From Obrimoposthia wandeli (taxonomy: Eukaryota), in contig CDROCS010004090.1 in NCBI GenBank assembly GCA_977020255.1, positions 62,001 through 126,000 on the forward strand: a DNA stretch of 64,000 nucleotides, in the 5' to 3' direction. The number at the start of each line of letters is the position of its first letter. Within the stretch, counting starts at the first letter, position 1. Made by a program: the position numbers and the translations under genes. The notes under the pieces were generated by a model, which was not told the DNA's origin, did no database searches, and saw nothing but the letters and a program-made list of their open reading frames with translations. Positions 1 to 64,000 of this stretch are shown one piece after another.

Positions 1-2
1 AT

Positions 3-2441
3 TTTCCTGTTAAATTAACTGCGATATCAAGATTTGAACACCTTAATAACTTGAGTATTTATGTATTCAAATACAATACTGATATCCCAGTTAATGTAAC
101 AGATGAAGAAATTTTTAAAAATCCTTTTGTAGATGTAAATTATAAGAGAAAAAATGAGGGGACTCAGGTCAACTTAATTTTGTTTGAAATTAATAAAAAA
201 TTCTATTATGCTGCAATTCCTAATTTAGATCGTCTTCTAAATTTAGATAATGGAGCCTTACCGGTTAGGATAAGGTGTAAGTGGTGTCATAAATGTTTGC
301 ATGGATTCCGAACCGAGCTCTCTTACAGCAAACATCTGACATTATGTTCACTGAATCCTGATGACAATACGCTATACAGCATGCCTAAGGATAAGGATTT
401 AAAATTCAGGGATTGGGCAAAATGCATACTCGTGGAATTCAGGGTGTATGCAGATTTTGAGTCAATTCTAGCATTGCACGACCAGTATGAGAGTATTCAC
501 CTACCGGCTTCAGCAGGACTACTATTCTTAAGCCCGAATATTACACAGTATCAATAATTTTCCGGTCCAAATTGTATTTTAGATTTTATGTTAAAATTAG
601 AAGAATTGAGAACAACAATTGTCAAACCGTGGTATGATCTTAATGCTCATCAAGCAATGATCATGACAGGCATAGACTGGGTTAATTTTAATTCTTGTAG
701 ATTATGTTATTTGTGTGGAACCCAGTCTAAGTTAGTCAGAGATCACGATCATGTTACGGGTCGATACTTGGGAGTGGCGTGCAACCTTTGTAACCTTGGC
801 CGTCGTCTCCCTAAAAAACCACGCATTCTCATCGTGTTTCATAACCTCAAAGGATATGATTTGCATCATATACTCAAATACGCGTTGGGTACATTAAGCT
901 CTTGGGAAATTTCTTGTATATCTCAAACTTCAGAGAAATATTTATCTTTAACTGCATATACTGAATTCTGTAGTTTAAGATTCATAGATTCTCTGCAGTT
1001 TCTGAGCGGTTCTTTAAAAAATTTAACGGCATCTTTAAATGCATGGCCAATCACACAGTCAGTGTTCCCAGCTTCGGTTAATGATAAGGGGATTTTATCA
1101 TTTATCATCCTGCAAGATCCCGCGATGTATCAAATGTATGATTATGGTATACGCGGTGGAATGACTTTTGTCAACAAACATTATGTTGTCAAAAATCAAT
1201 CCACGGAGATTCTGTACATCGATATTAATAATTTGTATGGGTGGGCGCTTACTCAACCTCTACATCATGCCAACTTTAAGTGGGTTTATGATGTGGATCA
1301 GTTGAATAAGTTGATGACAGATTTGGCTACTGTTGATACAGTTTCATCCGACGTCGGCTATTTGGTTGAGGTGGACATAAAAATCCCTCCCAATGTGCAT
1401 GATAAATTAGATGATCTTCCAGTAGCGCCTGTTCATCAATGCCCACCTAATTCAAAGGTTAAGAAATTATTGTTAACCCATGAAGACAAGTTGAATTATG
1501 TTGTGCATTGGCGGCTTCTTCAATTCTACTTAAAGTTGGGAGCGAAAGTTACTCGAATTCATCGTGCTATAAGCTTCAGTCAAAACTTTGTGTTTAAAGA
1601 CTATATTGAGAAGAATTCTAGAAAACGTAATTTGGCCACTAGCAAATTCGATCGAGATTTTTACAAGTTAAAAAGTAATAGCCTCTTTGGAAAAACTGTA
1701 GAGGACTTGCGGAAACGTATTTGTCTACGGTTTTGCAATGATGAGCGTAAACTAATAACATATACTAGCAAGTACAACTTCAAGCGTAGTTTTACAATTG
1801 CAGATGACTTGGTAGCAGTGTTATTAGGAAAACAGAGTATTTATCTCGATCGACCGAGTTATATAGGTCAAACGGTTTTAGACATTTCTAAACTTAGAAT
1901 GTACGAGCTTCAATACATAGAATTAGAGAAATATCGACGAGAATTCAATTGTGAGATCAAAATCGCAGCTGGGGACACTGACTCTTTCTTTTTAGAATGT
2001 AAAAATGTTAGTTTAAATAATCAATTATTACCGGCAATGTTTAGGGACAACTTATTAGATACCCATAAATATCCCGCTAACCATCCTCTACACTCTATGA
2101 GTTTAAAGGATATTATTGGGAAATTTAAGGATGAAAGCGAGGGACAGATTTCGTATGATGATTGTATTTTCCTACGCTTTAAATGCTACAGTTTACATGC
2201 ATCTAATAATACATGTTCAATGAGAGCAAAGGGTCTGGGAAGAAACAAACTTACACATGAGGCATACCGGAAAGTTTATGATACTGGGTATATTGAAAGC
2301 GTTGAGCAAACTAGGTTTATTTCAAGAGCCCATCAACTGTATTCCCATAAATCAACAAAAATCGCTTTGAATAGTAATGACGACAAGCGCCTTAGGGTAG
2401 AAAAGAATGCTATCCTGGCTTATGGACACTTCCGAATTTAA
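3..2441 (+). pseudogene. Protein-primed family B DNA polymerase (pPolB) of element 1, 5'-truncated by the window edge
   Basis: ORFs 51-557 and 588-2441 are in the same frame, separated by one TAA (555-557). Motifs: C2H2-like WCHKC..H, ExoI VYADFES, EndoVII-like CYLC..VRDHDHVTG..ACNLCN, IVFHNLKGYD, FIDSLQF, motif A YIDINNLYG, motif B KLKSNSLFGK, motif C GDTDS, C-terminal DDKR..YGH. About 95-100 codons are missing in frame near 1095 compared with element 2 PolB. Confidence 0.95.
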
Positions 2442-2696
2442 ACGGTTTTATTTTTTGATTTTTTTAAGTTTAGTTTTTTTTAATTTTAGATCCCTATTTT
2501 GACTCTAACTTTTTGTTATTTCAATACTTTTTTAGGTTGGACCTTATCTTTGCTAACATATTTCATTGTGATGTTGTGATTAATAAATGTATTAAAAAAA
2601 TTTGTCTTATGTCTTTTATTATTTTACCCTTATATTTTTAGAGATTTAAAATATAATTCAAAATAAAACATTAAAAATATTTATTTTTATAACACA

Positions 2697-3036
2697 CTAA
2701 TCGTTTTGCAACGATAACCATAAAATACATAAATGTCCACAGTTTCTCGTCGCTGGATTCTGATATTGTATCTTGTTGTAAAATACTCTTCTTCGTCCTT
2801 TTTGAATAGTCGAAACACGTTTGTGTGGATAATACATTGCAAGTGGATTAAATACATGTATTGTCCACTCTCTAACATAAATAGCTATCCAATGTTCTCC
2901 TGGTAAATTCGAAGTATGAGTATTGATAATGTAACCTCCAGATTGAAAAAATGAAATCATATCAATAGGATAAACTCCATTGAATTTATCACCCAGGACC
3001 TTCTCTGCTGATTCTTGTACTTGTACTGAACTAAAT
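2697..3036 (-). pseudogene. Adenain-like (adenovirus-type) cysteine protease
   Basis: FNGVYPID..YIINTHTSNLPGEHWIAIY..VFNP..QYQ..NCGHLC, showing the His/Asp(here Asn)/Gln/Cys arrangement of adenain. The frame is open upstream of the ATG at 2960 to ~3036, and the original start appears lost. Confidence 0.88.
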
Positions 3037-3082
3037 AAAAATTAATATATATATATATATTTAAAAAATGTCTTACTTCATT

Positions 3083-4308
3083 CTATAATATGACAGTTCT
3101 GTTTTTATTGATTTGTATTTCGGAATCAAACACTCCGTAAATAAGCACCGTAGTAGGATGTGTTAAAGCTGCATTGAACTTAATTTCTAGTCGTAAATTT
3201 CCATCGTTTGGTAGTTGGCATTGGTTTATATCAAAGTCTGGTGCCAAAACAAATGTGAAAAAGGGGCAGCTGCTTTTAAACTCAGTGAAAGAAATACCAT
3301 TGTTTATATTTTTATCTAGTTTGCCCAAATTCCGAATAATAGATTGCATATAAGTCAAAAGCATAAGCGTTACCTTCGAAATCTGTTTTATTTGTTTCGT
3401 GATAATCAGTATTTCTTGAAAGTGTCACTGAACCTACACTAAGATTGTCAAATTGAGTTGCATCTGTCGTATAATTTCCTAGAAACTTTGCAGTTTTTTG
3501 AAAAGAAATTAAAATGAATTTCGGTAATCTTACATCACCCAAAATTTGATCCTTATTAAAAGCTTGTGTACCCGTACCTAAAGAATAAGATATAAGTTTA
3601 GTTTCTCTAATAGGATAACAAGCATTGTTTTTTTCCATTCCTATATTATGTGCCATTAAAACTGACTGCTCGGTTTTAACTCTTCGAACATACAATTTTG
3701 CATCCAAAATATCAAGTCTAGGTTTTAGAACGTCCGTGCTTATCAAAGAAAAATTCCATTTATTACGTTTCAAACGAAGATGTACATTAACACCGGGAAT
3801 TAAATATTTCGGTTGTTCAAAGAAATTCAATCTCAAAGACACATTTCGTAAGCTTTAGAACCCTCAATCCATTCTTTGCGAGTTGCGACCGTTTTTTCAT
3901 AACCAATGGTTGCCAAATTAGTATTTTGAGTATCAGTACTATAATTCAAAAGACTTTCAATCAAAGCTTTATGAGCATAGGAAGAATTTCCACCTTCAAT
4001 TTTGACATTATTAAGAGTAACAATGGCATCACTAAATAAAAAATTAAAGAAATAATTTACAGGTGTTACATCTGCATTTTCATCTAAATTAGTACCATCC
4101 CGATTTAATACTTAATTTGAAAATAAAGCAAAGTTTCATTCAAATCTAAATAATCGCTATTGGAACCATTAATATTAAATTCTAAATCGGTTAAAGTGGT
4201 TCCTGAAACTGAGTTAACTAGAAATATTTCTTCAAAGGAAGTATTATCTACAACTACTTGTGGAAGTGGTTTATCAAAAATACACAATTCAGTTTTGGCG
4301 CAACTCAT
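3083..4308 (-). pseudogene. Major capsid protein (double jelly-roll, Polinton PY/hexon-like), frameshifted
   Basis: Three fragments: 4105-4308 (CAKTELCIF..LEFNINGSNSDYLDLNETLLY), 3312-3842 (KYLIPGVNVHLRLKRN..LYVRRVK..LPKFILISF) and 3083-3364 (FTFVLAPD..GNLRLEIKF..LIYGVFDSEIQI). All match typical Polinton MCP motifs. Confidence 0.9.
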
Positions 4309-4367
4309 TTTACAAATATTGTTCCTTCAACTTTCTTACGTTTGTTTATATTGATTTTTTGCTTCTT

Positions 4368-4682
4368 TTAACTTTTAAATCCACTACCTCCTTGGCTTTT
4401 ATTTGATTTATGTTTGCTAATCAAATTAGCAACTTCAGGTAAAACATTATCAAGTTCATCAAGCGCATGCTTCTTAAAAGTTGGTATTAGTTTATTGTCC
4501 TTAGATGAAAGGTAATCCTTTTCTAATTTTGATATAAATCGCCTGAGTCTCTTTAAAAGAGGAAAGGCAAATCTACCTAATGTTCTAAGCCAGCCAGATC
4601 CATATTGTTTACCAACAAAATATGGTAATTCTCCACCTTGTTGGCTTTGACTATAAGCTTCAATTATTGCTGGATTCGCCAA
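4368..4682 (-). CDS. Small Polinton virion core/cement-like protein with glycine cleavage-type motifs and an amphipathic helix
   Basis: 104-aa ORF with QQGGE, QYGSGWLRTLGRFAFPLLKRL and QGGSG. It lies between penton and MCP, where Polintons usually carry such an ORF. Confidence 0.65.
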   Translation of the reverse strand: MANPAIIEAYSQSQQGGELPYFVGKQYGSGWLRTLGRFAFPLLKRLRRFISKLEKDYLSSKDNKLIPTFKKHALDELDNVLPEVANLISKHKSNKSQGGSGFKS

Positions 4683-5688
4683 TTTGTTTTCTTAAATGTA
4701 TTGTTAAACTTGTCTTGGCCCCGTACATGAAATCTATTAGTTGTCCGGAATCATCTCTAATATTTAATTCAATATTGTTTATAGAAAAGAGAGAAACTGG
4801 AAGATACATTGGTTGATCTATACACATACCGACAGCGTCCCCATATCTAGTTTCATTTTTAGATATCCATATTGTTCTCAAAAGTGGAACTCGCTGTCCT
4901 CCTACAAGCGTTGGTTCTATTAAATTAGTATAAATATATAAATGATTAACAGCATTTAAAAGTTTTGCCTTATTTTTTTTAGCTTTTATGGTTTTCAAAG
5001 GTATTTCTGTTTAAATCAAGGTTTTTAGCGAGTTTATCATCAAATAAAACTCGTATTATATTTCTCTTTACTGTAAACGTTATTTTACGATTTTTTAATG
5101 TTACACATTTATCAAAAAATTCACTACATTCCTTCTGTATTAATTTACAGAAATTCACTTCACTATCTAATTTATAATCTTTTGAAAACATTTTCAGTTC
5201 CACTACATACGTTGGTCTCGTTTCAACTAAAAACACTTTTGTTACTCTATCAGGAACATTTTTAAACGATTTAGATGAGGCTATATCAGATCACTTCATA
5301 CCTACTTCTCTGCTTTTCTGTCAGATCCAAATATAATTTGAATAGGTTTTGAAAAATGTTTTAGTCGATTTTTAAATCTGACTTTGTTTTTTTCATATAT
5401 TACTTTCACTTCTTTATCTATACAATTGTAATAGAATTTCCCTTTACTATCAAACCCAATCACAACTTCAATTGATTTTTCATGATCAACTTCTTTTGTA
5501 AACGAAATATGTGAGTTTTTTCTGATAGTAATTGGAGAATAATAAAAGGAAAATTCTGTTAAAGCCGCTTCCCATTCTCCTTGGAGATTTATAGGATTTT
5601 CCCAATCGATAATAAAGCTACTAGCGTAATTATCAGGTTGAGTCTTCGGACATCCGTTACTAGGTAAAACCATATACATAGACTTCAT
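4660..5688 (-). pseudogene. Minor capsid protein (penton-like, single jelly-roll), frameshifted
   Basis: N-terminal MYMVLPSN..INLQGEWEAALTEFSF (5302-5688), a middle fragment (4979-5236), and C-terminal LYIYTNLIEPTLVGGQRVPLLR..MYLPV..IELNIRDDSG..TIHLRK (4660-4998). Confidence 0.88.
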
Positions 5689-6713
5689 ATTATATTAGAT
5701 GCTGATATCCAAGATGGATCTGAATAACCATGCCATTTAACATATTATTGTTTATGTTTACCAGCACCCTTAGATTTTAATATATTTTGAATACGGAAAA
5801 CGCTCGGTTTATTTGATATTACTTGTAGTTCTTGCTCGTAAAATTTACCGTGAACGAAATTATTGTCAGCATCTTTAATAGTATACATTATTGGATTACT
5901 CTTTTGATCAATTTTACTTATACAAAATATTTCATCGCTCCAATACTGATCAAAGTTTTTAATAAATGGAGAAGAGATTATTTTCGAAATTCGGACATAT
6001 TCGTTTTTCTTATATTTAGCTTTTTTAATATTTTCTTTTTTATTCCTGCCCATCCAAATATCCATATAATTTTTATTAGTAACATCAACAGATCTCATTC
6101 TCTTGAGACCTCTATGTTCCGAGTGATTATATGCATGTATTATTTTAGGTAAAACTTGGATCCATTTTTTATTTCCTTCTATTGTGAAATACTTTTTTAT
6201 TCGATCTCTTAAAGTACGATTAAATCTTTCTACTACTGCTGCTTTATACTGTGAAAACACAGAGTAGTGATTTATATTATTTTGTTTAAATAAAGATTGA
6301 ACTTGCTTATTATAAAATTCTTTTCCTAAATCAGTTTGCACATTTTGTGGAATGTCCTCTTTTAATATTTCTTTAATGGCTTCAAGCATAGCTATTGAAG
6401 ACTTTGATTTAACTGGAATTGCACGAGCAAACCTGCTAAATACATCAATACATGTTAAAATATATCGATATCCCTTATTAATGGAAGAATATGGGATCAT
6501 CTCCATCAAATCCATTTGCCATAAATTATTAGGACCGCTGGTTTTGTAAGCTCTAGTTGGAAACCTTCTTCTCATCGGCTTGTTCAGACTGTAGGCTAAC
6601 TGGTTGCTCAACCATTTCTGCGTTTTCTTGTATTTTTGTTTTGTTCTTTTTGCTAATTTTGAAACTCCGGTGTAGCCAATTGGATCTTTTGGGTTGAACC
6701 ATATCTTCTCCAT
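5685..6713 (-). pseudogene. Retroviral-like DDE integrase with C-terminal chromodomain
   Basis: 322-aa ORF with LWQMDL, LTCIDVFSR, VQTDLGKEF and VVERFNRTL. After one in-frame TAA (5745-5747) the frame continues YVKWHGYSDPSWIS (chromodomain-like) to a TGA that overlaps the penton ATG. Confidence 0.93.
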
Positions 6714-6771
6714 TACAACAATTTGAATAGAAAGAAAATTTTAATTTAGGTAAAGAAGGGTTAGCACCCAT
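6553..6771 (-). CDS. Small ORF with a predicted N-myristoylation motif (MGANPS) and a CC pair, overlapping the 5' end of the integrase gene in another frame
   Basis: 72-aa ORF MGANPSLPKLKFSFYSNCCNG...; it overlaps integrase over 6553-6713. Expression is not demonstrated. Confidence 0.45.
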   Translation of the reverse strand: MGANPSLPKLKFSFYSNCCNGEDMVQPKRSNWLHRSFKISKKNKTKIQENAEMVEQPVSLQSEQADEKKVSN

Positions 6772-6799
6772 ATTTTTAGCTGATTTTATAAATAATTGT

Positions 6800-7130
6800 T
6801 TATGATCGTGTCGCAGCTATAATACTACTGATAATTGAAGCAACAACTGGAATAACAGCCCCTATGAAACCACCATTCTGTTTAAGAATAATTTTTCATT
6901 TCCTTTTTTTACTTTTTAAATTAGCAATATCTAGAAGAGTTTTTCTATATTTCTTTAATATATTTTTCCGATTTCCAACTTTTACTCGACCCAAAACTAT
7001 TTTATACAAAACTTTCAATAAATCATCTACAACAAAGTATGGAAAATTTTTAAGAATATAATAATCTCTTATGAGAAGAGGCTTTGACTAAAGCTTTAAA
7101 ATAGGGTATGCTTCTTTGTATTTTCTTCAT
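6800..7130 (-). pseudogene. pX-like small basic protein with a hydrophobic C-terminal tail
   Basis: Manual translation: MKKIQRSIPYFKALVKASSHKR / YILKNFPYFVVDDLLKVLYKIVLGRVKV..KKYRKTLLDIANLKSKKRK*KIILKQNGGFIGAVIPVVASIISSIIAATRS*, with one frameshift and one stop. The GGF-hydrophobic tail resembles adenovirus pX and the corresponding Polinton protein. Confidence 0.75.
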
Positions 7131-7145
7131 TTTAATAAAAAAGGT

Positions 7146-7302
7146 TCAATTTAAATATTGTTTATATTCGAAGACATTTAAGTTTTTTTTTATTTCTAAC
7201 TACAGATTTGATTAATTTTTTCACTTCTTTTTTCTTAATGATTCTTTTGTTTGATTTCTTAGGCTTTGCTTTACGTTTTACTATCAACTTCGTAAAAGGC
7301 AT
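7146..7302 (-). pseudogene. Very small lysine-rich ORF (possible DNA-condensing core protein), frameshifted
   Basis: MPF../IVKRKAKPKKSNKRIIKKKEVKKLIKSVVRNKKNLNVFEYKQYLN*, lying between the ATPase and pX-like genes. AT-rich DNA can produce K-rich frames by chance. Confidence 0.3.
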
Positions 7303-7309
7303 TGTAAAT

Positions 7310-7957
7310 TTATCTTTTATAATTGTTCTTTATTTGTTTATAAACAGTTACTCCCTTAAAATTAAATATGTCGGTTAAAACACGTAAATCATCTGGGCAA
7401 GCTTGTGTAAAGTCAATAAATATATACCCATGTGCTTGTTTAGCAGCATCGTGGAATGAATCAACTAGAAAGTTCTTATTTTGGGGAAATGCCTGTCTGG
7501 CCACGAAATCAACAACGGTTTGATCTCTAGGATTTTTAAATAAAACTAAGTAATGTACATTAAGATTTCTTGTTCTATGGTGACCTCCTTGGTGAAAAAG
7601 ATTTTGAGTGATAAATATAACTGTTACATCACGATGTCTTGCAATCTTCGTAAATAAATTATTAAAGTTCGATTCCTTGTTAGTTTCCTGATACAAATCA
7701 TCAATTATTATTACATCTTCTTTTTTCAATCTTTCACACCAATTTGCATCAAATCCTTCAATAAATTGTATTCCCTTCAACTTACAAACTTATGTTTTGG
7801 TTAATCTGCTTTCCCTTCCTCCACCATGATGCCAATAAATATTTTTGAAACTAGATTTGAAAAGAGATTCATTTTGCAACAATTTACAGACGAAATGTGT
7901 CTTTCCACTTCCACTTGGGCCAACTATTTGAAATACAGCATTATTATTTAGCTCCAT
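7310..7957 (-). pseudogene. A32/FtsK-like genome-packaging ATPase
   Basis: The ATG at 7957 gives MELNNNAVFQIVGPSGSGKT (Walker A). One in-frame TAA near 7790 is followed by VIIIDD (Walker B), IARHRDVTVIFITQN and YLVLFKNPRD. Confidence 0.93.
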
Positions 7958-7994
7958 TGCATATACTCTTTCATTTTTAATATTGTTTATATTA

Positions 7995-8240
7995 TCATAA
8001 AAGTTTCCTTATTGAAATGTACAATGTTAGAGCTATTGTAGATGAAATACAAAAATTAATTAATGAATATTTGGCTATAATTTTATTTATTTGTGTACGA
8101 TTTCTAAATTCTCGAATAACGTGTGATCTAATTAATATTTCAATGTTATCTCTTGTTATATCATTATTTTTTAATTCTGATAAAATTTCTTTACCCTTAT
8201 TTTTCCAGAAATATTTCATCGGTAAGACGATCCACTTCAT
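7995..8240 (-). CDS. Hypothetical protein of element 1
   Basis: 81-aa ATG-started ORF directly upstream of the ATPase on the same strand; no motif recognised. Confidence 0.35.
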   Translation of the reverse strand: MKWIVLPMKYFWKNKGKEILSELKNNDITRDNIEILIRSHVIREFRNRTQINKIIAKYSLINFCISSTIALTLYISIRKLL

Positions 8241-8717
8241 TGTCTCTATTTATAGTATTATTCATTTGAAACAATAAGTTTAAACGGGTTTGTTTATAGA
8301 AAAGATAACAAGATGTAATAAGATATATTTTCTAAAATCAAATCTACAATGTCTGGATAATCAAAATTTTTCAAACTAGATTTGAAAAGAGATTCATTTT
8401 GCAACAATTTACATACGAAATTCTACATATTGTCTCGGCTTCCATTTATTGAATGGTAAGTACGAAACATCATCTTCTGATCTACCTTTATAATTTATAT
8501 TTATGAGTTTCATTATACTAAAATTGTATTCTGTAAAATCTTCTTTATATATGTCTGAACCTGCTTTTTTATTGCACGTTTCTTGTAATTATCTTGCAAA
8601 CCTATTATAATTGATGATATATTTCTTCCAATCAAATTTGATTTTTAATATGGATTTAGTTATATTAACCAATGAGATTCATGTTTTTGTTAGAAATTAG
8701 TATAAAAGAATGCACCA

Positions 8718-9221
8718 TTGGAGGACAAATCACATAAAATGCATTCATATCAAAGACAATTATCAACGATGGAGGATAGCCAACGGGTATTAAGCGGTGA
8801 CGAAGTTTCAGAAATATTTGAAGAATCGGATAAGGATATGTATGAAGAAGTGAAACAATATTTCAAATACAAAGTCAGATTCTTGAAGAAGGCTCAACTG
8901 ATTGCTTTAGTAAAACCTGTGACAATTGAAAGAAGAAAGTTCAGCTAATAGCTATCAAATATTCAAAAACCAGATTTTCAATATCTTAAACAGAAAATTG
9001 AAAAGGCAGTTCCGAATTTTACTTTCAATTAGAACGAATTTTATATCCGAGGACCCGATGAAGCATTTCTAGATGACTATGGAAGATATGTTGATATTGA
9101 TGCGTTTCTGAAAAAGAAGCAATGGACTGTAACAATTCGACTTTATGGTTACAAGAAAGATGAAATGGGAACAAAGTTGCCTATGTGGAAAATTGAACGT
9201 GCTCATATTTCTATGTTTTAA
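8718..9221 (+). pseudogene. Accessory ORF A of element 1 (paralog of ORF B; possible OB-fold ssDNA-binding protein)
   Basis: The frame from 8718 continues through internal stops to ..KQWTVTIRLYGYKKDEMGTKLPMWKIERAHISMF* (9221). Confidence 0.5.
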
Positions 9222-9365
9222 CTTTTGCGTGTAATAAATTGTAATCAGTTTTACTATGTTTCTTTCATTTAATAATCAGTTTTAGTTTTTAAATATTTGT
9301 ATCTTATATGTATCTTATGTGTATTTTTTTATAAACATTGTTATTAATCAGTTTCCTTATTTAGA

Positions 9366-9770
9366 ATGGATAAGAGATGTGTTGCAAATTTTTATTATCC
9401 AGAAAGAATTTCAAAAGGAAAACTATGTAATATATTAAAGAGGCATCAAATTATACGAGTTATTAATCCTGTGAAAATATCAAAAGTGGAGAATAAATAT
9501 CTCATCGAAATTTTAACAACATCTGATTTTGATCAATTGAAAAATATTTTGGGATTTTACATTCCTAATTATGTATATGATGGAAATTGTTTCCAGCTTG
9601 AAACTGATCCCAGTCTGAATTTTAAAGATGATCTAGGATATTTGATTGCTCCAATTCTAGATGAAGAACTATGGAATATCTCAATAAGTCTCAATGGATA
9701 TTTTGCTGATGACGGGAAAATGCAGCCTCTTTGGACTTTGAGTGAAGCCAATATGTTGTTTCATGTTTAA
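9366..9770 (+). CDS. Accessory ORF B of element 1 (possible OB-fold ssDNA-binding protein)
   Basis: Intact 134-aa ORF ending ELWNISISLNGYFADDGKMQPLWTLSEA, which shares a W-x-[VI]-x-I-x-L-x-GY...G..P-[ML]-W motif with ORF A. The function is inferred. Confidence 0.6.
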   Translation: MDKRCVANFYYPERISKGKLCNILKRHQIIRVINPVKISKVENKYLIEILTTSDFDQLKNILGFYIPNYVYDGNCFQLETDPSLNFKDDLGYLIAPILDEELWNISISLNGYFADDGKMQPLWTLSEANMLFHV

Positions 9771-10037
9771 TAAATGTTTTGAAAAATAATTTTGACTCGT
9801 ATTTTGTTTTTTCTCCTCTAAATTATATAGATCTGACCGATTTTTTATCCTATAAATTCTAAAACTGACATAGATATTTAACATGTAAGGATATTTGATC
9901 ATCATTTTCACCCATCACCCGACACTCAACGACTTTCATCCATCACCCATCGACTTTCACCCAACACCCATTGACTTACACCCACTGTCCAACACCCAAC
10001 ACCCAAGGAAGTCTGTGATATATACCCGTCCCGAGCC

Positions 10038-10221
10038 TTTCGCGCCAAAAGGCGCGAAAAAATTTGTTGGGACCCCCCCACCCCTGTCCTTTAAAACCGT
10101 GCATGTGTGTGGAGTGAAATTTCACTCCACACACCTACACAAAATTTCACTCCACACACATGCACGGTTTTAAAGGACAGGGGGGTGTGGATTAGACCGG
10201 ACACATCCACCTATTCATACT
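10038..10221. repeat. Terminal palindromes of element 1
   Basis: 9-bp stem TTTCGCGCC-AAAA-GGCGCGAAA (10038-10059); perfect 42-bp inverted arms at 10081-10122 and 10142-10183; overlapping perfect 30-bp palindrome at 10105-10134. Confidence 0.9.
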
Positions 10222-10764
10222 TCCTTCAAGATTGGCGGGAACTTTGGGAGCAGGGCTTGTCTGGACTTAACAAGATCCCACGAACATTGACAAATGAACA
10301 TTTATGATCTTGTGGTTTCTGTTGTATCAGAAGAAACGGCGTACATAGTCGTCTTAAATGGACTGGGAATGAATGGACCACAAGACGGACAGTAATGTGC
10401 TATTCATTCTCAGGCTTGCAAAATTGTATCACCTTTGCTAGAAATGATTGTATGAATTTGAGCTTATAGTGACGTGAATAAATGAGTTTTTGGGTGCTAA
10501 TAGTGATTTTGAGAAGAATGAATGTGTAAAGGTTATGTATGATAGGAACTTTAATTATGTTAATGAAGGCTTAGAAGTATATACATTTGTAGAGGTTAGG
10601 ATAAACTCAAATAAAGTCAATCGTTGGCAAAGAAGAATTTTTTTCAAGTATGAGAGATATACCAAGAATAGAGTAGGTACGGTAAATTTCTCGGTGTGGA
10701 GATGGGGAGTATTAGGTATTAAAGTTATGTATATAGACTGTGTATAAAGTATTTCCGAAATGTA

Positions 10765-11494
10765 CAGGGTGTCCCCCAGAAAAACCAACGAATATAAATT
10801 AAAATCACAAAGCAATATAATATATATATATTATAAAAAACACTAATAAATAGATTGTAGATAAAAAGGGATTTATATAAATATATCATAATGTTCAATA
10901 TGTACGCCATTTTGTTCAATAATTGCTTGAAATCTTAACGGTACATTTTTTATCACTTTTTCGAAATGTAATAGTTTCATTTCTTCAATACAGAATTTAA
11001 TTTTTTCTTTAAATTGATTCAATGAGTTAAACGATTTTTCATACACTTTATATTTCAGGTAACCCCAGAAGTAAAAATCCATTGGATTAAGATCCAGGCT
11101 TCTGGGAGGCCTAGACATTTCAAAATGCCTACTGATTACCCGTGATTGGCTGAAAGCTGTTTTCAAGAACTCTTTGACATTTGACGCAATATGTGGTGGA
11201 GCTCCATCTTGTTGAAAAATAACTTTATTTTATCACCGGTTTTTACGAAGTTGAGTCATTACATCATTTTTTTAAATATTCAAATATTTTCCACCATTTA
11301 GAGTGTCTTCAATAAAAATAGGTCCAATTACAAACTTTTCGATATTTTCCATAATAACCTATTATATATATTGTCTGTATAATAAAATAAAAACCCTTAC
11401 TTTATAAAATATAAAAATCAATATTCAATAAAAATTGTATATATGTGTGTTTTTATTTATATAATAAATAGTTCAAATTCAATGGGACACACTG
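10765..11494 (-). mobile_element. Internally deleted Tc1/mariner (DD37D/maT-like) transposon
   Basis: TIRs CAGGGTGTCCC / GGGACACACTG, each flanked by TA. Transposase C-terminus IFQQDGAPPH..RPPRSLDLNPMDFYFWGYLKYKVY..NGVHIEH. Confidence 0.85.
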
Positions 11495-11599
11495 TATATG
11501 ATTATTAGTAGATTGATTAAAAGGAAGTAATGTGATGTTTATATATATATATAATCCTTTAGTTCATCTTTGGATTTAAACTGATTCCTCGTATATATT

Positions 11600-12540
11600 T
11601 CTTTAAATGACTAAACAATCACAAATCACTGTGTGAGATTTGAACTGTATGGAAGATGATCCATCTGCACAAATAAATATCTTTCAATTACTTCTTATGT
11701 TGTATGTACCGGAGCGTTGTCATGAAGTAATTAAAACTTCTGATTTGATGATTTTCATCTTAAACATATTGCTTCTTGGTTTATATAATATTCAGAGTTT
11801 ATTGTACCATATGTGATAACAATCTTTAGTATTACCATGGTGCTTCAAACAACACTCAAAATGAGACATTTCTGTGTGAAGTTCCAAATCGCATCACCTT
11901 TAGTGGCTTTTCATTCCTTTTATTCTCGATTGGATAGCCAAACACATAAGCACAATGGAGTCTCATCTTCTGTTACAATATTTTATTAAACACAGGAACA
12001 ATGTTCTCTAAAAGTTGAAGATTGATTTTAAAGCGAGATTTCATCTTTGTATCATCTTGACGAGAATAGACCGTGAAATGAACCAACGACATAATTTTAT
12101 AAGTTCGATTTTATTTAACATAAGCTATACTCTTAGTTTGCTCCTATTTAATTGCAGTAACAATTCCAATTGTGTACTTATCCTTTCCTCGGTAACAATT
12201 ATTTTCAATTTTCCCATATTCTCCTCAATGGTTAGAGCACTCGTGTTCTGATGACGGCACCACGATTTCAAACCTGCTGCTTGTCAACTAATTTTCTGCG
12301 ACAATTCTTCATGCAAAAATCAACACATGGCCTTAATTGGACAACAGAAACAGCTGGTTAGCGCAGTAGGCAACCCCGTGGGTCACATGTGAATTAAATT
12401 TGAAACCTGTGACAGAGATACGAGGCTTACTCTGTTTAACACCGACTCATAGGGTGCAGTGTGTTGCTTTAGAAAATGAATCTACCAACTGATCGGCCAG
12501 TGCTCTCGCTATCAAAAACACTTTGTCAGTCAAATAAAAA
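11600..12540 (-). mobile_element. Heavily degraded DNA-transposon remnant, possibly MULE-like
   Basis: Stop-ridden frame CPIKAMC*FLHEELSQKIS*QAAGLKSW, loosely like the MULE IKGCxFH..GLK motif. Weak evidence. Confidence 0.25.
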
Positions 12541-14421
12541 GTTTCGTATCCAATTGTAACCTTTTTACTAGTGTTGAAGTCCAGAAACATACGAATTTAA
12601 TAAAAATAATTGGCTATATTTATAGTCCTGGCCAAGGACATTTTAAGGGTGTTGAGTTAAAAAATTAATTAAATTAAAACTATTACAGAAACAAAAAGTT
12701 TAATTTTTCTCTAAGTGTTACTGAATTAAATTAATAAATGAGACTAGGGTCACCGAATATAACTATAAAATATACTTTTTATTATTGAAAAATGCAACTC
12801 AGTAACGCAACATGACACACAAAAGAAACGAAAGGGAGACTTGACAACGAATAGCTGCGTTAGAATGAATAAGTTGCAGATCATTGACTGAAAAGAATCC
12901 CATAAAAGAAACGAGGCAGAGTTTACGACGAGATAAGAAAAGGACATACGAACAATCCAGTGGAATCTCAGCGAAGAAATTCCTTCCAGACGGATATCGA
13001 TCGAAGAAGCACAACGAGTCAACAAGGAACAAAGGAAACAGGACGTTCTGCAAATCAGACTCGGCGAGTATTTTAATTTGATTTCAATTGTTAAAATTAT
13101 TTAAAATCGCATTTTGAATAAACGTATATTTGATAACAAAATCTATCCTGAACACGAACAGTTATTGTTACATATTTAAAATCACATTTTTCGTAATAAA
13201 ATCTTTCCGGTAAACAGACAGTTATTATTACATTTATTAACATCCGTGTAAAATCATAACAAACCTGAACCAGGTCCAAGCCTTTCATAAACTCAACCCG
13301 TTTCTGTAGAGATAAAATCAGCTTGTAAACGGCACAGAAAACACATTATCCCAGACACTTCAGAATAAATTTGACAGAGTTCACGAGACTCGCTTTTAGC
13401 ATTTGAAATTTGTAAACTGAAGTATTTTATTTTGATTTGGTGTTGAATAAAGTATTTTATTTCGAATAAAATTGTTTTTGAATAAGACACATAGAACCGG
13501 GAAAACCTGATAGTTTCTCAAGAATAGTTGGACTATACACGATTATAGAATCTAGAGAACACGTTTAACCGTAAACATTCATTTTTAGAAGTCATCAACT
13601 CACTGATTAAGCAAACATTTGAAATTAGAATTGAGGCATAAAAAACACATGCATTCAGATAACTTTTGAGACTAAAAGGATAGGCCGTCCATACAAGACC
13701 TATCACTCTAAAGAACTCACGCACCAGAGGCTTCCATAAGAAGTACTTCAACTCTGGACCCAACACTAGCATAGTGCTTATACACCGTATTATTCTTGAA
13801 TTTGTTTCCTATTGTCTTTAGAAAAAACTAAAAACGGAATACACTGCGAAATAAACACTGTAAATACGTTTAAACAAAGGTGATTAACTTACTCTTTATA
13901 TGTTCATTTTAAATATATAATTTGATTCGTATAGCTTTAAGTGCGAGTCGAAGGACTTTTAGGCCTCTCCATACAATCTAGTCAATTCAAATCTATGCAG
14001 CCAATATTTTTGCTACCTTTCTAAGCACATTAGACAAATCTTTAGGTTCAAAATATTATATAAATTGTTAATTGAAATCATTTTACATTAACACCATTCT
14101 CGTTGCTGCCACAGCGATCTCATTTAGTTAACAATTATTTGACATTTTTATCTTATAACCGTTTTTGTGAATTCACTTTCAGATAAACTTTTTTTCAAGT
14201 AGACAATCAATTTTTTCACATTCCAGTATTTCTAACCTGAAGAATATCATATTATTCTAAATTTTCTTAACTTGTAATAATTTGATTTAATGAGGGAGAA
14301 CTTAAAAATTTTATATGAAATCGACAAACTTCCCAAAATATATTATTGGAGCTACAAAAACAAGCCAAAGTAAAACGATACGTAAATGTATTTACAACAA
14401 GTGAACATAAACGCGCATATA

Positions 14422-17400
14422 CTATGCCTGGTCAAGTCCAGCCTTCTTTTCCTCGATAACGTAGATGAGAAGTCGCCACATTTTCATAACAAATATATCG
14501 GCTTCTTCCTCCAAGATCTGAAGAGACGAAATAAAACCATCAGAAATGCAAAGTTCGAAAATAAAACAAATGTTTCGATTAAAGTTTATTCCATGTCTCT
14601 GAGAAATCTTGTATGAAAAAATTCACGTATACTCACCACAGCGATATCTGCTAGGATCTGGTCGGGCGTCTTATGCTCAAGCACTTGATCGCAGATAAAT
14701 TGTGACAAGGACGGCTCGTCCTCCCCAATGTAGGTCACGATCTTCTTCTTCACCCAGGGCTTGATGCGACTGTCCACGAAGGCCTGAATGAGTATTTGTG
14801 ATCAATAGCATTCGAGGATCACATAAGTTATCCTAAAAACTCCCTTTTTGAACCGCAATTTGTTAGTCATAAACATTTAATTAAGACCAAAGGTGGACTT
14901 AATAAAATGGTGCGGGTTGTTCATGTTTTTATAAACATTGAAACTTAAAGAATGAAATAAATATACATATTCACATTTTTCTAAAACATCATAATCATCC
15001 TGCTCTTCGATTTTGAGAAGAATGTCAAAGGATTTAAGTTGAATCTCAACATCGTAATTACATGGACTTTCAAATTCCGTATGATCATCACTTGTCACTT
15101 TGTGTTCTTTGACTTCATCCGCATTTATATAAAAATTAATCCCGATTGTATGAAATACATTTTTAATTTTCTCTACCAACAAATATGTCTATGCTAAATC
15201 AATTCATTGTACAATTTCTTCATTATTATATTCCTCGAAGTCATTTGTTATTACGATATATTTACAGAAAAATCCAAAGCTTGGCCTATTAAGTTAATTC
15301 ACCAGGAATCATTACAATTAATGTTTTCATTTATTTTTCTCATTCTCAGTTTTATGACCAGGTGCAGCATCAAAAATGTTTTTTATCGAAGAAAAATTTA
15401 GATTCAATACACTTTTATGAACCATAATTCAATTTCGGGTGAAACCATTTTTTTGATAAAGCTGGAAGTTTTGGAGGATATGCAATTTTGTCAGACCGCT
15501 CAAACAAAAGCTAGGTAGATGTATATTCAACATTTACCATACTAGTAGAATCGGGTGGAACACAATCTTCTAGCTAAAATTTATTTCAATTTCACTGCTG
15601 ATATTAGCCCAGAAATAACATGCTCCACATGTATTTCATCTTCCATGACATACCTGGTGACTCCATCAATTGGAGAAATCATGACCCAATATGTAATTGA
15701 TGAACTTCAATAGTGTTTAATCTATAGCATACGAATTTTCTCTGCTGTAAATAAATATACTCTGCAAATCGATTAGCAAAGCATTTTAAATGGAACGATG
15801 CTTCACTTCTAAAACTGATGTTGATGCATAATCATCCGCCAATAGTCCTTGCACGATCGTATTTTTCCATGGCTTCATACCTTCTGGATACAACCCTTTG
15901 TTAACAGATGAAACATATAAACAAACATCTTGGCTTATTTTGTGTTGGGATCTGTAATGATCATCTGCAACTTTCTGTTTTCTGCTCATTGGAAATACTC
16001 TTTTCGCTATGATCTCTTACTGGTTAACATGGAGGCACTGACAAAGTTTAAAAACAATGTGTCCAGTCTAATGAAGGCGATGATTGCTTTGTATACTTAT
16101 CACTAAAATTTCTCCTTGTTTTTCACAATCAGATGTTACTACAGAAGAAATTGCAGCGGCGATTGGTATTCCACTCTATTTAAAATGCTACAAAAAATCA
16201 TGATAATGATTTATTAAAACGACTTTTATTAAAATCCACGGGAAGATCGCAAAAACCCTGTTGGTAGATTAGTAAAATATGCAAGTCATATTCAAAATAC
16301 GAATTTACGAGATGACTAGTAGAATCGATAATGTTTACTACTTTTTAACGAAATGGATTTAAAAGATTCCAAAATTAATTGGGGATTTCCTGAAATTTCC
16401 ATTGGTTATGAAAGTCATGGCAGACATTTTGCGATTTGCTTAGAAAACAATCTCAAACATTATATGGAAAAGAATAAAGTATTAGTTATTCCTAGAAAGG
16501 AACATATAATAAAAAAGAAATACTATTACGTCATGACGATATATTTATATTGTTAGAATATTGTTTAAAAACCGTCGATTGCACATATCATGTCACATTT
16601 TCAGATTAATAATTAGAAATGAAGTCTTTTTCGTAGAAAAATGTGTGGACTTCTTTAATTTTATTGTTAACTTATCACACAAAAATATCGTCAGTGATAC
16701 TTTCTTAAACACTTACGCTATCAACCATATCCCATTCGATCTTGTAGGCGAACAAGTCCGCCTTGCTTGTGGGGATGCTGTCTATGATCTGCTTCACCAG
16801 CAATCTGCGGTCTACGACACTCGCTTCTATGGTCTCTGTTGAGTTTACTGTTTCCGGCTCGGTCAGTGTTGCAGGAGCGACAGGCTTACTCTCAACAGGC
16901 TCTACAGTCAGCGGTAACGCTTCTTGCTAGAAGAGAGAAACACTTAGATAATATATGAACATTACATAAAGTCGACAAAAATTGAGTACTAATCGACGCA
17001 ATAAGTCCCCTATTTATTCAAATAAAAATGTTTAAGGTATTAATTTGTATAATTAATGATTAATAATAGTTTTAGAAACTAATTAGAAAAGTTGCTGATT
17101 TGTATATTAAGATTTCAGAAGACACATCAATATGTTCCTGTTTAGAAAATACTGCAGTTAACTACTTAAAGTTGCTGATTTGTATATTAAGATTTCAGAA
17201 GACACATCAATATGTTCCTGTTTAGAAAATACTGCAGTTAACTACTCAAAGTTGCTGATTTTTAAAGCACCTTTAAAAATTAAGTATTTTTACAAGTATT
17301 AAGAAATTTACGCTAAAATAATTATATATTTCGTTAATTCATTTTGTAAAACGCAAATTATATTGAACTCAAAAATAAAAGTGAATACAAATATTTATTT

Positions 17401-20400
17401 TTAATCAAATTTTACTAGTGTTTATTTCAACTGTCTACTAGAAACATTTATAATTATTGGAATTGAATGTCTATTGAATCATCACTTTTACCATTTCTTC
17501 GTTTGTTTTTCTTTCATACATCAATATATATGCTCAATAAATTATTTTCACTACTACTCCCTCTTTAAGTAATCAAACTTCCTAAAATAAGAGGTATACT
17601 AAACTTTCCATTTATTGTACAAAACTATTTTGTTTGAAAAAATGTTTAGAAAATACTGCAGTTAACTACTTAAAGTTGCTGATTTGTATATTAAGATTTC
17701 AGAAGACACAACAAGACGTTCCTGTTTAGAAAATACTGCAGTTAACTACTCAAAGTTGCTGATTTTTAAAGCACCTTTAAAAATTAAGTATTTTTACAAG
17801 TATTAAGAAATTTACGCTAAAATAATTATATATTTCGTTAATTCATTTTGTAAAACGCAAATTATATTGAACTCAAAAATAAAAGTGAATACAAATATTT
17901 ATTTTTAATCAAATTTTACTAGTGTTTATTTCAACTGTCTACTAGAAACATTTATAATTATTGGAATTGAATGTCTATTAAATCATCACTTTTACCATTT
18001 CTTCGTTTGTTTTTCTTTCATACATCAATATATATGCTCAATAAATTATTTTCACTACTACTCCCTCTTTAAGTAATCAAACTTCCTAAAATAAGAGGTA
18101 TACTAAACTTTCCATTTATTGTACAAAACTATTTTGTTTGAAAAAATGTTTAGAAAGTATTATTGACGAAAATATTTACATGGCTCATAAATGATGATTG
18201 GTTTCATAAAACTGAAAAAAATTGTATTATCAGTGTAATGATATATATTTTAAAAATTTCCACATTTTTGTTATTTGATTCATATTTGAGTTTGTCAATC
18301 ATGAGTTTCTTTTTCTCATCAAAGAAATAATGGGCAGAAATATTTTCACAGGACATAAAATGAGTAAAATTGGAAAATAAATAATGATCAACTAAAAGAA
18401 GCCTGTAACGCAAACTCTATTTAGACCAGTGCCCGGGAAACTTTTCATTTGGCGGGCCAAAATGTAGATTTTTTGAACGCTCGGGGCCAGAAATGCGAAA
18501 AAAAAACCAAAGTTCATAAAAAATCCCTAAAACAACCACATGACAGGGCTAAAAAGACTGTATTTCAAGTATAACTGTACAATTCCTGAAAATGGGATGG
18601 ATGGAACTGCTTCTTCTGATTCATAATAGCACATATGTCTGGTTTCATCCCCGAGGAAGCGATTCTCAGAGTGTTTTCCAAATGTTCATCTGAAATAGAG
18701 TTTCTGTTCTTCGATTTTGAGTACTTCAACTTGGAAAAGAATTGCTCACAGAGATAAGTGCTGCCGAACAGCGTCACTGTTTTCATTGCATGATGAAGAA
18801 GGTTCGGAGAAGATTCATCAGAGACACAGTCTTTGTAGAACTCGACTAGTGGTTTTGACAAGAATTGTGCACTCAAATCCATATTGTTCTGCAGATCAAT
18901 CAATTCTAACTGCAGATTCGTGGGAGCTGTCACTGGATCAACAGAAAAAGGCATTGAGAAGATCTTGAAGTCATTTTCGTTTGCCCGAAACTCTTGAAAA
19001 CGCCGAGAAAACTCTGCTGTGAGTTTTTCGATTTCAGTGGAGTATCTTCCTCCTTCTGGCTTCAATTCTTTCTGACCTTTCAGACAAGGGAAATGATCGA
19101 AAACATTGTTCTCCAATTAACCTTTCCAAAGAAGCAGCTTGGCTTCAAACGACTTGATATCATCAAAGAGATTGTGAACGAGTTTGTCCTTTCCCTGCAT
19201 AGACACATTCAATTGATTCAACTTTTCAGTAATGTCGACCAAGGCAAAGTCGCAGAGCCACTGTTCATCGGAGAATTCCAGTAGAGGCCTTCCTTTCGAC
19301 TCCATGAACTGTGCAATTTCTTCTCTCAGCTCCCACATCCGTTTCAGAGTGCGCCCTCTACTCAGCCATCTCACTTGAGAAAAGTACAGAACGTCTTTGT
19401 AATTCGCAGCCAATTCCTCCAAAAGTTCTTTGAATTGGCGATGATTCAGTGCCCGAGCACGGATGAAATTCACAGTTGATAATATTTTAGCCATGATTTC
19501 CTGGAAACCAATGACCTTCGTGCACAAAGATTCTTGGTGTATGATGCAGTGGCACCATATCAACGTTTGGGGAATGTTTCTGGTTTGGAGCTCTTTCTTT
19601 AACATGCCTTGAAATCCTTTCTGCTCCCCAACCATTGCAGGTGCACCATCTGTGGCAATTCCAACGAGTTTTTCATAATTCAAATTCGCTTTCTTCATTG
19701 CTGAATCACACTCCTGAAAAACGTCCTTTCCGGTACAAGTGTCCTTCATGGGGCACAGAGCAAGAAGTTCCTCAGTTATATTGAACTCATCATCAACACC
19801 TCGCACGAAAATGGCCAACTGAGCAGTATCTGAAATGTCCGTGCTCTCGTCAAGTGCCAAGGAAAACACTTTAAACTGAGAGGCTGCTGTGTGCAACTGG
19901 TCAGAGAGATTTTTTGACAATTCCTCGATCCTCGTACCGATTGTCCTAGCACTCAGGTTGAGACTGTTTAAAATAGGAGCTTTCTCTGGGCACATTGAGT
20001 CAAAAACTGCTTTCACACACTCTTTCACAAACTCTCCGTCACTGAATGGTTTCATCCTCTTTGCAATTATCTCTGAAACTACGTAGCTCGCCTTTGTGGA
20101 TTTTTTGAATTCTCCTTCTGATTTGGTAAACACATTTTGTTGAGATGACAGCTTTCCCTTCAGTTCTTTGACTTTCACAGCTCTTTGTTCTCCTTGCCAC
20201 TCATCAAACTTGGAAGAGTGTTTTGACATGTAATGACGTTTGACATTGCTTACTTTGGCAACAGCGATCGTTTCTGTGCATATAAGGCAGACAATGTTTC
20301 CTCTGTTCTCCACAAAAAAATAGTCTCTTGTCCAGTCCTCATTAAACGCACGATTTTCAGAGTCAACTTTACGTTTCTTGAATGCCATTTTTACATTGGT

Positions 20401-23400
20401 AAAAATTATTTGAAAATAATGGAAAATAATGTATTGTAATTCTTCACTTCGTACAATTTTTTGAGAACCTGTTTACTTCCGAATTTAAGTCACAGCTGCT
20501 AACTGACTGACGCAGTCAACAGTACAGGATTGAACCTTACGTCATAACAAATTACGATTAACTGGCTGTTACGTAACTCTGTACTGCTAAAATTAACGAA
20601 AGTGGTGGTTTCATTACATTATCCAAAACTTTACGCGGGCCGGATTAAACCACACCGCGGGCCGGACTTTCCCGGGCGCTGATTTAGACTCAGAGATGGT
20701 ACAGTGAAGAACGAAAGAAGGGCATTTGACTATAAAGATTTTCCATATCGACCATGTACAAATTCCAAAAACCAAAAAGATATTACCGGGCACGTCAATA
20801 TCTGGTAAATCTGCTATTCTTGATATTTCTAAGGAATCTATACGCAGAATTGTAAAGTATGCGACGAACTACCGAAGTCTACATCACACGGGTTCCCTGA
20901 CTCATTAGTGAAAGAATAAAGGAGCACAGATATGAAAGTCTATTAAGATTTATCGACATATTTCCAAAATGTAAAGAACCTTTAAAACACTTAAAAAGAC
21001 AAACCCTGTGCATAAAGTGGGAAAGAAAATCGTTTACATGCTTTTCAGGTGATTCCTAATGTTCCAACATCAATGTTATTGCTTCGATTTACTCATGGTG
21101 GTAGGTTTTATGTTGAACAAACAAATGCTGATGAAGCAGTAAACAGCCAAAGGTATTGCCAGTTGCTACTAAATGCCTTTGATGCTTCGGACGTATCAGA
21201 AGTTCATACGAAGAACATTATTCTACATCATGTTGCATGACCACGAACAGCTGCAAATACCCAAACATTTCTTATAAAAAAGTATATTTATTCAAAATCA
21301 AGCCCCAAATGTTTTCTGATTATCTCCATGTCTCAAAATCCTGACGAAATGGGGCAAAATCCATTTTATTTTCGTAAAAAGCTAACACATTTTGACTAGA
21401 ATTATCAAATTTCGTAAAGGGAAATAACAAAAATTATTATTTGGTAAATAGTGTTAATTTTTGTGCACCATTTGTGTTTTTCGGTATATATTTTCTGTAA
21501 TATGTAGTTGAGAGAAACTACGGTCAACACTCATGGAAATTTTGTTATTATACACACGGTAGTTCTTATTCAGATCAAAAGAATCAAAAAGTATCCAATT
21601 AAACAAGGTATATAGTTCACTGGTGTGCTGTATATAGCAAATAACTGCCTTGGAAAGTTACTAACCTCTTCAGCTTTTGGCTCGAGTGCAGCTGCCATTT
21701 CTATGACTGGCGAGCCCTCTTGAACAGGCTCAATGCTGTCAACTTCGTCATGATGGTGATTGTTCTGACTGGCCTCTGGAACTTCCTGGGCCACCTGGTT
21801 GGCCTCATCTTCTACTACATCAGAAACAATTTCTGCTGCGGCTGCAACTACAACATTGTTGTCATTTATGGCGACCGGTGGCGTCTCCACTAGGACCATC
21901 TTTTTCTGTAGATGTTCCTGCATGGACTGCTCCATTTTGGAGATGATCTCTTCCACATTTGGATTCTCCTCCTTGATGAGACGCTGCCGCGTATTCTCAA
22001 TCTGTTCCATTTCCTTCTGCTTGTCCTTGTCGTCCGAACCCTCTTCAAGTCTCCTGGCGTTCAGACGCCGCTCCAGTTCACTGCCCCTATGGAAAAAGAA
22101 AGATGCTCAGTAAAAATAATCTTCATTTCTCTGATCTCCAATATGTAAGATTGCATTCAAATAAAATATATTTTAATATGCAATATTATTTTTAATTTGA
22201 ATCTTACATTTACACTGGAAAGACATTTAGTCTAAATGATAAGCACCGGAGTAAATAAGCGAATTCAATATATATCAACAAATATTTCTGAAAATAATAA
22301 TTAAAATAAAAGTTTACCAAAACCCTAAGTTCCGGAATAGAGTACAAATGGTACATCTTCACATTATAATTATTTATTTTCAGATTCTTTATTTCTCCAG
22401 CCGTTGGAAACGCATGTTCTATAAATGTTATTTAACTCTATGTGTTTTGTATATTGCAATATTCAAGAAAACATTTTTCTTCACGATTTGAAACATTCTT
22501 CATTGACTTGTTGGTGTCATATCTCAAACTTATTGCTGTCTGAATCTCCTATTCAGTTATTAACTCAAAGTATTTTTAAATAAACGTATCTTTACAATTG
22601 TCATAGCTTTATAAGTTATTCTTTCTTTAACTAAACTCTTTTAATTGATATACTTTCTCTTTTAAATTTTTGATATAGTTGAATCATTTGTAGCTTCATT
22701 AAGTAACATTCTGGAGAAACATAAGAACGGATTTTGAAAATCTAGTCTCGAAAAAATATTTTACTCCATCCACTTTTTATCATTAATTTTTTGTCTTCAA
22801 TTATTGAAAATGAATAATAATAAAAATTCAGCATCACCCAACAGATTGTAGATGAATTTAATTCACAATGGAAGTTATTTACTGTTGCTCTTAGCGACTT
22901 CTGCTTAATCGGAGGTCATTTTAATTGTTCGAAATTCACAAACATAACAATTCATGAAACTACTTTTCGAATTTAATTTTCCTATTCTGATATATTGAAA
23001 AATGGATGGTGACTGAAATTTTAAAAATTCGATATAAAGGTAGAGGCATAACACTTCTAAGAGAAAACCGAATAAATATAATTAACTCAATTTTGTTGAA
23101 AGAAAACATATCTGCCATATATAAAACCTTGAATCAAATTTTGATGTATATAATAGATTCTCTCTTCTCACCTGTAGTATTTAGCATCCCATTTTTCGTC
23201 GTCGTAGTCCTCGAAGAAAATCTGCAATTTGCGGGCCTCCTCAGATATTTCTTTATCTTTAAGGATCTTGCGCTCTAGTTCCATTTCATACTCCTTCAGC
23301 TTCTTCTTCTCTCGTCCCTCCCACATCTGAAGTCTGGTCTGATAAGCGGCTTCCTTCTCTCGCAGTTTCTTCTCAAGTTTCTTCAAAATCTGAAGGATAC

Positions 23401-26142
23401 AGCATCATGTTTTATTAAATAATAATTCCATATGCATACCGCTGCTTCGTATTCGTCCACATCCTTCTCAGCCTCTTTTTTAGATCTTTTGTTGCTCTTG
23501 TGTGTCTCCTTTGAGTCTGATCTTCGTCGTTTGGAAACAATTGAAGAACCTTCTAGAAACAGACAGAACGCTATTTATAAACTGTCAAATGTAACTTACT
23601 TGACCGTCGACGGTTGTGTTCTAAATCTGCATTTACTCGCGACTTCGAATGGGATCTACTTCTTCGCTTACGCCCTTTGTCTTTGCTTCTTTCTTTGTCA
23701 CGTTCTTTCTCTTTGCGCTTGTCTTTTTCCCGCTCTCGGATCCGTTTGAATCTCTCCTCATCCTCAATAATTTCATCATCCTGTCCGGAAAACGAATAAA
23801 ATAGAAATATGGTAATAATTATTCTCATTTACTTAACACTAATGGAAACAGTAATTGAAACAATAAAAAAACTTCATTGCGAATTTGTTACACTTCTTGA
23901 AAAACTTGAATCAGAGGTTGGCTTAAGTTCATAATCTGTTTTTTATCTTAGTCAATGAAATCAACGTCTTCAAAAACCCACTCATATGAATCATTCCATT
24001 GAGTTTTGTTTGCTTATATTGTGTTGGTATATGTATAACTTTACTAATAAAATTGAACTACGCAAATTAAAATAAAAAGTATAATTTCTCGATTATAGGT
24101 ATCAAACGCTGCCTTCCTAAAATCTCACATCAATAAAACAATCTAATTAAATTACAAGCCAGATATACTGATACTGTTTGTAGATAAGCAGTCCCATGTT
24201 TTATGCTTGGAGGTGATAATTTTGAAAAAAATTATTAATGTATTTTGTAATAATAGAGGTACTTATATTATTTATTTTCAATTACAATCTGATGTCGATT
24301 TCAACCAAAATTTTAAAAAATAAGCTATTGTTGCGAGTAGAAAAACTACAATCATTTATTAATAAATGTAATAATTGTTAACGAAGTGGATAATTATAAT
24401 AATAATGGACTGAGATAAAACCGAGACTTTTTAAATAAAATATATATTCAATATGTTAACTATTATGATACAATTGAATTCCAGACCAAATCACAATTGT
24501 AATAAGTCCTTTATTATAATTGACAGTCAATTATATTAATTAATGATAATTAAAGCTATTTTAGCAGTTTTAATACTCACGAACTTTGACAAATTTTGAT
24601 TACAATTCATTCTGTAAAATAAATTATTATTATTGTAAGTTACTAACTTAACAAATAAACCTAATTAATTACAAAAATTTTCAATATCGATATTGTACCT
24701 TATGTTTGTTACGGAATGACTCGATTTCTTTAGTAATCATAATCAGCTTATCACCGTCAGCATCGATTTCATCTAAATTCTAGACAAATGTCAATTTCGA
24801 AATCTAAAGACACCTACAATTTTCTTCTTTGAATCGCCTTTGCCAGAACGTCGGCTCTTATGTGGTGGTGGATCAGCTGCACCGTCAGTATATCCAGCGT
24901 CTGATATTAGTTTCTTAATTAGTTTCAATGCACTTTTGTCCTCCTCTAACTCTTTCGTATAGATAGCAGTGATTCGTTCCTTTTTGGCTTCTTCTGACTT
25001 TGAGTTATCCGACTCCCGCTCTTCGATAGCAGCTTTTTTCTTTGTCTTGTACGCGGTCAGTAACTCATCCGTTTTTGAGTCTACTTTCACCTGGATTAAA
25101 TGAAGTAAATTATTTAACAAATTAGATTCTAATTCCAAAATCAACCGAATTTTTTAAATTTAAGTCTCACTTAGAACGTTTTTAACTTTAATACAATATT
25201 TAATAATTCCTTAAGTTACTTAATAGCGAAAAGAAGTTATTAAATGTGATTTTTAGTATGGTACATAATTAAATCACTTAGGTACATAATTAAATTATTA
25301 ACTTTCGACACAAGACATCTTTCACAGTAAATGGTTTGTTTTTTTCTGATGGAAATAAATTTCTATCTGAAATGGAGAATATTTTTTAATTCAAATGTTT
25401 GTAATTCATCATTTAAAATTACATAATTTTTGAGCAGACTTTTCCATAGAAAGATCACTATAAATCATGCTAGTATTTTACGTAATCATTTGATAAAAAT
25501 AACAAATTTACTAACTACAGAATTTCTTTATCTATTGTTGATATTGTACTCATAAATATATTAAAATGCTATAAGTTCTTCAATAGGTAAATATAAATAA
25601 TTCATGTTGAATAGGAAGTTGAGAAATTTTTAATGTAACATTAATTGTGAAACATCAAAATTCATACCACGAGAGCTTTATCTGCTATCTTGAAATCATT
25701 CAGTAGTCGGATGCATCGCAAAGTCGCCTCTGGATTGTCGTAGTCACAGAAACCAAATGCCTGGAGTCGCGAGGCACCTTGCACTCGCTTCCAACTTATA
25801 ATATTGCCGCATTTCTATTTCTTGAAAATAAAGTTTAGCTCAAATAAATTTACTGTTAGGATTTCTTTCACCAACGAATCAGGTATTTTATCAGAAATAT
25901 TTCCAATAAAAACTGTGGTTATGGGACGATCAAATACCTAAATTAATATAATATATATATTATCATTATCGTACTGATGATTTTGTTGATTCAGAAGAAA
26001 CAGGTGGAGCTGGAGGTGGTTGAGTAGTTGGAACATCTATATATTACCTAAACATCATTATATAATAAATTTTACTAAGAGGAGGATGCATAAAAGGCTG
26101 AGGATAAACTTGAAAAACGGGTACTTGCCCAGGAAATGACAT
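14422..26142 (-). CDS. RBM25: RNA-binding protein 25 (RRM + RE/RD-rich + PWI domain splicing factor), 13 exons
   Basis: Exons with GT-AG borders and consistent phase: 26076-26142, 25975-26036, 25854-25937, 25668-25814, 24818-25090, 24699-24779, 23600-23780, 23440-23552, 23172-23389, 21666-22086, 16717-16926, 14637-14783, 14422-14517. Motifs: MSFP.., TTVFIGNISDK, SWKRVQGA..QAFGFCDY, VKVDSKT, KLREKEAAYQ, EDYDD..KYYRGS, IPTSKADLFAY, RIKPWVKKKI..IGEDE, FVMKMWRLLIY. Confidence 0.95.
15400..16000 (-). mobile_element. Degenerate Tc1/IS630-like transposase remnant in RBM25 intron 11
   Basis: Fragments ISFRSEASFHL, SPIDGVTRY and SPEIELWF across several frames; weak similarity only. Confidence 0.25.
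17089..18155. repeat. Tandem duplication of ~504 bp containing an 80-bp tandem unit (RBM25 intron 10)
   Basis: 17141-17650 is repeated almost identically at 17645-18154. The unit AAAGTTGCTGATTTGTATATTAAG...CAGTTAACTAC occurs in tandem at 17089-17260. Confidence 0.9.
18427..20681 (-). mobile_element. hAT DNA transposon (SPIN/GTF2IRD2-type), full length
   Basis: TIRs CAGTGCCCGGGAAA (18427) and TTTCCCGGGCGCTG (20681); perfect 8-bp TSD ATTTAGAC at 18419-18426 and 20682-20689; the element contains a transposase. Confidence 0.95.
18565..20388 (-). pseudogene. hAT transposase (BED-like zinc finger, DDE, dimerisation domain) with one premature stop
   Basis: ORFs 19117-20388 and 18565-19116 are contiguous in frame across a single TAA. 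Motifs: VCLICTE..RHY, FSLALDESTD, ATDGAPAM, HCIIHQE, VRWLSRG, FGSTYLCEQFFS. Confidence 0.93.
20690..21340 (+). mobile_element. Mariner (DD34D)-like transposase remnant
   Basis: Broken frames TRVP*LIS, AVNSQRYCQLL and ILHHVA*PRTAANTQTFL, resembling mariner WVP, NSxxYCxxL and LHDNARPH motifs. Confidence 0.55.
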
Positions 26143-29100
26143 TTAGTGAAAGAAATTACAAAATCTATATATAATTAAATAGAAAGTCGAATAGAAGAAA
26201 AAGATTAAAAATAATTATATTAGTAACTACAATTTATTTCAAAATGATAGAATATGAAAACTAATACTTTAACACATGATATTTATATTAAACAAAAACT
26301 TATGATTTATTTTATATTAGATTTATAATATTTAAATATTCAACTTTTACACAACATTTGTATTTATTTCCCCAGTGATCTAGATTTATTAATTACGAAG
26401 AAGATATTTGTTTTTATGATTTTTTTTATTGTCATGAACTTCAAATCTGCTTATATTTTAAAATTGATTTGTACAAAACCTAAAATGTTCCTCTTGAGTC
26501 AACTCTTCATTCAACATTGCTTATCCACGATTGCGATATTATCATTAAAATAAATCTTATTTTTAAAAATTTTATGGATCGATTCCAGTTTAAGCATGAA
26601 CTTGAGCTATTCTTTAATGTATTTTAGTGGATCAATAGCATTTTCCAAATCTGATAAGGTGTCTATATAATTATTGTTTGAATAATTTATTAACTTTCAC
26701 ATAATTCTTTGTGGATAGTACGACTTAAATGTCTTGATATTTGGCTGATAACCGTTGGTTCATTGATATTGGGTTCCGACGGACATACAGTACAGACACA
26801 TTGTCAGTTTCTGGCAAGTTAATGTGACAAGTGTGTCCATAAAGAGTATACCTTCGAGTCATTGTTTATGAATCTAAACTATTATCTGACTAAATATATC
26901 ATGCATCATTCAAGAGCTATAATTGCTGAAGTACAAAAAAAGTGACTGCTTATTTATTTTTGCAATTGTAATTGAGTTAGCTATACCTAAAAACAAATAT
27001 AATATTATTAATAATTATATATTTCAGTAAATTAAAATTTTCTTTATAATAATAACCATTTTAATTTGATTAGTAAGAGCATGAGATATATTGTATTAAC
27101 TAAAGCAAATACATTTTTAAACAGAAAAAAACATAATATTTTGAGTTAAACCTCTTAGGATAAATTGTATTAAACGATTCGAGATTACTAGTAACACAGA
27201 GATAAATATTTCATCTAGATTAATATATTTTAGAATTTTAAAACCAGTATATCATAAAGCAATTCTGCACTAATAAAATATCAATTTATACTAATTAAAC
27301 CAACAATTCTGAATGTATTACCATGTTTTTTTATCAAAAAAATCTTAATATTCTCATTTTTATAACTATTTAATTGTAAATTAATTTGTGTAAATGAATA
27401 TTTTAATTTGTAAGATTATTTTGTTAATATTTAGTAATATTAAAATATATTATTCTACTTCATTTTTTAATAAAAAAAATGCATTTTTATATCTATGAAA
27501 AACTGAAATCTAATCGTTGATCTTTTGAAGTTATGATAATTAAAAATTAATATAGTATATGAATAAAACTTATAATAACAATATTGTTACGTTATCCCAA
27601 GTAAAATATGATACCTTAAAAATAACGATGTTATGATTTTTTGTTGTTGCAAATAATTAGTTTAAACTATTCTAAACGGTTTTTCATCAGTAAAAATTTT
27701 AAAAAACTCTGAATCCAAAGCTTTATATTTACTAATCATTGTAAGATAAATGGTATTAAAAATTAATTCATGAAAAATTTGAAATAATTTTTAATGAAAA
27801 TTAATCATTATTATTATTTCTTAAAACTATGTTATCTACTTGATATGATTTTAAAGAACAATTAAAATGGACTATCAAAAATGTTTGGATCTAAAATCCG
27901 ATTATATCGAGCAATTAAATGAGTATTGAAATTTCATATAAAAAATATTTAGAATAAAATAGATTTCTAATATTTGTATTGATTATTTTAATGTCTGCAT
28001 ACTATTTTTTATATTTCATATACCAACATAAACATTTTAATATTTTCTTGAAAATTCCGTTTTAAAAAAATTACAAAGCAGCAATGATAAATTAAAATTA
28101 GAAAATAGTTATTTATGTTTTAATTTATAGCAGTAAAATAAAATGATTATAAATTTTGTGAATATTATATATGGTTATTTTGTTTTATTTTTCATTTAAA
28201 TTGTCTGCCAATAATTTTTTATTTTTAACATATTGTTTAATTAGAAAATTTAATTAAAAAATTTTTAGGAATCTACCAAAATTAAAGTACTCATTTATAA
28301 TAAGAAATAGTTTAATTCATATGACTTTTCAATTTAAATTCAACATATTTTATTAGCACTATAATAGTGTTTCTGAATTTATTTATAAATTAAAAACTTG
28401 AATAAAATAAAAATTTGTATAAATAAACAACTTTTATAATTTTTTCAAATATAAAATATACTAAAATAAATCAAATAGGTTTGTTTCAATTGGTTTGAGA
28501 TATTTAAAAATGAATATCGCTGTTTATACTTTGTTTGATATTTAAATAATTTTAATTGTTAAACTTTCTTATTTATTTTTGATAAATCAAAATATACTAT
28601 CATGTTTATGTTTTAATTAGATACAATATCGATGAATTTTTTTACAGAAGAGCTACATTTGAAATCACAGTTAAAAATTGATTTAACATCTTATTTCCTT
28701 TAATCTTGTTGATTAAGCATAAATTTGATTCGTTGCTATTCTACAGTATAAACGAAAGCACATTGTTTTATTCAGTATAAAATTCGTGTATATCTTTTTC
28801 AAAATTCATAATTTGCTATCTGTTTATTAAATAATCATATATCTTGTTAGAAAAAATCGGTTGTAATTATAATTGGAATTCAAATACATTTGAACGTATT
28901 ATTTATACCTAATTAATATGTATTTGTAGTCTTTTGGATTTTTTATTTAGTTTTTACATTTATTCTTTGTTACTAAAACTTTTAATAACAATATTGTTAC
29001 GTTATTCCAAGTTAAATATGATATCTTTAATTGTAAAGATACAAATTCTGTCTTGTATTTCAATAAATTGATGGATATCGTAAATTGCTAACTTTGAAAC

Positions 29101-30530
29101 ATTGTGTTTTTGATTATCTATACCGATGACTATATTCAAAATTATCCAGTCAGCTGGTGACATAAAGAAGTGGCAGACGAGAGAGAATCTGTAGAATGCA
29201 TAGATAATTAGAACGGGAGAAATCACTGTTTGAAATCCACTGGAAAGGAACGCAGTCTTGGTAGTTGGAAAAATTCAGTGTAGTGAGATGAATTATAGCT
29301 GACTGGTGTTGAGGAAAGGAGGTACAGGGAAAGACTGAAACTAGTTTTGTCGCAGTTGTTTTTGCTGCTGATATAGGAAAAGATGAGATGATGGCAGCAG
29401 GATGCGATGGTAGGGATAACATTTTTAATGCGATGGAAGAGAGAGGCTAAACTGATAAAACGCTGCTGATTGTTAGTAAGAGAGAGAGAGGGAGAGAATT
29501 CAGGCCAGTTCTTTCTGAAATCACCATGGACGATACTGACACAGGATAAAAATTATTTATGTTTCTATCACAGATCAAGTTGGCCAGTACTGGTCCACTC
29601 GATCTCTGATTGACTCTTACTATCTATTTCAATCTTATGTTATTGTTAATGCTATCTCTAGCTTGACAGGAATCTCAGAGACAACACGCTGTATTTCTGA
29701 AGATATCAAGACAGGTCAAAAAAGTTAAAAAACTGTCGGGGACATAAAAAAAATTTAAATCCCAAAGTGCATTTATTCTTTAAATATTAAATAATGTTTT
29801 TTTCAAAAAATATATATCTCAAAAAAAGATCAATTTATATTCCTAACAATATTAATTTGATATTTCAAAACCAATGTTTTATTTTTACCTTTGTTTATTA
29901 AATTTTGTGTGGTTTTAATTACTTCTCTAATGATCAATTTGTCAATTTTTGGAGTAGGTGGAAGATTACTAGAAATTATATGTAAAAACTTTGTCTTCCA
30001 CCTTAAAAATACCTATGATATTATTTCGAACGAAGGCATATCAGGTCTGTACACAAATTGCCTCTGTTGTGTCAACAGTTCTTGTGAACATTATTCAGGA
30101 CTACACAAGATTCAGGAGAGGTAAGGTAGGAGCAAAAGAAATTAATCTCAAATTCAAGTGCATTAATATTTGACCAAGAAATGAAATTGCAACATTCGAT
30201 TTACAGTGATGAAAAAATTTGTTTTCTTAATTTCCTACTTCTAAAAGTGTGATTCATGTCTTTCTGATATACAGGTAAAGATGAAAAAGTGTTCACATTT
30301 CCAGTCATTGTCACAGAATGATTGAAGCTCTATTGAAAATCAGAACCAGTAACTGAAATAAAATAATTTCCCATTATGCAATTTAATTTTAAACTTAAAA
30401 TATTAATAATGATACTTATTGATTATCTTTGATTAACAATCTGAATCAAAATAATTAAAGATGACATTTCCAGCAGTAGAAAGTAAGAATTTATTCAATT
30501 AACTGTGCATTGTGTTTTGGTTTGTTTCAG

Positions 30531-33500
30531 ACAAACGCAAAGTTGAAAAGAGCAATGTAAGTTTAATTTAGATTTAATATAAATTTTTTAAGAAAAAGGA
30601 TGTGGGTATCAATGATTTAGCAAGTTGTGTTTTGCTAAAATATGATGTTCTAAAATCACTCCCGGACCTAAAAGACATTGATGACTTGAAGTCGGCTACC
30701 AATGCAGTTTACAAGGTATGCGTGATCACTGGTGACCAGTTAGAAGCCAACACCGCGGCTCCAATTTTTATTTCCTTTGTAAACAAGGATATTACAACCC
30801 CGCCATGTGTATTACAACACAGTGCTTTTGCTAAACCATTAGTCCGTGGTTCAACGATGAAATTTATGATACAAACTGCAAAAATGGATAATATCGAGTC
30901 TGTAATAATTCAGGTAATCTTCTATGACATAAAATATGGTTTGGATATTTATTTCAGATAAATATAGCATTTGACATTAGTTATTGGAATTGAATTTTTA
31001 TGAACGGGTTTTCAATAGATAAAAAAGTCCATTATTTTTCAACTATTTAAAGATGTTTGTTTAAAATATTATTACACTAATATGAGTGACCAGTAATACA
31101 GATTTTTTAAAATGATCATTTAATAATGTTAGGTGTAAAGTGATAACATCCAACCTAAAATAGAAAACATTGTAGAAATACTGTGTAAACTCAATAAAAT
31201 AAACTATATTACTTAAAAAATCAATTATAAAAATTATTTAAAAGTTGTAAACAATTTCAATGTAAATTTACTCAATATAATGCAATTTGGTGATTACTCT
31301 GTTGTCTGAGATGACTAGTCGTCGATGATGAATGGATGCGGGACCAATCATCCAGTCTGAGTGTGGGTGTAATTGAACGGCATTGCTAAAAAAATTGTAA
31401 AGAATGTTTAGAACAGTTAAAAAACCTTACGTACTATTTAACTATCATTTTAGATAAAAAATCAACCTGGTTAGCACCGGTTTAAATTCAAATCACTTTA
31501 AATGGCTAAATAGTCTACGAATAAAAGCTACTGTATGTTTTTCTAAATTTAATTCAATATCTAGGTACAAACAATATTTTCAATAAAACTTCTTATTTTT
31601 ACCTTTCCTGAAATCTTGGAACCCACAAACTACCAAAAATAAATTAACATTCTATTAAAAAAGAAAAAACTCTATTAAGGTATGTTTGTCTTAAAAACAA
31701 TAACTAGAAAAAAAATTTATATCTAATAAATAAAAACAAATATATAATTTAATATTAATTTTTTCTTAGACTTATTGAAGCAATTCCACAATATAAAGAT
31801 AAATATTTTGCAGATATGTTAGTTTTTCAAAAATGAAAATCAATGTATGGTAGATAACATATTTTAAAAAATCTAATTTTTTAAAATAACAACGATTTTT
31901 GGTTTAATTATACACAAACTAATTCAATAAGGGTATATTAAAACTATAAGAAGTGTTGCTACGATATTTTCCTGTGAAAACGTCACCCTTAATGTATTTT
32001 TAAATGTATCACATATCCGTATGTAGCATCCAAATAGTTCTTCATTTTGCTTGGTGCTTCTGCCATTGGCGTAATATCGAATGGCTCATGTTAAAATAAA
32101 CAAAAATGTTATACAACACCAATTCTTAGATTGTTTATGAAATATGTACGTTTTTGAGTTAAAATTTTCTTTGTATAATTTATATTTTTGCGTTCAATAA
32201 AATCGACTTTTGAATTAAATTATAGTTATTAATAGCATTTTTTTAAAATTTCGTTTAGTTAGTCAATAGTTCTGGCAACGAAAGTTGGTATTTAAAGGAA
32301 CTGAAAATACAGGATATTGAAACTAAACGTAACTGGTTCTGTCAAGCGAATCACTGGTTTTCACAAGATAAAGAAGACGGAAAACTGTGTAGAATTATCA
32401 AAGTAACGAGCAATGACGAAGGAGAAATAAGTAAGTAACCTTTATATCGTAATTAGGTAATATTACAATTAAGCAGCATAAAATGTGACAAATATAATTT
32501 AAAGAAAAACATTTTAACTATTCTTTAATTTAATTTTGGTGACATTTTGCAAAAGGTTCCGCCAAAGTAATCACTTGTAATTAAGTAAAAAATAAGCTTC
32601 ATTGAATAAAATATATAAATTATAAATTAGAACCAATTATTAAATATTATTTCTCTACCCTATTAAATAAATTCATTATCTATTTTTCAGAAAATAAGTA
32701 AACGAAAATAGAAAAAAATTAAATCTAAACAGCCTAAGACAATACCTCACCAAAAAGAAAAATCCTTTAGTTTAAAAATTCTTTCGACAGAGTGGTGATG
32801 GCATTTTTTAGAACAATATTAAAATAAATGCGCGAAATTTATTTAAAGTACGATAAAAAAAATCCATAACGAATTTTTAAATGTGAGTTAAATATCTGTG
32901 TAACACCCTAACTGTATTACAATTCCGTGATGATACCGTATTTACCGTAACATTTAATTTGTTGAAGCTGGTAATAATAAATAAAACAAACATATTATGT
33001 ATCATCGAATATAAGACTCTTTTTTAAAACAGACATTACATTTTTGTACGTAACGCCGACAGTAATACAATTTTTTACGACTTTAAATTTTAGATATTTA
33101 GTTTTTTATTTTTAAAAATACCTGATTTTGCTAAATTTTAAATGAATTTTCAATTCTTTTTTCAGAATATGGATTTTTCTTCAAAGTCAAAGAAGCTTTC
33201 AATGGACCATTTAATGTCCCTTTATACATAAAGCTTTATGGATCCAAGAGAAATACCAGAAAGATTCCATTAGAATTTCAAGAATTATGTGTAAAGAATG
33301 AATTCTACGAGTTTGTTGTATTAGCATCCCACGTTGGAATAATTCACAGAATCAGGTTGATAATTTAAGTCTAATTTTAAATTCTGTTTCACATTTTAAA
33401 TTAGGTTAACTATATAAAGAAGATTAATTTCTAGTGGCTCTGGCCTAAATAAACTGTAGTATTTCATTGATTTTTAATTTGAAGACGAGAATTACACATT

Positions 33501-36500
33501 TATAAGGTCTTACAATATGAAGTTTTAATTGGATTATTTAGCTTAGGAGCAATAGAGCCTAAAAAGCAAGGCTCAGTGGTCACTTAATAATTTTAGAATG
33601 GGGCAAGCAGTGCATTTGTTCCACGCCAAAAATATTTTTATCAAAATAATTGCTGTGACATCAGCTGTTTGCCTTAGATATTTCCAATTACTCAAGGAAT
33701 CGAGCATATTAGCAAGTGACCTACATTATTATTGTTATTTGCAAACAGTAAGAATATATTTTCCTAAAATTAGATACGTAAAAACCTTCTGATTATAAAA
33801 ACTAATAACTAAATTAAAACTAAGCTACTAGAGAGCATAAAAGTTCTACTTTTTCGTACATGGACTACTTTTTAACGCATGGAGTAAAGCTTAATGACAC
33901 TACTCAAGTTGTAATAATGCAAACCAAATGGTGATTGAGGCTTATAATCATCTAACACACTCAAAATACTTAACTTTCTTTAAAATTGAATAACAATGTT
34001 TTGACAATTTTACATGTTTAAAACTTTTGATTCACTTGATTTGCAACAATACTTTCTTTGGTATCTGCAATTTAGAACTGTCAGTAATTTAGAGATATTT
34101 GAGAGTTTTGTCTTCACTTTCTAGAATATAAATTAGAATATAATTAAGTAATATTATACATTTATAGAAAATATTAAAATTTTAAATAATCATAGAAGTT
34201 AAGTTTTCTATCGTAGACTTAATTCAAAAGACTCAGATTCTACAAACACAAGTTATATTTATACATGTATACAGGAGATTTTATAAACAAATATTGTCGG
34301 TAGGAAATTTCAAGATTCTGATTACATAACTCTCCCCTTCACTATTCAAACTTGCATTTCTTCAGCCATTCGATTCTCCTAGTGGGATTCCACTTGAAAA
34401 CTGAATTAGTATCTGTCGTGGACTCAAAAAATTATTATTCTGAGTGGGCCTTCTTTTCTGGTAACACAATATCCTTTTATATAGGAAGTCAAATGTCTTG
34501 GAGCGTATGCAATCCCTTTTTCGTTTCTCATTTCACCAGTTGGCTCAATACTGCCCCAATCGCACCAAGGCTTGCGTCTGTATAAATTATAAATTTTATA
34601 TTTCACTTTAAAAAAGTATAATATGGGAGCTATTGCTAATATTTCTTTCAGGAGTGCAAAACTTGTTTTACAATCCGGTGACCATTGTATTGACTTCTTA
34701 TCTCCGGAACCCGCGCATATAGTGGGGCTGCATTATTGGCATAATCTTTAATACATCGTCGATAATAGTTTGCCATTCCTAAGAATGATCTTAGTTTTCC
34801 GTTACAATATGATTCTTTAAAATTTATTACTTTGTTAACTTTCGACTGATTTGTTTGTATTATGCTTTCTGTTATGGTATAACCTATGACTTTTAACTGT
34901 TACTACCAAAGTAGCATTTATTAGAGTTTATTTTGAAGCCTGCAACTGTAATTCTTTTAAATACTTCACTAATTAATTTATAATGTTTTCTTGGTTGTTA
35001 CTATAAACAAGAATATCATCAAGATATACAATAATTCCGTTGAACAACAAACCATACAATATTTTATGCATCAAACTCTGGAATGTTACAGGTGCTGTAG
35101 CCAACCCAAATGGCAACTAATTGAAACAAAATTGTTCCCGTTTTCTACTGAAGGCATTTTTTGTCTGAGACTCATTCTCTAGATCTACCTGGTAAAATGC
35201 TTGTCCAGTATATATTGTCGTAAATATTTTTGCATCACACAGACAATCAAAGAAGATTCGTGCATTAGGTATTGGAAATGTAAACATATTGGTTACATCA
35301 TTCAATTGTCTGCAGTAAACACACATTCGAATTGTATTCTCTGGCTTCTTCATAATGACTATTAGAAGACCGAAGTTCAGGCATAACTATATTGATAAAT
35401 AAACAGCATTCAATATATATATAGGTCATTATTGAGCAATGTAAGCATACCACACAGTCACACATTCAGCAGCATACATATTATCTAAAGCCCCGTCGGT
35501 TCGTATACCACAGTTTACACAATCTGTTACAATGACCAATGGTGAGTTCCAAGGACTTTCACAACGACTAATTACGTTTACTTTGAGTAAATTTTAAATC
35601 ATTTCATAAACTTGGTTGTCTAGAATTTTGACAGATTGGATCAGCGATAGTCTCAATTTTATGGGAGACAATTTTGGTATATCCTAAATCAAATTTACAA
35701 TGCATAAATATTTTTCCAAACTCCTCAATATAATGTCTTAGAATTGAGTCTTTGTCGCATTTTAAAGAATTACATATTTTAACTGTTATTTCTTTCGAGG
35801 AAAACATTTTCATCATGCAAGACGAGTTCAAATTATATACTTACTGCAGCTTTATCCCGAATGTTTTCCTTGTATCGATACCACTAATAAAATCTGTTTT
35901 AATTTCTTCTACAACGATTATTTCTAAAATTTTCCATTTTCCATTCCACAACTCTTTAGATTGTTGGGGTTTTCTTTCAAACTCTAGAATCCTCGTTTGG
36001 AGGACCCCAACGTGAGTTCTGTAGCGATAGGGTTTACATAAGGATGTGACCTTCCTATTCGAGTATCGGAAAGTTTTTGTGAGGTGTTAAGGCTGTGTGT
36101 ACAAGATAACGTAAAATTCCCTAAAACTATTGTAGTGTTGAGTGGGCTGAATCAATAAATAAATATGACTTCAAATTCAAAATAAGTCTAGTAAAGTCAA
36201 GACCAGAAAATATGCCAAATTAGGTCGGAATCTATCAGTGCCGATGGTAACACTCTGAATATGTCAGGACTTAGGCTAACGTCTCATTGGTTAATTGGCC
36301 AAAATTCTCGGTTTTGTAAAGTTATCTTAGTTACTATCAAATTACGTAATATTCACAAATGTGAAATTGTATATATCAAAATATATTATTTTGTTTTTAT
36401 TTAATCATTTCCCTAAACCTGAATTTTCATTATAGAAAGAATAATTAATCAACTCACAATAAAAGAGAAAAATTTATTTAGGACGATTTTATATATTATT

Positions 36501-39500
36501 TAGAATAGGAAGTTGAAGAAAACATATATTGAAGTTGCAAAAAATATGAATTTTTAATTTTCGAGGTAGAGTGATAACCTTCTATAGCCAAGTAATGTCT
36601 GATCATAAGAAACATAATCACGTCAAAGATTCGGAAAAAATTGAATGTCACAAAATTATAACCAATAACAAAAATGATGCCATTAATAGCCAAGATAGTC
36701 CTAGGTTAATTATTGCAAACAATTCTTCAGGCGTTGATCCATTAGTTTCAGTAAAGTTTCCTCCACCAAATGTTATATCCAGAAATATTTGAAATAAAGC
36801 ATCGTTTTATCCTTTCTCTTCAAATTTAGTAATGTATTTACAAATTCCAGAATATTATACAAAAACTCTATCCGATGAATCATTTGTATTGTTCGATTCA
36901 GAACCTGAACCAAACAGGATTTTAATCATTTCAGCCCTTTTTTAAAATTACTCAAACTCTGTTCACATTTATGCATATGGTACTTTCAAACCTTAGGGAC
37001 TTTTATTTCAGCAGCTATATATTTTTCATGGTTTAAAACATAATATATCGATACCTTTTTTGTTGCTTTATTACCGAATTAAAATTAAGTCACATACATC
37101 AAATTAGTTCAAATCATTAAATCTATGATCTTTGACTTTCCCCAATCTTCTCCCATGACAGATTTTGAACCGACAATGATTGAAGCAATTAAAAAGGAAA
37201 TGACTCTTGCAGAACATCGTGTTTTTTTCTTTTTTTACCAATGTATATGTATAAAAATTAAAAGTGTTGGTTTTAAAGAAAGATATCGTAAGGATTTTAT
37301 ATTTGGGCCAAAATTGAGATTATTAAAAGCATTTGTTTCACCTACTAAAGTTATTAGTTATTTCGATTACATGTACAATGCAAATGAATTTGGTGATTAT
37401 TTTCAATTATTTTAAAGATACATGGATAGGCAGCTCACAAAGAAAGGAAAGCTGCAGGAATCCTAAATCCACCATAAATATGTGGAATTGCTTTGATGCT
37501 GTTCATATAAATATTCCCAAAACTAACAATATTGTTGAAGAATGGCACAGGGATTTCAACAAATCATCCAAATATTTGGAGATTTATTGAAGCTCTTAAG
37601 AATGAGCCAAGTTTCAATGAACTCAGAATCCAACATTGTTATTCTGGCATCGAACCACCGAGTCAGAAAAAAAAGTTATACAACCGACTATATTAATTAT
37701 GGATCAATTATCAATGATAATTTTGTTTAATATAATGCTTTTGTATTAGCGTCAAATTTTAAGATTTATTTATTGTACACATTTCGAAAGGAAAAAAATT
37801 GCAATGTGATTATAATAATCTAAATTATTATGTAATACATGATTTTGACCACTATTAATTTAAACTATAGATTAAATAAATTAAATGTTTTTTTATTATG
37901 AATATGAAAATTAAGTTTTAAAATAACAAATTCGTAATTTTATGTCTTAATAATACTAGTGTTTACACATTAAATTCTAAAATATTACCAAATTATATTA
38001 TATTCGAAAAATTTCTACTCTAAAATTAAGTTATTCTAAATTATAACATTATAAAATATTAATTTCTAAATTTATTACATTCAACAATAATGATTTCTAA
38101 AATTTTACTTTCTGAAATAATACATGCACCCTACCAGTGATAGTTGTGATTTGTAATTATCAACAATATTTTGAATCGTTTTCATTCTTTTAAAAAGTCA
38201 TATTCGATTGGAATCAAAATTGTATCGTTATTTACAAACCACATTTCAAAATTATCTCTTTTTAATTGGTGTAAACCGTGGTAATATTTAATCGAATGTT
38301 TGCATTTCAGAGTGGGAATTGAGTTTCCAGAAAGTGAAAAAGAAAACAAGTAACTTTTAATTTTTTTCTTGTAACCTTAACTGAACTATTAAAGAAATTG
38401 CAGCATTTTAATCACGAGAATATTTATTAAATCGCAAGACGAAGAGTTTAACTTTTATACAGCCATAAATACTAGAATATTGGGACTAAGTGGCTCAGAA
38501 AAAGACACTTTCTTAGACATACCATGTGCAGCAAAGGACCTAGAATACATGAATCCCATCAATGAGATATCCATTCGACACATGCGAGGTAATTAAATAT
38601 AATATTCAGAACTAAAATATAGGAGACTGTAGCTCAATCATTGTGGCTAAATCATTCAATAATATTTGTTAGTATGTGCACAATAATTATTTTCGATAAA
38701 ACAAGTATATAAAAGTATATGCTATATTTTGTAGTTAATTTTGGTTAATTTTATGTTATTTGTCAAAGTATGAGTCCCAAAATGGTCGAATGATAAATAT
38801 AAATTGAGACAATAAAAATATTATAATTTTCATAACACCCACAAATTCAGTTGCATAATCACATCTTAAATTATGTTAGATTTTCGATTTGTCCACTTTT
38901 TCCCGAAATAACAGCTTTGAGACTAGACGAAACATTATCAATAACTAAATTAATTTGGCTTTGAAATCAGCCCCTTTCTTAGGACACACTGAATATAAAC
39001 TTTAATGTAACTTCCGTGATGCTAAGTACTACGTTGAACACATTTTCACTTCCCGTTTTTCTATTAGTTCAAAATATGTAGTGTTAATTGAGATTATTTG
39101 TATGTGTGCAGAAATGGAAAACTTTTACACTATTGTAATTTATTCTAAACCTCACCTGAATATATGTGAATAAAATGAAATAAATTGCAGTCACATTATT
39201 CAAGATATTGTCTTTTCTGATTTGTGTTACTTGTTAGTTGAAACTACTGGAGTAAAGAGCAGATTTCCCAATAGAAGCTTATTTGTTAAACGAGAGTAGG
39301 CAAAGAAAGGAAAGCTTGCCAATGAAAATTTGAAAAAAAACAAGTCATTGGTCATTGTAAAATTTGTTACGCTTTACGTTATGCTATCTATATAACTATA
39401 TAGGAAAGCTAATAAAATCATGGATGACATGTGGAAGTGCCAGCATAGTGCGACGCAGTGCGTTAGCACTGTCTTTAAAAGTTTCACAATATATCCTAAG

Positions 39501-42500
39501 AGCCTAGTGCCATCACTGTTGATGAAAGTCAGTAGAGTACTTTTAATGTGAAAAAAGACATGCATTGTATCAATAAATTAATATTATTTCCTCTAATATA
39601 AAGATAAAAATAATATTGTTTGTCAAATTCTAACTTGCAATATCTCGATATCTGCCGTGTTATAAAAAATGAAACGTTATATTATTATGAAAAGTGCAAA
39701 ACAGTGTTGAAAAAGATGTATGAGATAAATATTATAAGAATCTTCTGAAAATCTTAGATGATATCGAAAGTCAAGCGTGATATGAATTTATTGGAAAGTA
39801 AAGTTATCCGGTTGTTTTCGAAGGCAGTAATGTATTTTTATTTGAAATAATACATTTTCATAAAGTATTAAATGCGAATGATTATTCAAGTCAAGAAAAC
39901 CTTCCACGTACATTCTGTATAATGAAAATTTGCTTTTAATGTAATAAAATGTCGAAATTTGATTTAAAATATCACAAAAAACAAGTCTGTATTCTGTCAA
40001 ACCTACTTTTTCTTCTTGGTCGGTGTTGTAGGTAACATATTTTACGAATGACAATACTTGTTAATGCACATGTACTTTTATCTACAAAGATGAAATACCC
40101 CTGTATGGGTTGTAAAAAAAATCTGTCGCACACACCCCGGAGCATTAAAGATAAATATGCAGTCAAAATGAATTGTTCACATATTTTTTGCACTGCTGCT
40201 TAGTGAATGTAATATGGTAATTCTGTTATGCCATTTGTGATTAACTTATCCATTATGATTTATCTGGGATTTAGAGGATTAACAACTTCAACTCTGTCAC
40301 AGGTAATAAACTTATATATTTTAAGTAAGTAACTTTTCAATTTTTAGCGAGTGTAGTATGCGTGGTCAGCGACTTAGTGCTCACTCTAGGGCAAGACTTA
40401 TGATGATGACTAGACTGAAATAAGTGATGAAGCATAAATGTTCAATGAATGAGTAGCTGCATGTGATAATGACAGAAAGCTGCATGTGAAAGAAGATTAT
40501 GACTTTCCCAACGTTGAAGAAGTTGACAGCAATGGCGATGGCTAAGGCAGCAAATACGAGGACGCGGCACACTTGACGTCGTTCATAACAACATCAGCCA
40601 TTGTCAAACGCAGGCACAACGATAACTTGTCCAAAATTTGATCTTCACGCTTTTAAGATTTTCATCTGTGGTTCATGTTTCGTAAAATTCTGAGGCTTAC
40701 CAATAGAAAATTGACTGCCTTTAGCAGAGCGGCAAGGCGGCTTTATCACTTAGGGCCGAAATGCTACTTACGAAAAAGAAAAGCATTTTAATTTTATTTA
40801 CCGATGGCCGGTCCCAACCCCGAGCTGTTTACATAAAATAGCTCAAATTTGATAATGTTGATGAATTATTTTTTGAAATTCGTGATGAAAAATGTTTAAT
40901 ATTCTGTTTAAAGGTAATAAATATATTTTATGAAGGTCACCTTGTCAGATTGAACACCTGCTACATTGAATAACTTTATGCTGACAAATAATTGGATATA
41001 TCTTTCATTTAGAATTGACAGAATATGATATTATGTTGTGGAAATATGACTCTCAGTTCATTAATGTATCCTCGACTGTCTTCGTGCAAATGTTTGGTCA
41101 AGTTGGAAAGTGGACACGGGTTTTCAAGATTTCTGACTTAAAGAAAATTACCTTTGATTCAACGGACGTGTTTAGGGTAATTTTTATTTTTGAGATTTCA
41201 ATTCAATATTTTTTTATTCTTATATATTGGTTCATGAAAATTCTTCTACATATATATACATATAAACATTGCCAAAAAAAAGTACTACACCTTATAAAAT
41301 AAAGCACACTTGAATAATGTTTCAACTGATAACTGATGGGATATATGATATCAAATTTTAACGCTTATTTATTTTAAACGTTAAATTATTACATTTTTAT
41401 TAGTTTAATCAATATCGTAAGTTTATTATGATTTATTAGATTACTATACATATGTATGTACTTTAGACTTTTTTTTCTGATTTAAAAAAGGCCGTTTAGG
41501 TATGTTAGAATCATTTTATTGTTAATATGAAAAAATTAAAGATATTCTCATTGAATTAACTATTGAATTTCACTTACAGTATCGAATGATACCTTTATTC
41601 TATCTGCCTATAGTCGAGGTGGGAACGTAATGATTTAGAATGAAATCTGGATTGGAGGGAAAATATCTGCCATCACGATCGAGAGAGTTTTAAATGCCAG
41701 ACAATATGTTTATAGTATCCTGCAACCAGTTATTAAGCTAACATCCTTCCAACTCTCAGTAATTCAACAAGACAATGCAGACCACAAGCACATATAAGAT
41801 TCCTGGAAAATTTAAATATCAGCTCTATTTTTGTTGTAATGTCCAGCTCTTTCTCAAAATCATTATCCAATTGAACATGTATGGGACGTCATAAAAAGAA
41901 AACTAAATCTGTCCCACAATCTGCCTACACTCTTACATTCACTGGCTCAACATGTAGAGGCATGGAATGGTGTTCTTCAAAAATCAATATATCACTTAAT
42001 TTGTGGCATTGAGGAAAGAGTGAAGAAATCCATGAATCACATTGTTGATCATACTCGATAAAATAATTTGTATTTTTTTCGCATAAATAACCCTTTACCT
42101 TTTGATGAAAAACACAATTGCTTCGACCAGATCTCAATTGATAAATAAAACTTTAGAAGTTTAGTATGTTTTTGAATTTTTAGGAAATCATGTTTTAAAG
42201 ATACAGCAAAATGTACAAAAAATGCTTGGATACTTTGAATAAAAATGAGCGTTTTATCATGTAATCTTTGTTGTCGATTTTTTCTTGGTTGCTATACTTG
42301 TGACACGGTTTAAATTCAATCAATGACTCTTTCTTATCAGATAACTTTGGTGTTTTTAAATTTTAAATTACGAAATTGTATAATTTAATTTTACTATTAT
42401 AAATAAATATTTATGTAGCTTTTACGATGTAAATAACTTAAAAATTACCATAATATCATAATTTACACGTGTTGCTATGGTTTTGACACGGGTTATAATC

Positions 42501-45500
42501 GAATAATATTTTAAATATTTTGAGGATTTATAATTATGGCAGAAACTGTAATTTAATATACCTTTTTCTCTTTTAAATCACAATTATAATTTGAAGAAGT
42601 AGATAAGGCACGGCAAAATTATATAGTAATAAATCTTATGTCTATCACTGTTGAAGTTTTATAGGTAAAATTAATTTTATATCAAATTTAGCACTTATGA
42701 TTTTTATGAAATAACAATTAATTTTTGTTGTTAATTAAAATTTTATATTTTTATATTACATTTTTGAACATAATAGTTAAATAATATAATTTTATTAAAT
42801 TAAACAAAGTGTTATTTTATTTATTTTTATTTTATATTTTACATTATATTATATAATTTATTGTGTATTTATTAAAAAATACAATACTATATAATTTGTT
42901 TATAAAATTGGTTTTGAGCTGGTAAAAAAATTATAAAATTTTAATTATATATAAAACAGATTTTTCAATATTTAACTTGTAAAACTTTTATATCTGCCTT
43001 AAATTTGTATCTAACTTTAAATTCGTTACTGTTGCTTAGTTAAAAGGAGTTTAAAATTGATTTTTCTTTTAAATGTTAAATGTTTCTTCATTTCGTAATT
43101 TTTTTCCAGTCAATCCTAATATTTAAATGATTGTTTATATTTTAATTAAAATTGAAAATGATTTTACAAAAAAGAATTATATAAAGTTTAATAAAAAGTT
43201 ATTATTAAATAAATATATAAAATTCTTAGATTAAATGTAATAATTTTACCAATTAATTAAATTAATCTAACTAAATTCCAATTAAAACACTTATTCTACT
43301 TGTGTTATTTGTTATATCCATTCTTTAACATGATTATTGTTCGTAGATTGGACTTTATTTTCCTATACCACCATTTCGAAATTTGATGTATGTAATTTTA
43401 AATCGAAAGTTGTATCAATTTTTTATATTGTTCAGGTAAATATTTCCAAACAAACATTTTTAAAAATAACTTAACTAGAAATACCTTTTAAAAAATATTA
43501 TGTATAAATTCATTAAAAATAACCCTAAAATTCCAACGAATAAAATACAAAAATCCAAATTTTATTAAAAATATGGTGCACAGTATATACGAAGGAGCCT
43601 AAAATCAAAATCTATTTCGCATATTTTGAATTGTCTCAATAATTCTAAAAATGCAGTTGGTATTTCACCAATATCGCTTTTATTGTCGTCTTCATCATTC
43701 CAGTTTTCATTGCCATGGTTGATTATTTTCTTAACAATGATTTAGCTTTTCAAATGCAATTAATAAAAAAGGTCTGACACATCCTTACACGTACTGTTGG
43801 AGGTTTGGCTTTTCATAACTTTCCTCCTTTAGTGAATAAATGAAAGGCATTGATCATTCCTTCACCATGTTCCAAATGTTGGCCTGAATCGTTTGTTGAC
43901 AGATATTTCTAATGACTGTAATATATTTGTAAGATCTCCAGATACGACTGTAATAAAGTAATATAATTTTGCACAATTCTTTCCACGTTCAGCAAATGTA
44001 ATAGAGTATAGTCATAAATAAAAAAAGACACTGGTTTATTTTTTTATTTTAATTTTAAAGCTTTAATTAAAATATAAATAATAAATGAAGATTAAAAAAA
44101 TACGTAAATTAAAATAAACAAAAAGAACTAATTGTATCATTCATTTAATTATGGCGTCATAATTGGATAATATTTTAGTAAGCATTACAAGGCTTTCTAA
44201 TATAATAAAATTCTTAAGGTGCAAATCATTCACGGGTGCATATTATAATCGGAATTTTAGGGTAAGTCATTCAAAAGATTGTTCCAAAATTGGAACAATT
44301 CTTATTAACGAGTTAATTGCATTTTTAATGCATAAAATACTACAAGAAAAATATTCATTGAAGTCATTGTTTGGATCGATGTTTTACTTATCTAAATTTA
44401 CTACTCAAACAAATCTCTCTTCAGGTAACAGGTCAGAATGTTGGACCCTTAAAGAAGATCAGAATATGGCATAACAAAGCTGGAGTTGCTTCTGCCTGGC
44501 ATTTAGAAAAGGTTGGATATTAATTTAATTTTTTAATGTGTGGTAAATAAATGTTGAAGGTAATATTATTTTCAACATAAACTATCTTGTTTCCTTCATT
44601 GAACAAATTGATTAGAAAAACAATAGTAAAAATTCTTGATTGAAAGATCTCATTTTTAAAAAGTGAAATACTCAAAAGTTTAATAATTTTCGTTAAATAA
44701 TAAAATTGACAAAAAAAAATTCTATATATATTTTTTGATTTAAATGCAAAAAGTGCTGGTTCAAGCTAAATAAAAATGTGTTGGTCTTTGTTCTCTTTAT
44801 TTAATACCGTTCATCTGAACAAATGGATAAATAGGTATACTTAGCATTATAATTGCAAAACGAACTTAATAAAGAACTTTTTCATATTTTAATCTAAACT
44901 AAATATTTTAATATCACTAATTAAAATTTCATCGTGTTGAAAAGTTATTTTTTCGACTAAAAAATACTGTTACGTTACTTAATGTACTTTTAGTTTCGAG
45001 ACTGTTTTTGTTGCTCTTAAAAGCTTTGAAATGTAAATGTTGACTTTATCTGATAGGAAATACTTCAAGTTGAATTTGTATAAATGAATTTGTATTAAAA
45101 CATAATTCTTAATCGCTGAAAAATTGTTGTTAATATGAGCTAGCCGAGAATCAATCTTCTCTCTTTATATATAGGCCTCGAGGTAATTAATATAGCAAAC
45201 CCGTAACGGATATTATGTATAGTTTAAAATGCTTGATTGATTGTGTTAAATTTTTTCAAAGTAGTATATAGTATCGGTACTAACTCAAAGGAACAACATG
45301 GTATTGCAGTAAAAGGTATATTGTCATTTTTAGACAGAATGTCGTTAAAATGTATAAATATAGCTTAAAATGACTCAAAATGACTCAAATTTCTACCTTT
45401 TTATTTCAAAATCTATTTGAGTTCGTATGTGTGATTTCCAGACTTGACCAAAAAGTCTTGAAATCGCTCATACTAACTCGATGGTAATAGGTCCCCCCAA

Positions 45501-48500
45501 GGGGTTACATTTTACCGTAAAAAACATTTTTGGCGTTGTATGCGTGATTTCAAGATCTATTTTCACATATGGCGTTAAATATCTTACTGTTTAAAACAAA
45601 ATGTGATTTCAAAACCATTTTCAAATATGGCTCTAAATATCTTTTCCGTTTTAAACAAGAGTAGATTTTGAGTAGATTTTAAGTAGATTTTAAGTAGATT
45701 TTAAGTGGCCAAAGTCTCCCTTACGGAGCCTCCTAAGAGGGAAGCCCTTCATCTGAAGATTTGGCAGCACCTTTGGCAAAGATTATATGTTATATTAATT
45801 TTGTTTATAGTTAAAGAATAATAAAATCAATTAATTATTTATTCATATAATAAATAACATTTAAACCAATAAATCATTTATTCATGTGATACTTTGATGT
45901 TAATGATATTGATATTCTTTAGGGTTGGTTCGAAGAGGGCTAAAGTACCTAGAGTCATAATGATGAAATGATTTTAAAACTAAAGTGTTTCGATTATATA
46001 AAAACCTAACTTCAATATAATTGGTCAACTAATCAAAATAATCCTATATAATAAATAAAACGATTAAACACAAATGTTCTTTATCATTATGTGTTAAAAG
46101 TAATTTAGGAGTTTTTGAGTTTGGTGGACACATCTTATGTGGTCCAATAGGTAAGTCATCAACTTTATCATGTATACAATCCGGATTATGTAAATATACT
46201 TCAACAAGAAAACCCCATACGGTTTTACTTAAATCCTTTTTACTTCCAACTAAATTCAAAATATAATCAAAATTATCATGCACCCATTTAAATTCCATAT
46301 GTGTTAAAGGTTGACTTAAAGCCCATCCGTATAAGTTATTCCTATCTATATAGAGAAGTGATGTATTATCATCGGACTTACAATAATGTTTATTAACAAA
46401 AGTCATACGTCCTCTAATACCTGCTTAAAAAAGATTAAACATTTCCGGATCATGTAGCAATTCTACTTTATGTTTTAATGATTTTATTGCACTACACCAG
46501 CTAAGACCGGGAATACTAATGAAATTAAGAGCCTCAAGATTATCATCCGATCTAACTTTTTGTCTAAAAGCCTCAAATACATTAAAAAGTAAGTATACAT
46601 CAAGACGCATATATTCCATCATATAGTCTTTAATATTAGTGTAAGCTAGTTTTGTCCACATTGTATGAGCTAAATTATATTTATCATCTGTAACACTATC
46701 AGGAAATTCACATTTTGGAGGTAATCTATCTTCATACAACTTAGATTCACTGGAAATATATTCATAGGGAAAAACACCTTTACTAGATATCAAATCAATA
46801 CTAAAATATCTTGATGTATACGGTGAACTTGGAAGATAATAACCAATCTTTCAAGACTAGTTGTTGTAAAAAGATATGAATCTAAAAATTTCAATGTTCC
46901 AGTTGATAATTCTATTTTGAGAGCCATAAACTTTTCACTAGATTTGGGTATGATTGAATAACTTTTCCCTTTTAATTTTGCAAATTTTAAAATATGATGA
47001 ATATCATAATCCATTAAGTTGTGAAAAAGTACTGGTAATATAAGTCTATTACCGAATCTACGATATAAATTACATTTATTACATGCTGCACCCAAGAATA
47101 CACCTGAAATATGATCATGATCCCGTACTAAATCTCTAGTGATTTTATAACAAAGGTAACATATGCGACTCTCTCGAAAAGCTAACCGATTTTCATTTGT
47201 ACATTATTAGCGGTGTATGCATATTATTTCGCCAAAAAGGTGCAACAATTTCATTAAGAATTTCCGTTATTTTATCAATAAAGTTGGTAGCACAATCTCA
47301 ACCGAAATACGAAAAGTATTCTATTGTGTCAGTAACATTATTTTTTAACAACATTCCAACTGCAATAGGAGTATGTATATGTTTAACATACACATCAGGT
47401 TCTAAAATACTTTCAAAATCAGCGTAAACTACAAAAGGAGGTTGAACTGACTTTGACCAATCTGTGAATTCACAATATTTATTATCCGGCATAGTGAATA
47501 AAGTTGTAGTATCAGTATTAAAATTGCAATGGATTTTATGTTTATCATAATCAGCCCCAGATCGAAAACCAAAAAGACATTTCGGACACCAGTAAAGGTG
47601 TAAACCATAACTATGACAATTAAATAATCTATTTAATTTAGGAACACTACAATAATGATAAGTGTTACAGTCTTCTAACAACAGTAAATTAACAATTTGA
47701 TTACATTCCCGTAGTTTTGTTAGGTAAATTATACTAACATCAGGATTTTTCAACACATCTTTAATCGGGTTTTTTTTTTTAATTTCAGAATACTTAAAAA
47801 CTGTAATTGATATTTGGTTATCACGTTCAAATTGAGGTATTGAGGCTAAGGGCATAGGACCTGGCTGACATTTTAACTCATTTAAATATTGACTGTAAGA
47901 AGATGATCGATCTCTATTTTGAACTTCATTATCATTTTTTAATACGCTAAGGATAGCATAGAGAAAACATTTATTATCGCTGTTATTTACATTGATTATT
48001 GCTCTTTTATATACTAATTTAAGTGGTGTTGGTATATATGAAGAACCCGAAACCCTAGATAATTTAGTTAATTTAAAGGAAATTTGTAATATTTTATAGA
48101 TTGACCAACCACTACTCAATTCCGAGTAGTTTTCAATACAATTATTTAACTTATCAGTTCTAATAACAATAAAATCATCATCGAAAACTGCAGCCTTACA
48201 ACTAAAACTCCATGTTTTAAATTGGTTTTCTATGTTTACAAATTGAGATTGAATACCAAATTGGATTTTACAAGGTCCAAATGCATTAATTTTATTTAAT
48301 AAATCATTTTTCATATCGTTATTAATAACCAGTTTCAGCATATTCTGGTAAGATGTAGTATCTAAAATAAGATTATCTTGAAGTGCATCACCTATTTGAG
48401 TACTTGTTATTGCTTCAAGGTCTACAGTTGCTATAAAATCATTATGTAATTCATCAACAAATGGCTTTTCATGTGTATAAAGTAAATCGTTAAAATCTAG

Positions 48501-51500
48501 AGATTCATTTAAATACTTATCTAATTCATTATCATCATTTAAAAATGAAGTGAAATCAAAATTAGGAGGAAATGTTGGACTATTAGGACGTGACCAACTA
48601 TCCACAACTTTGAAATCAAAATTATTATCCAGATTATCAACTGGTAGTATATTATTAATTGTTTCTAGTTTTATAACTTTATTACTTCTTGAAAGTGATG
48701 AAGATGATGATGATTTACGTTTATAATTTGATTTCTTGGTATTAAAGTAAGTTAAATGATTTTTATAAATTGAATAAAAATCTAAATATTTTATGTTTGT
48801 GAACAATATATCACACGAGGGACATATGTACCCGTTTTTAAACTTATATATTTTTCCATTACATCATGACAATTTAAGTCATGACAATTATTAGTACAAT
48901 AGTTATAAAGTTTACATGGTGGTGGGGAACCACCAAATACTTTAGGAAAAATACTTATTAATACGCCATCAAACAGTACATCAACTAACCTATCCTCAAA
49001 GTTAAATGATGTACCTAAACGACTAAAATATAATTTTTGGGTTCCATATATTGAGTAAATTTTCTCAGCTAAGTCTTTTATTAGAGCATCTTGAGTAAGT
49101 TTAATAACTTTAAAATAATTAAGTAAATTTGTGTTGATATTCATAAAACGACCATTAAAACTACAATTAACACCAAACATTTTAGGAAAAAACGGTGACA
49201 AGTACTCCGTCATACAAGACATCAATAACCTTGTCACAAAAATTAAAAAACTTGCAATTTTGTTTAAAATATAATTTGCGTGAACCAAACGCAGTATAAA
49301 TTTTTTTCAGCCAGGTCCCTAATTAGTTTATCAGGTTCAATTTTTATTTGTTTAACGGCATGCAATAAATCAGCATGAAATGTCAATTGTTGTAGCTCCT
49401 TTTTAATTTCCTTCTTTTTAAAACGTCGTTTTAGCTTATCTTTAAGACGCTTACCCTGTTTACCTAGCACTTTAACTTTAGTTATCGATTCTGCGTTAAT
49501 ATTATTTCGTGCATCACGATGATAATTTTTATATGGGGTTTTACTATCGCTATTATCAACTAAAAAATGTCTTATATCCTCGAAAGGAGATGTGTTTGGG
49601 CTTCCTAACGGTGTAACTGGATACTGTTTTTTGAATGAGAAATATTTAGTGTTATTACTGTTGTTGTTATTTTTAAAAGTGGATGATAACACCTCTATTA
49701 CGGAGCCGCCTAAAGCGGGGAGCCCTTTGTCCGTAGACCGGGCATCAATGTTACCATTATTAAAAAAATTAAAGTTTGTCATTATAAAAATATAATAATA
49801 GAGACAAGAGAGAGTCAAGGAGGCAAAAGAGATAATCAAATCAGGTCAGTTTCTAAAAAACTTCAATTTCTCAACTTTTCAATCGAATTCTCAACTTTTC
49901 AATTAGCAATTTCCAATCAAATTCAACTTCTTCAATTTTTCGTATTTCTAATAAATAATTCTAAATAAATCTGAATAAATGATAAAATAAAATTCCTTAC
50001 ATTAAAAAATCGTCAAACAGGTGCGATCATTAATGATAATATCTTGTTTATATACAAGATCAAAATACTGCAACGTAATATTTCATTAAAACAACTTACT
50101 TAAAAAAAACTATAATAAACGCCTACAACGTTGTATATTTTGAAAAATTCTTTTTTCAAATTTCTATTTTAGTGTTTGTAAAATTATTTTTTAAATCTTT
50201 AATATCATTTAAAATATTGTTTTTTAAATAAAACTCTTTACATAATTTAAATTTATATAAATTTTATATTCTAAAAATGTAAATAATATTTTAAAAATTT
50301 ACTTTTAATTGTTTGATTTATGTAATTTAGTATGATCATACAGTATTTTTAGAAATTTTAATTTTGAATTGATATTTTTTTATAAAGGTTTATCATTATT
50401 TTTATAAAACTAATTTGTAAACGATTGTAAAACATGTAATTTATAAATTTATTAACAATTTATAATCTTTATAAATATACTTTTATAAAATAAGTCGTTA
50501 AATAAGTCGAATTTATTTTTAGTTGTTTGTTTTATGTAATTTAAGATGATCATACAGTATTTTTAATACTGATACTACAACTTTATTCACTATTAATTCA
50601 CTTAAACATATACATACTCCCATTGCAGTTGGAATGTTGTTAAAAATAATGTTACTGACACAATAGAATACTTTTCGTATTTCGGTTGAGATTGTGCTAC
50701 CAATTTTATTGATAAATTAACGGAAATTCTTAATGAAATTGTTGCACCTTTTTGGCGAAATAATATGCATACACCGCTAATAATGTACAAATGAAAATCG
50801 GTTAGCTTTTCGAGAGAGTCGCATATGTTATCTTTGTTATAAAATCACTAGAGATTTAGTACGGGATCATGATCATATTTCAGGTTTATTCTTGGGTGCA
50901 GCATGTAATAAATGTAATTTATCTCGTAGATTCGATAATAGACTTATATTACCAGTACTTTTTCACAACTTAATGGGTTATGATATTCATCATATTTTAA
51001 AATTTGTAAAATTAAAAGGGAAAAGTTATTCAATCATACCCAAATCTAGTGAAAAGTTTATGGCTCTCAAAATAGAATTATCAACTGGAACATTGAAATT
51101 TTTAGATTCATATCTTTTTACAACAACTAGTCTTGAAAGATTGGTTAGTTATCTTCCAAGTTCACCGTATACATCAAGATATTTTAGTACTGATTTGATA
51201 TCTAGTAAAGGTGTTTTTCCCTATGAATATATTTCCAGTGAATCTAAGTTGTATGAAGATAGATTACCTCCAAAATGTGAATTTCCTGATAGTGTTACAG
51301 ATGATAAATATAATTTAGCTCATACAATGTGGACAAAACTAGCTTACACTAATATTAAAGACTATATGATGGAATATATGCGTCTTGATGTATACTTACT
51401 TTTTAATGTATTTGAGGCTTTTAGACAAAAAGTTAGATCGGATGATAATCTTGAGGCTCTTAATTTCATTAGTATTCCCGGTCTTAGCTGGTGTAGTGCA

Positions 51501-54500
51501 ATAAAATCATCAAAACATAAAGTAGAATTGCTACATGATCTGGAAATGTTTAATCTTTTTGAAGCAGGTATTAGAGGACGTATGACTTTTGTTAATAAAC
51601 ATTATTGTAAGTCCGATGATAATACATCACTTCTCTATATAGATAGGAATAACTTATACGGATGGGCTTTAAGTCAACCTTTACCACATATGGAATTTAA
51701 ATTGGTGCATGATAATTTTGATTTTATTTTGAATTTAGTTGGAAGTAAAAAGGATTTAAGTAAAACCGTATGGGGTTTTCTTGTTGAAGTATATTTACAT
51801 AATCCGGATCGTATATATGATAAAGTTGATGACTTACCTATTGGACCACATAAGATGTGTCCACCAAACTCAAAAACTCCTAAATTACTTTTAACACATA
51901 ATGATAAAGAATATTATGTAATACATTTCCGTTTACTACAATTCTATGTTTTTCTTGGTGCTGAAATCTTAAAAATTCATAGGGCTATTCAGTAAGTACC
52001 CGTTTTAAAACAATATATAGATTTTAATTCAAACAAGCGGGCAACTAGTGTTAATAAGTTTGAATATGAGTTTTACAAATTAAAAAATAATTCCTTTTAC
52101 GGTAAAACGGTTGAGAATCTTAAGATGCGACTTGATATTAGATTATGTAATAACGATAAACGGTTTGAAAAATTAATTTCGAGTTCTTGGTTTAAACGTC
52201 ATACTCAATTAAATGATGATTTAAATTTAGTTTTTATGCAGAAACAGGAAATATGTTTAGATTGGTCTTCATATATCGGTCAAGCTGTACTATATCTATC
52301 TAAATTACGAATGTATCAATTACAATATGTTGAGCTTGAACGGTATAGGCAAACTTTTAATTGTAGTATTATAATTGGAGCTATGGACACCGATTCGTTT
52401 TTCCTTGAATGCGTGAATATTAATAAGGATAAATTACTCAAAGAAATGATTAAAGGTGGGTATTTAGATACGAGTAATTATCCTAAAACACATCCCTTGA
52501 AAACGTTAAGGCCGTAATTGAAAAAATTTAAAGATGAACTGATTATAATGAATGGGTTTTCTTAAAACCAAAATGTTATTCACTTCAAAATAAATTAAGG
52601 GCTAAGAGTATTTCTTTAAAACAAACAAACTTAAGACATCAAGACTACCATATTGTTATGAAAATGAAGAAATTAATAGTGTTAATCAGTCACGTATATC
52701 ATCGGTTAACCATCAACTTCATACAACATTTACTTCTAAATTTGCTTTAAAATGTTTTGACGATAAAAGGAGATGGGTTTGTAAGAATAAAAGCCTTGCT
52801 TATGGTCATTTTAATTTAACTTAATAATTTTTAATAAGATATATAGTTTTGTTATTGTTGTTGTTATTTCATGTCATCATTTGTACACACACTCATTCAC
52901 TTGTATATATTAATATAACTTTTGTGTTTAATCGTTTTATTTATTATATAGGATCATTTTGATTAGTTGACCAATTATATTGAAGTTAGGTTTTTATATA
53001 ATCGAAACACTTTAGTTTTAAAATCATTTCATCATTATGACTTTAGGTACTTTAGACATGTTATGTGCTCTTCGAACCAACCCTAAAGAATATCAATATC
53101 ATTAACATCAAAGTATCACTTGAATGAATGATGTATTGGTTTAAATGTTATTTATCATATGAATAAATAATTAATTGATTTTATTATTCTTTAACTATAA
53201 ACAAAATTAATATAAAATATAATCTTTGCCAAAGGTGCTGCCCAGTCTTCGGATGAAGGGCTTCCCTCTTAGGAAGCTCCGTAAGGGAGACTTTGGCCAC
53301 TTAAAATCTACTTAAAATCTACTCAAAATCTACTCTTGTTTTAAACGGCAAGATATTTAGAGCTATAATTGAAAATGGTCTTAAAATCACCTTTTGTTTT
53401 AAACGGTAAGATATTTAGCGCCATATGGGAAAATAGATCTTGAAATCACGCATACAACGCCAAAACTGGTTTTGCAGTAAAAGATACCCCCGGGGGGACC
53501 TATTACCATTGAGTTAGTATGCGCGATTTCGAGACTTTTTGGTCAAGTCCGGAAATCACACATAGGAACTCAAATAGATTTTACAATAAAAAGGTAGAAA
53601 TTTGAGTCATTTTGAGTCATTTTAAGCTATTTTTAGACATTTTAACGACATTTTGTCTAAAAAATGACAATTTACAGAATTTTTTTAGACCACTATAGTG
53701 TTGGTACTAACTCAAAGGAACAATACGGTTTTGCAGTGAAAGGTACCCCCTTCTTAGTACCGACACTACATACTACTGTTGGGGTTTCTATATGAAACTG
53801 TGTTCTAATATAGATCCTCTGACTGTGGAGGGCCCCAACGTGAGTTCTATAGAAGCAGGACTTGTAGATGGTTGTGGCCTACTTAATGTTATGCTTGCCT
53901 GTCTCAATCTTATCTGAATGTTTGTTGTTTTGTTATGATCTTAAGGGTTTAGAACAATGCTTTCTAGTTGTAGGAAATCGTTTATTATTAACACACTAGA
54001 CTAACACGAATTAATACGTTTAAGTACGTATTCTAAAAATTTACAATAAAATTCCTAAGACTTCTATAAGTCTCTACACAAGTGGGGATGAACCACGTAT
54101 CGATTTTACTTCAGGTTTGGTTAGTTTATTAGAGTCCTTACTCAAAAAAGCGACAAATCAATTTATGGTTGGACTTTATACGTAAGTTTGCTGATTTGTT
54201 ATGATCCTAAAATCACTTCTACCTTCAACTCAATATTCCAACATAGTCGACAATTCAAATCGATTCAACTTTAATACTTCAATTTCACAAAAAACTCACG
54301 TTTCAATTCAGTTAATAATTTTAATTAATTTCACAAAAAACTTCACTTTTCAATTCAGTTGATGATTTAAATAAATTCACAAAAAACTTCACTACTTCTT
54401 ACACTAAATGGAGAGCCGTCCGTTGTCTGATTAGATAGATTCTTGTCTTCAGTGGTGCTGCTCGCGCTGTGTACTAAATTGGTAGCTGTCCGTTGTCAGA

Positions 54501-57500
54501 TTCGAGAGATTCTTGTCTTCAGTTCCAAATTCTCTCTGCTAGTTCCGCTCTCTGAACAATTTCTTCTCTCCGAATTCTCTCTGGTATTCTGTTTATATAT
54601 CTCTCCTGCAAGGAAAATAATCAATTAAATGTCACTTAACTAATTGATATTCACCTTGGCTGTCAGTCCCACGTGCTAATGAAATTGTCTGTCTCTATTA
54701 GCGGCTGGCTTACTTCTCAGCGGCTCAATCTTGCTTCTTCTTTTTATCGCTGCTTCTCTGTCCTAAACAAAATCAATCCTGCACTTAATTTTAAGTGCAC
54801 CTACCTCGCTGATGTGAATCCGGCTGGCGGTTCTCAGCGTCTTCTCGTATTGGGACGACGAAATTCAGATAGCGCTAATGGCGCTAATGGATTTTTCTTG
54901 GTTACTTGGGAATTAGTTTCGTCTGCTCTGCGTGCACTCTTCTTCGGAATTGACTTGCTAATTTCTAATCTTGATTTGGAAATTCTCTCTAGTTGGCCTT
55001 GTCTAACTGTTTATTATTGAGTTTTCTTGGCTAATTCTTTTTTGGGCGCTTTCTAATAATTTAAACTCCTATATATACTGCGCACTATACATGACCTTCG
55101 TGGTCCTTAATATTTAAAAAACTATTTTTATTTCGATTATTTAATTCTATTATAATTTTTATTTTAATTATAACCTTGCTTTCAAGGATTTTTATTTTGA
55201 TATAAATTCGATTAATTATTTAAAATTATTAAAACCTAATCCTAACACTACCTTTCAACCATATATAACCTATTCAAAACATTTAAAGACGATAACTTTG
55301 AACGAGCAAGATTGTAATTTGTGCTTAAGTGCCGGAGCTCACTTTGGAGATAAGAATTATAATTTCCAGATGTACCAATATGTTTTCGGTAAAAATGTGA
55401 CTCCTGATTATATCTTTAAACTTGACATGATTTGGGACAAATTGATACTTGCGACAAGAGCTATTTGTGCTAATGACAATGTGTAGAATGTTTTCGTCAT
55501 TGTCTCAAGACCCTGAAGTTTGCTTGTTATATAAAATAGCCTTGTTTCGACTTATCTTGATAAATGCTATTAAGGAAACGAACATTAAATACTTTGTTTG
55601 TGTTCCAATTTTTTTAAAGTTGCAATGAAATATTTGATGTTTGAAATATTATGTAAAGCTTTTTATGATGTTCTTTGGTAAGCTGTTGCATTGCATTAAA
55701 ATCTTTGATTTTATTCATCACTCGCTATAAACTGTTTGCCCTCGTGATCTATTCTTCAAGATAAAATCTCCTATATGGTTGTTTATGGAGTTTTAATTTG
55801 AAGAACGACCAGGCCAGTTCAATTGCTATATTTCACTTTCTTCTACCCAGACCCATTGTCAGTATCATTCTAATATTTCAGAAACTAGATAAGATTTCAA
55901 TACGTTTTGATTATAGTCGTATCAAAGTTCATAATATTTTTGACATTGCTTAAGTGACCTAAAATCATTACAGCTGTTATTACAGATCATTACAAACACA
56001 AAATGGCTTTTAAAGCTAATCTAGTGCAAAATTAACACCGGAAAGGATTTTGTTTATTAAATTTTCATTTTGGGAAACAGTAAATTGTATGAGCAAAATA
56101 TTTCAAAATACATCTAAGACTTATGTAAAAATTATGCTTTTAAGTAAGGTTTACACGATGTTTTCTATAGTGAAGAACAAAATTTCATTTAATTATACAA
56201 TTCCTAAATTATTTGCCATTATTTTCCTCGCTTTTAATTTTATATTTAAAATGAATTTTCTCTTTCTAATATTCTGTCTGTTGGGTATTGTCAATAATCT
56301 AGATCTTCTACTGGATATCTCCAAACTGAGCATTGCAATAATTGGATTTTGAATTGTCTAAAAGGAAATATTGATATATGTATTTATCTTTTTTTATGTA
56401 AAAATTATTAAGTAATTTATAACAAAATAGTTTTCATATTTTAAAATCAAATTTGATTTAATCATTTTTAAAGTATTTGTAAATTTGTAAAATATCATCA
56501 TTTGGTGAACTTTTCTATAAAGACGATTTTTTTTAAATAAACACCATGCAACTGTGAATGTTTATTTTTCAAAATTATTTTTTATTCAGGTGAAAATTAT
56601 TCGATACTTGACAAACAGAGAAATATTTATCACGATCGCAGTTATGAAGCGACAAGGAAAATTACCTATAGGCATGGACGTAGTCGATGGCAAAGTAATC
56701 ATAAATCCAATGGCTATTCAAGTAAGCTCATATATTTATTGCTTTAAATTTGTTTCAGTAACTTCATTTACAAAAATGTTATTAACGATAATTGCAAATG
56801 TGGCAATACTTTATCACACAAAATCATATCAAATACTTATTTCACAAAATACAATTTCAAAAACACGAGAACGCTAGAATAAACATTAGTAACTTCAAAT
56901 AACTACACACATTCATAAAATTCATTTTCTATACATCAAGCTTTAAACTACATATAATTAGATAATTCAAATTTGTTGTAATAATTGTTCAGGTTTTACG
57001 TTCATTTCGTTTAATTGCTCGTTCGTTTAATTTACATTTAATTTAGCATGTACTTTAAAATTGACATTTAATTTGTGAATTTGTTAAAATCAAAATACCA
57101 ATTTATTACTGATTAAGAAACTAGAGGAATAGTATGTTACACGTCAAAACTGATCTAATAATAAGTAAAGATCCTCTTATGAAACTATTATTAAATAATC
57201 TTAATTATTAATCATCGAATATCGCCAATGGAGTGCGTTTATTTTTGTATATGATTGGAAGAATTTGGATGATATTTTGTAACCACAAGTGGACCTAGTG
57301 ATTATTTTTCAAGTCAATCTTTTCATGTACATTCATAGTCATAAATTCATACTAACCTGATAAAGTATATCGAAGAGTTGACAGAATTATACGACTTTGT
57401 GAAGGTACAGATTTTAAAATGGATGAAGATAATGTTTTCAATGATCCTATTGAACAGCTTACATACTCTCATGAGCGGCCAAGAATGAATAATAGCCGAC

Positions 57501-58277
57501 TTCTTTTCCCATCAGTTTAAAATAAAATTTTAGAGCTATTTTCATAAGTTTGTAAGTTTCATAAACTTTTTTTATTAATTTTCCCTCGTCTAACATAAAT
57601 TATGTTGTATTATCGCTCACATATCCCAAATTCTGTTCACACAATGTATTAACATTTTAAAATATCCATAAAATAATTTAATCGTGTGTTATAAAAACAA
57701 ATTTATGCTATAAATTTTGAGAAAAAAATTCATTTATAAATTCGAACCGAATAAAATATTAAAGCAATGCTTTAGAAATCAATTATATTTATGTTCTATT
57801 CGTACATTATGTATTTAGGTGAATAAAAAAAAGAACCACATGCACCTGAGTGCTTGATAAAATTATAGAAAAACACTGTAATTATGAACAATAAAATTAC
57901 CTGATTTATGTCTGTTAATTATTGGAATTGCCAATTCTAATTCTTTTCTGAACCTCCTGAAGCAGAACGCGGAGCAGAGTTGTCTCGAAAATAAGCCTCT
58001 GCTTGGTCAAAAACAGTTACCCTATAGAGAAGCAGGAGGAGATGTGGCTGGCAGCTCGCTTGAGTGCGGGTCGACTTTACCATGCTCTTCTTCGATGGGG
58101 AAGGACCTCCACCAGACATTTGACTTGCCGTACGCAGAGGAGACCCTCTTCGAATGTCACACCTGGCTGACCCTGGAGGATGGTGACCAAACCATCCAGA
58201 AAGTGCTCTCTCTCAGTGAAAAGAAGTACCTTAGTTCGCCCATTCAGATGAGATTTTCTGTTAAGTCCAACCAGTAG
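30531..58277 (+). CDS. Multi-PLAT/LH2-domain protein (LOXHD1-like); partial exon model, possibly partly degenerate
   Basis: PLAT-like exons with splice borders: 30593-30913 (YKVCVITGDQLEANTAAPIFI), 32259-32430 (SWYLKELKIQD..WFCQANHWFSQDKEDG), 33166-33355 (LYIKLYGSK..VGIIHRIR), 41013-41176 (VFVQMFGQVG..TDVF), 44425-44511 (VGPLKKIRIWHNKAGVASAWHLEK), ~56591-56722, and a terminal exon to 58277 (FECHTWLTLEDGDQTIQKVL). Joining these into one gene is an inference, and I could not resolve some intervening exons without stops. Confidence 0.6.
34330..36357 (-). mobile_element. Degraded Ty3/Gypsy LTR retrotransposon (RNase H, RT, linker, and putative 5' LTR ~35996-36357)
   Basis: YYRRCIKDYANNAAPLY, GIAYAPRHLT..VTRKE, KKPENTIRMCVYCRQLN..FYQV..KNAF and FDLGYTKIVSHKIET. 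The LTR-like end shares GGAGG.CCCCAACGTGAGTTCT.TAG with the solo LTR at 53824. Confidence 0.85.
36800..37760 (+). mobile_element. MULE (Mutator-like) transposase remnant
   Basis: YGTFKT, MTDFEPTMIEAI, YFKDTWIG..MWNCFDAV..PKTNNIVEEWHRDFN. Confidence 0.85.
41580..42062 (+). mobile_element. Tc1 (DD34E) transposase remnant
   Basis: GGNVMI, LNARQYV..ILQP, IQQDNA, PIEHVWDVIKRKL. Confidence 0.8.
45260..46074. repeat. Left terminal inverted repeat of element 2
   Basis: Reverse complement of ~52922-53777. Contains 10-bp tandem units (AAGTAGATTT x4, AAAATGACTC x2) and two ~58-bp imperfect repeats. Confidence 0.92.
46044..48860 (-). pseudogene. pPolB of element 2, left copy (full N-terminus, frameshifted, C-terminal ~1 kb deleted)
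   Basis: ORF 47298-48806 (GSSYIPTP..AIINVNNSDNKCFLYAIL, WCPKC..H, VYADFESIL) plus fragments 46790-47095, 46425-46793 and 46044-46406. Relative to the right copy, 51921-52921 is missing and PolB is fused directly to the TIR. Confidence 0.92.
48791..49839 (-). CDS. Two overlapping hypothetical ORFs of element 2 upstream of PolB (probably one frameshifted gene)
   Basis: ORFs 49264-49839 and 48791-49288 share a repeated motif (LIRDLAEKNLYCVWFTQ / LIKDLAEKIYSIYGTQ). A Cys cluster CTNNCHDLNCHD..YICPSC spans the junction with PolB. Confidence 0.5.
50561..52824 (+). pseudogene. pPolB of element 2, right copy (N-terminus missing, C-terminus complete, frameshifted)
   Basis: RICYLC..VRDHDH..AACNKCN, KGVFPYEY, YIDRNNLYG, KLKNNSFYGK, MDTDS, LKPKCYS, FDDKR..AYGH* (52824). 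Confidence 0.93.
52922..53777. repeat. Right terminal inverted repeat of element 2, with terminal hairpin
   Basis: Inverted copy of 45260-46074. 15-bp arms at 53696-53710 and 53754-53768 (14/15 match) flank a 43-nt loop. Confidence 0.92.
53824..55091 (-). mobile_element. Solo LTR (Gypsy-like), 1268 bp
   Basis: TG...CA ends with a 4-bp TSD TGAC (53820-53823 and 55092-55095). Internal direct repeats (GAAGACAAGAATCT..GACAACGGAC x2, AAGTTTTTTGTGAA x3), a TATA-like box on the minus strand, and no coding capacity. Confidence 0.75.
55290..56030 (+). pseudogene. RPSA: 40S ribosomal protein SA (uS2) pseudogene, interrupted by a Tc1 fragment
   Basis: EQDCNLCLSAGAHFGDKNYNFQMYQYVF..IWDKLILATRAICA..*NVFVIVSRP aligns by eye with the RPSA N-terminus (AAxAHLG..DFQMEQY..TWEKLLLAARAI). 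It contains stops; the downstream part (~55950-56030) is weaker. Confidence 0.75.
55620..55900 (-). mobile_element. Tc1 transposase C-terminal remnant
   Basis: LNWPGRSSN*NSINNHIG..LK..NSLPKNIIKS, resembling WPSRSPDLNPIEN. Confidence 0.5.
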
Positions 58278-61020
58278 ATTTTTTTTAGCTTAAGTTTTTT
58301 GTCTTATATTGAAATAATTTGAAAATAAATTTATTTTTATTTCCTTCATGTTGTATTTTCTTTCTTTTTCCCAAAAACAAATATTTTAATTAAAACCGTT
58401 TTTCTGTAAAAAATATTTTGAAGGAACCTAATTATATACTTACATTATTCAATACTTGTGTTTACACGACCCTACATATATTGTGCGATCAATAAGTATT
58501 CAGACTCGGCAATAAATACATTTTCATTTGTTTATGTCTCAATAAATATACTCCGTTTTAAAATATTTGCATTGGCCGTCCAGGAGTTTACTATTCTTAT
58601 CAATGACGCTTTCTTTTGCTATAAATGTGTGCTATGTACCAAAAGTAACACAAAGTTTACATATTACAAAACTTCAATAATATAAAAATATCAAAAAGTG
58701 TTCTGGCCACTAAACATTTGAACAATTTTTAAAATGTTGTAAAACTCACACTGTTATATCTATTTGAAAAAATGTTTTTAAACTTAATGCTTTCTTAATC
58801 TAACCCTTTTCTATCTGACACTTTCACTGATGGTTCGCCTGACCTTTTTGCTCGTTTAACATTTCTCTTCATAATTACTTAACAATTTGTGATTTGTTTG
58901 CCAACTTATGTCCCAATTTATACTAAATTCTAACAGTCCGACGTTCTTACTCAATTAGATGCTTCTTTCCGGTTTTCATACAAAATTAAATAATTTTTTT
59001 GAATTTCTGTTAATGTGATTAACTTAATCAATTTATGTATACACATAATTTGTTAGTTTTTGTAATTATAAGTTATTTAAAAGTTATTACTGTTCGGATT
59101 TTAGGGATTTTTTATCAGCGCGAAGTAATTGTGAAATCTTGATTCTAAAATAAAGTTTTAACATCGATTTTTCTAAATGGTATCTAGCTTATCGAAGATT
59201 TTTGTTCGAAAATTGAAAATTATTCGCTTAATTATATTTTGTTTAATGGGCAGACTTGTTTTCCATAAAATATTTCAGCCCTAAATTTAAAAAAAATTCA
59301 AGACAGATATCTTTGGATGGCAGTTAAATGAAGGCCTATACTAAAGAGTTTAGATTAATATGTTTAATATGTTACGGAAATTTTATTTAAATATTTTAAT
59401 TTAGTTGATCATATAAATATCAAATAAAATGGAAATTTTTGTAAAAATACTGAATATTACTTAAATTACAAAACGACTAACGTGAATTGTTAAAAATTTT
59501 AATTTCAGAAAAATATGTAATTTTAAAAATTCTGTATACATCTACTGAAAAATAAAATATTTTGAAAAACGAATAATGATATATAAAAATTAAAAATATT
59601 TGCAGTTATTATTTAGATATTAGAAAAATCAAAGACAAATTTAAATAAAAGTTTAAATGTTTAAATTTGATTATTAACATATTGTACTTAGGCGTTAAGT
59701 GTGACCTTATAAAATTAACGTCTTTGTTTTCGTTTTTCAGGCGTAATTTTGAAAATAACTTTAACATAAAATTTTGAAGGAAATATTGAAATCCTTTAAG
59801 AGGGATTTAGACTGACTCAATCCATTTTTGAGACCCTTGTACTTTTTTAAAATTACTTAAAATTTGGGCTTTTAACGATAATTCACCAGTTGAGATTTGA
59901 TGTTTACAGGATATATTTCAAAATTCTGACGAATGAGAATTTTTTAATAACATTATCATAATAAGTTAACACATTTAGGCTAGAAATTTTCGTAAAAGAG
60001 TAGAAATAAAAGTCATTATTTGGTACGTAGAGTTATTTGTAAATGTGTAAAAATTGATAAGTCATTTTCTGAGTATCTCAATGGAATATTCAATAATTGT
60101 TTGAAAAATTTTGAATTATTTGATTATTTTTCTAAAGATTATAAATAAGTAATAAAATTTTTAGACACCAAAATAAAATCTTTAAAAATTATATGAGTAC
60201 ATCTATGTTATCGATTTGGAGATAATAGTTACAAGCGAGGGATATTTTATCATAAAAAACTTGACTAGGTAAAAATTAGGTTGATAGTCAAATAAGAAAA
60301 TTTTGAAAATAAGGTCAAACTCTATCTTTGGCGTAATTTTGAGGTAATTGTTTATATTTAAATTTTTTGATGATAACACTTGATTCTAATTTTTATTAAA
60401 AACACTTAAAGTTGAGACTATTATAATCAACAACAAAAATTCCCACATTTTTAGATGATCATGCTAAAACCCGTATTTTTAAAAATACGACGATTAAGAT
60501 TGAAGAACTTTGTGAGTTTGAATTATTTCCTCAGTACTTCAATTCTCGCTCCATCTGATTATTCTCTATTTCGATTGACTGCTCACTTTCTAGTCGAGGA
60601 GAACTGATAGAACACGAACCAGACCGTGAAATATCACCTCCAAAAATAAGTACTGGTATCATAAGGGAACTATTTTAACGTTGGTCACAATGGTTTGTAT
60701 TTTCTTCTATGACTGTGTTTTCGATTCTTTTATTTGCAGTAAATTTATATAATATGACCAAAAAAATAAAAATCTTCTCTATAAAAATTCAGAGTTGTCT
60801 ATATCTCCTGTATACTCCCTGATAATAATGCAACAAGATAAACAAAATAAATTAAAGAAAAAGGTGAAAGTGGGATTTCGACATTTTATTTTTGTATGAT
60901 AAATAAATCTGTACAGCAATCAATACACTGTTTCTTTCCGCTTATATTTCTAAATCTGAAAAAGTACTCAGCACACTATAAGTAGCACACGTGAAATAGA
61001 ATAACATAGATCGAATAAGG

Positions 61021-63980
61021 TCACTTTGTTTTCTTCATGTTTTCCAAAGCTCTAGTTCTTTTCTGATCAATTTGTTCCATTTCCAAAATCATCTGAAAAA
61101 AATTCCATTAGTCAAAAGCATGTCATTTGAAAACAAAAAGTTAAAATACAGTATACGACAAAAGTCTCGTAACTCCTTTATGCAGAAATAAGAGGTCACA
61201 GGAGTACAATTTGTTGTTTTTAAAATACAAACTGAACTTGGTATTTTGTGGACCATTCTTTAAATTTCTTTACCATTATCTAATCTCTGTGGCATTATTG
61301 AAACCCATGTCTCGGTAGTTTCTGGTTTTATCGAATACCAAGTTCTTGAACTGTTTTCCACAATTTATCACAATTACTCAAATAATTAGATTCCAATTGA
61401 GTTTAGATAATTCCTCATACGTTTTCAATTGGATTAAGATCTTGATAATTATCTGGTCAACTAAAAAACTTTAATATTCAGCAACATATTCGAAGTACTC
61501 TATGAGGTGGTGCCATATCATGTTGGAAAAAAATTTGCAGTTTGGAAAATCTAAACATTTACCAATCTTTTCAATGTTTTCATGTTTCCATTAATTAATT
61601 TTATAATTTTTGTTTCATTAAAATTCATACATCCTTAACAAATGAATATGATGTGTGTGTTTCAATGCATCTATACCAACGGTTCCCAACCTTTCTGGTG
61701 CGGGGATCCCAAGAATATGGGTTAATTTACTATTATAATTAGAGAATAGTGTTATTACCGCGAGAATACAACACAAGGACTTTCGGTATAATAAAACAAC
61801 TTTTTAAAAGGCCTTGCTGCCGTAGGCGACTCCAGGCAAATTGTCAGGCCACCCCAGTTGGGGTCGCGACCCACAGGTTGGGAACCGCTGATCTATACGG
61901 ACAAGTGTAAAATTATTTCCACCTTTTCACCTTTAAATTACGAGTTTTCTGGAGGTTTTTAAGTATTGAAAATATACATTCATCATTGAATACAAAAGAA
62001 ATTCAAAAATCAATATTTAAAGTCTTAGTAAGATATGGCTTTTTAATGTTTTCATCACATATATTTATAGCAATACTCTGAACTCTGGCTGACAAAGTTC
62101 TTTCAGCAAATTAACGGTAAATACCACATTTTTTCTTGCAGGAAGCAATCTGTCTTTCAAAGATGATCTAACGATGCTCCTTTCATCTCGTATACTTGTT
62201 CCGCTTGACCCTCTTGACCCACTTCGAAATTTATTATTAATAATACTAGTTTCTTGATACTATTTTCAAACGTCCTGCATACTCTTATTTGTTTGTTTTT
62301 CATTTATATTTTTCTCATAATTCATCATTGACCTGATTCCAGGTGAGAACATACTTTGTCAAGATTAAAATAACACGTCCCAGGAAATTATAAATATAAA
62401 ATAACAAGAAAACAAACCTAATAGAAGAACATATTTTGCATTCATATTTTACAACTTTAGCGGTATTTTATGATATATCGTTAAATATCCCAATAACGAA
62501 CCTCGATATAACAAAAAAACAATAACAAAACGAATAGCTTAGTCCATTGCATTTCGTTTTATCGGGGTTTCAATGTATAACTTTAATACGTTTAAAATAA
62601 TGTAATTTAAAATAAATTATAATTGGGAATGACAAAACTTTTGTTGCATACTGTAACATACAATATGTATACTTTATGTCTTCTGATATAGACCCTGGTT
62701 CTATTGAAGATCAAGGTTTTATTGGAAACAGAGGTTCTATTGAAGATCAAGGTTCAATTAGAAACCCAGGTTTTATAGGAGGCTCAGGTTTTATTGAATA
62801 TCCAGGTTCTATTGATTATTAGTATAGATATTTATTTTTGAGTGAATAAAGCGTAGTCAAAAGAATATTCTTAGCTGTATTATCAACGAACATGGGAAGT
62901 TATGGAAAGGGAAATTATAAAACATAAACATATTTGTAAAATTTGTTTCTCAAAGACATTTGGAAAAATATAAAGTTATTATATTGTTTAAATTTTACGT
63001 TTCATAGGGTTACTAATTTTTGTTGTTTAAATGTTTTTCTTTTTCTTTTAATGATTTTATTCAATTAATCTAAACTTTAACGAACATATTAAGAATGTAA
63101 ATGATGAGAAAATATTTGGTTAAGCAAGTAGTTTAAAGAAAAAGATGTAAATTTTAAAAAATATTATTTTTTATTTAAAAAAAAGTTTGTTGAAAACTAT
63201 TTAATACAATTGGGTCAATTCATGTCAAATAATATTTGAGTGTCTGCGCTTATAGTGTTAACGCGATAAATCAGTGAATCCTACGTATCTTATAACTGTA
63301 TAATTTTCATTCAAGCATGATTTAAATAAATAATTTTTAATTTTAAAAAATTCTGGCCCATTTCAATCGGTAACTCTTAATCATCATTTAAATTCTCAAA
63401 ATTAAAACATAGCAAAGACACTTTTTAATATTCGATTCACTCCAATGTTAGTTTTTTAAATGTGTAATAAATATACTACTGAATATCTTTAAGTAATATA
63501 AGTGCATATATTTAGAAAATTACCTTGGAAATTTCAGTTTCAATTGAGCTTCTATATGAATTGGCCTTGCCCAACTTCTCCATCTCCGCCAGAAATCGTC
63601 GACGATCCGCGACTTCATCAACCACTGTCGATAAAAACAATATAGGAAACGAATTCTTAACACTACACAGAGAAGAAGATATGTTTCTTATATGATCAAT
63701 GAAAAGAAAAGTTCAGATACATATTACTAAAAGCGTGTCTAATATTTGTTCAGCAGTGTAAATGTTAATTGGGATAATAACGTCAGGTTTTAAAATATAC
63801 GGTTTTTTATTAGTCAAACATGAAAAATTCTAATCAGATACTCACACTCATCGAATCGGTCCTGGATTACTGTACTTGGCCGAGACTTTGACTCTGGCTT
63901 CTTCTTCACCTGGAGATCCTCTCCAAAGGCCATAATATTTGCAAGCTTCTCTTTCTCTTTATTTCGATCCACCGTTCGCG
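61021..63980 (-). CDS. UPF0193 protein EVG1 (C22orf23)-like, last three exons; the 5' part is outside the window
   Basis: Exons 63846-63980, 63524-63624 and 61021-61092 splice in phase to ..EKEKLANIMAFGED..DRFDELVDEVADRRRFLAEMEKLGKANSYRSSIETEISKMILEMEQIDQKR..*. Confidence 0.8.
61149..62653 (-). mobile_element. Degraded Tc1 element in the EVG1-like intron
   Basis: TIRs CAGTATACGACAAAAGT and ACTTTTGTTGCATACTG, each flanked by TA. Transposase remnants FRSG..RDERSIVRSS, FQHDMAPPH and DLNPIENV. Confidence 0.8.
61677..61890. mobile_element. hAT-derived MITE (214 bp) nested in the Tc1 element
   Basis: TIRs CAACGGTTCCCAACCT and AGGTTGGGAACCGCTG; perfect 8-bp TSD ATCTATAC. Confidence 0.92.
62676..62822 (+). 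repeat. 18-bp tandem repeat forming a 48-aa mini-ORF of G-[SF]-I-x-x-x hexapeptides
   Basis: MSSDIDPGSIEDQGFIGNRGSIEDQGSIRNPGFIGGSGFIEYPGSIDY*. Confidence 0.6.
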
Positions 63981-64000
63981 CTGTACATGAATTTGATAAA

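Follow-up and report, generated by a model that had tools for sequence, protein, structure and literature searches.

Fold-back Polintons in the genome of Obrimoposthia wandeli: a multi-copy, integrase-less lineage probably generated by copy-back replication

The 64,000-nucleotide stretch of Obrimoposthia wandeli DNA analyzed here, referred to as the window (assembly GCA_977020255.1, contig CDROCS010004090.1, positions 62,001 to 126,000, forward strand), harbors an element with AGT-repeat terminal inverted repeats (TIRs) and a 6-bp target-site duplication (TSD), as in Polintons/Mavericks. Its 3.2-kb inverted arms include 2.2 kb of the DNA polymerase gene (PolB) and enclose a unique loop of ~3.1 kb. 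What was called the “left arm” represents the right end of the parent itself, including a full-span (broken) PolB gene, and the “right arm” is an added copy. Labels such as C3753 denote other copies or loci fetched from the genome. The features are:

45254..45259, + strand: left TSD copy, TTTCAA (6 bp), matching 55253-55258
45260..46074, - strand: the parent's right end, with AGTAGT terminus, native TIR (~0.6 kb, extent taken from parent-type copies C1806 and C6600) and subterminal DNA; terminal hairpin reduced to its first arm
46073..46078, no strand: joint of a ~1-kb deletion that took the PolB 3' end off the left arm; found in the window copy only, no fetched locus aligning across it
46075..49845, - strand: protein-primed PolB gene with frameshifts and stops, 3' end cut off, probable start near 49845; its 5' part corresponds to the short open reading frames (ORFs) 48791-49306 and 49264-49845
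49846..50517, - strand: AT-rich intergenic region, the protease-PolB interval of the parent, with the presumed PolB promoter; parent copies match to 50517 and then enter the protease gene
50510..50565, no strand: 56 bp left of a directly duplicated piece of the intergenic region (from 50296-50351; ~310 bp in earlier-stage copies)
50561..50601, + strand: fold-back joint, a switch to the PolB sense strand at the equivalent of 47523 followed by the common 96-bp deletion (alignment and marker counts)
50602..52825, + strand: 3' part of PolB added in inverse orientation, without the 5' part, with stops and frameshifts (PF03175, E=1.4e-15; PF02945, E=8.2e-5)
52826..53776, + strand: subterminal DNA and TIR of the added copy, with a partly deleted terminal hairpin and ...ACTAC at the end
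53777..55247, no strand: secondary 1471-bp TG...CA repeat, apparently solo-LTR-like, with CTAC at 53773-53776 and 55248-55251
55252..55258, + strand: last base of the Polinton (55252) and right TSD copy TTTCAA (55253-55258)

Self-BLAST and alignment within the window showed that 46073-47386 mirrors 50602-51915 with 98.4% identity over 1315 columns, and that 47491-47523 mirrors 50561-50593 at 33/33 bases; these two blocks make up the mirror of 46075-47524 and 50561-51920 described in the initial annotation. Beside the break, the right arm lacks 96 bases (19 + 77, flanking a 7-base island), in keeping with the ~100-bp deletion noted earlier, and it carries the 3' part of PolB only, the N-terminus being absent as proposed. 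A further block, 45316-46078, mirrors 52917-53675 at 91.3%, and the left arm lacks the counterpart of ~51916-52916 (formerly placed at 51921-52921). By alignment, both element ends start with AGTAGT, also as first described. The original limits, 45260..53777, hold on the left side but not on the right: the 1471-bp repeat, copies of which span 53777 to about 55247 in many fetched loci, was inserted one base inside the right terminus with a 4-bp duplication (CTAC), and thus the true last Polinton base is 55252. The TSD TTTCAA then lies at 45254-45259 and 55253-55258. Two separate truncated insertions, suggested by an apparent lack of TSD, were ruled out once the repeat had been mapped, since a single TSD brackets both arms instead of one flanking each.

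PolB is the only Polinton gene detected in the element. Besides the PF03175 match, the protein-primed PolB of the window copy is 48-70% identical to that of a full-length relative, although broken; all PolB arms are likewise broken in the window copy and in six other copies examined. A tblastn search with the ORFs of that relative found no ATPase, integrase, capsid or protease within 45260-53777, bearing out the absence first reported, and the window's matches to these four genes are confined to another element, at 2715-7939. The two short ORFs gave no Pfam match; they were considered as separate genes and rejected, as they correspond to the 5' part of PolB according to the relative's ORFs and to copy C1013, in which a natural frame of 579 aa covers 49566-47811.

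The full-length parental family sought by the initial annotation was found, and it is a canonical Polinton with IAP, ATPase, integrase, capsid, protease and PolB. The protease-intergenic junction of the parent type is present in 28 fetched loci, and in C227, C2101, C69 and C2397 the genes IAP-ATPase-integrase-capsid-protease lie upstream on one strand. In the reference copy the ATPase matches PF04665 (E=1e-6), and the capsid and protease give weak Pfam matches under the cut-off. The terminal motif is the same in parent copies C2330, C1212 and C1369, and the PolB of the element is 92-95% identical to that of parent-type copies. In the fold-back form, a second, inverted PolB end has taken the place of all sequence to the left of the protease stop. 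In the parent, PolB is not natively present at both ends; a short parent that was itself non-palindromic and had undergone inversion of an internal segment was also ruled out, the parent being full-length and the 50560 joint common to many copies.

Fold-back copies were counted genome-wide with four junction markers, which matched 19, 31, 12 and 47 sites (union, 74 sites in 62 contigs; reversed-pattern controls, 0 matches); ~51 loci were left after collapsing six duplicate groups. The inverted duplication is real, and defines a family. Regarding the two junctions for which further copies had been sought, the one at 50560 is family-wide together with its 96-bp deletion, whereas the break at 46074 recurs in no other fetched copy. 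This last point, together with the fact that none of the listed pieces of four public runs (all short contigs from one sample) spans the element, might speak for an assembly artefact. Such an explanation is extremely unlikely: the same multi-step joint, with ~3-6% divergence among copies, is found in 62 contigs, which argues against misassembly, and one TSD brackets the window copy.

Among 11 copies with both termini readable, seven have a perfect 6-bp TSD, all distinct (the window copy, C3753, C2435, the C515 group, C2665, C1003 and C989), C140 and C4993 match at 5/6 bases, and C501 and C5079 have no TSD. The complete copy C3753 measures 9.78 kb with arms of 3.2 kb, and the loop of C1475 has been shortened to ~150 bp. 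Many copies are themselves interrupted by Polintons belonging to two other families. Multiplication of a single rearranged locus by segmental duplication or ectopic conversion could be suspected from the GGATGA flank common to six sites, the grouping of thirteen in one array-like group and two identical insertions in C3753; nonetheless, the seven different perfect TSDs within unrelated flanks, the ~51 loci left after collapsing and terminal branches of ~2% in the PolB tree already largely refute it, and we regard it as very improbable. Spread over many sites with independent TSDs also supports the earlier proposal of mobilization in trans.

The junction itself was built stepwise. An earlier form is kept at 12 sites, deletions were added later, one after another within a single junction lineage, and the window copy carries the latest form. 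All 12 early-junction sites were fetched, and inverted PolB lies upstream in 12/12 of them, the protease gene in 0/12. Rejoining is at 47523 in one early variant and at 47718 in another, and a single deletion cannot turn either into the other; thus, the founding joint is not among the copies seen. In the PolB tree, which is mostly unresolved, five early-junction copies form a supported clade (98/95), and another, C1628, pairs with a copy of unknown junction outside that clade.

With ~50 places occupied in the genome, several bearing their own TSD, the form likely owes its origin to a template switch in replication and likely owes its spread to the enzymes of a helper element. We consider it probable that the decayed copy in the window belongs to a multi-copy Polinton lineage lacking integrase, which was born when replication switched templates in copy-back fashion and which the proteins of a helper Polinton re-replicated and integrated. 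The replication concerned would have been extrachromosomal rather than chromosomal, and integration would have occurred in trans. Starting from the PolB-side terminus, the polymerase would have traversed PolB and then the intergenic region, slipped backwards to re-copy at least 310 bases, switched to the complementary strand inside PolB (with a 7-base microhomology in the commonest form), and returned to its starting terminus. Such a product would retain good ends on both sides, which would suffice for initiation and integration under the established model. Each later deletion at the joint would have been amplified in turn, implying several replication rounds of the defective form. As to the “snap-back/copy-back” geometry first proposed, the 3.2-kb stem and ~3.1-kb loop match the copy-back type and not a snap-back product, which would be a near-perfect loopless palindrome.

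Only intergenic and PolB sequence native to the element makes up the joint, with microhomology, and a chromosomal origin would leave a similar look: templated duplications and microhomology joints also form on chromosomes. The founder might accordingly have arisen by fusion, through a deletion, of two family copies in opposite orientation, or by template switching at a stalled fork within one integrated copy, and have been mobilized in trans later like any non-autonomous element. Nested or adjacent copies are common, as illustrated by the two other Polinton families, and chromosomal template switching, too, typically leaves a direct duplicate at the joint. On the other hand, host DNA, a terminus or left-half sequence is absent from the joint in 12/12 early-junction copies, and both arms reach the same terminus; we hold a chromosomal founder to be a less probable, though serious, competitor of replicative copy-back.

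More tentatively, copy-back defective genomes may be a product of the virus-like, protein-primed replication of Polintons. The fold-back copies would then be a germline fossil series founded once, shortened over amplified generations, kept symmetric by repair of the 3-kb panhandle, and favored over the helper because the long stem efficiently re-forms the replication origin. If so, ~50 host genome sites would record a DNA virus-like transposon lineage of defective-interfering type, a label that we use hypothetically. Alternatively, the lineage could have persisted without any replication advantage, either in a purely passive way or by supplying hairpin RNA that silences the parent family, in the manner of Mu killer in maize. 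A read-through transcript of both arms would be expected to fold into a ~2.2-kb PolB duplex, and parent-type copies look somewhat older than the PolB segments of the sample (median divergence of 7.3% vs. 5.3%, in different regions). However, the loop contains the presumed promoter, which is aimed into one arm only, so that a hairpin transcript needs an outside promoter, and no effect on the parent is visible in the data; we judge this alternative unlikely.

The fold-back form shares with canonical Polintons/Mavericks a protein-primed PolB, AGT-repeat termini and 6-bp TSDs, and its parent has the ATPase, rve integrase, capsid and protease; in contrast, the form itself, of 9.8 kb and with inverted arms of 3.2 kb, lacks these four genes. 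Non-autonomous Polintons were reportedly described by Kapitonov and Jurka in 2006, and the fold-back form can be counted among them: it has termini and sequence in common with a gene-complete parent, and it was inserted as a unit at many sites after integrase loss. Like non-autonomous derivatives of DNA transposons in general, it has retained the ends of the parent without the enzyme for integration, is multi-copy and shows fresh TSDs; unlike them, its lost half was replaced by the inverted kept end, and its joint evolved over several amplified stages. Mu killer and Ac killer of maize, single loci with inverted-duplication transposon derivatives that silence through hairpin RNA, also have one transposon end inversely duplicated, whereas the fold-back Polinton is a mobile multi-copy lineage in which silencing is only hypothetical. 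Within the terminal-protein priming class, Vierula and Bertrand reportedly described in 1992 hairpin/duplex deletion derivatives of the kalilo protein-primed linear plasmids, and Daniell and Mullenbach are said to have described defective adenovirus DNA in 1978. From their titles, these would be end-containing, self-folding derivatives, a likeness to be taken as a lead; they are extrachromosomal and transient, unlike the fold-back Polinton, which was integrated repeatedly in the nucleus.

In one account, copy-back genomes consist of a panhandle and a unique loop and are described mainly for negative-strand RNA viruses (PMC13506859). The fold-back form likewise has one end inversely duplicated and a unique loop, and is presumably unable to complete its cycle alone; it differs in being a dsDNA virus-like element fixed in the germline at many sites and known from genomic fossils alone. 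Polinton TIRs are given as 46-1,447 bp (PMC8097293) or 100-1,500 bp (PMC10748475), compared with the 3.2-kb arms of the fold-back form. Our literature search, outside which lay supplements possibly holding repeat libraries with such a family, found no comparable Polinton derivative. Polinton replication is known chiefly through sequence analysis (PMC10748475). A lineage of the copy-back kind, given its staged joints and its fresh TSDs, is indirect evidence for end-initiated replication as free linear DNA, with proteins acting in trans. One published screen requires an integrase beside PolB (PMC8097293) and another requires five core proteins (PMC10748475), so that both would miss the fold-back class. 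Diverging PolB pairs offer a cheap new screen for fold-back Polintons. For a second fold-back lineage in a younger relative family, no opposite-strand PolB pair within 12 kb was found among the 150 matches listed, of 35,333 candidates.

Finally, the two arms of one copy are usually closer to one another than to other copies. Tract-wise homogenization is significant in three of 12 two-arm copies (p = 0.38 for the window copy). Homogenization likely stems from conversion of one long arm by the other, whether before insertion or after it, and assembly polishing could mimic it. Arm-shared variants (43 transversions, 21 transitions and 1 CpG) do not differ in mutation class from single-arm variants (59, 22 and 2), and thus homogenization cannot be dated from them. 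Whatever the cause of homogenization, it lets the identity of TIRs or arms understate insertion age.

The fold-back element is a real, multi-copy and well-bounded non-autonomous Polinton lineage with copy-back architecture. In the window, self-BLAST and global alignments bore out the mirrored arms mapped in the initial annotation together with both of the losses it had described: the right arm is short by 96 bases adjoining the break (~100 bp had been proposed), and the ~1 kb equivalent to 51916-52916 (proposed as 51921-52921) is absent from the left arm. The sole gene is a protein-primed PolB (PF03175), in agreement with the reported absence of capsid, integrase, ATPase and protease genes. 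The features are as follows:

45316-46078, mirror of 52917-53675 (91.3% identity)
46073-47386, mirror of 50602-51915 (98.4% identity)
47491-47523, mirror of 50561-50593
48791-49845, short ORFs, 5' part of PolB (a natural 579-aa frame in copy C1013 spans 49566-47811)
48932-49307, minus strand, duplicated ~70-aa unit of the PolB 5' part, one copy ending in GGS
53777-55247, high-copy repeat with TG...CA ends and CTAC on either side

The duplicated unit may, as a tentative guess, have a ubiquitin-like fold; no Pfam match to such a domain was obtained there. Elsewhere, 17088-18159 holds a ~504-bp tandem duplication (99% identity, self-BLAST) with an 80-bp sub-repeat, and a third Polinton family occupies 6-7939, its plus-strand PolB (6-2090) facing minus-strand protease, capsid, integrase and ATPase genes. 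Many of the fold-back copies are broken up by fragments of this third family.

The flanks directly outside the apparent ends mismatch (TTTCAA vs GTTGGG). The repeat starts exactly at 53777, and beyond its CTAC-flanked end at 55247 there is one base and then TTTCAA, so that the window element has a 6-bp target-site duplication (TSD) and took up a secondary insertion of 1471 bp just one base short of its right end. Once this insertion was mapped, the single TSD upheld the proposed single element over two separate TSD-flanked insertions. From its ends and 4-bp duplication, the repeat could be termed "solo-LTR-like", a label of our own; the same repeat family, again with a 4-bp duplication, lies within the junction duplicate of an early-stage copy (C1216).

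Four junction markers matched 19, 31, 12 and 47 genomic sites (reversed controls, 0); their union with three alignment-found sites gives 74 sites on 62 contigs, or 51 after collapsing six duplicate groups. One complete copy, on C3753, measures 9.78 kb and has arms of 3.2 kb, many copies carry further deletions, and that on C989 (3.9 kb) is just an inverted PolB piece between two TIRs. Among the 11 copies with both outer termini readable (those with a missing or overwritten end being left out), seven have perfect, mutually different TSDs (TTTCAA, TGAAGT, AATCCT, GGATGA, CAGGAA, TGATAC, CTTAAG), two agree at 5/6 bases and two do not match. Of the two junctions expected in other copies, the 50560 joint is family-wide, while no fetched locus aligns across the 46074 break, whose deletion therefore appears private to the window copy. 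On C1549, C5829, C5507 and C1316, a fragment of the joint lies within a larger unit repeated 13 times over the four contigs. In C4064 (L016 ~2200-2260, L015 ~5600-5660) neither end has the AGTAGT terminus, and an identical ~40-base sequence flanks both ends in inverted orientation.

The host assembly (1.35 Gb) contains 588 matches to a 36-base PolB marker (<=2 mismatches). A 15.1-kb full-length relative from another family (C1544; PolB 68% nucleotide identity) served as annotation reference, encoding in order BIR+RING (IAP), A32-type ATPase and rve integrase, followed by weak capsid and protease matches. Own-family copies run on from window position 50517 directly into the protease gene, a parent-type junction with 51 genomic matches; of 20 fetched, eight (C69, C227, C2101, C2330, C2333, C2397, C3815, C5722) have integrase, capsid and protease matches in order upstream, the remaining 12 being deleted or interrupted. 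The native TIR is ~0.6 kb (C1806, C6600). The parent therefore does not have PolB at both ends, the arrangement that the initial annotation had named as refuting. An IAP-like gene comes first in both related families (L043 8823-9743, minus, and parent copies; BIR E=2e-13, RING E=6e-11). A younger related family (at least 150 copies at 99% PolB amino-acid identity) has a terminus resembling that of the window's family; the two may cross-mobilise.

From the PolB-side terminus, the element reads terminus, PolB backwards, intergenic region to the protease stop, partial intergenic re-copy, PolB forwards and the same terminus. End-initiated strand displacement is the established model of Polinton replication. 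It is also cited in 10.64898/2026.07.28.741278. A polymerase starting at the PolB-side end would copy PolB and the intergenic region, slip back once, re-copying part of the latter, then switch to its own newly made strand and return to the same terminus; the observed order would be the expected product, and the common rejoin shows a 7-base microhomology (TTTTAAT). In geometry, the earlier term "snap-back/copy-back" fits in its second half, copy-back being defined by panhandle plus loop (PMC13506859), and not in its first. We favour a replicative origin of the joint; a chromosomal origin with the same subsequent spread is less likely but possible, given the frequent nesting of Polintons in this genome.

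The junction is staged. At 12 sites, all fetched and all with inverted PolB upstream, part of the intergenic region is present a second time in direct orientation: this duplicate comes after the inverted PolB arm, stops at 50052 and leads into the final protease-gene bases and the intact intergenic region; the protease gene was found in 0/12. In five of them the duplicate is still ~310 bp long, the 96-bp deletion is absent and PolB resumes at the 47523 equivalent; in the remainder it resumes at ~47718 (n=2), 47497 (n=3), 47345 (n=1) and 46406 (n=1). Later forms have the duplicate shortened to 67 bp between AATTTATT repeats, plus the 96-bp deletion, and the window's form is another 11 bp shorter. 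In the PolB tree, five of the early copies group together (98/95) close to copies of the parent type, other parts of the tree being largely without support. Since neither the 47523 nor the 47718 variant derives from the other through one deletion, the founding joint was longer than both or one arm was extended later. The main variants each occur at at least two sites, suggesting that the defective form was a template more than once. Fresh TSDs, intact ends and the lack of integrase point to a putative helper Polinton, which would have supplied the integration function.

Among 101 PolB segments (77 once duplicate loci were dropped), arms are nearer each other (0.4-4.3%) than any other locus in 9/12 two-arm copies, two of them marginally, and not each other's nearest in three; over 1965 pairs of loci the median divergence is 5.3%. 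By a runs test, variants shared by the two arms and variants specific to one arm fall into separate tracts in three copies (C3753, C2435 and C4064; p <=0.002), the same three as in a separate analysis. The tendency is weak in C5161 (p 0.047), and there is no clustering by this test in the other eight, window included. Close arms and tract-wise clustering point to conversion between arms, within the panhandle or on the chromosome; arm-identical tracts may also stem from assembly polishing.

The full-text library searched yielded no such Polinton derivative and no paper on a defective copy-back Polinton. Reported Polinton TIRs reach ~1.5 kb (PMC8097293, PMC10748475), and in Caenorhabditis remnants of PolB ends have been described next to a TIR, with no such family in the passages covered (10.1101/2024.01.15.575659); the literature covered also includes PMC3014272, PMC6431247, PMC1864894, PMC8504770 and PMC11071308. 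The closest parallels are the copy-back defective genomes of viruses, likewise panhandle plus loop (PMC13506859), and, by title, hairpin derivatives of protein-primed plasmids.

Each terminus carries a strong hairpin that starts ~7 bases in from the end (seen at window 53690-53775, at termini in L009, L022 and L057, and in C1544). Its stem is ~38 bp in the window's family (intact ends, z -6 to -13 vs mononucleotide shuffles); that of the C1544 family is 75 bp and near-perfect (L043 9473-9672, minus; z -26). Stem variants are compensatory. Terminal palindromes are reported in virophages and PLVs that mostly lack pPolB (10.64898/2026.07.28.741278); here they occur in pPolB Polintons. Many deleted copies (C2665, C515, C1826, C516, C1044, C3780), some retaining a TSD, end in a 15-45-base "mini-terminus", the first hairpin arm joined to internal sequence, suggesting that the hairpin may trigger deletions or template jumps.

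Follow-up and report, generated by a model that had tools for sequence, protein, structure and literature searches.

The two ends of one Polinton copy carry the same 35-nt block on the same strand rather than as an inverted repeat, and we tentatively attribute this two-orientation appearance to the unequal deletion of a longer terminal palindrome, an explanation that may quite possibly be correct although its probability falls a little short of even. The copy (element 2, about 8.5 kb) lies in a window of 64,000 nt from Obrimoposthia wandeli (GCA_977020255.1, contig CDROCS010004090.1, positions 62,001-126,000 of the forward strand), and all coordinates are positions in that window. The parts of the right-end fold-back and their counterparts at the left end are as follows.

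53696..53710, + strand: right inner arm, pairing with the outer arm
53711..53753, + strand: 43-nt 'loop', ending in C5 (53746-53750) plus 3 nt; its second half is a copy of 53468-53491
53754..53768, - strand: right outer arm, pairing with the inner arm
45269..45283, + strand: left outer arm, 15 nt (alignment to the right end)
45284..45318, + strand: 35-nt block on the same strand as the right loop, stopping just short of the C5 run (alignment, shuffles)

As the initial annotation had described, 15-bp arms at 53696-53710 and 53754-53768, with one mismatch between them, enclose the 43-nt loop, and such an arm pair was found in 0/300 dinucleotide shuffles of the last 110 nt. A hairpin can thus form near the right end. 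However, it is not strictly terminal as had been proposed: the element ends at 45260 and 53777, each 9 nt outside the arms, and the hairpin is therefore subterminal, with a 9-nt tip beyond it. While the arm pairing exceeds that of shuffles, the fold energy of the end is unremarkable (z -1.26 and -0.49), and we discarded the folding energy of the right end (the z of -1.26) as evidence; the outside-in fold of 120 nt gave 5/200 shuffles. At the left end, 45284-45318 indeed lies on the same strand as 53711-53745, with 31/35 identical letters (the best of 5000 shuffles reached 22; 0/5000), and it agrees with the expectation for a perfect terminal inverted repeat (TIR) at only 9/35. The entire same-strand match, 45267-45318 against 53694-53745, covers 52 nt at 88% (blastn E 1.4e-11 within the window). 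The absence of the left inner arm is likewise borne out: compared with the right TIR, 46 nt are missing, made up of 8 nt at the end of the loop (53746-53753), the inner arm (53696-53710) and 23 nt beyond it (53673-53695), and the sequences that meet at the joint share 3 nt of microhomology. Since the left end lacks the inner arm and 8 nt of the loop, the window has no intact 'flop' hairpin, and two complete reverse-complement isomers between intact arms do not occur in element 2, whose left end is incomplete.

The arm-plus-loop unit recurs within the TIR in both orientations, and each TIR holds a decayed palindrome of it.

53438..53534, no strand: decayed palindrome in which the arm-plus-loop unit lies head to head, with its centre at a C5/G6 run (53487-53497) (alignment, shuffles)
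45453..45555, no strand: left copy of the internal decayed palindrome, centred on C and G runs at 45493-45504 (alignment)

Both halves of 53438-53534 align to 53703-53750 (0/5000 shuffles each), they join between C5 and G6, and together they fold as a long stem, about 200 nt further inside the TIR than the terminal unit. The 43-nt loop is accordingly not a unique sequence, as its second half recurs at 53468-53491. At the left end the same-strand match runs right up to the terminal C5 run; at the right end the departure comes directly after C5, 3 nt short of the arm. Both breaks thus fall no more than 5 nt from the C5 run, the run on which the internal palindrome, built from the same unit, is centred. 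By a rough estimate, both breaks would be so placed by chance within the loop in about 5% of cases. Directly visible in the sequence are the match on the same strand, the loss of 46 nt, the palindrome inside the TIR and the two breaks at the C run.

In the unequal deletion that we favour, each end would once have borne a longer, loop-less head-to-head palindrome of arm plus 'loop', centred on the C run and resembling the decayed copy that survives deeper in the TIR. Palindromes of this kind would extrude, break near the centre and heal by one-sided deletions. The left end would have lost the centre, the whole inner arm and 23 nt while keeping the outer arm, and the right end would have kept the inner arm while losing most of the outer arm except its outermost 15 bp. 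The remnants would look like one loop in two orientations with no flipping required, and the damage would have come after insertion, differently at each end. We infer both the longer palindrome at the ends of this copy and the location of the losses in the chromosome. This explanation is favoured because it accounts jointly for the inversion and the loss of the inner arm, and because the same unit forms the internal palindrome and both breaks lie at the C run. It is disfavoured by the need for two deletions and, at the right joint, a small change that accounts for 3 leftover nt, where a template switch needs one event, and a longer head-to-head terminal palindrome was seen in no sequence examined. 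Excerpts of PMC8701086 indicate that 40+40-bp palindromes often break in cells and that one-sided deletions stabilise palindromes. Palindromes adjoining the target-site duplication in related endogenous viruses (bioRxiv 10.64898/2026.07.28.741278) and the 84-nt palindrome at the end of L022, a distant pPolB relative, point the same way, as do the signs, given below, that both ends belong to one insertion. Element 2 resembles the asymmetric centre-break deletion of chromosomal palindromes (PMC8701086 and PMC4255720, both in excerpt) in its centre breaks, one-sided loss and minimal joint homology, but differs in that its intact precursor is a presumed one.

Short-read contig coverage of the right end, from four runs of a single sample in which fewer than half of the sampled words were present, speaks in part for and in part against the pruned palindrome. 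The bin with the arm and the first half of the loop is 1.9-3.0x as deep as 53688 just inside it (four runs), as expected if the arm-plus-first-half unit occurs twice per TIR, though this 2-3-fold excess weighs little because summed contig depth runs too high wherever variants are dense. Two X2 contigs contain the tip and outer arm and begin exactly at 53754, without the right-end junction, which also favours pruning. Against it, the depth of 53728-53748 further out drops to 2.1-7.9%, and that of 53749-53769 to 1.2-2.6%, of the depth of 53707-53727 (four runs). Contigs lose rare forms, and palindrome centres may be lost as well; the low cover of 53728-53769 thus reflects rarity or dropout and cannot by itself show absence. 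If the longer palindrome were family-wide, this low cover would have to be dropout near the centre. Also against pruning, three contig joints, listed without their direction, lead to other continuations after 53717-53721. Within 600 nt, there are 37 rearranged joints and 52 rows with letters between the joined parts; an intact second isomer was found neither in the window nor among the 15/37 joints and 12/52 between-letter rows listed for the four runs, and those 15 joints include no strand-changing one, with the proviso that contigs lose rare forms.

The boundaries of the copy are marked by the following features.

45254..45259, + strand: left copy of the target-site duplication (TSD), 6 bp, probable; identical six letters at 55253-55258
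45260..45268, + strand: left 9-nt tip, beginning AGTAGT, outside the hairpin arm (45260-45283 against the reverse complement of 53754-53777: 22/24)
45319..46072, + strand: remainder of the left TIR, an ordinary inverted match to the right TIR
52923..53695, + strand: right TIR internal to the terminal hairpin (inverted match)
53769..53776, - strand: right tip, cut by an insert one base short of its end (contigs, TSD search)
53777..55247, no strand: 1.47-kb insert present in very many copies, with TG...CA ends and a 4-bp duplication (contigs)
55248..55258, + strand: 4-bp duplication of the insert, last Polinton base (one transition) and right TSD copy (pattern search)

Both ends probably belong to one insertion, because the 6-bp TSD reappears behind the 1.47-kb insert and because four rare letters are common to both TIRs (31 variant rows checked). 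The view that there was no TSD and that the ends were hence unrelated was dropped once the insert at 53777 had been found and the TSD recovered behind it. The TSD pattern that includes the insert end (18 nt, 2 mismatches) has a chance frequency of 1/2000, and resampling of the 10.2 kb downstream gave 4/200; a shorter TSD pattern matches once in the window, with 1 mismatch, and 13/100 whole-window shuffles also yield a match. Contigs that start at 53777 with unrelated preceding letters number 27-86 per run, and depth rises about 1000-fold there. A start related to that of the insert lies at 35962, but this second copy can be aligned over just 109 nt, which makes the insert's 3' end putative; the insert may be solo-LTR-like. 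The TIRs (45260-46072 and 52923-53777) differ by 44 substitutions in 755 aligned letters and by six indels of 1-11 nt, and their length is within the 100-1500-bp Polinton range. The tip begins with AGTAGT, which we take to be the Polinton tip motif and which also occurs near the ends of the relatives L007, L011, L019, L022 and L091.

Element 2 is an old, defective Polinton, a non-autonomous derivative. The initial assignment to the Polintons stands, as a protein-primed family B polymerase (pPolB), TIRs and a probable 6-bp TSD are present, albeit in a defective copy. Its coding remnants are these.

46073..47523, - strand: second copy, inverted, of the central part of the pPolB gene, fused directly to the left TIR (tblastn; Pfam PF03175, PF02945)
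47298..48863, - strand: N-terminal part of pPolB (42% identity over 356 aa to residues 184-537 of P0001, E 2e-82)
48791..49845, - strand: two unnamed ORFs in the unique middle (no useful Pfam family; one weak PHROG, function unassigned)
50561..52824, + strand: middle and C-terminal part of pPolB, spread over several frames and including an Endonuclease VII/HNH-like domain (Pfam; 51% identity to element 1 pPolB)

PF03175 matches in both arms of element 2, the gene being broken and partly duplicated, and the copy at 46073..47523 shows 19 differences in 1313 letters from 50602-51915. In 50561..52824 PF03175 has an E of 1.4e-15 and PF02945 an E of 8e-5, the latter under its cut-off here and over it in the left copy. 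By comparison with the full-length pPolB P0001, and with domain names taken from PMC11161782, 47298..48863 would correspond to the region where relatives have their terminal-protein and vOTU domains. The Endonuclease VII/HNH-like domain is widespread in relatives, and it has been interpreted as a homing-endonuclease insertion (PMC11161782). Among the ORFs of element 2 scanned, none matched rve integrase, ATPase, protease or capsid genes, the integrase and capsid-like ORFs of element 1 have no counterpart in element 2, a PHROG search of its ORFs returned nothing useful, and Rfam gave 0 matches over 45000-55500. Thus, element 2 is like Polinton/Maverick elements (TIRs of 100-1500 bp and a TSD of 5-8 bp; PMC10748475, in excerpt) in its pPolB with nuclease insertion, its TIRs of about 850 bp, its probable 6-bp TSD and its AGTAGT tip, but unlike them it is a defective 8.5-kb copy in which integrase and capsid genes were not found, pPolB is partly duplicated in inverted orientation and the terminal 60-100 nt do not form a perfect inverted repeat.

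It is highly doubtful that the ends come from different copies or subfamilies, joined in a recombinant element, or that the left end was mis-assembled. The TIRs do diverge more (44/755) than the inner duplication (19/1313; p 7e-8), and no contig was seen to bridge the right end to its flank (four runs, right end examined). However, a later rearrangement explains the younger inner duplication, and the recovered TSD (1/2000) and the four rare letters in common argue for a single element. Moreover, a mis-join would copy the block exactly, whereas the block differs from the right loop at 4/35 letters, in line with TIR divergence (p 0.14). The opposite orientation of the 35 nt at the two ends is not an obvious assembly error.

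A single template switch, as a one-time event either in the chromosome or while the free element replicated by strand displacement, is an unlikely explanation but one that deserves real weight. Both ends would have had the right-end hairpin; the polymerase at the left end would have left its template after the outer arm, copied 35 nt of loop off the opposite strand by way of the arm homology and returned 46 nt onward at the 3-nt microhomology, an event of the four-point type 1-3-2-4. Indeed, the left end has the four-point structure (flank, reverse complement of a nearby block of at least 14 nt, flank), with the 15-bp arm homology at one joint and 3 nt at the other. Inversion, truncated loop and lost inner arm would all stem from one event, the piecewise mismatches are 2/24, 4/35 and 1/8, and another inversion in element 2, on the kb scale, is likewise coupled to a duplication. 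Type 1-3-2-4 makes up 45% of 794 human-chimp events, and a spacer flanked by inverted repeats is turned round when the polymerase switches between strands (PMC5453318, PMC8794818, in excerpt). Element 2 is like short-range template switching (PMC5453318, PMC8794818, in excerpt) in the spacer inversion between short inverted repeats with an indel, in one event of type 1-3-2-4, but that process is known from human and ape genomes and rRNA genes, whereas here a 35-nt block at the terminus of a self-replicating element is concerned. However, the founder at both ends must then have been the right-end form, the outer junction of which is rare in contigs (1.2-2.6%), and the internal palindrome and the two breaks at the C run are left as coincidences. 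An arm-driven hot spot would also be required, since such events are rare per base in primate data.

The two orientations had initially been read as flip/flop isomers that attest to hairpin-transfer replication. We find no intact second isomer, the tip is unpairable and pPolB is of the protein-primed type, so that this reading is not supported, nor does element 2 give direct evidence on the replication mechanism on present evidence; unequal palindrome deletion or one template switch gives the same picture without any isomer. Of the proposal that the loop was inverted by replication or end repair, end repair in a broad sense fits, but the hairpin-transfer part is unsupported. True hairpin-transfer or cruciform-resolution replication, as in parvoviruses or poxviruses, with flip and flop at a ratio near 1:1 and the polymerase's Endonuclease VII/HNH-like domain as the possible source of the nick (a putative activity), is very improbable. 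It would suit the opposite orientations at the two ends of one insertion, the nuclease-like domain within pPolB, the hairpin priming proposed for related endogenous viruses (bioRxiv 10.64898/2026.07.28.741278, in excerpt) and the imperfect hairpin of the relative L022, which includes the tip. However, the tip of element 2 lies outside the arms, only 3 or 4/9 of its letters can pair with the inside and it is unpaired in folds; its 3' end could therefore not prime as it stands, and a palindrome that reaches the genome end with a paired 3' end does not occur in element 2. Two equal isomers predict even cover of the loop, but that cover is very uneven and the second isomer is not seen intact. Protein priming is indicated by a protein-primed polymerase that retains its N-terminal part (PMC11161782). 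Hairpin transfer is further disfavoured in that the nuclease domain is common in relatives and is taken as a homing-endonuclease insertion (PMC11161782), the palindromes in the excerpted preprint preferentially accompany non-pPolB elements (bioRxiv 10.64898/2026.07.28.741278), and no scanned ORF of the incomplete element 2 matched a HUH/Rep family. The ends of AAV and vaccinia (PMC5948225, PMC8956199, in excerpt) are alike in having the same block in two orientations at two genome ends, but there the hairpin is the very end and both isomers are complete and about equally frequent, which is not seen in element 2, and the isomers are made by a Rep nickase or a Holliday-junction resolvase, none being shown for element 2.

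Perhaps isomers arise recurrently without hairpin transfer, which we consider quite improbable. During protein-primed strand-displacement, the growing strand would often jump between the arms onto the displaced strand, inverting the inter-arm block repeatedly, and the left end would be an isomer that later lost its inner arm. The occurrence of the unit in both orientations at several places in the TIR shows that inversion took place repeatedly in the past of the family, and the many rearranged joints (37, with 52 between-letter rows, in 600 nt) also favour this reading. However, an intact second isomer is not seen, a separate deletion must happen to take the inner boundary, and the flipped block is present in 0/2 distant relatives with both tips (L093 and L111), neither of which has a terminal hairpin. 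A more far-reaching scenario, improbable as it is, is that the end in this pPolB Polinton family is a fold-back that is actively turned over in replication, with the inter-arm block recurrently inverting and both isomers being integrated. The route may be jumps onto the displaced strand, or else Endonuclease VII/HNH-like nicking or cruciform cutting with hairpin transfer; the 9-nt tip may be restored from the other TIR, and old ends may persist as palindromic relics within a growing TIR. Were this turnover real, genomic copies would record the mode of Polinton replication, which is so far without experimental demonstration: what is known of how it starts and finishes comes from models and predicted protein structures rather than from intermediates. 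Should intact ends exist in two isomers, genome copies would offer a direct and countable test of hairpin-based against protein-primed replication. A note of caution is that flip/flop is mimicked by unequal palindrome pruning or one template switch. The gain from element 2 is more modest, namely a pPolB-type Polinton TIR that has a fold-back unit at its tip and, further in, older remnants of that unit, and this adds to the terminal palindromes known from protist virophages as well as Polinton-like viruses (PLVs).

In the excerpted preprint, palindromes inside the TIR that adjoin the TSD are described for endogenous virophages and PLV subtype 4 of Halocafeteria seosinensis, with hairpin priming proposed by analogy to parvo- and poxviruses and accidental annealing as the alternative (bioRxiv 10.64898/2026.07.28.741278); the excerpted palindrome account makes no mention of two orientations, and a legend there credits a 2006 paper with a proposed Polinton replication model. 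Element 2 is alike in its palindrome within the TIR by the TSD, but the Halocafeteria palindromes, as excerpted, are intact and mostly accompany non-pPolB replication genes, whereas element 2 has pPolB, a 9-nt unpaired tip and two broken forms. Exact patterns of tip plus arm and of arm plus loop start had 0 matches in viral contigs and in metagenome contigs, and relatives sought by a single protein in viral contigs gave 0 loci. Alignment-based scans gave 120 loci, some on the same contigs, and DNA shared with the element 2 TIR or the element 1 hairpin was found at 0/120. The survey of other Polinton families suggested earlier thus yielded two loci with both tips (L093, L111), but neither shows a terminal hairpin or flipped block; L081 and L098 have one end cut. 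The arm pattern of L022, a distant pPolB relative, had 0 matches in viral contigs. Its own end is an 84-nt palindrome that forms an imperfect hairpin including the tip, the only one among the folds of seven hand-picked candidate tips to beat all 200 shuffles, and this tip-including hairpin suggests where to look for end turnover.

The asymmetry between the two ends of element 2, a defective Polinton of 8.5 kb within AT-rich eukaryotic sequence, is real and was correctly described in the initial annotation, but it does not show flip/flop replication; the best reading is that an unstable fold-back terminus suffered damage in a single old and rearranged copy. At the right end, 15-bp inverted arms (53696-53710 and 53754-53768, one mismatch) enclose 43 nt. 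The suggestion of a terminal hairpin stands as far as the arm pair is concerned, which arose in 0/300 shuffles of the last 110 nt of the element, but not for the folding energy, which by itself is weak (z -1.26). The true ends of the element, 45260 and 53777, lie 9 nt beyond the arms, and 45260-45283 matches the reverse complement of 53754-53777 at 22/24 positions, as a terminal inverted repeat (TIR) requires. The 35 nt after 45283 match the right loop on the same strand at 31/35 positions (0/5000 shuffles; best shuffle 22), versus only 9/35 for the TIR expectation. The ordinary inverted match restarts at 45319 versus 53672, and therefore the left end lacks 46 nt of the right end, comprising the loop's final 8 nt, the inner arm, whose reported deletion is thus borne out, and 23 nt more; the joint of this loss carries 3 nt of microhomology. 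AGTAGT, a usual Polinton tip, is also found near the ends of several relatives. The end of one relative (L007, 4755-4778) opens with the same tip followed by G5-TACC, as does the right end in the window when read from outside.

Within the TIR, 53468-53491 repeats the second half of the right loop, and 53509-53519 repeats the arm tail plus loop start in inverted orientation. Both belong to a decayed head-to-head palindrome of the arm-plus-loop unit (53438-53534), centred between C5 and G6, each half of which aligns to the terminal unit at 53703-53750 (0/5000 shuffles each). The terminal unit, too, finishes in this C5 run (53746-53750). Just before it the left end of the element breaks off, and just after it the right end departs from the unit. 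The best explanation, to which we give somewhat less than an even chance, is that each end had a longer palindrome that then suffered one-sided deletions from its centre. The precursor would have been a loop-less palindrome of the unit at each end; the left end would have lost its inner arm to deletion, and the right end most of its outer arm. Such a history explains why the loop matches on the same strand, why one arm is missing, where the breaks fall, why a relic lies inside the TIR and why depth is in excess over the arm, at the cost of two deletions plus one further small change. Palindromes are known to break at the centre and to be deleted from one side (PMC8701086, PMC4255720). Second-placed, and distinctly less probable, is a single template switch of type 1-3-2-4, which made up 45% of 794 events between human and chimp, more than any other type (PMC5453318); loop inversions by template switching are also described in PMC8794818. 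Downstream of the protein-primed polymerase (pPolB) in another relative (L015, 5502-5906), three copies of a ~130-nt module (85-88%) change orientation in turn, direct then inverted then direct, much as the units of the window TIR do. Elsewhere in the window, a 504-bp tandem duplication (17088-18159, 99%) with an 80-bp sub-repeat adjoins hAT-type ORFs at 18565-20388.

The opposite loop orientations had been taken as possible evidence of hairpin-transfer replication, which is not shown. No complete second isomer is seen in the window or among the contig rows listed, the tip pairs with the inside at only 3 or 4 of 9 letters, and element 2 has pPolB, whose N-terminal domain acts as the terminal protein in models of Polintons (PMC11161782). 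A putative Endonuclease VII/HNH-like domain within this pPolB could favour hairpin transfer or cruciform resolution, but such domains are common among relatives and have been read as homing-nuclease insertions (PMC11161782). In the known systems, AAV should carry its four end combinations at close to 1:1:1:1 (PMC5948225), and the vaccinia genome is closed by a hairpin which a resolvase makes (PMC8956199). We consider hairpin transfer or cruciform resolution, the fourth-placed reading, highly improbable. In Halocafeteria endogenous virophages and PLVs, palindromes lie inside the TIR beside the target site duplication (TSD), preferentially in non-pPolB elements, and hairpin priming has been proposed (bioRxiv 10.64898/2026.07.28.741278). 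Our literature search, with most subscription papers outside its scope, found no report of flip/flop or isomeric Polinton ends; in the available excerpt of PMC11296320 the term flip/flop stands only within a reference title.

Rearrangement of element 2 extends to its coding content, with pPolB in both arms:

Right arm of element 2: middle and C-terminal part of pPolB
Left arm of element 2, inverted: N-terminal part of pPolB and a second copy of the pPolB middle

The duplicated 1.3 kb of pPolB shows 19 differences in 1313 letters versus 44 in 755 for the TIRs (p 7e-8), so the kilobase-scale inversion with duplication appears, from this divergence, to be younger than the insertion or homogenised. 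The inverted duplication (46073-47523 and 50561-51915) makes the element a partial palindrome and looks much younger (1.4%) than the TIRs (5.8%); its right copy has an extra loss of ~105 nt near 50593-50602. No integrase or capsid genes were found in element 2, and the nearest full-length polymerases, from metagenomes, share ~49% identity with its pPolB.

The two ends probably stem from a single insertion, and it is very unlikely that element 2 is a chimera or mis-assembly. A TSD was apparently missing from the flanks at first look. However, a very high-copy repeat begins exactly at 53777, preceded by unrelated letters in 27-86 contigs per run (four short-read runs against 53350-53950), and 55245-55258 holds the insert's CA end, a 4-bp duplication, one base and then the six letters preceding 45260, with one transition, which is what a nested insert predicts. 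By chance, the 14-letter pattern arose in 13/100 whole-window shuffles; the figure was 4/200 for resamples of the 10.2 kb downstream and 1/2000 when the insert end was included. The flipped block is no more divergent from the right loop than the TIRs are from each other (p 0.14), which counts against a mis-join, since this would not give such divergence. In the 31 variant rows checked (among 40 listed of 161), four letters common to both TIRs are absent from 88-99% of the depth in X2, one of the runs, and in eight rows the left TIR agrees with the majority while the right TIR carries a private letter. Among the contigs listed, none bridges the right end to its flank. The repeat itself (53777-55247) is a solo-LTR-like insert sitting one base short of the Polinton end, and a diverged relative begins at 35962.

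The four runs derive from one sample of one study, with short contigs and 45-48% of sampled words present. They show a TIR present in many copies and heavily rearranged (37 joints and 52 rows with letters between, 53350-53950). Contigs bridge the interior, the inner arm and the first half of the loop. Relative to 53707-53727, depth falls to 2.1-7.9% at 53728-53748 and 1.2-2.6% at 53749-53769; for the arm bin, depth is 1.9-3.0 times that at position 53688. If two isomers of the 43-nt loop were equally common, coverage should be even, and it is not; no strand-changing joint is present among the rows listed (15 of the 37 joints, 12 of the 52 between-letter rows). That element ends invert recurrently during replication, by whatever mechanism, is unlikely, and the third-placed reading, recurrent inversion during strand-displacement replication specifically, quite unlikely. 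The depth drop may mean that this part is rare, or that library amplification loses the centres of palindromes; PCR is blocked by hairpins (PMC8701086), and the internal palindrome centre also dips in run X1 (260 vs 1390 and 1970). Two X2 contigs have the tip and outer arm starting exactly at 53754, without the right-end junction, and three contigs run on after 53717-53721 into internal TIR blocks.

The TIR of element 2 is shared by none of 120 loci of relatives compared, some from the same contigs. Among the 120, the two loci with both tips (L093 and L111) show neither flip nor hairpin. Their outer 117-120 nt (1-120 in each) hardly differ from one end to the other, against ~80-85% similarity in the inner TIR, which suggests that copying between the tips keeps them alike. 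One of seven folded tips, L022, forms an imperfect hairpin of 84 nt, tip included (0/200 shuffles), an anatomy nearer to parvovirus or poxvirus ends than that of element 2. L022 is distantly related by its pPolB (31% identical to the query), with one end only in the data. At the end of its TIR-like tandem repeats, this hairpin (5094-5177) has a forked loop and stretches from one tip motif to the other. Other relatives also have long palindromes, close to the ends of their contigs or upstream of pPolB, namely L016 (3-251), L056 (439-626) and L011 (134-192), with arms of ~80, 88 and 24 bp, respectively. Near the right side of element 1, another pPolB-bearing element in the window, a hairpin at 10074-10190 with no AGTAGT tip nearby has 49-bp arms (94%) and a 19-nt loop repeating part of one arm; it adjoins CACCCA-type repeats (9923-10005) and may either mark where element 1 ends or be a small insert of its own.
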